Shown: positions 1 through 35,993 of the stretch, in pieces | How positions within the stretch are numbered: the first letter of the stretch is position 1 | How the letters are laid out: every line of letters starts with the position of its first letter | Source: an uncultured Ruminococcus sp. | GTDB taxonomy: Bacteria > Bacillota > Clostridia > Oscillospirales > CAG-272 | Length of the DNA: 35,993 nt | Direction of reading: 5' to 3' | Assembly: GCA_964424525.1 (NCBI GenBank) | Contig: CAYRJG010000002.1 | Location: 1-35,993 of the forward strand | Notes under the pieces: generated by a model | Told to the model about the DNA's origin: nothing | Database searches by the model: none | The model's input: only the letters and a program-made list of their open reading frames with translations | Position numbers and translations under genes: made by a program

Positions 1-126
1 CTTCCGTTTGTTGTCAAAATAAATTTTCGATGCTTTCTATTAGCTTAAATATCCATATAAACATATATATAGAATATAATCTAAAATTTAATTTTTGTTA
101 TAATTATAATTTTTTTATTTAATGTA

Positions 127-155
127 TTGACATTAGCCAAATGATATAGTATAAT
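127..155 (+). promoter_or_regulatory. Sigma-A-type promoter (TTGACA, 17 nt spacer, TATAAT) for the citrate synthase operon
   Basis: Exact TTGACA at 127-132, a 17-nt spacer and exact TATAAT at 150-155, about 65 nt upstream of the ATG at 221. Confidence 0.55.
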
Positions 156-170
156 TGTACTCACGAAAGA

Positions 171-189
171 TTGTATACAAGAATACAAT
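171..189 (+). promoter_or_regulatory. Candidate GntR-family operator (palindrome TTGTATACAA plus an adjacent ATACAA half-site)
   Basis: A perfect 10-bp palindrome TTGTATACAA sits at 171-180, just downstream of the -10 box. It fits the generic GntR/FadR-type t.GT.n.AC.a operator shape. A GntR gene is embedded in the operon. Confidence 0.35.
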
Positions 190-220
190 TGCGCTGAAAA
201 CCGAAAGGAATTGAGGAAAA

Positions 221-1600
221 ATGATTGAAAAGAACCCTTACAGCAATCTTCTGGAGCAGGCACAGTATAAGTATTCGCTTCAGGATGTCGAAGACCCCAA
301 CCTTTACCGAGAGATATATCCTTACGATGAAATACCTAAAATAGCATTTAACCACCGTCGAGTACCGCTTGCGATGCCTGCGGATGTATGGATAACTGAT
401 ACTACCTTCCGTGACGGTCAGCAGTCGCGCGCACCCTATACTGTAAAGCAGATAGTAGATCTTTACAAGATGCTTCATCGTCTTGGCGGTAAAAACGGTG
501 TAATACGCCAGAGTGAATTTTTTGTTTACACCGAAAAGGATAAGGAAGCTATGCTTCGCTGCATGGATCTCGGATATGAATTTCCCGAGATAACAACCTG
601 GATAAGAGCGAAGAAGGAGGATTTCGAGCTGGTTCGCAGTCTTGGAATTCGCGAAACGGGTATCCTCGTTTCCTGCTCCGACTATCATATTTTCAAAAAA
701 CTCGGACTTTCTCGCGGTGAGGCACTTGATCACTATCTCGCTGTAGTAAAGCGCGCGTTTGATGCGGGCATTCGCCCCAGATGTCACCTTGAAGACATTA
801 CCCGTGCAGACTTTTACGGCTTTGTTGTTCCGTTTGTCAATGAGCTTACCGAGCTTTCGCACGAGGCAGGAATTCCTGTAAAAATTCGTATGTGTGATAC
901 TATGGGATATGGAGTATCCTATCCCGGTGTTGCGCTTCCGCGAAGTGTTCCTGGTATCGTTTACGGTCTTCACCACTATGCAGGCGTTTCCTCGGATATG
1001 CTTGAATGGCACGGTCATAACGATTTTTATCAGGGAGTTAATAATGCGGTTAACGCTTGGCTTTACGGCGCATCTGCGGTTAACTGCTCGCTTCTCGGCA
1101 TAGGAGAGCGCACAGGTAACGTTCCTCTTGAGGCTATGGTTGTTCAATATGCCTCGATTCTTGGAACACTGAACGGAATGGATACTACCGTTATTACCGA
1201 AATAGCAGATTATTTCAAAAATGAGCTTCATTACGATATACCGCCGATGACACCCTATGTAGGTGATAATTTTAATATGACTCGCGCAGGTATTCACGCA
1301 GACGGACTTATGAAGGATGCGGAGATTTATAACATCTTTAATACAGAAAAAATACTCAATAAGAGCGCTATGGTTGCAATATCCAACACATCCGGAACAG
1401 CCGGAATCGCGTATTGGATAAATAACCACTATGGATTGACAGGAGATGATGTCCTTACTAAGCAGTCGGAGCTTGTTGTAAACATTAAGTCGGATATAGA
1501 TAAGCTTTATTCCGATGGAAGAACGACTCTTATGGGTGATGACGAAATGGAAAGTCTTGTCCAATCCTACAGACCTATGTTTCTTACAAAAAGAGGTTGA
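221..1600 (+). CDS. HMGL-like / LeuA-NifV family synthase, most likely Re-face citrate synthase (homocitrate/2-isopropylmalate synthase relative)
   Basis: 459-aa ORF with the ITDTTFRDGQQ signature and a later EWHGHNDFY metal-site motif. It is clustered directly with aconitase and isocitrate dehydrogenase, the context known for clostridial Re-citrate synthase. Confidence 0.75.
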   Translation: MIEKNPYSNLLEQAQYKYSLQDVEDPNLYREIYPYDEIPKIAFNHRRVPLAMPADVWITDTTFRDGQQSRAPYTVKQIVDLYKMLHRLGGKNGVIRQSEFFVYTEKDKEAMLRCMDLGYEFPEITTWIRAKKEDFELVRSLGIRETGILVSCSDYHIFKKLGLSRGEALDHYLAVVKRAFDAGIRPRCHLEDITRADFYGFVVPFVNELTELSHEAGIPVKIRMCDTMGYGVSYPGVALPRSVPGIVYGLHHYAGVSSDMLEWHGHNDFYQGVNNAVNAWLYGASAVNCSLLGIGERTGNVPLEAMVVQYASILGTLNGMDTTVITEIADYFKNELHYDIPPMTPYVGDNFNMTRAGIHADGLMKDAEIYNIFNTEKILNKSAMVAISNTSGTAGIAYWINNHYGLTGDDVLTKQSELVVNIKSDIDKLYSDGRTTLMGDDEMESLVQSYRPMFLTKRG

Positions 1601-1602
1601 GT

Positions 1603-2283
1603 ATGAAGGTAGAAAGCAAATTTATATCACTTGAAGAACAGGTGTATATCGAGCTTGAGGAAGAAATTCTTTCCGGAAAACTTACACGGGGTACACCGCT
1701 TGCCGAAATCGCGCTTTCGGAGCGGCTTGGAGTGAGCAGAACTCCGGTTCGAAGTGCGATTCATCGACTTGCCGAAGAGGGGCTTGTGGAAACCGTGGCA
1801 AACAAGGGTGCTGTTGTTGTTGGTATAACCAAGGATGACCTTGTCGATATATACCGAATAAGAGTGCGCCTTGAAGGTCTTGCTTCGGCTATCGCCGCGG
1901 AAAAGATAAATGATGAAGGACTTCGTACACTCCGCGAATCGGTTGAGCTTTCCGAATTTTACCTCAAGAGAATAGGTCCTGACGATACAGACAGATTAAA
2001 GGAGCTTGACTCGGAATTTCACGAAACGATATACAAAGCAACAGGAAACCGTTTGCTTTGCAAAACGCTTTCCGAGCTTCACAGAAAAATTAAACTTTAC
2101 AGAAAACTCTCTCTCTCGGTGCCGGGGCGTCTTGAGCGCTCGGTTCTTGAGCATAGAGAAATACTTGCAGCAATAGAGGCACATGATGCACAAGCGGCAG
2201 ACAGGCTCACTTCATGCCATATAGAGCGTGCGCTTGAAAACCTCATATTTGCGTTTGAAGCAGAAAAAAAAGAGGATAAGTAA
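1603..2283 (+). CDS. GntR family transcriptional regulator (FCD/FadR-like C-terminal domain)
   Basis: N-terminal winged-helix region LSERLGVSRTPVRSAIHRLAEEGLVE, followed by an all-helical C-terminal domain. An AAGAGG RBS lies 6 nt before the ATG at 1603. The ORF track starts at the in-frame TTG at 1597. Confidence 0.85.
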   Translation: MKVESKFISLEEQVYIELEEEILSGKLTRGTPLAEIALSERLGVSRTPVRSAIHRLAEEGLVETVANKGAVVVGITKDDLVDIYRIRVRLEGLASAIAAEKINDEGLRTLRESVELSEFYLKRIGPDDTDRLKELDSEFHETIYKATGNRLLCKTLSELHRKIKLYRKLSLSVPGRLERSVLEHREILAAIEAHDAQAADRLTSCHIERALENLIFAFEAEKKEDK

Positions 2284-2285
2284 AA

Positions 2286-4217
2286 ATGGGATATACCGTT
2301 GCACAAAAAATAATTAAAAATCATCTTGTCTCCGGGGAAATGAAGGCAGGATGTGAAATAGGTCTTAAAATCGACCAAACTCTTACCCAGGATGCCACCG
2401 GAACCATGGCATATCTTCAGCTTGAGGCTATGGGGATAGAGAGAGTTAAAACCGAGCTTTCGGTTGCTTATATAGATCACAACACCCTTCAGGCAGGCTT
2501 CGAAAATGCGGATGACCACAGATATATACAGACGGTTGCCAAAAAGCACGGAGTGAAATTTTCACGCCCCGGAAACGGCATCTGTCATCAGGTTCATCTT
2601 GAACGCTTCGGAGTACCCGGAAAAACTCTTATCGGTTCGGATAGCCACACTCCCACAGCAGGCGGTATCGGTATGCTTGGAATGGGCGCGGGCGGCCTTG
2701 ACGTTGCTGTTGCTATGGGCGGCGGAACCTATTACATCAATATGCCTAAAATTATAAATATAGAGCTTGTCGGCTCGCTTGGTGCATACGTTGGCGCAAA
2801 GGACGTTATTCTTGAGGTTCTTCGCATGCTCGGAGTTAAGGGCGGCGTTGGTGCAATTATGGAATACACGGGCACGGGAGTTAAGACTCTTACCGTTCCT
2901 CAACGCGCAACAATTACGAACATGGGCGCGGAGCTTGGTGCTACAAGCTCAATATTCCCATCCGACGATGTAACGAGAGATTTTCTTATTGCGGAGGGTA
3001 GAGAGGAGTGCTTTGTTCCGCTTCTTGCCGACGATGATGCTGTGTATGATGCTCACTATACCGTTGACCTTTCTGCACTTCGTCCTCTTGCGGCTTGTCC
3101 TCATAGTCCGGATAATGTCAAACCCGTGTCAAGTATTGCGGGTATGAAGGTTGATCAGGTATGCATAGGCTCTTGTACCAATTCTTCTATGCTTGATATG
3201 CTTACCGTTGCGGCAATTCTCAAGGGCAAAACCGTACATCCCGATGTTTCACTTTCTATCTCTCCCGGCTCAAAGCAGGTTTATACTATGCTTGCAGAGT
3301 GCGGTGCGCTTGCTGACCTTATTGCGGCAGGTGCCAGAATTCTTGAATGTGCCTGCGGACCTTGTATAGGTATGGGATTCTCCCCGAAGTCCGGTGGTGT
3401 AAGCCTTCGTACCTTCAATAGAAACTTCCTTGCACGCAGCGGTACTGCGGATGCACAGGTCTATCTTGTTTCTCCCGAAACTGCGGCGGCATCGGCTATT
3501 GCAGGCGTGCTTGTTGATCCTACGACTCTCGGAGCTGCTCCCGCAATCGATATGCCGAAGACCTTCAAGATAAATGATAACTTCATAGAAGAGCCCGCAA
3601 GCGCAGAGCAAGCGTGCAATATTACCGTTGAGCGCGGTCCTAATATCAAGCCTATTCCGATAGGTAAGGTTCCGGATAACGACCTTTCCTGCGAGCTTAT
3701 TCTCAAGGTTGGTGACAATATTACAACCGACCATATTATGCCTGCCGGAACAAAGGTTTTGCCGTACAGATCAAACGTTCCGAAGCTCTCGGAGTTCTGC
3801 TTCACCGTTTGTGATAAGGATTTCCCGAAGAGAGCGACAGAGCGCGGCGGTGGAATTATTCTCGGTGGTCAGAACTACGGTCAGGGCTCATCCCGCGAGC
3901 ACGCAGCGCTCGTTCCCCTCTATCTCGGCATCCGCGCGGTGATTGCAAAGAGCTTTGCAAGAATCCACGTTGCAAATCTTATCAATTTTGGTATAACTCC
4001 CCTGACTCTTGAAAATGAAGAGGATTATGATAAACTTACAGAGGGCGATTCTCTTTACATTGAAGGCTTTGCCGAAGCAATTAAAAATGCAGATAGAGTT
4101 ATACTTGTAAATAACAAAAACGGCGCACGGGTGGCACTTAAGCTTACTCTTACTGCACGTCAGAGAGAAATTCTTCTTGCGGGCGGTATGCTGAATTACA
4201 CCAAATCGCACGGATGA
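2286..4217 (+). CDS. Aconitate hydratase (aconitase)
   Basis: 643 aa with aconitase motifs GSDSHT, IGSCTNSS and CGPCIGMG (Fe-S ligand contexts), plus the swivel-domain motif GQNYGQGSSREHAA. Confidence 0.9.
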   Translation: MGYTVAQKIIKNHLVSGEMKAGCEIGLKIDQTLTQDATGTMAYLQLEAMGIERVKTELSVAYIDHNTLQAGFENADDHRYIQTVAKKHGVKFSRPGNGICHQVHLERFGVPGKTLIGSDSHTPTAGGIGMLGMGAGGLDVAVAMGGGTYYINMPKIINIELVGSLGAYVGAKDVILEVLRMLGVKGGVGAIMEYTGTGVKTLTVPQRATITNMGAELGATSSIFPSDDVTRDFLIAEGREECFVPLLADDDAVYDAHYTVDLSALRPLAACPHSPDNVKPVSSIAGMKVDQVCIGSCTNSSMLDMLTVAAILKGKTVHPDVSLSISPGSKQVYTMLAECGALADLIAAGARILECACGPCIGMGFSPKSGGVSLRTFNRNFLARSGTADAQVYLVSPETAAASAIAGVLVDPTTLGAAPAIDMPKTFKINDNFIEEPASAEQACNITVERGPNIKPIPIGKVPDNDLSCELILKVGDNITTDHIMPAGTKVLPYRSNVPKLSEFCFTVCDKDFPKRATERGGGIILGGQNYGQGSSREHAALVPLYLGIRAVIAKSFARIHVANLINFGITPLTLENEEDYDKLTEGDSLYIEGFAEAIKNADRVILVNNKNGARVALKLTLTARQREILLAGGMLNYTKSHG

Positions 4218-4343
4218 TTGGCAAAAGCAGGGAATATCGCAGTTAGATGTCGCGAGCTTTATGATGCTCTCTGTGAAACAACTGCGATAGCATTACAGTA
4301 TAGACTAAATAAATTACGTATATGAAAAGAAAGGTTTACAAAA

Positions 4344-5516
4344 ATGGCAAATTACGATATAAATTTGGATGAAGCGTGCAAAAAATTCCGCAAAATTCTT
4401 GAAGAACAGCTTGTGCGCGTTGAGGATATGAAGGCCCAGGGAGATTTTGTAGATTACGCATCTCTTGATAAGCTTATAATTGGTGTTTGCGGTGGTGACG
4501 GTATTGGTCCGATTATCACAAAGGAAGCAGAAAGAGTTCTTCGCTTTATGCTTTCCGATCTCGTAGAAGCGGGTAAGGTTGAATTCAAAACCATTGACGG
4601 GCTCACTCTTGAAAACCGTATAGCTCATAATAAAGCTATTCCCGATGATGTAATGGCAGAGCTTAAGGCTTGTCACATCATTCTCAAAGGTCCTACCACC
4701 ACCCCCCAGAAGGGAAGCGGTATGCCTAATATTGAGTCGGCAAACGTTGCTATGCGTAAGGCACTTGACCTTTTTGCTAATGTTCGTCCCGTTAAAGTTC
4801 CGGAGGAAGGTATTAACTGGGTTATCTTCCGCGAAAATACCGAGGGTGGATACGCGGTTGGTTCGTCCGGATTTAATGTTACCGATGATCTCGCGGTAGA
4901 TTTTACCATTACCACCAAGCAGGGCTCGGACAGAATCGCCCGTCTTGCCTATGACTATGCAAGAAAGAACAATATGGGAAGAGTTTCTCTCGTAACCAAG
5001 GCAAATGTAATCAAAACAACCGACGGTAATTTCCTTGAGGATTGCCACAAGGTTGCAGAGCTTTATCCCGAAATCGTGACCGATGAGTGGTATGCCGATA
5101 TCATGACGGCGAAGCTCGTTGATAAGAAGCGCCGCCGCGATTTCAAGGTTCTTCTTCTCCCGAACCTCTACGGTGATATAATTTCGGATGAAGCGGCAGA
5201 GTTCCAGGGCGGAGTAGGTACTGCCGGATGCGCAAATATCGGCAAGAAATATGCAATGTTTGAGGCTATTCATGGCTCTGCACCGAGAATGGTCAATGAG
5301 GGCAGAGCTATATACGCGGATCCCTGCTCGATGCTCCGCGCGTCCGTAATGCTTCTCTCTCATATAGGACTCCAGGATAGAGCCGACAGGCTTGAGCGCG
5401 CTCTTGATATATGCTCCTTTGAGGAAAAGAAGCTTGTAATTACGGGTAGATCAACAGGTGCGACCTGTGAGGACTTCGGTGATTACGTAATGGAAACCAT
5501 CAAGAAGCTTTCTTGA
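4344..5516 (+). CDS. icd: Isocitrate dehydrogenase (isocitrate/isopropylmalate dehydrogenase family)
   Basis: 390 aa with the family motifs ANVRPVK and NLYGDIISDEAA. It is the last gene of the citrate synthase-aconitase cluster. Confidence 0.8.
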   Translation: MANYDINLDEACKKFRKILEEQLVRVEDMKAQGDFVDYASLDKLIIGVCGGDGIGPIITKEAERVLRFMLSDLVEAGKVEFKTIDGLTLENRIAHNKAIPDDVMAELKACHIILKGPTTTPQKGSGMPNIESANVAMRKALDLFANVRPVKVPEEGINWVIFRENTEGGYAVGSSGFNVTDDLAVDFTITTKQGSDRIARLAYDYARKNNMGRVSLVTKANVIKTTDGNFLEDCHKVAELYPEIVTDEWYADIMTAKLVDKKRRRDFKVLLLPNLYGDIISDEAAEFQGGVGTAGCANIGKKYAMFEAIHGSAPRMVNEGRAIYADPCSMLRASVMLLSHIGLQDRADRLERALDICSFEEKKLVITGRSTGATCEDFGDYVMETIKKLS

Positions 5517-5660
5517 TTTATAAAGAGGCTGGCGCATTTGGACGTAACCGAAAATGACCGAAATAGAATAAAAAAGCTCACTTTTATACAAATGAGCTAA
5601 GAAAATATAGTATGTGGTTGAAATTCTACGAATTTCTCCATCAAATTATATTCATTTTCT

Positions 5661-5795
5661 ATTCGCGTTTCCCGACCTCGACGTATTTTATACGTAGCGA
5701 AGCGGCGCGAGGGTGTTGAATGACAGTTAATAACTGTCAGACCCCGAGCGTGACCGAGCCCGCAGGCGAGAACTGTTGGTCGGGAGAACCCGAAT
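5661..5795. ncRNA. Candidate structured RNA or structured 3'UTR element of unknown family
   Basis: A GC-rich island in an AT-rich spacer between convergent genes. The long-range helix TTTCCCGACC (5668-5677) / GGTCGGGAGA (5779-5788) is extended by ATTCG (5661-5665) / CGAAT (5791-5795). It encloses hairpins at 5681-5695 and 5721-5739, and a strong terminator follows at 5828-5871. Confidence 0.3.
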
Positions 5796-5827
5796 TTTCG
5801 CTCCAAATCCCCCTAGCCCCTTAACGC

Positions 5828-5871
5828 AAAAAGTGCTGACAATGTTTTTCTGTCAGCACTTTTTATTTTTT
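5828..5871. terminator. Bidirectional rho-independent terminator between icd-side transcripts and tcdA
   Basis: 10-bp stem AGTGCTGACA (5832-5841) / TGTCAGCACT (5851-5860) with a 9-nt loop. It is flanked by an A-run on the left and TTTTATTTTTT on the right. Confidence 0.8.
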
Positions 5872-6589
5872 ACTGTTCCTTTTCAAGACAAATATCCTTT
5901 ATTACCTCGGATGCAATAATCAATCCAACAACCGATGGGACAAAGGCGATACTTCCGGGGGCGTGTCGCGTTATTTGCCCGTTTTCGTTATCCGCAACTG
6001 CGCGTATGGGCTCTTCCTCGGAATATACCACCTTCAAGTGGTTGATTCCTCGGCGGCGAAGCTCGCCTCGCATCACTCTTGCCAGTGGGCAAACCTTAGT
6101 TTTTGATATATCGGCAACGCGGAAGGCTGTGGGATCAAGCTTGTTTCCTGCGCCCATTGATGAGATAATCGGCACACCGCACTCCTTTGCGCGCTCTATA
6201 AGTAATATCTTACTTGATACCGAGTCTATTGCATCAATTACATAGTCATATTTTGAAAGATCAAAGCCGTCAGCGTTTTCGTGTGAATAGAAAACATCAC
6301 TCACCTCAATTTTTACATCGGGGTTTATTGAAAGCGCACGAAGACGAGCTGCCTCGACCTTTTTCATTCCGACCGTTTCGGTAGTTGCGATTATCTGACG
6401 GTTGATATTGCTTTCCGCAACGCAGTCGGCGTCTATAATATGAATAGCACCGACTCCCGTACGAACAAGTGCTTCAAGCGCATATCCGCCAACTCCGCCA
6501 ACTCCGAATAAAGCGACACGGGCTTGGCATAAGCGTTCCATAGCCGCACAACCGAGCAAAAGCTCGCTTCTCTTAAAATATTCCTTCAT
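5870..6589 (-). CDS. tcdA: tRNA threonylcarbamoyladenosine dehydratase (ThiF/MoeB-family, TcdA/CsdL-like)
   Basis: 239 aa with a Rossmann motif (VALFGVGGVGGY), then IIDADCVAESNINRQ, and the length and layout typical of TcdA. Confidence 0.8.
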   Translation of the reverse strand: MKEYFKRSELLLGCAAMERLCQARVALFGVGGVGGYALEALVRTGVGAIHIIDADCVAESNINRQIIATTETVGMKKVEAARLRALSINPDVKIEVSDVFYSHENADGFDLSKYDYVIDAIDSVSSKILLIERAKECGVPIISSMGAGNKLDPTAFRVADISKTKVCPLARVMRGELRRRGINHLKVVYSEEEPIRAVADNENGQITRHAPGSIAFVPSVVGLIIASEVIKDICLEKEQ

Positions 6590-6592
6590 ATC

Positions 6593-7648
6593 TTAAAACT
6601 CGCCTCTTGCGATAGCCTTTATAAGATTGAAATTCTCGTCAACGATGATGAAATCCGCATCGTAGCCAACTTCGATTTTTCCTTTGTTAAGACCCATTTG
6701 ACGCGCAGGGTTCTCGCTGGCCATCTTAACCGCATCCTCGGCAGGGATTCCGAAGGAAATCGCGCATTTTACACAGTCAAAGAGCGAGCTTGTTGAGCCG
6801 GCAAGATTTCCGCCCTCTGTTCTTGCCGTACCATCCTTAACTATTGTCTTTTGACCGCCGAAAATATATGTTCCGTCATCAAGTCCTGTGGCGCACATTG
6901 AATCGCTTATGAGAATGATTCTATCCTTGCCGAATATTTTGATAAGCATTCTGACAGCTGCGGGATGAACGTGCTTTCCGTCACAGATAAGCTCGGCATA
7001 AACACCCTCACTATCCGAGCCTGCGCCAATCGGTCCGGGGGCTCGGTGATGAATTCCGGGCATTACGTTATAGGTGTGGGTGATGGATTTTGCACCGCAC
7101 CTAAAGGCTTCCATGCAGGTGTCGTAGTCGGCATCCGTGTGACCTAATGATACTACTGCGGGGCATTCCTTGATAAATTCCATAGCACCATCAATCTCGG
7201 GAGCAACCGTTACTTTTTTTATGTTTTTGCAGGCATTGAAAAGCTCCATTGAGGGGGGGAGAATATATGCTTCGTTTTGCGCGCCCTTATACTTTTTATT
7301 GATGAACGGACCTTCCATGTGAAAGCCGGGAATATTAGCTCCGTGTCCGAGATCTATATTTACCGAGGTCGCGGCAATTATTTCTTCGCGGCTCATTGTC
7401 ATAGTTGTCGGATACCAGGTAGTAACACCCTTTGAAAGCTCCCAATCCGCCATTTCGTCGAGCCTGCAATCCATAGTATCAAAGCTTATAGTTCCGTGAC
7501 TGTGTACGTCGATAAGACCGGGGAATATTCTTGCGCCCTCGAAATCTACGCCATCACCGGATATTTTGCCTATTTCTACAATTTTACCGTTTTCGACTCC
7601 AATGTCCACGTTCTTTTTGCAAAGGCTCACGTTCTTTATTATTTTCAA
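6593..7648 (-). CDS. nagA: N-acetylglucosamine-6-phosphate deacetylase
   Basis: 351 aa amidohydrolase with PGLIDVHSHG, HMEGPFIN, LGHTDA, THTYNVM and ELICDGKHVH, which are the NagA hallmark motifs. Confidence 0.85.
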   Translation of the reverse strand: MKIIKNVSLCKKNVDIGVENGKIVEIGKISGDGVDFEGARIFPGLIDVHSHGTISFDTMDCRLDEMADWELSKGVTTWYPTTMTMSREEIIAATSVNIDLGHGANIPGFHMEGPFINKKYKGAQNEAYILPPSMELFNACKNIKKVTVAPEIDGAMEFIKECPAVVSLGHTDADYDTCMEAFRCGAKSITHTYNVMPGIHHRAPGPIGAGSDSEGVYAELICDGKHVHPAAVRMLIKIFGKDRIILISDSMCATGLDDGTYIFGGQKTIVKDGTARTEGGNLAGSTSSLFDCVKCAISFGIPAEDAVKMASENPARQMGLNKGKIEVGYDADFIIVDENFNLIKAIARGEF

Positions 7649-7840
7649 GATTTTAGCACCTCGTTTCCTTGTATGTATGGGATTTTTTATATTTTAACTT
7701 AATTATAAACCAAGCCGTGCAAAAAGTCAATAAAACTATTGCAGTGCGAATGAATTTGTGCTAAAATAAAGATTGAAAAATGTAAAAATACGTCAAGTCG
7801 TATTGCTCGATGAGTCGGTGTATGACTGAAAGGATATATT

Positions 7841-9385
7841 ATGCTTTCTAAAATTTATTCTTCGGGAGTTTTCGGAATAGACGGTTACGAGGTGACCGTT
7901 GAGTGCTCAAGTTGGAACAGAGTTCCTCGATTTGACCTTGTAGGTCTGCCTGATGCGGCTGTAAAAGAGGCAAAAAATCGAGTTCAATCTGCTTGCGAGA
8001 ATTCCGGATTTAAGTTTCCTGCTCTCGATATTATGATAAATCTTGCGCCTGCTGATAGGAAAAAAGAGGGAACAGCCTTTGACCTTGCAATAATAACCGC
8101 AATTCTTCAAAGCGACGGAACCATTCCTCACAGCGAAGACCTGTCGGATAAGTGCTTTTTGGGTGAGCTTTCGCTCTCCGGCGAGGTGCGCGGCATTGGC
8201 GGCATCCTGCCAATGGCTATTTCTGCAAGAGATTCGGGAAGAAAGGAAATATTCGTTCCCGATGTAAATGTAAAGGAAGCCTCGGTTGTCGAGGGGATAA
8301 CCGTTTATGGCGTTAAAACTCTGCGCTCGCTCATCGAACACTTGAAGGGCGTGGCACTTATTGAGCCTGCTCGCAGAGATAATGTGAGTTTTGACTTTTC
8401 GGGCAAAGACCTGGGGATCGATTTTTCGGATGTGCGCGGTCAGCTTAAGGCAAAGCGCGCTCTCGAAATTGCCGCGGCAGGCGGTCATAACGTGCTTATG
8501 ATAGGTCCTCCCGGTGCGGGAAAATCCATGCTTGCAAAGCGTTTGCCAACGATTCTTCCCGACCTCACGTTTGAAGAAGCTCTTGAAACAACCAAAATAC
8601 ACTCTGTCGCGGGAACGCTCAAGGGGGATATTATAACCGCGCGACCCTTCCGTTCGCCGCATCATACGGTTACATCGGTCGGATTGGTAGGCGGCGGCTC
8701 TAATCCGCGCCCCGGTGAAATATCAATAGCTCATAACGGAGTTCTCTTTCTTGATGAATTGCCGGAATTTTCAAAAAACGCAACGGAATCACTCCGTCAG
8801 CCGCTTGAAGATGGAAGAGTTACCGTAACGCGTGCCTTGGCAAAGGTAAGCTATCCTTCGTCATTTATGCTTGTATGCGCTATGAATCCGTGTAAGTGCG
8901 GATATTTCGGTGATTCTACAAAACAATGCTCCTGCACTCCCGCGTCGATTAAGAAATATCTAGAACGAGTAAGCGGACCGCTTCTTGACAGAATAGATAT
9001 AGAAATAGAACTTCCTTCGGTTTCTTATGCCGAAATATCCGGAAAAGCGAAAGCCGGCGAGCCTTCATCCGCAATACGAAGCCGTGTTAATGCCGCAAGA
9101 GCGTTTTCTGCGGAAAGACTTAAAAGAAACGGCGAGAGAGCTATTTTGCCCAATGCAAAGATGACTTCGGCTATGATGCACCGCTATTGTGCTCTCGGTG
9201 CGGAAGCATCCGATCTTATGCGTGATGCGTTTGACAGCCTTGGACTTTCTGCGCGCGGTCATGATAGAGTGCTTCGCGTCGCGAGAACGATTGCCGATCT
9301 TGACGGAGAAGAAAAAATCAATGCCGATCATATTGCCGAGGCAATAATGTACCGTTCTCTTGACAGAAAATACTGGAAAAAGTAG
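7841..9385 (+). CDS. YifB/ComM family Mg-chelatase-like AAA+ ATPase
   Basis: 514 aa with an N-terminal Lon-protease-like domain, Walker A GPPGAGKS, Walker B LFLDELPEF and a C-terminal ChlI-like domain. Confidence 0.9.
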   Translation: MLSKIYSSGVFGIDGYEVTVECSSWNRVPRFDLVGLPDAAVKEAKNRVQSACENSGFKFPALDIMINLAPADRKKEGTAFDLAIITAILQSDGTIPHSEDLSDKCFLGELSLSGEVRGIGGILPMAISARDSGRKEIFVPDVNVKEASVVEGITVYGVKTLRSLIEHLKGVALIEPARRDNVSFDFSGKDLGIDFSDVRGQLKAKRALEIAAAGGHNVLMIGPPGAGKSMLAKRLPTILPDLTFEEALETTKIHSVAGTLKGDIITARPFRSPHHTVTSVGLVGGGSNPRPGEISIAHNGVLFLDELPEFSKNATESLRQPLEDGRVTVTRALAKVSYPSSFMLVCAMNPCKCGYFGDSTKQCSCTPASIKKYLERVSGPLLDRIDIEIELPSVSYAEISGKAKAGEPSSAIRSRVNAARAFSAERLKRNGERAILPNAKMTSAMMHRYCALGAEASDLMRDAFDSLGLSARGHDRVLRVARTIADLDGEEKINADHIAEAIMYRSLDRKYWKK

Positions 9386-9685
9386 TCTAAAATCACAGGA
9401 TTGTCTTCTCCCTATAAAACTCGTTTTCGGCGCACCCGTGTGAAATATTTGAAGAATATGTATGTTTAAAAACGTGATATTTGTAAACTAAAATTTACAA
9501 AATGCCGCATTTTGCTTTTTAAGTCTGCTGCTTATATTTGAATGAAAAAACGGACTCGGTGCTCATTTGCGATAATTGTGCCAATTGCTAGGTGCAGTCG
9601 AGTTCGTCTAACCTTTTTGCGCTTTGCTCGGTTGAATGTTCGACTGCAAAAGTGCCTTTGATGTTTGACATAGAAAAGCTTTTTT

Positions 9686-9726
9686 GAAAAATCCCTCGGT
9701 GAAATTTGTGCCGAGGGATTTTTTGT
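9686..9726. terminator. Rho-independent terminator hairpin inside a long intergenic region
   Basis: Stem ATCCCTCGG (9691-9699) / CCGAGGGAT (9711-9719), flanked by an A-run and TTTTTTG. It is not adjacent to any annotated CDS end. Confidence 0.6.
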
Positions 9727-9893
9727 TCGGTTGTTTTCGTTAATTTGCCTTGTTGCTTCTTGAAAGTTGCAGAAAAACTCCGTACAAATATATAAATACG
9801 AGCTTTTATGCACTTTCTCATTCGATACGGACTAAAATATTTGTGAAAAAGTGAGAAAAAACTAGTCAAAATATCCAAAAGTATAAAAAACTA

Positions 9894-9922
9894 TTGAAAT
9901 AAAAGGAAGTGAGTGTTATAAT
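9894..9922 (+). promoter_or_regulatory. Sigma-A-type promoter (TTGAAA, 17 nt spacer, TATAAT) for the giant secreted-protein operon
   Basis: TTGAAA at 9894-9899, a 17-nt spacer and TATAAT at 9917-9922, about 50 nt upstream of the ATG at 9971. Confidence 0.45.
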
Positions 9923-9970
9923 TATGTTACTTAAAATATATTTGAGGAGAAACATACAAAGGAGAACAAA

Positions 9971-12900
9971 ATGAAACACCTTAAGAAAATTCTCGTTGCA
10001 CTGATGGTGCTTTGTCTGCTTGTTTCTGCTGCCGTAATGGTAATATCGGCAGAGGGCGGCACTGTCAGTGGACTCCGTACGCTGTATGAGAGAGTAGAAA
10101 ACTACTCTGACGGCGTAGGTAAGTCGGAACAGCTCGCAAGAGCATACGCTTATCTTGCGGAAAATCCCATTGATCCCACGGAAGAGGGATATGCGGAGCT
10201 TCTTGCAGAGATGCAGACCAAGAGCGTTGAAGTTGCCGGTATGCTTTACACGGCAATCCCTACGGATCAAGCGGGTAACAAAACCGGATCGCCGCTTGAT
10301 TGGTTGACATCACTCAATGCGGTTTATGCACACTTTGAGGCTTGCCCTCCGGCAGATGATACCGCGGGTTACGCAGAGATGTTGGCACAGCTTGATCAGG
10401 ATAACGTGTCATCGATTGAAGAGTTACATAGACTTTCACTTGATGAAGCTACCACTGCCTTGATGGCGCGTCACTATCTCGTTTCTGCATTTGAACAGAT
10501 GGAATACAAGCCGCTTCCCGAGGCTAATGCGGATGTTGTTACCAACTGTAAAAATGCTGCATTTGCAAAAGCACAGGCTCTTTATGCAGAGTATGAGGCT
10601 GCAATTCCTGCGCCCGATGCAGAAGACACCGATGAAAACTATATGAAAAGAATCAATACTGCCGGCACGCTCGTTTATTTCCTTGGTGAGGTTGATCTTA
10701 CCGGAGTTGAAGGAGCTTCCGAGCTCACAGCGAAAGCAAATGCCGCTAAGAGAGATTCTGATGCTGATAGAGTTGAAAGAATGGAAAAGCTTGATTCGGT
10801 TGCGGACTTTGCTTCCTATGCATGGACCGAAAACAGCAAGTTCATAAATTTCGATGACGGTTCCAAGTTCACATCTCACAACCATAATGCTACTCACTAT
10901 AATGAGGTTCGTACCGATAGCACCGGAAATAAGTATTTTACTCTCGTTTTCGGTACGGAGGCCACTCACCTCTATACCGAGCCCACGGCAACAACAGACG
11001 AAATGGGTCTTGTTCGTAGCATGGATTTGATGTTCAGCAATGATTTTTATTCACTTCCTTTCCAGACTCACCAAAGCGGAAACGCTGATATACCCACTAT
11101 TTTCCAGTTCACCGGTGATAGAAAGGGTAGTATTAAACTTGAGGTAAAGCGCGGTACCACTTATAAGGGAGATACGGCTGCGCTTACAGATCTTGTTGTT
11201 CCTAACGTTTGGTTTAACCTTATTATGACCTTTAATCCCGAAACTCTTACCGGTGAGGTCTACATTAATTACGTTAAGGTTCTTGACGTTACTTATAAAG
11301 ATACTCACAAGTTCCTCGGTCTTCGTATGGGTGCAAATACTACAAACCAGGAAGTATCATTTGATAACTATCAGGAATATCAGGGAACGCAGTTCCGTAT
11401 TTTCGATAAGTTCGAGAAAATGAACGACGAAGAAAAGTTTAAGTTCTACGTTGATTACTTCACTGATGATAGTTACAATCCTACAAACCGCAATGCGGCA
11501 TACCTCAAGGCAAGAGAGCTTATATCCATCATTCCCGATACCGATGAGATACAGGAGTATAAGGAACGCTATGCTGCGTGCGACTACGAGGAAGATATCA
11601 GAAAACCCGCGATGGCGCTCAACCTTGAATCTATTAAAGAAATGGTTGCAGAGCTTCCCGCTATTGAGGATATCACATCCGAAACCAGAGTTGAAGTTGC
11701 AAATAAGCTTGATGAAATCGACAAGTTTATTGCAGATAACAACGAGCTTATAAACAGAGCGGATAATTCCGAAGGAGGATATCTTGAGCAGGTAGCAAAG
11801 CTTAATGCTGCAAGAGATGCAATTTCCAGAATTGTTGCTGCCGAGGATTTCGTTACCGCACTTTCCAAGTTCAAGAGAGCTACCAGTTATGCGTCTATGT
11901 CAAAGCATGCCGCAACCGCTGATGCTATTTATAAGGAAGCAGGATATTCAAAACAGGAAAACATTGATTTCGTTAAGAACGATCCTGTAATTCTTGCATT
12001 CGAGCTTACTCTTAACGGTGAAGAAATTCTTCCCGAGGATGAAGATAATTACGTTACTGCATTCGAGTATTACCTTACATTTGTTGATTCGATTGCAGAG
12101 CGTGTAAAATTTGAAAACTCCAAGAGAATTATCGATTGCGTTAATTTCATTACCTCGCTTGAGGGTTATGAAGCAACCGAGGAATTTTGGAGCGAAAATA
12201 TTGACTATATCTCCAAGTATGTTACTATAATACGCAATCTTGTTTACTCTCGTGATGTTGTTGTTGCTAACAACTTTGATCTTGAATATGAGGGCGTTGT
12301 TGAGGCACTTGAAACCTTCTACGCGATTGATGCATACTGCTATGAGGTTCTTCAGCAGGAGCATATAGCACTTCTCGAAGAACAGCTTGATGCATTCCTT
12401 ACAACCGATGCTTATATTGAGAGGGTTGGTATTTGTACTTATCTTGCAGGCTATATTGCGGAGAGCGAGCTTGTCGTTTACATTGAGTATAACGAGCAGA
12501 GCGAAGAGTATGAATTCATCTATAACACCGCTCTCGTTGATATTGTTGCAGCAGAGGTTGAGGATGAGGCTGATGAAATCAGAACCCTTATTTACCGCTA
12601 CTTGATGTATAACAGTGAGCTTGAGGCTCAGCAAGAGGATTATGCCGCAGTTCTTGAGGCTAATACAGCATACTTCATTGATACCGTTAAGGTTCTTACC
12701 TCGGTTACGTCTTATGCTGAAAAGAGAGAAATTGCAGATCTTGCTACTACTTATTACTATGGAATGAACGTTGACTCCGAAGATGCGGCTGAAGCTATTG
12801 CCGTTTATAACGAGATCGTAGCTGAACTTAATGATGACGAGTTCGTGGCAACCTCCTTCCTTCTTGCTACTATGGTTCTTGAGGTTCTTAATAGTTATGA

Positions 12901-13201
12901 AGATTATGAGGAAGAGATTCCCGAGGAAGAGAAGCTTACCGAGGCTGAAAGAAAAGATAGCCGCTATATGATTCTTGCTCTCGGCTCATATATCCGCGAA
13001 GCAGTTAATGTTCAGATACCCGGCGTTGAAGAGGCTGTTGAAATATTCGACGCTGAATTTACCGAATACGCACAACAAGTTGAAATGATTAATTCCGATA
13101 TCGAAGATGCAACCGGTGTTGCACTTGCAGCAAGAACAAATGTTCTCGGCTCCACTTCTCTCGCCGGTGTAGCAGCGATTATCGGTACAAGCGCTAATTA
13201 A
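9971..13201 (+). CDS. Large secreted protein of unknown function: signal peptide, LamG/ConA-like module and a long acidic helical region
   Basis: 1076 aa with an AAAGGAGA RBS and an N-terminal signal peptide (MKHLKKILVALMVLCLLVSAAVMVISA/EG). A beta-rich segment ends in VSFDNYQEYQG, resembling the LamG-like module of the next gene. The remainder is strongly E/D/A/Y-rich. I see no LPXTG, SLH or lipobox. Confidence 0.6.
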   Translation: MKHLKKILVALMVLCLLVSAAVMVISAEGGTVSGLRTLYERVENYSDGVGKSEQLARAYAYLAENPIDPTEEGYAELLAEMQTKSVEVAGMLYTAIPTDQAGNKTGSPLDWLTSLNAVYAHFEACPPADDTAGYAEMLAQLDQDNVSSIEELHRLSLDEATTALMARHYLVSAFEQMEYKPLPEANADVVTNCKNAAFAKAQALYAEYEAAIPAPDAEDTDENYMKRINTAGTLVYFLGEVDLTGVEGASELTAKANAAKRDSDADRVERMEKLDSVADFASYAWTENSKFINFDDGSKFTSHNHNATHYNEVRTDSTGNKYFTLVFGTEATHLYTEPTATTDEMGLVRSMDLMFSNDFYSLPFQTHQSGNADIPTIFQFTGDRKGSIKLEVKRGTTYKGDTAALTDLVVPNVWFNLIMTFNPETLTGEVYINYVKVLDVTYKDTHKFLGLRMGANTTNQEVSFDNYQEYQGTQFRIFDKFEKMNDEEKFKFYVDYFTDDSYNPTNRNAAYLKARELISIIPDTDEIQEYKERYAACDYEEDIRKPAMALNLESIKEMVAELPAIEDITSETRVEVANKLDEIDKFIADNNELINRADNSEGGYLEQVAKLNAARDAISRIVAAEDFVTALSKFKRATSYASMSKHAATADAIYKEAGYSKQENIDFVKNDPVILAFELTLNGEEILPEDEDNYVTAFEYYLTFVDSIAERVKFENSKRIIDCVNFITSLEGYEATEEFWSENIDYISKYVTIIRNLVYSRDVVVANNFDLEYEGVVEALETFYAIDAYCYEVLQQEHIALLEEQLDAFLTTDAYIERVGICTYLAGYIAESELVVYIEYNEQSEEYEFIYNTALVDIVAAEVEDEADEIRTLIYRYLMYNSELEAQQEDYAAVLEANTAYFIDTVKVLTSVTSYAEKREIADLATTYYYGMNVDSEDAAEAIAVYNEIVAELNDDEFVATSFLLATMVLEVLNSYEDYEEEIPEEEKLTEAERKDSRYMILALGSYIREAVNVQIPGVEEAVEIFDAEFTEYAQQVEMINSDIEDATGVALAARTNVLGSTSLAGVAAIIGTSAN

Positions 13202-13215
13202 GGGAGGTATATATA

Positions 13216-16200
13216 ATGAAGAAAAGTTTTTTAAGAATTATTTCTCTGCTTCTCACGATTGCCTCTCTTGTGTCGATGTTTGCAATCTTTGCATGGGCAG
13301 ATGATGAACAGAACAATGATGACATCATGACAGGCGAATCTGTGGAAAATGATGAATCCGAAGAGATTATCACAGAGGATATCTCGGGAATTGAAATCTT
13401 ATATGAGAGAGATTTCGAAGAGGGATGGGAAGTCGATAACGGCTTCACGCTTACTACCAACGGACATAAGATGTTCGTTGACTATGAAGAACTCAGCGAT
13501 TATTCCTACAACTACTTTGCACGTTTTGAAGCAACCGCAAATGTTTCTGAAGGTAAAGCGTCTTTGGCATTCGGTGCTCGCGTTGCAAGAGAAAAATCCA
13601 CCATCATCTCCTTCTCTGTGAAGGCAGATGATGCAGCGTCCTTCTCGTCTGCAATTATGTATATGCAGACAGGTGGTAAAGTTACCAGAAATATACTCTT
13701 TATCTCGGATAAAAAGCTCTATGCTTTCTCAGTTGGAAAGGATAATTTACTTGCAGACCTTTCCGATAACGAATGGGTAGATGTTACCATGGTATTTGAC
13801 TGGTCTACTCCCACATCTTACGTAGCAAGAGCTTACGTTGGCGAGGATTTTGATGTTGCGTCACCTGATGTATCTCTTACGCAGACTGTCGGTACTATGA
13901 CTGACGGTTCTCCGAAGACTGATACGGGTATTGCAACCTACACTATCTCTATTCCCAGTGCAGGAAACGATAAGTCAGCTAAGGTTCAGGACGGTATGAG
14001 CTTCTGCCTTGATAATCTTCAGGTTTATCAGGGTGTTGCAAATCCCGTTGACCGCGAAGTTATTGCGGAAAAAGGTCCCGGTCTTAACATAGACCCGCTT
14101 GTTGCCAAGACTGTTGAAATTAAAGAAGGATCGGGCACAAAGACCGCAGAACAGCTTCTTAAAGAGGCTCTTTGCTTGAAGCTCGGTGTTCCTTACGCAC
14201 TTTTCAAGGATGAGAGAATTTCTATTGCGGATGATCAGCTTTCTGATAAAGATAAGTATTGCGTTCCTACAAAGATAAATGGCGAGATCGTTGTATCTCT
14301 TCAGCTTATTCTTGATTTTATCGGATATCCTTGTTTCATCCACCCCGACGGACAGTCATTTGATATCACTACCGGTCTTAGCTCGACCTACATCACGGTC
14401 GGCAGAGATACCGCAAACGTTAATGGCGAGCTCGTAGATCTTACACTTGCTCCCGGTTATCTTGAAGGTACCGATAAGCTCGTTATCGCTATGAACGATA
14501 TTCCCACTATATTCTCCGGTTGGCTTGTTACCTACGACGAAATGGGTCTTATCATAATGTATGAAGATACCACAGATGGCGAAGGCGGAGAGCTTATAAC
14601 CAGAGAGAATGATCTTGACACCATGCTTACCATGATGAAGAGATTCGTATTTGACACTATTACTACCGACGAGGACGGTAATGATCTTGCCGCAAACGAA
14701 GCTTACACTGCAAACGGTAAGGAAGTTTACAATGCTGTTCTTTCCAATACCAATTTCAGTCATCCTTACATTTACGCAAATCAGAATGATTTTGATACAC
14801 TTAAGGATAGCTTCGGTGGTGAGGATGCAAAGCTTAATTCTTATATCCAGACTATCGTAGATACCGCAAAGGGTTATTACGATGATATGGCAGAACTTGA
14901 CGGTGATAATAATTACAGCCAGATCAAGGAGGGTAAGGAGCCCGTTAACGTTTACAATGACGGTCTTCGTCCTACCGGTCCTAATGATACTACTGTAAAT
15001 GATACCGAAAATGCTTATAGTGACAGAGGTGACCTCTTCGAGGTTGAGGCTGTTACCGAAAAGCTTGTTTACCTTGCGTTTGCATACCAAGTAACCGGTG
15101 ATGTTAATTATGCAAAACTTGCATACGATATGTCACTTGTAATCGGTGATTGGCTCCACTGGGGTCCCGGTTATATGGTTAACTGTGCTACTGCAACCGC
15201 TAATTTCGCAGTTGCCTATGACTGGCTTTACAACATCTATTTTGAGCTTTACGGTCAGGATGGAGTAGATGCTCTTGCAGCTATCATTTACAATAAGGGT
15301 ATTATCCACGGTTACAACGCTTCCGCAGGAATCGCTTGCGAATTCGCAAGACCTTCCGGAACGGGTGATCACTATATCACTCGTACAGACAGCTGGAACG
15401 CAACTTGTGCTTCCGGTATGATTATCGGTTCTCTTGCTATCATGGAAAATGAGCAGTACAGAGAAACCACAGATTACCTTATTGGTAACAACCTTATTAA
15501 CCTTATGAACTACGGTCTTGATCAGTATGCTCCCGACGGTTCTTATATTGAATCTGCTACCTATTGGTCAATCGGAACAAATGGCTTGATGAAGCTCATT
15601 ATGGCTCTTGATTCTGCAGCAGGCAAGGACTTTGGTCTTAAGGATACTTGGGGTATCGATTCTACCTTCTACTATGCAATCCAGATTGAGAATTCCGACG
15701 GTGACGAATGGAATTATCACGAGGACGGCGTAGGTAGCATCAAGGACGGTACTGCTCTTGGAGTAGATACCCAGATGTTCAACTTTGCAGGATATATCTT
15801 TGGTGATACCAAACTCTTTGAGGTGCGCGAGGCGCAGATTGAAAAGGGCAAGGCTGTATCCATATTCGATATTCTCTTCTATCCCGGTGAGTATGAGCCT
15901 TCCGATGTAGAGCTTGCGCTTGACTACGAGATGCAGGGAATCGACGGATTCGTTTCCAGATCCGACTGGGAAGAAGGCGGACTCTATGTAGGTATTATGG
16001 GTGGTGTTAACGCATACTCGCCTTATACCACTAAGGACACCGGTGACGATCAGTTTGGTCAGCTTGACTCCGGTAATTTTGTATACGCTAACAATGGTAC
16101 TACTTGGTTTATGGATCTTGGTAGTGACAACTACGGTGCATATAACTATTTCGGAAGCTATAGATTCCGTTATTACAGAAATAGTGCGGAAGGTCAGAAC

Positions 16201-17127
16201 GTTCTGTTCTTTACCTCTCAGCAGACAGCTCTTCCCAACGGTATGGATCCCAATGGCGAAGGTAAGCTTATTGAGTCTTATATCGATGAGGGCGGAGAAG
16301 GAAGCTACGCTATTATAGACAACTCGAATGTTTATGGCTCTTATGTTCTCTCCGCAAAGCGCGGTATGCTTCTCTTCAATGATAGAAGCACAGTAGTTAT
16401 TCAGGACGAAATTTCTATGAATAACTCCTTCGAGGACGTTGTATGGGTAGCACACACTGCTCATAGAATCGTTATCGATGCTACCGGAAGAACTGCTTAC
16501 CTTATCAGTGAAGACCAGTGGGGCTTCCCGATCAGCACTCTTCGTGTTACTCTTGTTTCTGCTTTGAGCTCTTTGAAGTTTGAGGCACTTGATGCAACCA
16601 CTCCTATTCTTAAGGACACTGTTAAAAATGATTCTAACGAAATCGCACGTGACGGTATCAATAAGCTCGTAGTACGCGCTAACGGTGTGCTTGGTCTTAA
16701 TATGGCGGTTGTTATCGAAGAGGTCGAGAATGAGCAGGATTCCAAGGCGGTTGCTTACGAGTGGACCAATATGGATAACTGGGTAAATGTATTCTCTGCT
16801 GAAATCGTTGATGACGGTCTTGTAAGACGTGGCAAGGCAGTAAGAGCTGATATAGTTGACGAAACTCTTACCGCAGAGGTTATTTTCGATTCGGATTATT
16901 CATTTGAGAAGAGTTGCCAGGATTTCTACACCAGCCTTACAAATGTTGCTTATACTCTTAAGACCTTCAGCCCCGATACTTTCGGTCCTACCGACCTTGC
17001 TCTTCTTGAGGCTTATGAGGATTTCCAGGAGTATGAGGAAGAATTCGATGCTTACGCAGATTACGTAAACGAATGCATGGATGACGTGCTTAAGGCGATG
17101 AATGTATTCGTAGGTATTGAAGACTAA
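13216..17127 (+). CDS. Large secreted multidomain protein: LamG-like, copper-amine-oxidase-N-like and heparinase II/III-like (alpha/alpha toroid plus beta-sandwich) domains, with an acidic C-terminal tail
   Basis: 1303 aa with a GGGAGG RBS and a signal peptide ending FAWA/DD. The LamG-like module ends in FCLDNLQVYQG. A repeated NGE(I/L)V pattern (PTKINGEIVV ... ANVNGELVDL) looks like a Cu_amine_oxidN1-type domain. The motifs LAFAYQVTGDVNYAKLAYD, DWLHWGPGY, WNATCASG and YAPDGSYIESATYW, then GQLDSGNFVY...WFMDLGSDNYG, resemble heparinase II/III / alginate-lyase-like proteins. Confidence 0.6.
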   Translation: MKKSFLRIISLLLTIASLVSMFAIFAWADDEQNNDDIMTGESVENDESEEIITEDISGIEILYERDFEEGWEVDNGFTLTTNGHKMFVDYEELSDYSYNYFARFEATANVSEGKASLAFGARVAREKSTIISFSVKADDAASFSSAIMYMQTGGKVTRNILFISDKKLYAFSVGKDNLLADLSDNEWVDVTMVFDWSTPTSYVARAYVGEDFDVASPDVSLTQTVGTMTDGSPKTDTGIATYTISIPSAGNDKSAKVQDGMSFCLDNLQVYQGVANPVDREVIAEKGPGLNIDPLVAKTVEIKEGSGTKTAEQLLKEALCLKLGVPYALFKDERISIADDQLSDKDKYCVPTKINGEIVVSLQLILDFIGYPCFIHPDGQSFDITTGLSSTYITVGRDTANVNGELVDLTLAPGYLEGTDKLVIAMNDIPTIFSGWLVTYDEMGLIIMYEDTTDGEGGELITRENDLDTMLTMMKRFVFDTITTDEDGNDLAANEAYTANGKEVYNAVLSNTNFSHPYIYANQNDFDTLKDSFGGEDAKLNSYIQTIVDTAKGYYDDMAELDGDNNYSQIKEGKEPVNVYNDGLRPTGPNDTTVNDTENAYSDRGDLFEVEAVTEKLVYLAFAYQVTGDVNYAKLAYDMSLVIGDWLHWGPGYMVNCATATANFAVAYDWLYNIYFELYGQDGVDALAAIIYNKGIIHGYNASAGIACEFARPSGTGDHYITRTDSWNATCASGMIIGSLAIMENEQYRETTDYLIGNNLINLMNYGLDQYAPDGSYIESATYWSIGTNGLMKLIMALDSAAGKDFGLKDTWGIDSTFYYAIQIENSDGDEWNYHEDGVGSIKDGTALGVDTQMFNFAGYIFGDTKLFEVREAQIEKGKAVSIFDILFYPGEYEPSDVELALDYEMQGIDGFVSRSDWEEGGLYVGIMGGVNAYSPYTTKDTGDDQFGQLDSGNFVYANNGTTWFMDLGSDNYGAYNYFGSYRFRYYRNSAEGQNVLFFTSQQTALPNGMDPNGEGKLIESYIDEGGEGSYAIIDNSNVYGSYVLSAKRGMLLFNDRSTVVIQDEISMNNSFEDVVWVAHTAHRIVIDATGRTAYLISEDQWGFPISTLRVTLVSALSSLKFEALDATTPILKDTVKNDSNEIARDGINKLVVRANGVLGLNMAVVIEEVENEQDSKAVAYEWTNMDNWVNVFSAEIVDDGLVRRGKAVRADIVDETLTAEVIFDSDYSFEKSCQDFYTSLTNVAYTLKTFSPDTFGPTDLALLEAYEDFQEYEEEFDAYADYVNECMDDVLKAMNVFVGIED

Positions 17128-17159
17128 AAATTAATTCTCCGATTTTAATCGGAATACGT

Positions 17160-17192
17160 GGCGCCCGATCTTTGGATCGGGCGCCTTTTTTG
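17160..17192 (+). terminator. Rho-independent terminator of the secreted-protein operon
   Basis: 11-bp GC-rich stem GGCGCCCGATC / GATCGGGCGCC with a 4-nt loop, followed by TTTTTT. Confidence 0.85.
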
Positions 17193-17230
17193 TTGTGGTT
17201 TTAAAAACTGATTTGTTGAATTTATAGAAT

Positions 17231-17269
17231 AAAATAAAAAAGCGGGACAGAGTTTTAAACTCTGTCCCG
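17231..17269 (-). terminator. Rho-independent terminator of kdgK
   Basis: Stem CGGGACAGAGTT / AACTCTGTCCCG, with a T-run on the minus strand (the complement of AAAATAAAAAAG). Confidence 0.8.
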
Positions 17270-17316
17270 TGTGCGATTATTCGCGTTTTGTTATTGAAAA
17301 TTATGATTATTTTCTA

Positions 17317-18336
17317 TTATCTCTGGATTCTACCGGTGCCGTTTCCACCTGCAAGAGCCTTAACCTCATCAACAGAAACCATGTTGTAGTCACCTTCAAT
17401 AGAGTGCTTGAGGCAGGAGGCTGCTACTGCAAATTCAACTGCATCCTGAGTGGAGTATCCCATAAGAGAAGCATAGATAAGACCACCGCCGAAGCTGTCA
17501 CCGCCGCCTACACGGTCAACAATGTGCATATGGTAGGACTTTGAGAAGCAGTATTCCTTACCATCGTAAAGGAGAGCTGCCCAGTCATTATCGTTTGCGC
17601 TGATAGAGGAACGAAGGGTGATAGCAACCTTCTCAAATCCGAATTTTTCTGCAAGCTGACGAGCAACAGACTTGTAACCCTCGTGATTGAGCTTTCCGCC
17701 TGCGATATCGGTGTTTTCAGCATCGATTCCAAATACGTCGTGAGCATCCTCTTCGTTGGAAATGCAAACGTCAACGTACTTGCAAAGCTCGGTCATGGTC
17801 TTGCGAGCTTCTTCTCTGGACCAAAGCTTTTTTCTGAAGTTGAGGTCGCAGGAGATCTTAACACCCTTTGCCTTTGCTACCTTACAAGCATCAAGGCAGA
17901 TGCCTGCAACAGTGGGGTTGAGGGCGGGAGTGATACCTGTGAAATGGAACCAATCAACGTCGGTAAAAATCTTATCCCAATCAAAATCTTCGGGGCTTGC
18001 CATAGCAATAGCAGAATAAGCGCGGTCATAAATAACCTTGGAAGGTCTTTGAGATGCGCCCTTCTCGTTGAAGTATATACCAACTCTGTCACCACCGCGA
18101 ACGATCTTAGAGGTATCAACTCCGTATCTGCGAAGAGAATTAACTGCACTCTGACCGATCTCGTGCTTGGGGAGCTTGGTAACGAATGCTGAATCAATGC
18201 CGTAATTAGCAAGAGAAACAGAAACGTTTGCTTCGCCGCCGCCGTAAACTACACCGAATTTATCTGCCTGCGTAAAACGAAGGTATCCTTCGGGGGCAAG
18301 GCGGAGCATAATTTCGCCAAAAGTAACAACTTTCAT
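17317..18336 (-). CDS. kdgK: 2-dehydro-3-deoxygluconokinase (PfkB family sugar kinase)
   Basis: 339 aa. The N-terminus VVTFGEIMLRLAPEGYLRF...GGGEANVSVSL and the C-terminal PfkB signature DRVGGGDSFGGGLIY are typical of KdgK. Confidence 0.8.
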   Translation of the reverse strand: MKVVTFGEIMLRLAPEGYLRFTQADKFGVVYGGGEANVSVSLANYGIDSAFVTKLPKHEIGQSAVNSLRRYGVDTSKIVRGGDRVGIYFNEKGASQRPSKVIYDRAYSAIAMASPEDFDWDKIFTDVDWFHFTGITPALNPTVAGICLDACKVAKAKGVKISCDLNFRKKLWSREEARKTMTELCKYVDVCISNEEDAHDVFGIDAENTDIAGGKLNHEGYKSVARQLAEKFGFEKVAITLRSSISANDNDWAALLYDGKEYCFSKSYHMHIVDRVGGGDSFGGGLIYASLMGYSTQDAVEFAVAASCLKHSIEGDYNMVSVDEVKALAGGNGTGRIQR

Positions 18337-18423
18337 AGTATGAAAATTCCTTTCAAAAATATTTAATTATTTTAATTTGTGATGCATATAATTAACTGTA
18401 CTCCCAATGGAGTGGACGAGTTA

Positions 18424-18666
18424 TCACTCGCCGCGAAGCTCTAAAATGCAAGCCTTACAAAGCTTTTTTCCTTTAAAGCTTTCAATGCTTTCGGAGCTGC
18501 CGCAGAATATGCAGTGCGCGGCAAACTTGGTCAAAATAATGTTTGCTCCGTCAACATATATCTCAACGGGATCGCCGCATTTCATATCCATTCTTGTTCT
18601 CATGGATTTCGGAATAACGATTCTGCCAAGCTCATCGATGTTACGTACTATACCGGTAGCTTTCAT
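18424..18666 (-). CDS. AbrB/SpoVT-family transition-state regulator with a C-terminal CxxC...CxxC motif
   Basis: 80 aa starting at MKATGIVRNIDELGRIVIPKSMR (swapped-hairpin AbrB fold signature), with an AAAGGAA RBS before this ATG. The longer 134-aa ORF in the track has an implausible hydrophobic leader. The C-terminus contains CIFCG...CKAC. Confidence 0.85.
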   Translation of the reverse strand: MKATGIVRNIDELGRIVIPKSMRTRMDMKCGDPVEIYVDGANIILTKFAAHCIFCGSSESIESFKGKKLCKACILELRGE

Positions 18667-18873
18667 TGTGGCGTTCCTTTCTGAGTTTGATTTTGAAGAT
18701 GCAATATTATATAAACAAAAACATCCTAGGATAATTTTATCATATAGAGCTAAAAAAGTCAAGGATAATAACCAAAATATTACAATTATTAGCAGTTTAA
18801 ATATGGATTTATTTATGTTGTAAAACAAAAAAGAATGAGGTGCTTACTCTCAATAAATAAAGGAGATATAAAT

Positions 18874-19746
18874 ATGGTAGAGGACAGAACAACTATCTAT
18901 GAAAGCTTGCCTGTGCATATAACTAAGGAAATCAAAAGAATTGCGGCATCAAGACTCGGAGGAATCTCATCAATAGGCGAAATAAGACTCTGCGCAGGTC
19001 CGGCTTCGTCCATACTGTCGCACGGAGAAAGAATCTTTCTTGGCTTGCAAGTCACCACCGAAGAGATAGAGGCGGTTGTAAACAAGCTTTGCGAGGGAGC
19101 GCTTTACGCGCATCGAGAAACTCTTGCTGATGGATACATAAGCATTCGCGGTGGCGTGCGTGTAGGCGTTTGCGGTATGGCGAGATATGATTCGGAAAGA
19201 TTAATCGGTGTTACCGATGTCAGTTCCTTAATTTTTCGTATTCCATCGGGGGAATGCTCGGTGTCGGATGAGCTTTTTGATGCCTGGCGGAAAACCAAGA
19301 AAGGGATGCTGATTTATGCAAAGCCGGGAGGTGGAAAGACTACCGCGTTGCGCTCTCTCGTTTCGAGAATAGCACAAGGGCGCGAAGGCGAGCGCGTTGC
19401 GGTTGTGGACGAGCGATGTGAGTTTTCCGAAGAGGAATGTAGGCGGCTCGGAGTTCATCTTTTGCGAGGCTACAAACGCGGTTTGGGAATGGAGATAGCA
19501 CTTCGGACGGTAGCACCCGATGTAATTGCAGTAGATGAAATAGGCTCTAAAATGGAATCCGAAGGTATGCTCCAGTCGCTTTCATCGGGAGTGAAAATAC
19601 TCGCAACTGCCCATGCATCAAGTCGTGAAGGTCTTCTCTCAAGAGTCACGGCTGTACCGTTTTTTGAACGTGGAATTTTTGATATTTTGGTCGGAATATT
19701 TAACACGGATGGCACTTATCGGGTAGAAGTTGAGGAAATGCTATGA
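18874..19746 (+). CDS. spoIIIAA: Stage III sporulation protein AA (ATPase)
   Basis: AAAGGAG RBS before the ATG at 18874, Walker A KPGGGKTT and Walker B VIAVDEIG. It is the first gene of an eight-gene cluster with the canonical spoIIIA order. Confidence 0.9.
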   Translation: MVEDRTTIYESLPVHITKEIKRIAASRLGGISSIGEIRLCAGPASSILSHGERIFLGLQVTTEEIEAVVNKLCEGALYAHRETLADGYISIRGGVRVGVCGMARYDSERLIGVTDVSSLIFRIPSGECSVSDELFDAWRKTKKGMLIYAKPGGGKTTALRSLVSRIAQGREGERVAVVDERCEFSEEECRRLGVHLLRGYKRGLGMEIALRTVAPDVIAVDEIGSKMESEGMLQSLSSGVKILATAHASSREGLLSRVTAVPFFERGIFDILVGIFNTDGTYRVEVEEML

Positions 19747-20228
19747 TAAAATTCATCGGAATTACGATTATTCTTTCTGCTTCGCTTCTTTTGCGTGCCG
19801 AGCTGTCGCGCGCAAGACGCCGCAGGCTCCTTATCTGCGAAGAGCTATATAGGTTCGTTTTGCACATAAGGCATAGAATATCCTGCTTTCTTGCACCGCC
19901 CTCGGAGTTGTGCGAGGGATTCGAATCCGATGTTCTTTCGGAATGTGGTTTTCTTGAAAGCATGAAGTTTGGGGAGAGCCCGGCTTCGGGGTTCGAAAAA
20001 TCTCGAATATCAAACTCACTAAACGCGCAGGAAGCTAGAGTGCTTCAAGCCTTGTTTTCGGGTATTGGATGCGGGTATATGGAGGATGAGATAAAGCATA
20101 TAGATATGAAAAGCTCGGAATTTCTGGAGTTGCTTGTTTCAGAGCGCGCGGCAACCGAGCGCGACGTAAAGCTGATTGGAACGCTTACTGTTACCTTTAC
20201 TCTTGGTGCGGTAATACTCTTGATGTAA
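19743..20228 (+). CDS. spoIIIAB: Stage III sporulation protein AB
   Basis: 161 aa with an N-terminal TM helix. Its ATG overlaps the spoIIIAA stop (ATGA), and its position in the operon fits. Confidence 0.85.
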   Translation: MIKFIGITIILSASLLLRAELSRARRRRLLICEELYRFVLHIRHRISCFLAPPSELCEGFESDVLSECGFLESMKFGESPASGFEKSRISNSLNAQEARVLQALFSGIGCGYMEDEIKHIDMKSSEFLELLVSERAATERDVKLIGTLTVTFTLGAVILLM

Positions 20229-20287
20229 GATGAAGGCTCAATTAATCTGCTTTTGGGCTTTTATTAAAATGCGATTGGAGTTTAATT

Positions 20288-20482
20288 ATGGATGTATCTT
20301 TTATTTTGAAGATCGCGGGAATTGGTATGATAGTTGCTGTAAGCTGTCAGATCCTATCAAAGATTGGAAGAGATGAACAGGCAACGCTCATTTCGATTGC
20401 CGGGATAATTCTTGTTTTACTTTTGTTGGTAGGAGAGCTTGGCGAGCTTTTTGACACGGTTAAGGATGTGTTTGGACTTTGA
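20288..20482 (+). CDS. spoIIIAC: Stage III sporulation protein AC
   Basis: 64-aa two-TM protein (ILKIAGIGMIVAV...GRDEQATLISIAG), typical of SpoIIIAC. Confidence 0.9.
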   Translation: MDVSFILKIAGIGMIVAVSCQILSKIGRDEQATLISIAGIILVLLLLVGELGELFDTVKDVFGL

Positions 20483-20859
20483 TGGGGAATGCGATAACGC
20501 TCGGTATTGTAGCCGCAGTTTCGGCATTTTTGCTTCGCGGATTCGGGTGGAAGGGTGTACCCGTGTTCATTTCTGTGACGTTCATAGGCATAATTTTGCT
20601 TGCCGCACCCTACATATCGGAGATAGGTAATTTTATAAAATCTACCGCAGGGGAATACGGGGTGCTCGATGCTGCGAGTGCCATTTTGAAGGTAGTAGGT
20701 CTTGGATACCTTACAGGTATATCCGCGGACGTATGCCGAGAGCTTGAGTCCGGGATGCTGGCGAGTGCCGTTGTACTTCTTGGAAGAATAGAAATTATTG
20801 CCGTGGTCCTGCCTTTTTTTGAAGAAATCCTGAGGCTTGGAGGTGAGCTGATAGGATGA
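20482..20859 (+). CDS. spoIIIAD: Stage III sporulation protein AD
   Basis: About 125-aa polytopic membrane protein. Its ATG at 20482 overlaps the spoIIIAC stop (TGATG). An alternative in-frame TTG lies at 20479. Confidence 0.85.
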   Translation: MGNAITLGIVAAVSAFLLRGFGWKGVPVFISVTFIGIILLAAPYISEIGNFIKSTAGEYGVLDAASAILKVVGLGYLTGISADVCRELESGMLASAVVLLGRIEIIAVVLPFFEEILRLGGELIG

Positions 20860-21956
20860 AAAGAAAAATTCTTTTTGTGTTGCTTTGCTGTGTAATATTA
20901 ATCTCTCTTTTTTCAATATCGGCATTTGCTGACGGAGAAGATGATTATGCAGATGGTCTTCTTAAGGATTTTAACGAAATTATTCCCATCGAAAGCGGTG
21001 TTACAACAGGCGAAGAACTGATGGCGGATGTAGGATTTGAAACCTTGTTTTCGGATATTATAGCCGTTGTAAGCGGAGAGTGGAGCAGTATATTGTCTTT
21101 TTTTCTGATGCTTATGGGATTTGCCGTAATAATGGCGGTAAGTGACGGAGTATACGTTTCGGACAATCCTTTGCTTCGAAAAAATGTCAGCGCGGCAGTA
21201 GCCGCGATAGCATCTGTTTCGATTTTTACCGCACTTTACGGACTTATCGGCACGGTCAGAGATAGTCTTGAATCGGTTGTTGATTTCTTTTCCTCTCTCG
21301 TTCCGATAGTAACGGCAATCAGTGCCTCATCCGGGGCTGTGGGCACGGCTTCCGTTCAAGCAGTGAATATGAATATTACCCTCGCTGTTATTCAAAAATT
21401 TTGCACGGGCGCCCTCTTGCCCCTCGTTTTTGCTCTTTTTTCGCTTGCTCTTGCATCATCGCTTGGGGAAGGGAGTACATCTTCGGTTGCAAAGGGGATA
21501 AAGAATGCTTTTATGTGGGGCATCGGTATAATTTGTACCGTTCTTGCCGCCGCCATAGCTCTTCAAACGCTTTTGGCATCCGCGAAGGATACCGCCGCAC
21601 TTCGGGCGGCAAGATATGCGGCGTCGGGAATGATTCCGATAGTCGGAACTTCAATCGCATCGGCTCTTACAACTCTTGCAAGCGGACTTGCTTTTGTTAA
21701 AAGCACGGTTGGCGTCGGTGCGATAGCGGTAATCATATCTCTTGCTTTGGTGCCGCTGGTTTCAATTTTGCTTTATCGATTGGCTTTTTCAATAACGATT
21801 ATTTTCCTCGAATTTCTCGGTTCGGAGGGGGGCGTGCGTTGTTTTTCAGCTTTTAGAACGGCTCTTGATGCGCTTTTGGCTGTGTATTCGATTTCGGTTC
21901 TTATATGTATCGTTCAATTAATTGTATTCATAAAAAGCGGGGTGAGTGGCGCGTGA
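20856..21956 (+). CDS. spoIIIAE: Stage III sporulation protein AE
   Basis: 366 aa with a signal-like N-terminus followed by multiple TM helices. It is start/stop coupled to spoIIIAD. Confidence 0.9.
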   Translation: MKRKILFVLLCCVILISLFSISAFADGEDDYADGLLKDFNEIIPIESGVTTGEELMADVGFETLFSDIIAVVSGEWSSILSFFLMLMGFAVIMAVSDGVYVSDNPLLRKNVSAAVAAIASVSIFTALYGLIGTVRDSLESVVDFFSSLVPIVTAISASSGAVGTASVQAVNMNITLAVIQKFCTGALLPLVFALFSLALASSLGEGSTSSVAKGIKNAFMWGIGIICTVLAAAIALQTLLASAKDTAALRAARYAASGMIPIVGTSIASALTTLASGLAFVKSTVGVGAIAVIISLALVPLVSILLYRLAFSITIIFLEFLGSEGGVRCFSAFRTALDALLAVYSISVLICIVQLIVFIKSGVSGA

Positions 21957-22414
21957 GTGAATACATAATGAGTGTGGTTGCCGTCAGTCTGCTTTCCGCA
22001 CTTGCGGCATTTTTCTCTTACGGCGGCGCATCGGAGCGCGCGGTTCGTGCGGCAATAGCTATGATAATGATATATACGGTTTGCGTTCCCGCTGTAAGAC
22101 TTGTATCCGATTTTTCACCCGAGGATTTATCTGTTGAGGTTTCTGTTAATAAAGAAATTGCCGAAGGTGAATATCTGAATGTCGCAAAAAAAGCCTTTTG
22201 CGAGGGAGTGCGTTCATTTGTTGCCGATAGCTTTCATATAAATAAAGATGAAATTGAGGTAAATGCTGTCGATTTCGATTTTGAAAAAATGTGTGCGAAA
22301 AAAATTAAAATTAAACTGTGCGGTCGCTCGGCTATGGCGGATACCGACAGAATTCGGGATGCCGTAATCGATGCGGGGCTTGGTGATTGTGAGGTGAATA
22401 TTAAAATTGGTTGA
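21953..22414 (+). CDS. spoIIIAF: Stage III sporulation protein AF
   Basis: Two N-terminal TM helices and a soluble C-terminal domain. The GTG at 21953 overlaps the spoIIIAE stop (GTGA). The ATG at 21968 is an alternative start, and the ATG at 21905 in the track lies inside spoIIIAE. Confidence 0.75.
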   Translation: MSEYIMSVVAVSLLSALAAFFSYGGASERAVRAAIAMIMIYTVCVPAVRLVSDFSPEDLSVEVSVNKEIAEGEYLNVAKKAFCEGVRSFVADSFHINKDEIEVNAVDFDFEKMCAKKIKIKLCGRSAMADTDRIRDAVIDAGLGDCEVNIKIG

Positions 22415-22838
22415 TTCGTTTTTATCGCGTTTTAAAGGAAAATTCAAAGAAAAAAAGAAATTTTATACTGCTATTCTTCTTATAGGATTAGGATTAATGC
22501 TTATTGCTTTTTCCGCCGCTTCTTCGTCGGATTCCGGTGATGGATCGTCGGTGACGCTGGAGCAGTATAAAGCTAATCTGGAAGATGAGCTGGGTGAACT
22601 TTGCTCGTCAGTTCGCGGTGTAGGGAAGTGCAAGGTGATGATAACCTTCGAGCGCGGAGAGGAAAATACTTATAAAGGCTCGGCTTTGATAGAAAGTAAG
22701 CCACCGCGAGTTATGGGCGTGAGCGTTATATGCCGCGGGGCGGATTCCGATGAGGTAAAGCGCGAGCTTACAACTATGATATCGGCTCTTTTCGATATCG
22801 GAAGCAACAGAATTTCGATTCTGAAATTAAATTCATAA
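22407..22838 (+). CDS. spoIIIAG: Stage III sporulation protein AG
   Basis: 143 aa with a TTG start overlapping the spoIIIAF stop and a single TM helix. It has the conserved C-terminal ring-forming region (VRGVGKCKVMITFE...VMGVSVICRGA...ISALFDIGSNRISI). Confidence 0.85.
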   Translation: MVDSFLSRFKGKFKEKKKFYTAILLIGLGLMLIAFSAASSSDSGDGSSVTLEQYKANLEDELGELCSSVRGVGKCKVMITFERGEENTYKGSALIESKPPRVMGVSVICRGADSDEVKRELTTMISALFDIGSNRISILKLNS

Positions 22839-22985
22839 AAGCGGAATATCCGCAAATCGAAAAACATATTCTTAAATATCCGTAGGGAGTGCGCCGCACT
22901 GTGACGGCTTTGCATCGGACTGTAATGCGTAGGCCGTCAAGGATGCGTTTTTCTCTATGGGGAACAAAACAAGGAGAAATACACA

Positions 22986-23540
22986 ATGAAAACAGAAAAA
23001 ATCAAACAGTTCTTTTCATCCAGAAGCGGAAAAAGCGTCGTAGTCGTTGCGGCGGTGCTTCTTATCGGGCTTGCGGTATATCTTAACTACCGTTGGTTCT
23101 ACGATCCTCTTGAATCTCTCGGATATGGAGAGAATAATATGGAGAATAATTTCTCCGACAGTGAGCAGACCGGAGCAGAAACCTCCGATGGCGAAAACAA
23201 TTACTTTACTTCGACTGCGCTTTCTCGTGAACAGTCCCGCGATGAGGCGATAGACGTTCTTAAGCTCGTTACCGAAAATGCTTCGGCAACCGAGGAGGCA
23301 AAGGCGGAGGCGGCTGCAAAGATTTCGAAGATCGCAGTGGATATGCAGAATGAGGCTAATATTGAAACTCTCGTTAAAGCGAAGGGCTTTGAAGAGTGCG
23401 TAGCAATAATAAGCGACGACGCTGTAAGCGTTATAGTTAAGGCAGAGAGCCTTCAGGCAAATCAGGCAGCGCAGATTCTTTCCATAGTATACGAAACCAC
23501 CGGAGTTGATCCGAGAAACATAAGTATAATAAATAAATAA
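22986..23540 (+). CDS. spoIIIAH: Stage III sporulation protein AH
   Basis: 184 aa with an AAGGAGA RBS, an N-terminal TM helix and a C-terminal YscJ/FliF-like region (EANIETLVKAKGFEECVAIISDDAVSVIVKAESL). Confidence 0.85.
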   Translation: MKTEKIKQFFSSRSGKSVVVVAAVLLIGLAVYLNYRWFYDPLESLGYGENNMENNFSDSEQTGAETSDGENNYFTSTALSREQSRDEAIDVLKLVTENASATEEAKAEAAAKISKIAVDMQNEANIETLVKAKGFEECVAIISDDAVSVIVKAESLQANQAAQILSIVYETTGVDPRNISIINK

Positions 23541-23709
23541 TGATAAGATATTTCGACCAAAAGGGGGAGAGCTACGGCTTTCTCTCTTTTTTGTTGTTTT
23601 TCGTTTTTGGGTATTCGTTTTTTGCGTTTTTCTTAAATTTTGGTTATTTTCAATAAAATCCGCTGATAAAATTTGTATGTTCGGTGAGCATTAAGAGTAA
23701 AGTTTGCTA

Positions 23710-23738
23710 TTGACTTTTATGAATTAAAAAGATATAAT
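23710..23738 (+). promoter_or_regulatory. Sigma-A-type promoter (TTGACT, 17 nt spacer, TATAAT) for the repeat-lipoprotein cluster
   Basis: TTGACT at 23710-23715, a 17-nt spacer and TATAAT at 23733-23738, about 50 nt upstream of the ATG at 23787. Confidence 0.5.
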
Positions 23739-23786
23739 TATATTAGTTAAATATATCTAATACAAAAGAAAGGCAAGAATGGTATT

Positions 23787-25697
23787 ATGATGAAAAAGAT
23801 AGTTTGCTTGATTCTGGCTCTTGTCTGCGCTTTTGCACTCTTCGCTTGTGACGAGTGCACCGAGCACATTGACATAGCAGATGAGAACGGAGTGTGCGAC
23901 ATCTGTGGCACTAAGTACACGGATTGTGTGCACGCTGATGAGGACAAGGATGCGAGATGCGACAAGTGCAACGCAAAAGTTAACTGCGCAGAGTGCGTAG
24001 ATGCCGATGAGAACGGTGCTTGTGACGTATGCGCTAAAGAGGTTCCTTGCACGACTTGTAAGGACGCTGACAGGAACGGACTTTGCGACGTTTGCGGAGA
24101 AGCTGTTGCTTGCGAAACCTGCGTGGATAACGACAAGAACGCAAGATGCGATGCTTGCGGCAAAGCAGTTGCTTGCGAAACCTGCTCTGATGGGGACAAT
24201 AACAATTACTGCGATGTATGCGGTAAGTTCGTTCCTTGCGAGACCTGCGTAGATAATGACAAGAACGCTAAATGCGATGCTTGCGGTAAGCCCGTTGCTT
24301 GTGAGAGTTGCGTTGATGCAGATAAGAATACTTTCTGCGATGTATGCGGTAAGCCTGTTGCTTGCGAAGCTTGCGAGGATAACGATAAGAACTCCTACTG
24401 CGACGTATGCGGTAAGGAAGTTAAGTGCGATAAGCATGTTGACACCGATAAGAACGCATATTGCGATGCTTGCGGAACTGCAATCCCCTGCACAACCTGC
24501 AAGGATGCAGACAAGAATGCATTCTGTGACGTTTGCGGTAAGCCTGTTGAGTGCAACCCCTGTGTTGACGCTGACAGAACCGGTTACTGCGATGTATGCG
24601 GTAAGGAAGTTCCTTGTAACCCCTGCGTAGATGCGGATAAGAATTCCGTATGTGACGTATGTGGGAAAGACGTTAAAAACAAGGCGTGTGATGTTTGCGT
24701 AGATGCAGATAAGAACTTCCGTTGTGAGGTTTGCGGCAACATAATCGTTTGTGGAACTTGCGCAGATGAAGATAAGAACGGCAAGTGCGATACTTGCGGT
24801 GCTGACATTCCCTGTGATGCTTGTGTTGATGCAGATAAGAATACATACTGTGACGTATGCGGCAAGGGTCTTGCTTGCGAGGTTTGCGTAGATGCAGATA
24901 AGAATTCCTACTGTGACGTTTGCGGTAAGCCTGTTGCTTGCGAAGCTTGCGTAGATGCGGATAAGAATGCATACTGTGACGTTTGCGGTGAATTTATTGC
25001 TTGCGATCCCTGCATAAACCTCAACGGAGATTTCCTCTGTGATGTATGCGGTAGACCGCTTGAGTATAAGTGCTTGAAGCATAAGGATGAAAACGGAAAC
25101 GGTATATGTGAGATATGCGGTGAGCCGGTTAAGGACGTTATTGATGGCGAGGATGCAGAATTCTTTAATATGATAGCTTCCTCCACTCCGAACAAGATAA
25201 TCACTCAGTCCACTATTAACTATGCCGTTCTCGGTGAGATTTATAACGGTCGTTACGTTACCGTTCTTACAGATGGCGGATTTGAGTATGAGTATTACTA
25301 CGAGAAAGCAAGTGAACTTGATTTTGACGGTATGGCAGATTCTTACAAGCAGATCGTAGAGGGCGTAGTTTATTATGCCGGTGGTCGTTATTCTACTGAC
25401 GGCGAAACTTGGTTTGACGTAGCTCCTAATGTTCAGTATCTTTCTATGACATTTAATTTCAATGCCGATACCATTGGCGAGTATAAACTTGTCAGCGGAA
25501 ATAAAAACCTTCAAGCAACTATCGATAGAGAAGCGGTTAAGGCTATCTTCGGTCTTGATATAGATGCAGATACCTTTACTCTTGAGGTTAAGACCAACGG
25601 AAAGTATCTCAGTAACGTAGTGCTTGCGTACACTACTTCTAGCGGAGCAAGTGTAGAGATCAGTACCTCTTACACCTACGAGCCCGTAGCAGGTTGA
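23787..25697 (+). CDS. Uncharacterised lipoprotein with about 20 tandem 21-aa Cys/Asp-rich repeats and a C-terminal globular domain (paralog 1 of 3)
   Basis: 636 aa with a signal peptide and lipobox-like ALFAC at residues 17-21. The unit C-x2-C-V-D-A-D-K-N-x-x-C-D-V-C-G-K-x-V-x repeats every 21 aa up to about residue 448, followed by a non-repetitive tail of about 188 aa. Confidence 0.75.
   Translation: MMKKIVCLILALVCAFALFACDECTEHIDIADENGVCDICGTKYTDCVHADEDKDARCDKCNAKVNCAECVDADENGACDVCAKEVPCTTCKDADRNGLCDVCGEAVACETCVDNDKNARCDACGKAVACETCSDGDNNNYCDVCGKFVPCETCVDNDKNAKCDACGKPVACESCVDADKNTFCDVCGKPVACEACEDNDKNSYCDVCGKEVKCDKHVDTDKNAYCDACGTAIPCTTCKDADKNAFCDVCGKPVECNPCVDADRTGYCDVCGKEVPCNPCVDADKNSVCDVCGKDVKNKACDVCVDADKNFRCEVCGNIIVCGTCADEDKNGKCDTCGADIPCDACVDADKNTYCDVCGKGLACEVCVDADKNSYCDVCGKPVACEACVDADKNAYCDVCGEFIACDPCINLNGDFLCDVCGRPLEYKCLKHKDENGNGICEICGEPVKDVIDGEDAEFFNMIASSTPNKIITQSTINYAVLGEIYNGRYVTVLTDGGFEYEYYYEKASELDFDGMADSYKQIVEGVVYYAGGRYSTDGETWFDVAPNVQYLSMTFNFNADTIGEYKLVSGNKNLQATIDREAVKAIFGLDIDADTFTLEVKTNGKYLSNVVLAYTTSSGASVEISTSYTYEPVAG
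23856..25130 (+). repeat. In-frame 63-nt (21-codon) imperfect tandem repeat array, about 20 units
   Basis: Counted by hand from the translation. An exact 31-nt duplicate, TGCGGTAAGCCTGTTGCTTGCGAAGCTTGCG, occurs at 24345-24375 and 24921-24951. Confidence 0.85.
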
Positions 25698-25743
25698 TTC
25701 GGGATTTCGTAAAACAAGCCAAGGTTTGAAAGGAAAAAACGTA

Positions 25744-27507
25744 ATGAAGAAGATTTTAATGATGATTCTCGCGCTTGCGCTTGCTTGCTCGGCGATGTTC
25801 GTCTTTGCTTCCTGCGATGATGAACCGGTTGCGTGTACTCACGCAGATGCCGACAAGGATCATAAGTGCGACAGTTGTGGAGAAGATTTTACAGAAACCT
25901 GCATAGAGCATGTCGATGAAAATGCAGACGGAAAATGTGATTACTGCGAAGCTGACGTTGAAGTTGAAGCGGAGTGTGAGCATGTTGACAATAACAAGGA
26001 TGCCAAGTGCGATAAGTGCGGTGAGGCGGTTGCATGCGAAACCTGTGTTGATGAAAATCCGCTTGATGCAAAGTGTGACGTTTGCGGCAAAACTGTTAAT
26101 TGTGAAGCACACAGGGATATTGCTCCTATGGATGCAAAATGTGATGTTTGCGGCAAGGCAATAGCTTGCAAGACTCACGCAGATGAAAACAAGGATGCAA
26201 AATGTGACATCTGCGGCAAGACCGTTGAGTGCGATGTTCACAGTGACAGAGATAGAAATGCAGTCTGTGATGTCTGCGGCGAGGAACTCGCTTGCGAGGT
26301 TTGCGTAGATGCAGATAAGGATCAGAAATGTGATGTTTGCGGTGGCGAAGTTGCTTGCGAAAATCATACCGATAAGAATCTTGACGGTAAGTGCGACAAG
26401 TGCGGTGCAGATGTTGAGATTTCCGAAGATCCCAAGGATCCCTCCGATAAACAGCCCGAAGCACCCGACGACTCAGGTTGTGAGCACGTAGACGGAAATC
26501 TTGATAAGAAATGTGACGAGTGCGGAAAAAATTATATCGGTGCTTGTGTAATTCATTTTGACAGAAATAAGGATTTCGTGTGCGATTACTGTGACGAAGA
26601 GCTTGATAAAGAATGTAAAGTTCATATCGACGTTAACGGTGACTTTAAGTGCGATAACTGTGATATAAAGGTTGAATGTAATCATGCGGATGTTAATCCT
26701 GCTGACGGAAGATGCGATTTCTGTTCTGCTGAGGTTGAGTGTAAGGATTGTATAGATGCAGACGGAGATGCAAAGTGTGACGTATGCGGTGGAATCGTTG
26801 AATGCGAGGTTTGCGTGGACTCTAACGGTGACAACAAGTGCGACAAGTGTGAAGCAAGACTTGATGCAGACCGTGGAATAGAGGCTACTCTTGAAGCATA
26901 TAAGAACAGTACTCCGACTAAAGTTGTGACTAATACTACTATTGATTTCCTTGATCTTGATACAGAGAGAGAGGCAACATATACTCTTACTACAAACAGA
27001 GTTCTTATTACAGGTTCTATTGACGGCAAGATTGCAACTGTTATGACCACCGTAATTGATAAAATCAGATACGTATCTGACGGTGCAACCGATGTTGTTC
27101 AGGATTTCTATGAGTCTATTGTTTCTACCGAAGAGTTCCTTCAGGGTTCCGGTTCACGTACCGACGGAAAGCGTTGGAAGGCAGACGGACTTAACTTTGC
27201 TCCCGCTGCAAGAAGAATTACTCCCAATCTTGATGCTGAAATTCTTAAGAGAGTAAAGTATTACGAGGCTCTTTATAACAATACACTTACATTTACTGTT
27301 GCTGCTGAAGATGTTGATGAAGTTTTTGGTGATGAGAAAATCGTTACTGATAGCGATGTTCGCGTTACTATCGTTAATAACGGAGCGGCTGTAACTTCTA
27401 TAACCATTGAATACTCAAGAGAGAGCGATGACCTCTATCCTGCACAAAGAATAGTTATGACCACCGAATACTCTTACGATATTCAGAAGGTTGAGCTTCT
27501 TTATTAA
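25744..27507 (+). CDS. Uncharacterised lipoprotein with about 15 tandem Cys/His/Asp-rich repeats and a C-terminal globular domain (paralog 2 of 3)
   Basis: The ATG at 25744 gives MKKILMMILALALACSAMFVFASC (lipobox-like FASC). The track ORF starts at an upstream TTG at 25726. The repeats have the form C-x(1,2)-[H/C]-x-D-x(3)-[D/N]-x-x-C-D-x-C-G, with one acidic/Pro linker, followed by a non-repetitive tail of about 214 aa. Confidence 0.75.
   Translation: MKKILMMILALALACSAMFVFASCDDEPVACTHADADKDHKCDSCGEDFTETCIEHVDENADGKCDYCEADVEVEAECEHVDNNKDAKCDKCGEAVACETCVDENPLDAKCDVCGKTVNCEAHRDIAPMDAKCDVCGKAIACKTHADENKDAKCDICGKTVECDVHSDRDRNAVCDVCGEELACEVCVDADKDQKCDVCGGEVACENHTDKNLDGKCDKCGADVEISEDPKDPSDKQPEAPDDSGCEHVDGNLDKKCDECGKNYIGACVIHFDRNKDFVCDYCDEELDKECKVHIDVNGDFKCDNCDIKVECNHADVNPADGRCDFCSAEVECKDCIDADGDAKCDVCGGIVECEVCVDSNGDNKCDKCEARLDADRGIEATLEAYKNSTPTKVVTNTTIDFLDLDTEREATYTLTTNRVLITGSIDGKIATVMTTVIDKIRYVSDGATDVVQDFYESIVSTEEFLQGSGSRTDGKRWKADGLNFAPAARRITPNLDAEILKRVKYYEALYNNTLTFTVAAEDVDEVFGDEKIVTDSDVRVTIVNNGAAVTSITIEYSRESDDLYPAQRIVMTTEYSYDIQKVELLY
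25834..26862 (+). repeat. In-frame tandem repeat array of about 63 nt per unit, about 15 units, interrupted by one linker
   Basis: Repeat units were counted from the translation. The linker ISEDPKDPSDKQPEAPDDSG lies between units 9 and 10. Confidence 0.8.
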
Positions 27508-27530
27508 TCAAAGGATAGGAGAAAGAAAAT

Positions 27531-29363
27531 ATGAAAAAGATTTTAGCTATCATTTTGGCTTTGTCCTGCGCCTTTGCATTGTTTGCATGCGGTAAAGAAG
27601 CGTGCGCGGTTTGCGTGGATGAAGATAAGAACTGTTTGTGCGATGAATGTGAGCGAATCATCGATTGCGTAGATGAAGATGCTGACGAGAAATGCGATGT
27701 ATGCGGCAAGGATGTTCAGCCTGCCCCCGAATGCACCGAGCACAAGGATGAAAACAAAAATGACCGTTGCGATATCTGCGACTTGAACCTCAAGACCGGT
27801 GGATGCAAAGCTCATTTTGACATGGATAAAGACGGCAAGTGCGATACCTGTGAAGCTGATATAGCTTGTAACGTTCATTATGATGAAGACAAAGACGGAA
27901 AATGTGATGTTTGTGATGCTACTGTGAAGTGCACCGCGCACATTGATACAGTTAAGGACGGAAAATGTGACGTTTGTGAAACCGTTATTGCTTGTACTGT
28001 TCATTACGATGCAAACAAGGATGGTAAATGTGACGTTTGTGCTTCTGCTGTAAAATGCACCGAGCACGTTGACGTTGATAAGAACGGACGTTGTGATGTT
28101 TGTACAGAAAATGTAGTTTGCTACATTCACCTTGATGAAAACAAAAACGGTAAGTGTGATGCTTGCGGCGAGAGCGTAATTTGCACCGAGCATTATGATG
28201 CAAATAAGGACAGTGTATGTGACATTTGTTCCGATAAGCTTCCTTGCACCAATCATTCTGATACCGATAAAAATCAGTTATGCGATAAATGCGGTGCGGC
28301 TGTAGAGTGCAACCACTTTGACGGAATCAAGGATGCCGTGTGTGATTTCTGTGGAGAGGCACTTCCTTGTATCCACGTTGATGCTGATAAAAACGCTGTT
28401 TGCGACGTTTGTAAGAAGGCTATCCCTTGTGCTATTCACGCTGACGTAGACGATGATGGTAAGTGCGATGTATGCGGCAACGATTACAGATGTGTAGTAT
28501 GCGTTGATGTAAACAAGGATCTCAAGTGCGATTATTGCGGTGGCGAAATTGAGTGTGCTCACTTCGATGGCAATAAAGATGCTAAATGCGATATATGCAA
28601 AGAGGCGGTTGCATGCAAAGAGCACTTTGATCTTGTAAAAGATAACAAGTGCGATGTTTGTGGTGAAAATGTTCCTTGTAACGTTCATATTGACGTTGTA
28701 AAAGACGGTAAGTGTGATATCTGCGGTACCGAAGTTCCTCTTATTTGTGTTGATCACGTTGATGCAAATTCGGATTCACTTTGCGATATTTGTAAGATAG
28801 ATATGAGCAAGCTTTCCGATAATAATGCAAGTGAAACATCCGGTTACACCAATTATGAGATTCTCGCAGAGGATTTCATCAATGCTATGGAAAACGCTGA
28901 TTGCAGCTCCGTAACCGTTGAGGTTTCGAAGGGCAACGATACATACGCATTCTATAACACTGTTTATAATGCTGACGGCTCTTATGTAATGTATTACGTT
29001 TATCCTACCATTTCCGAAGATATCTTTGCTGAAAATGAAGTTGAATTCGTAGAAGGCGAATTGACCTTCGATAAGGATGGCAACCTCATCTCCGGTGATG
29101 CTGATGCTGCTTCTACTGTGGGCGCAAACGGTGTTCGCGCAGATCTGTCGAGTAAGAAGATCGAGAATTTCAAGATCGATGGAAACGGCCTTGCAATCTT
29201 TGTAGCAGCTGAAGATTCTGCTGAAATTCTTGGTGTAGAGCTTGCAAGTGATGCTACTGTCGTAGTATTTATCGATGATGCAGGTGCAATTGCTTCTCTT
29301 TCACTCAATTATGTAGATGCTGAAGGTGATACCGTTATCATCATCTGCTCCTACGAAAATTAA
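27531..29363 (+). CDS. Uncharacterised lipoprotein with about 19 tandem Cys/His/Asp-rich repeats and a C-terminal globular domain (paralog 3 of 3)
   Basis: 610 aa with a GGAGAAAG-type RBS and a signal peptide with ALFAC at residues 16-20. The repeats are mostly C-x2-H-x-D-x-x-K-D-G-K-C-D-V-C, followed by a non-repetitive tail of about 185 aa. Confidence 0.75.
   Translation: MKKILAIILALSCAFALFACGKEACAVCVDEDKNCLCDECERIIDCVDEDADEKCDVCGKDVQPAPECTEHKDENKNDRCDICDLNLKTGGCKAHFDMDKDGKCDTCEADIACNVHYDEDKDGKCDVCDATVKCTAHIDTVKDGKCDVCETVIACTVHYDANKDGKCDVCASAVKCTEHVDVDKNGRCDVCTENVVCYIHLDENKNGKCDACGESVICTEHYDANKDSVCDICSDKLPCTNHSDTDKNQLCDKCGAAVECNHFDGIKDAVCDFCGEALPCIHVDADKNAVCDVCKKAIPCAIHADVDDDGKCDVCGNDYRCVVCVDVNKDLKCDYCGGEIECAHFDGNKDAKCDICKEAVACKEHFDLVKDNKCDVCGENVPCNVHIDVVKDGKCDICGTEVPLICVDHVDANSDSLCDICKIDMSKLSDNNASETSGYTNYEILAEDFINAMENADCSSVTVEVSKGNDTYAFYNTVYNADGSYVMYYVYPTISEDIFAENEVEFVEGELTFDKDGNLISGDADAASTVGANGVRADLSSKKIENFKIDGNGLAIFVAAEDSAEILGVELASDATVVVFIDDAGAIASLSLNYVDAEGDTVIIICSYEN
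27603..28805 (+). repeat. In-frame tandem repeat array of about 63 nt per unit, about 19 units
   Basis: Repeat units were counted from the translation. Confidence 0.8.
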
Positions 29364-29385
29364 TTAAAATAGTTCTCATAGAGAA

Positions 29386-29432
29386 CAAAAAATCAGCCCG
29401 ATTTCAATTTGAAATCGGGCTGATGCTTTTTT
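29386..29432. terminator. Bidirectional rho-independent terminator after the lipoprotein cluster
   Basis: 14-bp stem TCAGCCCGATTTCA (29392-29405) / TGAAATCGGGCTGA (29409-29422), flanked by an A-run upstream and TGCTTTTTTT downstream. Confidence 0.85.
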
Positions 29433-29520
29433 TGCAGAAGCAGAGATAAATATATTTTGTGGTGAATTTTAAAGAAAAAGATGACACGGGTATAGTTGTT
29501 TTTTTGAAATTGATAGTAAA

Positions 29521-30054
29521 TCAGACGATACTGTTAGCTTCTTTATCGCCTTTAATGTTTCGAAATCTGATGATTCCAATAACAGAGGAGATAATTGCTA
29601 TCATTTCATTTATAATGCCGCCTATTGTAAATACAATAGAATTGTAAACGAGAATAGAAGATGATGTCAAAAGGATGCTTTTTCTGAGAAGCTGTGGCTT
29701 GCCGAGCGAAAGTATTATCGTGTTTATTGGTAATGCAAATATCATAAAAAGAGAAAGCGGTCCTTGCCAAGAAAAAATGCCTACGATGACGAGCACTGCT
29801 GCAAAGATAACCGAAAGCATAAATTTTAGCTTAGGTTTGTTGTTGAAAAAGAAATAGCATAGATTTCTTACAATGCATACTATGTTAAGTGCAAATCCGG
29901 ATGATGCACCTAAAAGCAGATATGCAACGCAGTGTAGCGATGTCGCTCCGGTTTGAAGTGAAATTATTCTTTTATCAGTGTTTGTTTGATATGATATAAA
30001 GGTCAAAACGGTAGCGATTATGCTGATTATTTGACCGATTAACTCTTTTTCCAT
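29521..30054 (-). CDS. YgjV-like inner membrane protein
   Basis: 177 aa from MEKELIGQIISIIATVLTFISYQ, with an AAGAGGA RBS. It has about 5 TM helices, and its pattern resembles the YgjV family as I remember it. The longer 222-aa track ORF adds an implausible leader. Confidence 0.55.
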   Translation of the reverse strand: MEKELIGQIISIIATVLTFISYQTNTDKRIISLQTGATSLHCVAYLLLGASSGFALNIVCIVRNLCYFFFNNKPKLKFMLSVIFAAVLVIVGIFSWQGPLSLFMIFALPINTIILSLGKPQLLRKSILLTSSSILVYNSIVFTIGGIINEMIAIISSVIGIIRFRNIKGDKEANSIV

Positions 30055-30237
30055 AAATTCCTCTTTCAATAAATGATGAAATTCTATGGAATTATATAAT
30101 AAAAAACCTATGTTGTCAAGCAGAAACTTTGAAAAAGTAGCTACCCGTGCGAATTTTTTTGAGTGGATTGCGGATGAAATTGTTGGCAAATATGTGTTTT
30201 TGCTTGCAAAGCATAATAACAGAAAAAATATACCCTA

Positions 30238-30266
30238 TTGACAATGATAACGCTTTGTGATATCAT
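30238..30266 (+). promoter_or_regulatory. Sigma-A-type promoter (TTGACA, 17 nt spacer, TGaTATCAT extended -10) for the SPFH gene
   Basis: TTGACA at 30238-30243, a 17-nt spacer and TATCAT at 30261-30266 preceded by TG. Confidence 0.45.
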
Positions 30267-30297
30267 ATTGATATCAAAACGAATTTGGAGGTTTGCT

Positions 30298-31326
30298 ATG
30301 CAAGAAAAATTACTTACAAACAAAAAGCACGGTATGCTTGTGCTCGTGACGTACCTATTAACAACGGTTGCGGCGTGCGTCGGAATGGTTGCAAGCGGTA
30401 TATGGGCAGAAGAAAGCGAAAAAGCGGTTGCTTGGGTTGTTTTTGCTATTTGCGTCACTTACGTATCTATTGGTTGGATTCCGCTTCGCGGATTGAGAAT
30501 ATTAAAGCCGCAAGAGGCACTCGTTCTTACGCTTTTCGGTAAATATATCGGCACACTTAAGGGTGAGGGATTTTACGCGGTAAATCCGTTTTGCGGATCT
30601 GTGAACCCGGCGGCTGATACAAAATTAAAGCAGAGCGGAGACGTTACATCAAGTCATGATGCACCCACAAAGCAGGAATCAAGCAACAGAGTAGGGAATT
30701 CTTTTTCCGATAACAAGAAAATTTCTCTAAAAATAATGACTCTCAATAACAACCGCCAAAAGATAAATGATTGCCTAGGCAATCCGGTTGAAATCGGTAT
30801 AGCCGTTATGTGGCGCATAGCGGATACTGCGAAGGCGGTCTTTAATGTTGATAATTACAAGGAATTCCTTTCGCTTCAATGCGATAGTGCACTGCGTAAT
30901 GTTGTGCGCATTTATCCTTATGATGTAGCACCTAATGTAGATACAACAGGCGACGGAATTGCAGACGAAGGAAGCCTGCGCGGCTCCAGCGAGGTAGTTT
31001 CGGATAGAATACGCTACGAAATCCAGGAGAGAGTCAAGGATGCGGGAATTGAGATTATCGAGGCTAGAATAACCTACCTTGCCTACGCTCCGGAGATTGC
31101 GGCGGTGATGCTTCAGCGTCAACAAGCGGCGGCGATTATCGACGCACGAAAGATGATTGTAGACGGAGCCGTAGGAATGGTGGAAATGGCACTTGAGCGT
31201 CTTTCGGAAAATAAGACGGTTGAGCTTGACGAGGAGAGAAAGGCTGCCATGGTGTCTAATCTCTTGGTTGTCCTTTGCGGAAACAGAGATGCTCAACCTG
31301 TTGTCAATTCGGGAAGCCTTTATTAA
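30298..31326 (+). CDS. SPFH/band-7 (stomatin/prohibitin/HflKC-like) domain membrane protein
   Basis: GGAGG RBS before the ATG at 30298 and two N-terminal TM helices. The SPFH-like core runs [15 protein letters not shown]...[35 protein letters not shown]. Confidence 0.7.
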
Positions 31327-31340
31327 GCGAGGCACATTTG

Positions 31341-31541
31341 ATGAACGATTCGCAGAAAAAACAAATACCCCTTCGCTTGTCGCCTAAACTCTACGCGCAA
31401 ATTTCAGCATGGGCGGAGGACGATTTTCGTTCTGTAAACGGACAGATAGAATATCTTCTTACCGAATGTGTAAGGCAGCGCAAGAAGAACGGAAAATACG
31501 TGTCGGATGAAATAGATGTACCTCCGGAGCTTGATATATAA
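31341..31541 (+). CDS. Small Arc/MetJ-type ribbon-helix-helix DNA-binding protein
   Basis: 66 aa from [40 protein letters not shown], a beta-strand followed by two helices as in RHH proteins. It starts 15 nt after the SPFH stop codon. Confidence 0.55.
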
Positions 31542-31726
31542 TAACATAATGTGAAAACTTGCCGATGAGAATTTGTTTTGTTTTTATAACAAAACAAACA
31601 TATTTGGAATCATTACGGTATCTTTTTAGGATTTTATTTGTGCAAATCGTGGTCAACCTAATACAGGGCAATCTGCTTCAAAATAGTGTTCACGTAATAA
31701 ATAAATGATAGTGCCAAGGAGAAAAT

Positions 31727-32173
31727 ATGAGTAACAAAAAATACAAGCCGAAGCTTGATAAGTTATATTGGATTCTTTTTATTTCGACAAATCTTATTTG
31801 TGTTGGTATAACCGTAATTCCGCTGTTTTCCGATTTCGGTGCTCTTATCGTCACAATTCCTACTTTGCTTTTTGTCAACTATTTTTTTATCTCACCGCTG
31901 TTTGGATACGTTGAATTGCGCGAGGAAACCTTATTCATTAAATACGGATTTTTTCTGAAGAAAGAAATTAAGTATTCGAAAATACGGAAAATTGAAAAAC
32001 AAAGGCGCTTTTATTCCGAATCAATGATGTCACTGAAAAATGCCATTGAGCACGTGGAAATAAAGTATAATTCATTTGACGTTACAACCGTCAGCGTTGT
32101 GGATAATCACGCTTTCATAAGTGCTGTTGAGGAAAGAATTGCGCTTTCAAAAAATGAATCAAAACCGAATTGA
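31727..32173 (+). CDS. Bacterial PH-domain (bPH_2/YdbS-like) membrane protein
   Basis: 148 aa with an AAGGAGA RBS and two N-terminal TM helices. The segment YVELREETLFIKYGFFLKKEIKYSKIRKIE is typical of bPH_2 domains. Confidence 0.55.
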   Translation: MSNKKYKPKLDKLYWILFISTNLICVGITVIPLFSDFGALIVTIPTLLFVNYFFISPLFGYVELREETLFIKYGFFLKKEIKYSKIRKIEKQRRFYSESMMSLKNAIEHVEIKYNSFDVTTVSVVDNHAFISAVEERIALSKNESKPN

Positions 32174-32264
32174 AAATTTGAATCGTTTAATGATAAGCTT
32201 TTACAATTCTGTTTTGTAACATCTAATATACTCTCGTGTCAGCCAAACGCGAATCTCGTATAAT

Positions 32265-32305
32265 AAAAAACTGTCAAGCGAATTTATCGAGCTTGACAGT
32301 TTTTT
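32265..32305. terminator. Bidirectional rho-independent terminator between convergent genes
   Basis: Stem CTGTCAAGC (32271-32279) / GCTTGACAG (32291-32299), flanked by AAAAAA and TTTTTT. Confidence 0.8.
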
Positions 32306-32346
32306 ATTGAGAACCGCATCGAAAAAAATGGGATCTCGCAGCTTTT

Positions 32347-32838
32347 TTAGATTATAATTTCAAATTGCTCGTCGGGTGAAAGATCAACCACGGGGCAATC
32401 GTTTGCATAGGTACATTCGGGAAGAATGATCATAGCCGTCAATTGTTCTTTAGTTGCGGGGAGTGGCGCCAGGTGCCAAATTGCAGCTTTTATCTTAACA
32501 AGCGTGTTCTTTGGAACAAGAAATGCTTTGGCGAGATCGGTCACAACCGCGCCGCCCGATGCGGGAGCAACATGAATTATCATATCGTCATCCAGCGGCA
32601 ATATGAGCTCCTCGGTTGTGGTATGGTATTCTTGCTGGGTAATAATCATACGCTCGGGCTTTTTAACTATTATGGGTGAGAAGGCGAGTCTGCCTTGACA
32701 AGTCGTGGTAAGACGGTCGGGGTAAAATTTGTGAATAGCACCGCAAAGAGGGTAGCCTTCCGGGGTTGCCATATTATAAAATTCTCCAAACGGAGCAAAG
32801 GAATCGTGATTTAAGGGTTCCACTTTAATTTGTTTCAT
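32347..32838 (-). CDS. Ureidoglycolate lyase (AllA)-like cupin-fold protein
   Basis: 163 aa. The N-terminus IKVEPLNHDSFAPFGEF and the later IWHLAPLP resemble the AllA family (E. coli AllA has LPLSQEAFSAYGDV and VWHHPL, from memory). No other allantoin genes are nearby. Confidence 0.5.
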   Translation of the reverse strand: MKQIKVEPLNHDSFAPFGEFYNMATPEGYPLCGAIHKFYPDRLTTTCQGRLAFSPIIVKKPERMIITQQEYHTTTEELILPLDDDMIIHVAPASGGAVVTDLAKAFLVPKNTLVKIKAAIWHLAPLPATKEQLTAMIILPECTYANDCPVVDLSPDEQFEIII

Positions 32839-33098
32839 TGTTTTCTCCTTTTTGATTGAGATTTGATGAATTCAGTATAACACACTATTTTGAATTTCGC
32901 AAGAAGGGTGGGAAACATTTTATTGTGGGGGCATCTTTGGAGAAAGTTAGAAGAGTTTTGGTTTAGAGCTATGAGGCTCGCTGTTATGATTTTGCTATCG
33001 CGAAAGTTATGATATGATTACCTTCGCAATCTTCAACTTGGCGGAGCCAATCATAATATCTCACACCCCAAATCAAGTTTATACATCACATTTATAAG

Positions 33099-33845
33099 TT
33101 ATTTTTTGAATACAAACAAGTATTCGTGAGCAATCAAAAGGAAATTGTACTTTATGCTATTAGTTTTCCAATATCCTGTAGCTTGACAATTATGCTGTTC
33201 TTTAATTATGATTTCCTTGAGCTTAAATCCTGCAAGCTGAAACATCGTCATAGTTTCAAATGCGAGGGGTTGTACCATACCTTTTTTACGTGTATCGCCC
33301 ATAAGTATAACGCAGAATTTATCTTTCTTCAATACTCTGAAAGATTCCTCGGCAACTTTATATATTTCGGGCAAAAATGCTTTCATATCAAGATGTGACA
33401 AGTCACCCTCGATGCCCTCACTATATTGAATAATATCTGCATACGGGGGGTGTGTGCAAATAAGGTCAATCGATTCATTGGGCAAATCCAGAGTTCTGGC
33501 ATCACATAACCTTATTGTAGTGGTGCAAGGTGTTTCAAACTCAAAATTGCACTTTTTCGTAGAAAGGGCAACGGCATCGGGGTTTATATCAAAGCCGATA
33601 AAGTTACGGTGAGTTAATCTTGCTTCAACTGCGGTTGTGCCACCACCTACAAACTGATCTAATACGGTATCACTCTCGGCTGAATATCTCAAAATAACGT
33701 TTCTCGGAATGTAAGGTGACCAATTTCCGCGATATTTTGCATCGTGTGTAGCCCATTTGCCGCGATTAGGGAACGCCCAAACAGTATTTGTTTCAAGTTC
33801 AAAGTTTTCGGGCTGTAACGGAATGTTCTTTGCCATATTATTCAC
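33099..33845 (-). CDS. SAM-dependent DNA methyltransferase (N6-adenine/N4-cytosine type), second methylase of the R-M cassette
   Basis: 248 aa with the SAM-binding motif VLDQFVGGGTTAVEA, followed by GFDINPDAV and the catalytic-type motif LICTHPPYADI. It overlaps the endonuclease stop by 8 nt (GTG at 33845; alternative ATG at 33836). Confidence 0.75.
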   Translation of the reverse strand: MNNMAKNIPLQPENFELETNTVWAFPNRGKWATHDAKYRGNWSPYIPRNVILRYSAESDTVLDQFVGGGTTAVEARLTHRNFIGFDINPDAVALSTKKCNFEFETPCTTTIRLCDARTLDLPNESIDLICTHPPYADIIQYSEGIEGDLSHLDMKAFLPEIYKVAEESFRVLKKDKFCVILMGDTRKKGMVQPLAFETMTMFQLAGFKLKEIIIKEQHNCQATGYWKTNSIKYNFLLIAHEYLFVFKK

Positions 33846-34629
33846 CGAATATTGTAGAAATTATTTCATCCAAAATACCTGATTTTGTCATATTGTAGTT
33901 TAAAAGGTAATGGATGTATGTAAATCCTTTCGTCAATTGATTGGTAGTTCCGGTCCAACAATTACCATCGGTAATAAGTATAAAGCCAATACCGTTTTCC
34001 ATCAAATTTGCTTGTCTATTTATGTAAGAATCAATAATTTCTTCGGGTTTCGAACCACCGCCATTAAAGAAATTAACCTCTATATTAATGCATTTTTGCC
34101 CTTTGATTAAAATAAAATCGGCTTTTCTGTTAGCGATATCATCGGAGATTTCAAACCCCTTTTCTCGTAAAACCTTGAACTGTTTTTGAGTAAAATATGT
34201 TACACCATATTTTTGACAAACTTCTTGGATTATTGGTTCGCAAGCCAATTCAAACGCAGATCCGCCTCTGTTTTTTCTGCCGTTAGAGTCCAATCCAACC
34301 AATATTCCGGTAATATAATCAAGAGTACTTTTTTCTATTAAGTTTTGGTAAAGATTTTTTAAACCCATTTGTTTAAAAAATGATAAAAATTCACAAATTT
34401 GTTCGTCGGATAAATTGTTTTGTCCACAGAAATTAACCTTCTGCACATCTTCTCCACCAATTTCACTACCGATTATTTGTAATAACATACCTTCTTTGCG
34501 TACTTCGTTTCTCTCGATTTTTGACAATGCAAATAAGTAAGGAAATACTTCGACAACAGAAGGAATCTTCTTTAAAAGTTTAACAAATAAATCGTCAAAG
34601 TCATCAATTTTACCGATTAAGCAGTCCAA
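33838..34629 (-). CDS. DpnII/MboI-family (GATC-type) type II restriction endonuclease, apparently N-terminally disrupted
   Basis: The motifs GLDSNGRKNRGGSAFE and ADFILIKG...INIEVNFFNGGGSK and ILITDGNCW match my recollection of the DpnII family. The open frame begins only at a TTG with no RBS. Homologous-looking sequence continues upstream past an in-frame TAA (see findings). Confidence 0.65.
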   Translation of the reverse strand: MDCLIGKIDDFDDLFVKLLKKIPSVVEVFPYLFALSKIERNEVRKEGMLLQIIGSEIGGEDVQKVNFCGQNNLSDEQICEFLSFFKQMGLKNLYQNLIEKSTLDYITGILVGLDSNGRKNRGGSAFELACEPIIQEVCQKYGVTYFTQKQFKVLREKGFEISDDIANRKADFILIKGQKCINIEVNFFNGGGSKPEEIIDSYINRQANLMENGIGFILITDGNCWTGTTNQLTKGFTYIHYLLNYNMTKSGILDEIISTIFGE

Positions 34630-34784
34630 GGCGTGAATTTCAACAAAATACTTTTTGTGATCAGATATATTTTCCCAATTAACATAATAATTAAAACCTC
34701 TATTGGTTTCAACTAATTGTCTTTAAAAGAAATCCAATCTTTCTTCAATACTTTTTTCAAAATACATAGGTGTATAATTCTCCC

Positions 34785-35855
34785 TTAGTAATTTTTAATT
34801 AAAAGTTCCTTTATTTTGCCACGAGAAGAAGCTTTACTGTTTATCATACGTGAAGCATCCACTCTTAATATTGTGAAATCGGTATACAAGTCATCAAAGA
34901 AATTATCGTTTTCATCAACGTTATGAGGATCGGAATTACTTAACATAACCTTTGCTCCCATTGCGGAAAGTTCTTTATACATATCAGCAAGTTCAATCTG
35001 ATTTTGATCGTTGAATTGATCTTCCGTATATGAAGTAAAGCCCGAAGTGGCGTTTAAAGGACGATACGGGGGATCGATATAAACAAAGGTGTTTTCATCG
35101 GTAAAACTCAATACATCGTGATAGTCGCATGAACGCATAATTACGTTTTGCAGAACTTCGGATATTTTGAGTAAATTCTCCGTATCACATATAGTCGGGT
35201 TTGAGTGCTTGCCAAAAGGTACGTTATAACAACCTTTTTTATTAACACGATACAAGCCATTAAAACAGGTTCTATTTATGAAGATAAACAAAGCGGCCTT
35301 TTCAATGCGAGTATCATCATTCAAATTTAGAGTATTGTATCTGTCGCGCTGTTCATAGTAATATACTTGCTTTTCTTCATTGTTCGTACAAGCATTATAT
35401 TTACTTTGCATATCAGCAAGCATTTGTATCAAATCGCCGCAACAATCTTTAATAACGGAGTAAGAATTAATGAGCTCTTTATTGTTATCGCTAATGTATA
35501 CTTCTTCGAAAGAGCATTCCGAAAGTAACGCAAAGAGCAAAGCACCACCACCTACAAAAGGCTCGGCGTATTTTGTAATAGTTGTTCCCATACCCTCGGG
35601 CAAGTTTGATTTTAAAACCTCTAAAAGCTGACCTTTGCCACCAGCCCATTTTACAAAAGGACGAGCAGACTCCGAACGCTTTACAGGCTTTGACTTTCTT
35701 GCATCATCGGGTTTTTCGGCATTTCGAGGAATAATCCACATATTTCCAAGCATAGCAACATCGGGGATTCTGTTTTCAGCGCAAAGAATGGATACTCGCC
35801 TTTGCGATATATTCCACTTTTCTGCAGCTTCTCTTGCGGTTATATATTGTAACAT
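34785..35855 (-). CDS. Dam-family (alpha-class) N6-adenine DNA methyltransferase with an N-terminal HTH domain
   Basis: AGGAGG RBS 4 nt before the ATG at 35855. The N-terminal segment YITAREAAEKWNISQRRVSILCAENRIPDVAMLGNMWIIP is an excisionase/MerR-like HTH. It is followed by the Dam motifs FVKWAGGKGQLL, EPFVGGGALLF and YIDPPY. Confidence 0.85.
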   Translation of the reverse strand: MLQYITAREAAEKWNISQRRVSILCAENRIPDVAMLGNMWIIPRNAEKPDDARKSKPVKRSESARPFVKWAGGKGQLLEVLKSNLPEGMGTTITKYAEPFVGGGALLFALLSECSFEEVYISDNNKELINSYSVIKDCCGDLIQMLADMQSKYNACTNNEEKQVYYYEQRDRYNTLNLNDDTRIEKAALFIFINRTCFNGLYRVNKKGCYNVPFGKHSNPTICDTENLLKISEVLQNVIMRSCDYHDVLSFTDENTFVYIDPPYRPLNATSGFTSYTEDQFNDQNQIELADMYKELSAMGAKVMLSNSDPHNVDENDNFFDDLYTDFTILRVDASRMINSKASSRGKIKELLIKNY

Positions 35856-35884
35856 AGTTCCTCCTAAAAACATGGGTTGTATAT

Positions 35885-35913
35885 ATTATATTCCAAATCT
35901 CGAACAATGTCAA
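35885..35913 (-). promoter_or_regulatory. Consensus sigma-A promoter (TTGACA, 17 nt spacer, TATAAT) driving the R-M cassette
   Basis: On the minus strand, TTGACA is the complement of 35908-35913, the spacer is 17 nt and TATAAT is the complement of 35885-35890. A GATC at 35914-35917 abuts the -35 box. Confidence 0.55.
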
Positions 35914-35993
35914 GATCCGAGGTGCAATTTTAGATGTAAATATTTATATCTTTGCGACGTGACCGGCTCGTCGGCTAGCCCCTAAAAACTCGC

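Follow-up and report, generated by a model that had tools for sequence, protein, structure and literature searches.

LprG, which acts in lipid transport, and GerS, which acts in amidase activation, are lipoproteins of single-membrane bacteria, as each protein of the cluster analysed here appears to be, and the arrangement that characterizes the LolA/LprG superfamily, a helix at the N-terminus and then a curved antiparallel sheet, is also seen in the model of a cluster head domain. Zinc ribbons and knuckles (rubredoxin-like, LIM and RING) combine two knuckles with four interchangeable Cys/His ligands, a pattern shared by the repeat units of the cluster. Zinc-finger-like sites are normally located inside cells, whereas the units of the cluster are exported rather than cytoplasmic and differ further in the acidic D-x-D-x-N-G-x-x-D loop that links the two knuckles of a unit. 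This loop, D6-x-[D/N]8-x-[D/N]10-G11-x-x-D14, corresponds to positions 1, 3, 5, 6 and 9 of the DxDxDG motif of EF-hand, dockerin and thrombospondin type 3 loops, but lies between two Cys knuckles. Periscope proteins and other tandem-repeat stalks place a single-chain array between an anchor and a functional domain, and their repeat number differs between related organisms, as the unit number does between orthologues of the cluster proteins. Periscope and related Gram-positive stalk domains (Rib, SasG G5-E and SHIRT) are 50-165 aa in length (PMC9704523), whereas the units of the cluster are 19-21 aa, presumably owe their stability to metal and not to a hydrophobic core, and are anchored by a lipid or a transmembrane (TM) segment rather than by a sortase link.

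The three-gene lipoprotein cluster

The window, a stretch of 35,993 nucleotides from an uncultured Ruminococcus sp., contains three co-oriented ORFs on the + strand (genes A, B and C), with a sigma-A-like promoter ahead of them and a strong terminator behind. Its features are as follows.

23559..23590 (+): terminator-like hairpin closing the upstream spoIIIAA-AH operon; 14-bp stem, then a T run
23710..23738 (+): sigma-A-type promoter-like site; TTGACT-17-TATAAT, 11/12 matches
23787..25697 (+): gene A, lipoprotein precursor, 636 aa, 79 Cys; signal peptide and lipobox at aa 1-21
23859..25133 (+): gene A repeat array; approximately 20 units, each of 21 aa and nearly all of the all-Cys (CCCC) type
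25134..25694 (+): gene A C-terminal domain, 187 aa, 0 Cys; predicted LolA/LprG-like half-barrel
25744..27507 (+): gene B, lipoprotein precursor, 587 aa, 51 Cys; start ATG 25744
25831..26865 (+): gene B repeat array; 15 units, a mixture of CHCC and CCCC
26404-26478: acidic, Pro-rich linker of 25 aa that interrupts the units of the gene B array
26866..27504 (+): gene B C-terminal domain, 213 aa, 0 Cys; paralogous to the A domain
27531..29363 (+): gene C, lipoprotein precursor, 610 aa, 64 Cys
27603..28808 (+): gene C repeat array; 19 units, the majority CHCC
28809..29360 (+): gene C C-terminal domain, 184 aa, 2 Cys; third paralogue
29392..29424 (.): bidirectional intrinsic terminator; 15-bp stem with 7 G-C pairs

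The three consecutive, closely spaced genes, the promoter at 23710-23738 and the strong terminator had all been proposed in a first-pass annotation of the window, and each was recovered. The promoter hexamers and their flanks are unchanged in all four aligned orthologous loci (the window, L001, L004 and L009), and the terminator is common to the cluster and a convergent ygjV-like gene. SpoIIIAH, assigned by Pfam, lies upstream, and the hairpin that follows it shows that the cluster is transcribed separately. No convincing + strand terminators were found between genes A, B and C, and no redox genes adjoin the cluster. A single A-B-C operon is the best explanation of this arrangement, and its transcription is probably constitutive. 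The gene B ORF reaches upstream to a TTG at 25726 (593 aa, 25726-27507); however, the ATG at 25744 is the more likely start, given that a GAAAGGA ribosome-binding site precedes it, and P0006, the protein predicted by the gene caller, also begins there.

All three proteins begin with a candidate lipoprotein signal peptide, defined by a basic n-region, a hydrophobic h-region and a terminal lipobox of the form [LVI..][ASTG..][GAS]-C. The PROSITE-style lipoprotein pattern matches MMKKIVCLILALVCAFALFAC, MKKILMMILALALACSAMFVFASC and MKKILAIILALSCAFALFAC, which end in ALFAC (A), VFASC (B) and ALFAC (C), in line with the lipobox-like Cys annotated earlier. The motif is kept in orthologues of the cluster proteins, and A, B and C are accordingly read from their sequences as putatively lipidated.

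The repeat unit and its candidate ligands

C-D/E-x-C knuckles preceded by an acidic loop provide 22 anchors in the array of A, 15 in B and 19 in C. Approximately two of the gene A anchors are split or partial units, leaving about 20 units in A and about 54 in the cluster, and the counts of the first-pass annotation (about 20, 15 and 19) are thereby borne out. Tandem Repeats Finder reported two DNA periods, 63 and 126 nt, and matches between units of 71-86%; the repeats of periscope proteins, in contrast, are highly identical and vary in number between closely related strains, and the unit numbers compared for the cluster come from orthologues of different lineages. Cys makes up 17.6%, 14.2% and 14.9% of the repeat regions of A, B and C, respectively, and His is rare in A (4 residues) and frequent in B (12) and C (16). 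The Cys share is therefore one residue in six or seven rather than the one in five first given, but the load remains extreme for an exported protein when set against exported Firmicute proteins, which usually avoid cysteine (PMC2823432).

The unit follows the consensus C-x2-[C/H]-x-D-x-[D/N]-x-[D/N]-G-x-C-D-x-C-G. Ligands were counted family-wide in 2022 inter-knuckle segments from 259 proteins, and 82% of these units possess exactly four Cys/His, two of them besides the CDxC knuckle: one Cys and one His in 65%, two His in 10% and two Cys in 7%. Cys and His exchange freely at ligand positions, and most units contain three Cys, an odd number. Among 625 units of the type found in the three-gene cluster, position 4 carries His (73%) more often than Cys (27%); in the majority form of the unit, which is 19 aa long, the fourth ligand is a His two residues before the knuckle. 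Arrays begin with the two-ligand half and finish with the CDxC half, which places the putative metal site within one unit. Given the four-ligand count, the Cys/His swaps and the odd Cys number, one Zn-type site per unit appears likelier than disulfides, and metal binding explains the ligand statistics most economically. The acidic loop is conserved as strongly as the Cys residues (D6 97%, D/N8 94%, D/N10 98% and D14 97% across the 625 units); Gly at loop position 6 is present in 43% of units, weaker than in canonical DxDxDG loops. The D-x-D-x-N-G-x-x-D loop is a candidate Ca-binding loop.

The repeat unit has no match above cutoff in Pfam or NCBIfam, and the literature searched yielded no description of it. 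The best Pfam match, zf-C3HC4_3 (RING), reached 26.2 bits against a cutoff of 27, and PF27309 (MJ0753_N) produced only faint matches, on two relatives. Against the PDB, neither a sequence profile (best E 0.067, LIM) nor a Foldseek search with a six-unit model (best E 1.4) returned a significant match; the weak Foldseek matches are zinc modules of LIM, RBR and IFT-A, and together with the RING and LIM matches of the sequence searches these weak best matches are all Zn modules, none of them significant. Dockerin, SLH, cell-wall-binding, RHS and myxococcal Cys-rich models (Pfam, NCBIfam) are absent from the three proteins at E <= 1, and the Pfam EF-hand, Dockerin_1, TSP_3 and Ldl_recept_a profiles do not match them. 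The earlier view that the unit lies outside any named family, including the five kinds of repeat that it had set aside, thus agrees with these searches. AF2 models of the last five gene A units (pLDDT 70-82, one beta-bridge per unit) and of six gene C units (pLDDT 79) place a beta-bridge beside each CDxCG turn, which points to a defined local fold; the pTM of the repeat models is low (0.41-0.55), which makes rigidity between units a tentative reading.

Distribution of the repeat and the C-terminal heads

The survey of homologues called for by the first-pass annotation located the repeat in approximately 886 protein clusters (representatives) of uncultured gut Clostridia, mostly beside a membrane anchor; its fusion partners are many and unrelated, among them exported enzymes and binding domains. 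Units are strictly tandem and number up to about 40 per protein. Among 237 repeat proteins, the array lies directly behind a lipobox in 128, behind a signal peptide or TM segment in 19 and just ahead of a C-terminal TM segment in 18; by this crude test it is not placed beside an anchor in about 30%, many of which are fragments or giant proteins, and in the giant proteins the array is followed by a TM segment or by a tail that is either amphipathic or cell-wall-binding-like. The repeat co-occurs with the surface-protein domains Flg_new, LRR_5 and Big_3 and with the wall-binding domains SLH and CW_binding_2.

Unit numbers in A, B and C vary between orthologous clusters (20/15/19, 8/9/8, 12/6/11 and 0/8/9). 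The A-type orthologues of L004 and L006 contain a low-complexity linker of about 50 aa where the array would be, and L037 and L039 possess a complete A-B-C triplet without repeats. As triplets exist with 8-9 units, with a repeat-free A or with none at all, the repeat is an insert that can be left out from between lipid anchor and C-terminal domain, and the conserved core of the cluster is its C-terminal domains. The dedicated system built on the repeat that had been suggested for this locus is not upheld, given that the same triplet occurs without repeats and that the repeat is generic to the approximately 886 proteins.

The related non-repeat domain of about 190 aa annotated in each gene was found (187, 213 and 184 aa), and the three copies are very divergent. 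By BLAST, the A and B domains share 23.5% identity (E 1e-7), A and C are matched at E 0.13, and similarity between B and C is undetectable; after the addition of orthologues, all three align end to end. An AF2 model of the gene A domain (pLDDT ~90) is matched by Foldseek to LprG (3mh8; E 2.2e-5, probability 1.0), with a modest TM-score of 0.47 normalized to the target and an rmsd of 6.8 A. Further matches are LolA (8cgm, 2w7q and 8v1k), LolB (1iwm) and RseB (2p4b), and the LprG, LolA, LolB and RseB matches together span probabilities of 0.98-1.0 and E values of 2e-5 to 4e-3. GerS was not found among the top 50 structural matches. Pfam LolA, LolA_like, LppX_LprAFG, MucB_RseB and others are absent from the three proteins at E <= 1 and from 19 C-terminal domains even at E <= 10, and a PDB profile search with the C-terminal domain returned nothing relevant. 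The heads are predicted from the model to be LolA/LprG-like half-barrels, that is, unclosed antiparallel beta-barrels with a helical lid, and would most likely bind either a partner protein or a ligand of hydrophobic or lipidic nature. They differ from the LolA/LprG superfamily in lacking sequence-level membership (Pfam at E <= 10, PDB profile), in occurring as a conserved paralogue triplet and, in this lineage, in being carried on a long Cys-rich stalk. The LolA/LprG-like nature of the heads went unrecognized in the first-pass annotation.

Proposed mechanism and alternatives

The reading that we favour, and consider reasonably probable, is a variable-length, metal-stabilized stalk with hydrophobic-ligand-binding heads on three lipoproteins. 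Three anciently diverged paralogues would be produced from one operon, and the lipidated Cys would tether each to the outer face of the cytoplasmic membrane, with the head at the far end and, between anchor and head, 15-20 mini-domains of 21 aa joined head to tail as a stalk. Each mini-domain would hold one Zn-type ion through positions 1 and 4 (Cys/His) and the C13-D-x-C16 knuckle, and a Ca-type ion in the D6-x-[D/N]8-x-[D/N]10-G-x-C-D14 loop; what is a floppy linker in other lipoproteins would thereby become a chain of beads, each clamped by metal. Stalk length would be given by unit number, from 0 to 20 between lineages, and presumably sets the distance of the head from the membrane or through the wall. 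The gene structure, the anatomy and ligand statistics of the repeat, its anchor-proximal and optional character and the predicted head fold are results of the analysis, whereas we infer lipidation, the identity of the metals, the rigidity of the stalk and the ligand of the head, and take the ligand geometry from sequence statistics.

Surface stores, buffers or scavengers of metal, comparable to metallothioneins, would use the approximately 54 sites to capture or sequester Zn or other thiophilic metals instead of building a stalk, in keeping with the very high density of Cys/His sites, the strong, conserved promoter of housekeeping type and the varied ligand sets (CCCC, CHCC and C2H2). Metallothioneins, however, form irregular clusters, whereas the fixed four-ligand count, fixed spacing and conserved acidic loop of the units look structural; the module also serves hundreds of exported enzymes and binding proteins, unrelated to one another, as a spacer next to the anchor and is replaceable by a plain linker, or absent, in the same cluster, all of which makes a storage role improbable. 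Metal binding itself, one half of the role originally put forward, stands as a reading of the ligand statistics; nothing points to the other half, adhesion by the repeat. Were the repeat nonetheless the working part, as an adhesive or cell-wall-polymer-binding module for wall retention or host glycans, its exposure outside the membrane, its acidic-rich composition and its position beside Flg_new, LRR_5 and Big_3 would be understandable. Adhesive tips, though, usually lie farthest from the anchor and the repeat lies nearest to it, it accompanies SLH and CW_binding_2 without replacing them, and it is dispensable in orthologous clusters, and we give this reading a slim chance.

The CxxC...CxxCG knuckles are also the signature of rubredoxin, and the sites would form a long linear series, as would be expected if the units bound iron and conducted electrons across the cell wall like a wire; most units, however, have His in place of a Cys, the domains fused to the repeat (hydrolases, adhesin-type repeats and LolA-like domains) are not redox modules, and the absence of adjoining redox genes adds to a picture in which such a wire is extremely unlikely. 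Units held by disulfides and calcium alone, similar to thrombospondin type 3 or LDL-receptor class A repeats and free of zinc, are very improbable. The D-x-D-x-N-G-x-x-D loop and following Cys are similar to those of Ca-binding, disulfide-knotted eukaryotic repeats, and the four Cys per unit of protein A are an even number, but most units family-wide have three Cys and one His, an odd Cys count, His and Cys swap at the same position, TSP_3 and Ldl_recept_a find no match, and the hosts are strict-anaerobe gut Clostridia. Exported proteins favour even Cys numbers in the other groups compared but not in anaerobic Firmicutes (PMC2823432), which further argues against disulfides.

Beyond the metal-stabilized stalk, the unit may be an undescribed, self-contained two-metal fold, with one Zn held by four Cys/His and one Ca by the loop, that builds rigid, wall-spanning rods of a length given by unit number; the three rods of this operon would carry LolA-like heads that pass lipids or lipoglycans between membrane and cell surface. 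We regard this extended version as rather unlikely; if it is true, the fold would do for exported proteins of strictly anaerobic gut Clostridia what disulfides or isopeptide bonds would do in aerobes.

If the metal-stabilized stalk is confirmed, a very small (19-21 aa), length-tunable block would be added to the bacterial stalk domains, and a module found in approximately 900 protein clusters from uncultured Clostridia of the gut and rumen would gain a name and a likely role; the unit may also serve protein engineers as a compact metal-dependent spacer. Confirmation of the stalk would also mean that metal clamps made of Cys/His are available to strict anaerobes for their extracellular proteins. 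Separately, the conserved triplet of predicted LolA-like lipoproteins beside spoIIIA represents an envelope system of a single-membrane bacterium that invites comparison with LprG and GerS.

Gene cluster, transcription signals and neighbourhood

The three tandem lipoprotein genes A, B and C each encode a signal peptide ending at a lipobox-type Cys, a repeat array and a C-terminal domain, and the observation of three repeat genes in the first-pass annotation was confirmed for the open reading frames, array counts, promoter and terminator. The features of the cluster and of the spoIIIA genes upstream are as follows.

18835-19746, spoIIIAA
20856-21956, spoIIIAE
22986-23540, spoIIIAH
23559-23590, terminator-like hairpin at the 3' end of the upstream spoIIIAA-AH genes
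23710-23738, promoter-like site TTGACT-17-TATAAT, after the 23559-23590 hairpin
23787-25697, + strand, gene A, ORF of 636 aa
25726/25744-27507, + strand, gene B, ORF of 593 or 587 aa
27531-29363, + strand, gene C, ORF of 610 aa
29392-29424, 15-bp hairpin downstream of C, common to a convergent ygjV-like gene

ATG 25744 appears to be a better start for B than TTG 25726, given that it is preceded by a GAAAGGA ribosome-binding site and that P0006, the public gene call for B, begins there. The genes are separated by gaps of 46 and 23 nt, with no convincing + strand terminator between them. An intergenic alignment of four loci shows no change in either promoter hexamer or its flanks, against divergent neighbouring sequence, from which we infer that A-B-C would form a separate operon read by a housekeeping-type sigma factor. 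The four loci also share, in part without change, an A/T-rich block 5' of the -35 hexamer (23640-23709; ATAAAA...AAATTT.GT...TT.GG). This block may be a regulator site or an UP element; no obvious palindrome was seen in it by eye.

Every long contig carries the gene order pfkB, spoIIIA operon, A-B-C and a bPH_4 gene, and A-B-C is always downstream of spoIIIAH in related loci. Control of A-B-C by sporulation was rejected, as the cluster is preceded by a terminator and then by an invariant sigma-A-type promoter of its own, and the pfkB and bPH_4 neighbours are conserved as well. Given this conserved gene order and that PfkB is about 90% identical across loci, the adjacency to spoIIIA may be inherited gene order and is not taken as evidence of co-regulation. 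The C-terminal domains of A, B and C, in contrast to PfkB, are only 25-54% identical across loci, a divergence that fits fast-evolving, presumably exposed proteins.

Several other features of this region were observed. SpoIIIAH is more conserved among related loci (72-86% identity) than SpoIIIAE (41-64%) and SpoIIIAA (45-60%), which we take to be the reverse of what is expected for these proteins. The reading frames at 21905-22414 and 22407-22838, where spoIIIAF and spoIIIAG are expected, have no Pfam match at E <= 1e-3, and the remaining operon was recognised. Two adjacent ORFs at 9971-13201 and 13216-17127 (1076 and 1303 aa) have signal-peptide-like N-termini, no Pfam match at E <= 1e-3 and no Cys repeats. 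The + strand genes at the left edge (221-5516) encode an HMGL-like synthase, a GntR/FCD regulator, and aconitase-family and isocitrate/isopropylmalate dehydrogenase-family proteins, and are unrelated to A-B-C; an Iso_dh gene lies downstream of the cluster in two related loci, L001 and L002.

The repeat unit and its probable role as a stalk

The arrays contain about 20 (A), 15 (B) and 19 (C) units of 21 aa, with the window consensus C1-x-x-[C/H]4-x-D6-x-[D/N]8-x-[D/N]10-G11-x-C13-D14-x-C16-G17-x-x-[V/I]20-x. Almost all units of A are of the C1/C4 type, those of B are mixed and those of C are mostly C1/H4. Cys makes up 14-18% of the repeat regions and Asp and Asn together about 23%, and the motif is absent from the rest of the window. 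In the DNA, Tandem Repeats Finder detected one period of 63 nt and one of 126 nt, at 71-86% matches, indicating that the units have diverged considerably and that some two-unit duplications occurred. The B array is broken at 26404-26478 by a 25-aa acidic, Pro-rich linker, GADVEISEDPKDPSDKQPEAPDDSG, giving two stalk blocks.

Profile searches and structure prediction, both proposed in the first-pass annotation, agree with its not recognising the unit as any named bacterial repeat family. None of the three proteins has a Pfam or NCBIfam match above cutoff; the best match, to a RING model in protein A only (26.2 bits; cutoff 27), was rejected as a reflection of Cys spacing, and a match to LptM (E 0.13) as a reflection of the signal peptide. 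PF27309 was also rejected as a dedicated repeat family, as it is MJ0753_N and has only 'faint' matches on two relatives in precomputed annotations. In the PDB, neither protein A nor the repeat profile had a significant match, and the weak ones were all zinc modules (CBL RING, E 0.0075; LIM, E 0.067, the best for the repeat). A six-unit AF2 model (pLDDT 79) had no structural neighbour in the PDB by Foldseek (best E 1.4). No description of the repeat turned up in full-text literature searches, and sources outside their reach may hold one. The unit is thus unclassified within reach of the tools used.

An exhaustive search of 1.84 billion representative proteins with a profile of three consecutive units returned 886 proteins at E <= 1e-3, 317 at E <= 1e-10 and 51 at E <= 1e-30. 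Matches among GTDB species representatives, scanned with repeat alignment A4, were all metagenome-assembled genomes of uncultured Clostridia. Taxa named among the matches are Eubacteriales, Faecousia, Oscillospiraceae, Christensenellaceae, Candidatus Coproplasma and Ruminococcus sp., and their gut sources are goat, sheep, roe deer, rabbit and human. The majority form family-wide is a 19-aa unit, C-x-D-x-D-x-D-H-x-C-D-x-C-G (e.g. P0011, P0013, P0085 and P0137), in which the first Cys of the 21-aa form, the second most common, is replaced by a His two residues before the C-D-x-C knuckle. The repeat is fused to modules typical of exported proteins: Flg_new, BspA-type LRR, NlpC/P60, Big_3, SLH, CW_binding_2, a phosphodiesterase with Laminin_G_3, a metallophosphatase with 5'-nucleotidase, SNase, peptidase M3, GDSL lipase, and cohesin and dockerin.

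In a survey of anchors in 237 proteins with at least two units, the array directly follows the lipobox in 128, follows a signal peptide or TM segment in 19 and lies just ahead of a C-terminal TM helix in 18. In giant proteins (1700-4300 aa), it is followed by a TM segment or by a tail, either cell-wall-binding-like or amphipathic and C-terminal. The strongest evidence for the role of the repeat comes from orthologous clusters, whose intact reading frames in independent assemblies also led to the rejection of an assembly artefact. Their proteins contain 8, 9 and 8 units in L001 and 12, 6 and 11 in locus L013; in loci L004 and L006 the A-type protein lacks units, their place being taken by about 50 aa of low-complexity linker; and loci L037 and L039 encode a complete A-B-C triplet of lipoproteins of 194-225 aa with zero repeats, each sharing 33-36% identity with its counterpart among the window's C-terminal domains. 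With 0-20 units among orthologues, the repeat is a dispensable, length-variable insert separating the anchor from a conserved domain, and these comparisons identify it as a predicted stalk or spacer. The dedicated repeat-based system proposed in the first-pass annotation does not hold, given the triplets without repeats, the A-type proteins without units and the breadth of the family. At a guessed 1.5-2 nm per unit, 15-20 units would extend 25-40 nm, presumably in the range of the Gram-positive wall. In L037, the repeat-free triplet is followed by a fourth lipoprotein (2656-4011) with collagen-like G-x-x repeats and a region that by eye resembles a trypsin-like protease.

Candidate metal sites in the unit

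Of 2022 segments between knuckles, 82% contain exactly two Cys/His residues (a Cys-His pair in 65%, two His, or C2H2, in 10% and two Cys in 7%), which together with the knuckle gives four soft ligands per unit. One of the two ligands is always at residue 4, and the second is either residue 1 or His at position 11. A disulfide model was rejected on the grounds that most units have an odd number of Cys, three, and that Cys and His interchange at one position. Judged from sequence, the pattern is what a tetrahedral Zn-type site would show, and disulfides cannot satisfy it. At least two Cys/His lie within the 13 residues preceding the first knuckle in 91% of arrays, and the 13 residues after the last knuckle contain no Cys/His in 52% and one in 28%. 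Arrays therefore start with a two-ligand half and end with a knuckle, placing the site within one unit. AF2 predicts a single beta-bridge per unit, linking residues 12 and 19, around the C13-D-x-C16-G turn, which we take to be the geometry expected of a knuckle hairpin.

The acidic positions match Cys in conservation (D6 97%, D/N8 94%, D/N10 98% and D14 97%) and reproduce positions 1, 3, 5 and 9 of a DxDxDG-type calcium loop, although the Gly at loop position 6 is only 43% conserved. From the four-ligand statistics and this conserved acidic loop, we propose that each unit would hold one Zn-type and one Ca-type ion.

Predicted LolA-like C-terminal domains and the nature of the cluster

The three C-terminal domains and their orthologues (19 sequences) align end to end, with invariant Gly and Tyr. 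By BLAST, A and B are 23.5% identical, A and C match at E 0.13 and a B-C match is undetectable, and the domains are, on these alignments, old paralogues. They match no sequence family even at E <= 10, and a PDB search with their profile gave no significant match; a word-indexed search with the same profile returned only 8 proteins and bounds the family size poorly. Structure prediction, another suggestion of the first-pass annotation, was informative: the AF2 model of the A domain (pLDDT about 90) opens with an N-terminal helix, after which come about ten strands and two short helices, and Foldseek matched it to Mycobacterium tuberculosis LprG (E 2.2e-5; TM 0.47 normalised to the target), to several LolA structures and to LolB, RseB and Staphylococcus aureus 4egd, with probabilities of 0.98-1.0 across matches.

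In LolA, LolB and LprG, this fold binds acyl chains or lipoglycans. GerS of Clostridioides difficile, a CwlD-binding protein with a LolA-like fold, regulates a partner enzyme (bioRxiv 10.1101/2025.01.13.632879). We lean towards heads that would bind a hydrophobic ligand rather than regulate a partner enzyme.

The cluster is a conserved LolA-like lipoprotein triplet and not a system built around the repeat. In the window lineage the triplet has gained stalks of exceptional length, 15-20 units each, made of a spacer module found across the lineage and likely to bind metal. Its parts are of known kinds: a stalk of tandem repeats, units resembling zinc knuckles and a head of the LolA-like type. 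Exported Firmicute proteins normally avoid Cys (PMC2823432), and extracytoplasmic arrays of Cys/His metal sites are unusual; the metal-site claim is directly testable with a short recombinant fragment.

Follow-up and report, generated by a model that had tools for sequence, protein, structure and literature searches.

Tandem Cys/His repeats in a lipoprotein trio of an uncultured Ruminococcus: putative zinc-stapled beads of a proposed length-variable surface stalk

In zinc ribbons and rubredoxin-type knuckles, such as the Cys4 or Cys3Asp lid of Gram-positive adenylate kinase, LIM and RING, four ligands are arranged on two C-x2-C-type knuckles, and the interchange of Cys and His is tolerated at a ligand position. 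The repeat described here shares both features, and its second knuckle reads C-D-x-C-G as in these zinc-knuckle systems; its weak matches to Prok-RING_4, zf-C3HC4_3, DZR, ADK_lid and LIM are all below threshold. Unlike zinc ribbons, however, its inter-knuckle loop is acidic, only 8 residues long and free of a beta-ribbon, its units are arranged in tandem (up to 40 in the longest arrays) outside the cytoplasm, and one ligand can shift to a His located two residues before the third ligand, C3. The cysteine-rich domain of DnaJ carries four CxxCxGxG motifs, short Cys knuckles ending in Gly, and binds two Zn ions. Repeated Gly-ended Cys knuckles around structural zinc would be common to both systems, but DnaJ is cytoplasmic, its motifs are fixed at four and its zinc sites are formed from non-adjacent motifs, whereas the repeat units are self-contained, occur in an open-ended number of copies and belong to an exported protein.

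The Dx[DN]xDG loops of EF-hand, dockerin, thrombospondin (TSP) type-3 and Excalibur (DxDxDGxxCE) proteins are similar to the repeat in having D or N at positions 1, 3 and 5, a later acidic residue and an extracellular setting. In Excalibur and TSP type-3 repeats, a Cys directly follows the loop as in our unit, which resembles the 'calcium wire' repeats of the TSP type-3 family. The unit differs from these systems in that only a minority of units have Gly at position 6, most family units having His there, and in lacking Glu at position 12, while its Cys-to-His swaps argue against disulfides of the TSP type-3 style. With respect to the overall architecture, fibrillar adhesins and Gram-positive surface proteins (PMC8286594, PMC9210967) offer a comparison in their stalk or spacer repeats, among them the Zn-dependent G5-E repeats of SasG/Aap; these too are tandem, variable in copy number between orthologs and located between an anchor and varied heads. 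The known stalk domains are, however, Ig-like or other beta-sandwich domains of 70-100 residues without Cys, in contrast to beads of 19-21 residues, each held together by a putative Cys/His metal site. With regard to the C-terminal head only, comparable proteins are LprG, LolA, LolB and the tandem lipoproteins of staphylococci (Csa1, SAOUHSC_02783). As in these lipoproteins, the head may combine a helix at its N terminus with an open half-barrel of antiparallel strands; the present trio consists of tandem paralogs like Csa1, but no known member of these groups has a Cys/His repeat stalk. No description of the repeat was found among Pfam and NCBIfam models, solved structures or the literature.

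The window, a stretch of 35,993 nucleotides from an uncultured Ruminococcus sp., encodes three consecutive lipoproteins, p1, p2 and p3 (Table 1). Their lipoboxes (p1 ALFAC, p2 VFASC, p3 ALFAC) follow a basic, hydrophobic N-terminal signal and were called by pattern, [LVI][ASTVIF][GAS]C being the criterion for a substrate of signal peptidase II. The open frame of p2 begins at TTG 25726; the ATG from which its length is given is preceded by the ribosome-binding site AAAGGA and coincides with the start of the database protein P0006. The array of p1 is also repetitive at the DNA level (periods of 63 and 126 nt, identity 71-86%), that of p2 is interrupted by the Pro-rich acidic linker EISEDPKDPSDKQPEAPDDSG, and the head of p1 contains neither Cys nor His. 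The hairpin downstream of spoIIIAH lies between the sporulation operon and the lipoprotein trio, for which a promoter is predicted from its match to the consensus. The spoIIIA operon upstream of the trio is a conserved neighbour, the same order being present in loci L003-L007. Neither redox partners near the trio nor metal transport or resistance genes adjoining it were found in the window.

Table 1. Position of the lipoprotein trio, its repeat arrays and its flanking elements within the window
Feature	Coordinates	Strand	Description
spoIIIAA-AH sporulation operon	18835..23540	+	Pfam: Spore_III_AA, AB, AC/AD, AE, SpoIIIAH
Terminator-like hairpin 3' of spoIIIAH	23559..23590	+	14-bp stem, then T run
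Putative sigma-70-like promoter of the three-gene operon	23710..23738	+	TTGACT-17-TATAAT, 11/12 consensus positions
p1, 636-aa lipoprotein	23787..25697	+	signal peptide, lipobox (Cys21), 20 units, 187-aa head
p1 repeat array, aa 24-444	23856..25118	+	20 units; ligand 2 = 16 Cys, 4 His
p1 C-terminal head	25134..25694	+	predicted LprG/LolA/LolB-like alpha+beta half-barrel
p2, 587-aa lipoprotein	25744..27507	+	15 units, 214-aa head; length from ATG 25744
p2 repeat array	25831..26850	+	15 units; ligand 2 = 4 Cys, 11 His
p3, 610-aa lipoprotein	27531..29363	+	19 units, 185-aa head
p3 repeat array	27603..28793	+	19 units; ligand 2 = 3 Cys, 16 His; C1 missing in one unit
Terminator-like hairpin ending the three-gene operon	29392..29424	+	15-bp stem, 7 GC pairs, then T run

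The repeat unit of p1-p3 follows the consensus C1-x2-[C/H]-x-D-x-[DN]-x-[DN]-x-x-C3-D-x-C4 over about 21 residues. The range given by the first-pass annotation, 23856-28805, extends from the first C1 through the end of the last array, and its unit counts and its division of ligand 2 between Cys and His were reproduced exactly on recounting. Ligand 2 is Cys or His in 54/54 units, and the alignment of all these units placed His in the same column as Cys, two residues N-terminal of a near-invariant Asp and nine before C3, except for 4 units in which a one-residue insertion makes the distance to C3 ten residues. As 31 of the 32 His residues within the 1,833 residues of p1-p3 fall in this column of 54 residues, the clustering is far beyond chance; the sole remaining His is at position +7, the alternative ligand site of the relatives. 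The shorter C-x-H spacing was limited to His units (8/31 His versus 0/22 Cys units of the window; Fisher p=0.015). The near-invariance claimed for C1, C3 and C4 holds within the window (53/54, 54/54 and 54/54 units, respectively), but that of C1 does not extend to the family.

The repeat was detected in about 1,078 protein clusters, and all hosts carrying a name are uncultured Clostridia known as metagenome-assembled genomes, which are likely to be gut anaerobes; one named locus originates from deer cecum. Among 120 homologs, ligand 2 was C in 455 units, H in 300, D in 8 and another residue in about 18. Across about 250 relatives, the ligands are laid out as C1-x2-C, C1-x2-H, C1-x-H, or His(+7) without C1, the last, with His two residues before C3, being the commonest unit type; the commonest patterns are C...H-x-C-x2-C and C-x2-H...C-x2-C. 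C1 and His(+7) exclude each other (odds ratio 0.05, p about 1e-111); as this difference largely divides two old unit subtypes, however, there are fewer independent events than such p-values imply. Several Cys/His swaps are independent, one of them at the corresponding unit of the orthologs P0005 and P0025 (aa 136). Exactly four Cys/His are present in 76-78% of family units, as counted by exactly two of them upstream of C3 (668/856 and 1232/1628 units of two family samples), and only three in about 8-10%. In 90.5% of units, 8 residues separate ligand 2 from C3 (SD 0.4); neighbouring units lie anywhere between 4 and over 50 residues apart. Since arrays begin at C1 and finish at C4, each set of four ligands is part of a single unit.

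Together these patterns suggest that each unit keeps four Cys/His metal ligands, the metal being most likely zinc. The proposal of the first-pass annotation that the repeats coordinate metal rather than form disulfides is, on the sequence data, well supported, the more so through the relatives, in that the ligand count is kept while the ligand positions move and the number of Cys is mostly odd; three Cys in most units do not fit disulfide pairing. The modules named by weak sequence and fold matches, i.e., RING, LIM, DZR, ADK lid, HMBD and the TFIIB ribbon, are all zinc modules. Curated zinc-finger and zinc-ribbon models stayed below their cut-offs (best Pfam zf-C3HC4_3, 26.2 bits against 27; Prok-RING_4, 22.7 against 27), and searches of solved structures gave sequence matches in PDB with E 0.0075 or worse and Foldseek matches with E 3 or worse. 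In the AlphaFold2 model of four units, of only moderate confidence (pLDDT 69), every C3-x2-C4 caps a tight hairpin. A Zn(Cys)4 site outside the cytoplasm is unusual and would be oxygen-sensitive.

The arrays are located next to membrane anchors. In 126 of 244 proteins, the array begins within 80 aa after a lipobox, and in a further 24 it lies directly before a C-terminal transmembrane helix. An anchor-adjacent array was counted in 156/244 proteins. The heads fused to the arrays include Flg_new, LRR_5, SLH, CW_binding_2, NlpC/P60, phosphodiesterase, cohesin and dockerin. Orthologous trios carry 9/9/8 units instead of the 20/15/19 units of the window, and the array is optional: in some relatives the same head follows straight on the lipobox, and in some orthologs the array is swapped for a disordered Gly/Asp/Pro linker. 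Judging from this architecture, the arrays likely represent a length-variable stalk adjoining the membrane anchor. The head of p1 is predicted to have a lipid-binding-like fold of the LprG/LolA type. Its AlphaFold2 model (pLDDT 79.6, pTM 0.77) matched 4eg9, LprG (3mh8) and LolB/LolA in a Foldseek search against PDB with E values of 1e-5 to 1e-3 and probability 1.0, although with TM scores of only 0.4-0.5, rmsd of 7-9 A and identity of 8-14%; the search for sequence families gave no match for this head.

As the best explanation of the whole, to which we assign a probability of about 0.65, we propose that the units are zinc-stapled beads forming a head-bearing stalk. Each unit of about 21 residues would be a tiny metal-stapled bead, in which two knuckles, [C1-x1-2-(C/H)2] and [C3-D-x-C4-G], are linked by the fixed 8-residue acidic loop, and their four Cys/His would hold one tetrahedral ion, most likely Zn2+. 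The conserved D/N residues of the loop might bind a second ion (Ca2+) or merely provide loop shape and charge. Beads in tandem would then make a semi-rigid, cysteine-dependent stalk, its length set by the copy number, which would hold the C-terminal head at a distance from its lipid anchor and carry it across the cell wall of a Gram-positive anaerobe; the head in the window, a predicted LprG/LolA-like half-barrel, would probably bind a hydrophobic ligand. Such a metal-stapled stalk fits the arrays because they adjoin the anchor, vary in copy number, are dispensable and carry many different heads.

Among the alternatives, the one that survives best is the full proposal of the first-pass annotation, in which each unit binds one Zn via its Cys/His and its D-x-[DN]-x-[DN]-x-x-C-D loop additionally takes up one Ca2+, as EF-hand, dockerin or TSP type-3 repeats do. 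The loop is indeed highly conserved. In the 50 window units with a canonical 8-residue loop, position 1 is D in 49, position 3 is D or N in 46 and position 5 is D or N in 49, and the residue directly after C3 (position 9) is D or E in 54/54 units; across the family, with units anchored on the ligands only, the values are 91-95% for D(+2), 87-93% for D/N(+4), 93-97% for D/N(+6) and 92-96% for D(+10), nearly as high as for the Cys. Position 9 could supply the later acidic ligand that Dx[DN]xDG sites need (PMC3123361), and EF-hand_1/5/6 and Dockerin_1 gave sub-threshold matches on His-type units. Against a second ion, Gly at position 6 is found in all surveyed metal-binding Dx[DN]xDG motifs (PMC3123361), but here it accounts for only 15/50 window units (30%; Ala 13, Ser 5) and 44% of the type-I units of the family, and the dominant type-II units (n=1,032, chosen by requiring His at this position) have a His, the apparent fourth zinc ligand, instead. 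Of the EF-hand-like loop described in the first-pass annotation, the acidic or Asn residues at positions 1, 3, 5 and 9 are borne out at above 90%, but its 'DKNG' overstates the Gly. The bidentate Glu at position 12 is absent, Gly being present there, the EF-hand, TSP_3, Excalibur and dockerin models all remained below threshold, and N-G or D-G is also simply favoured in beta-turns that precede zinc knuckles, the LIM match being an example. With Gly in so few window units and His in its place in the commonest family type, Ca2+ binding is only a possibility, and we regard this reading as on balance unlikely.

The arrays might alternatively act as a surface metal sponge, buffering, storing or detoxifying Zn, Cd or Cu like metallothionein with no structural role, in agreement with dozens of Cys/His sites per protein and sub-threshold matches to HMBD and TRASH. 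This appears quite improbable, however, given the rigid geometry of the unit, with conserved non-ligand residues as well as the fixed 8-residue loop, the consistent position of arrays between an anchor and many unrelated functional heads, and the lack of adjacent metal transport or resistance genes in the window. Redox-active iron beads, with Fe(Cys)4 or Fe(Cys)3His sites of the rubredoxin kind serving as an electron conduit or as an oxygen- or redox-sensing tether, would be compatible with the rubredoxin-like C-x2-C ... C-x2-C-G order, a weak match to PknG_rubred, the length of the arrays (up to 40 units) and hosts that are likely strict anaerobes with Fe2+ available. However, the family is dominated by Cys3His and Cys2His2 sets, as typically seen with structural zinc rather than in rubredoxins, no redox partners neighbour the trio in the window, and an array that some orthologs lack or exchange for a disordered linker, and that is joined to unrelated heads, fits a spacer and not a wire; we rate this reading as slightly more improbable than the sponge. 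That the Cys are cystines of a disulfide-knotted extracellular repeat like TSP type-3, EGF or LDL-A, with no thiolate metal, is hardly credible: in its favour are the extracellular setting, the abundance of Cys, the acidic loops and the four Cys found in most p1 units, but three Cys and one His make up the set in 31/54 units of the window and in the large majority across the family, the loss of Cys at ligand 2 is never paired with that of a partner Cys, His replaces Cys both at a fixed and at an alternative column, and the hosts are uncultured, likely anaerobic Clostridia within the Firmicutes, which generally have no disulfide-forming system, do not form disulfides in a regulated way and tend to keep Cys out of the proteins they export (PMC2823432).

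The zinc-stapled stalk may also be conceived in a more far-reaching form, which we hold to be doubtful: two-metal beads, each with a movable Cys/His Zn tetrad and a Gly-less DxDxN...D Ca2+ loop, of which up to 40 would make a rigid, anoxia-dependent rod spanning the Gram-positive cell wall. If this is true, these bacteria would carry an extracellular stalk that oxygen and chelators can disrupt and that only strict anaerobes could have, and the repeat would represent a fold class without a solved representative.

The three neighbouring surface lipoprotein genes of the window, p1, p2 and p3, share a common layout. A signal peptide with a lipobox (LFAC, FASC and LFAC, respectively) is followed within a few residues by an array of ~21-residue units, C1-x2-[C/H]-x-D-x-[DN]-x-[DN]-x-x-C3-D-x-C4, and then by a terminal domain of 185-214 aa with zero His and almost no Cys. 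Using a regular expression and HMM alignments of the units, we reproduced exactly the numbers of the first-pass annotation: 20 units in p1 (16 Cys and 4 His at the [C/H] position, hereafter ligand 2), 15 in p2 (4 Cys, 11 His) and 19 in p3 (3 Cys, 16 His). Its claim that His and Cys occupy one column was also borne out, both preceding a near-invariant Asp by two residues and C3 by nine; in four window units, a one-residue insertion widens the latter distance to ten. C3 and C4 are present in 54/54 units and C1 in 53/54. Ligand 2 accounts for 31 of the 32 His among the 1,833 residues of p1-p3, the sole other His being in p2, two residues before C3 (DKDHKC), and the short C-x-H spacing is exclusive to His (8/31 His units vs 0/22, p=0.015). 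The p2 array is broken by an acidic, proline-rich linker, EISEDPKDPSDKQPEAPDDSG, which leaves one block of 9 units and one of 6.

A word-indexed search gave 141 homologs. When a four-unit HMM profile was run against the full set of 1.84 billion representatives, 1,078 proteins matched with E<=1e-3, of which 403 have E<=1e-10 and 77 have E<=1e-30; they are up to 4,687 aa long, and up to 40 units were counted per protein. Every name-bearing homolog is a 'Clostridia bacterium' MAG, the taxonomy resting on few names; a locus search with p1 gave two loci from named genomes, both Clostridia MAGs, one from deer cecum. In the first homolog set, ligand 2 is Cys in 455 units, His in 300, Asp in 8 and others in ~18. 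Among 1,628 units of the representatives, the commonest type differs from that of the window: C-x6-H-x-C3-x2-C4 without C1 accounts for 630, C1-x2-H for 203, H...H-x-C-x2-C for 162 and the all-Cys C1-x2-C for 30. Of the family units, 76-78% carry exactly two Cys/His upstream of C3, making four ligands in all. C1 and the His at +7 (two residues before C3) are mutually exclusive, with an odds ratio of 0.05 that is uncorrected for shared ancestry; the two types lie mostly in different proteins, indicating two old solutions to one four-ligand requirement rather than hundreds of separate events. As a side observation, a 1,106-aa homolog, P0100, alternates at aa 894-1106 units of the C1-less type with a second Cys/His motif, H-x-A-x-x-G-x-H-x-C-x-x-C, followed by a dockerin. 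Further unit variants may thus exist, and the dockerin places the repeat in cellulosome-type proteins too.

Ligand 2 differs in 18% of nearest-neighbour units, against 40% expected at random. One and the same unit of two orthologous homologs differs by a swap (P0005, CTVC..., and P0025, CTVH..., both at aa 136), and independent Cys/His swaps at ligand 2 do occur. Terminal units keep their Cys/His state across orthologous trios (HHCCCCCHH in a p1 ortholog), while the internal units were amplified in the window proteins, as the Cys type in p1 and the His type in p2 and p3; this amplification explains the differing Cys/His ratios of the paralogs.

A metal site shared between units, formed by C3 and C4 with C1 and C2 of the next unit, was rejected, since C1 opens and C4 closes the arrays, only the spacing within units is fixed, and one unit type is devoid of C1. 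Against structural disulfides, most units contain three Cys and one His, and the loss of a Cys is offset by the gain of a His in the same or another fixed column while the partner Cys is never lost. Ligand 2 and C3 are separated by 8 residues in 90.5% of 2,142 units, whereas the distance between units varies between 4 and over 50 residues. Together with the array limits and the pattern of ligand replacement, this fixed spacing points to a unit that is complete in itself, with four ligands. Structural zinc sites, such as those of zinc fingers, typically show Cys/His interchange. The zinc knuckles proposed from the window alone are therefore more strongly suggested now that the relatives conserve the four-ligand count and the Cys/His replacements. 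In Firmicutes, regulated disulfide formation is generally lacking and Cys is avoided in exported proteins (PMC2823432), so that the 51-79 Cys of each of p1-p3 are unusual for lipoproteins; such contents fit life without oxygen.

Database and structure searches provided leads rather than tests: every weak match is a zinc module, and none is significant. Pfam and NCBIfam searches with p1-p3 and with single or double units gave sub-threshold matches only, zf-C3HC4_3 reaching 26.2 bits (cut-off 27), next to Prok-RING_4, DZR, ADK_lid, HMBD and C2H2. PDB sequence searches with p1 and the four-unit profile gave no significant match (weakly, CBL RING and LIM). For four units, AlphaFold2 modelling on 27 aligned rows of in-register fragments reached a pLDDT of 69. 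The model shows nothing beyond a beta-bridge at each C3-x2-C4-G knuckle; it is compatible with knuckles, without proving them. Its best Foldseek match had an E of 3, with weak matches to TFIIB and NrdD ribbons, PHD and LIM domains, for which Cys identity may be responsible; beyond the zinc-module nature of these matches, we count the comparison as uninformative.

Between the ligands, the window units carry an acidic loop (D 49/50, x, D/N 46/50, x, D/N 49/50, with D/E right after C3 in 54/54). When anchors were set on the ligands only, D was found at +2 in 91-95% of the family, D/N at +4 in 87-93%, D/N at +6 in 93-97% and D at +10 in 92-96%. This pattern matches the Cys in conservation and calls for an explanation. 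The first-pass annotation had read it as an EF-hand-like calcium loop: the D/N and acidic residues do match positions 1, 3, 5 and 9 of EF-hand-type loops, and EF-hand and dockerin models match the repeat below threshold, but the defining Gly at position 6 was overstated, being present in only 15 of 50 window units (30%). In a survey of Dx[DN]xDG sites, Gly occupies position 6 in all metal-binding examples (PMC3123361), whereas in the commonest family unit type this position is occupied by the His that apparently completes the zinc site. The acidic residue at position 12 of EF-hand-type loops is also absent. Calcium binding in a non-canonical loop is possible, though less likely than not. Alternatively, the conserved D/N may shape the loop, through Asx turns or through N-G or D-G turns ahead of the knuckle, or may provide charge.

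As to the role of the arrays, 126 of the 244 proteins have the array start <=80 residues from the lipobox, 6 more have it behind a signal or transmembrane segment, and 24 have it immediately ahead of a C-terminal transmembrane helix; one array precedes a dockerin. The attached heads are unrelated (Flg_new, BspA-type LRR, SLH, CW_binding_2, NlpC/P60, phosphodiesterase, metallophosphatase, cohesin, DUF6273). Related trios contain 9/9/8 (loci L003-L005) and 0/7/9 units (L006-L007), compared with 20/15/19 in the window. The first paralog of the more distant L006 (5963-6706, 247 aa) lacks a Cys/His array and instead has a Gly/Asp/Glu/Pro low-complexity linker from lipobox to head; in the homologs P0265, P0266 and P0268, a trio-type head (33-44% identical to that of p1) lies almost directly on the lipobox. 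The array is optional and of variable length, sits next to the anchor and does not depend on which head it carries; in this it resembles a stalk or spacer. We infer that it spans the cell wall.

The C-terminal heads of p1-p3 are homologous to one another and to those of 16 relatives; Pfam, NCBIfam and PDB sequence searches with the head gave no significant match. The AlphaFold2 model (pLDDT 79.6, pTM 0.77) shows a helix and, after it, long antiparallel strands, and Foldseek matched it to S. aureus SAOUHSC_02783, M. tuberculosis LprG, LolB/LolA and Csa1 with E of 1e-5 to 1e-3 and probability 1.0, though TM-scores of only 0.4-0.5. With moderate confidence, the head is predicted to adopt a lipoprotein fold like that of LprG/LolA and may bind a hydrophobic ligand.

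Features of the window (+ or - strand where reported)
Feature	Position	Length	Remarks
HMGL-like (citrate/homocitrate synthase-type) enzyme, GntR/FCD regulator, aconitase, isocitrate/isopropylmalate dehydrogenase	221-5516 (+)		
Very large ORF	9971-13201 (+)	1,076 aa	signal-peptide-like N-terminal segment
Very large ORF	13216-17127 (+)	1,303 aa	adjacent to the former; signal-peptide-like N-terminal segment
spoIIIAA-AH	18835-23540		complete operon
Hairpin with T run	23559-23590	14-bp stem	after spoIIIAH
Sigma-70-type promoter-like site	23710-23738		TTGACT-17-TATAAT, near-consensus, before p1; consensus match only
p1	23787-25697	636 aa	first of three co-oriented paralogs directly downstream of spoIIIAA-AH
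Repeat region	23856-28805		first C1 of p1 to just past last C4 of p3, in agreement with the first reading
p2	open from TTG 25726; ATG 25744	587 aa from ATG	second paralog
p2 linker	~26419-26481		aa 226-246 from ATG 25744
p3	27531-29363	610 aa	third paralog
Strong hairpin terminator	29392-29424		after p3; consensus match only
DpnII-type restriction-modification cassette	33099-35873 (-)		N6/N4 methylase, DpnII endonuclease, D12-class Dam-like methylase

The window, a 36-kb contig, comes from a spore-forming Clostridia-type Firmicute. For p2, the ATG is most likely the start, as judged from the preceding AAAGGA ribosome-binding site and the database protein that begins there too. Because of the hairpin after spoIIIAH, the promoter-like site and the hairpin after p3, all three of them consensus matches only, the trio has the appearance of its own operon. 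At least two other genomes (L003-L005 and L006-L007) also have the trio directly after spoIIIAH, making at least three with the window (window 18835-29424; L003 1278-9845; L006 1153-9140), and PfkB is just upstream of the spoIIIA operon in two of them. In L003 the dehydrogenase is downstream of the trio, indicating that the flanks were rearranged while the spoIIIA-trio junction was kept. Given the terminator before the trio and its own sigma-70-like promoter, a direct role in sporulation was not concluded from this conserved place. Elsewhere in the window, the two very large ORFs, with zero Pfam/NCBIfam matches, may encode uncharacterised secreted or surface proteins, and the restriction-modification cassette lies in the region of lowest GC (0.34 vs ~0.44), which suggests acquired DNA.

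Pfam/NCBIfam, PDB and literature searches revealed no curated family, solved structure or published description of the repeat; PF27309, a pre-annotation of two homologs that might have been an existing model of it, proved to be MJ0753_N with no more than a 'faint' match, and was rejected. Cys/His zinc knuckle chemistry and a surface-stalk role are each of a known kind. What appears new, within the reach of these searches, is their combination: a self-contained bead of ~20 residues, probably stapled by zinc and with one ligand that can move, which anaerobic Clostridia repeat in long extracellular tandem arrays. Should the beads bind zinc, they would define a new, very small metal-binding repeat, with a family of about a thousand members, and would help in annotating many of the large surface proteins called 'hypothetical' in rumen and gut Clostridia, among them adhesins, enzymes and proteins that carry cohesins or dockerins. 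The move of a ligand between C1 and His +7 offers a clean natural experiment in metal-site evolution, and protein engineering could make use of short, rigid metal-stapled spacers. Zinc-binding beads would also mean that strictly anaerobic gut Clostridia build surface stalks from extracellular thiolate-metal mini-domains, a stalk design unavailable to aerobes.
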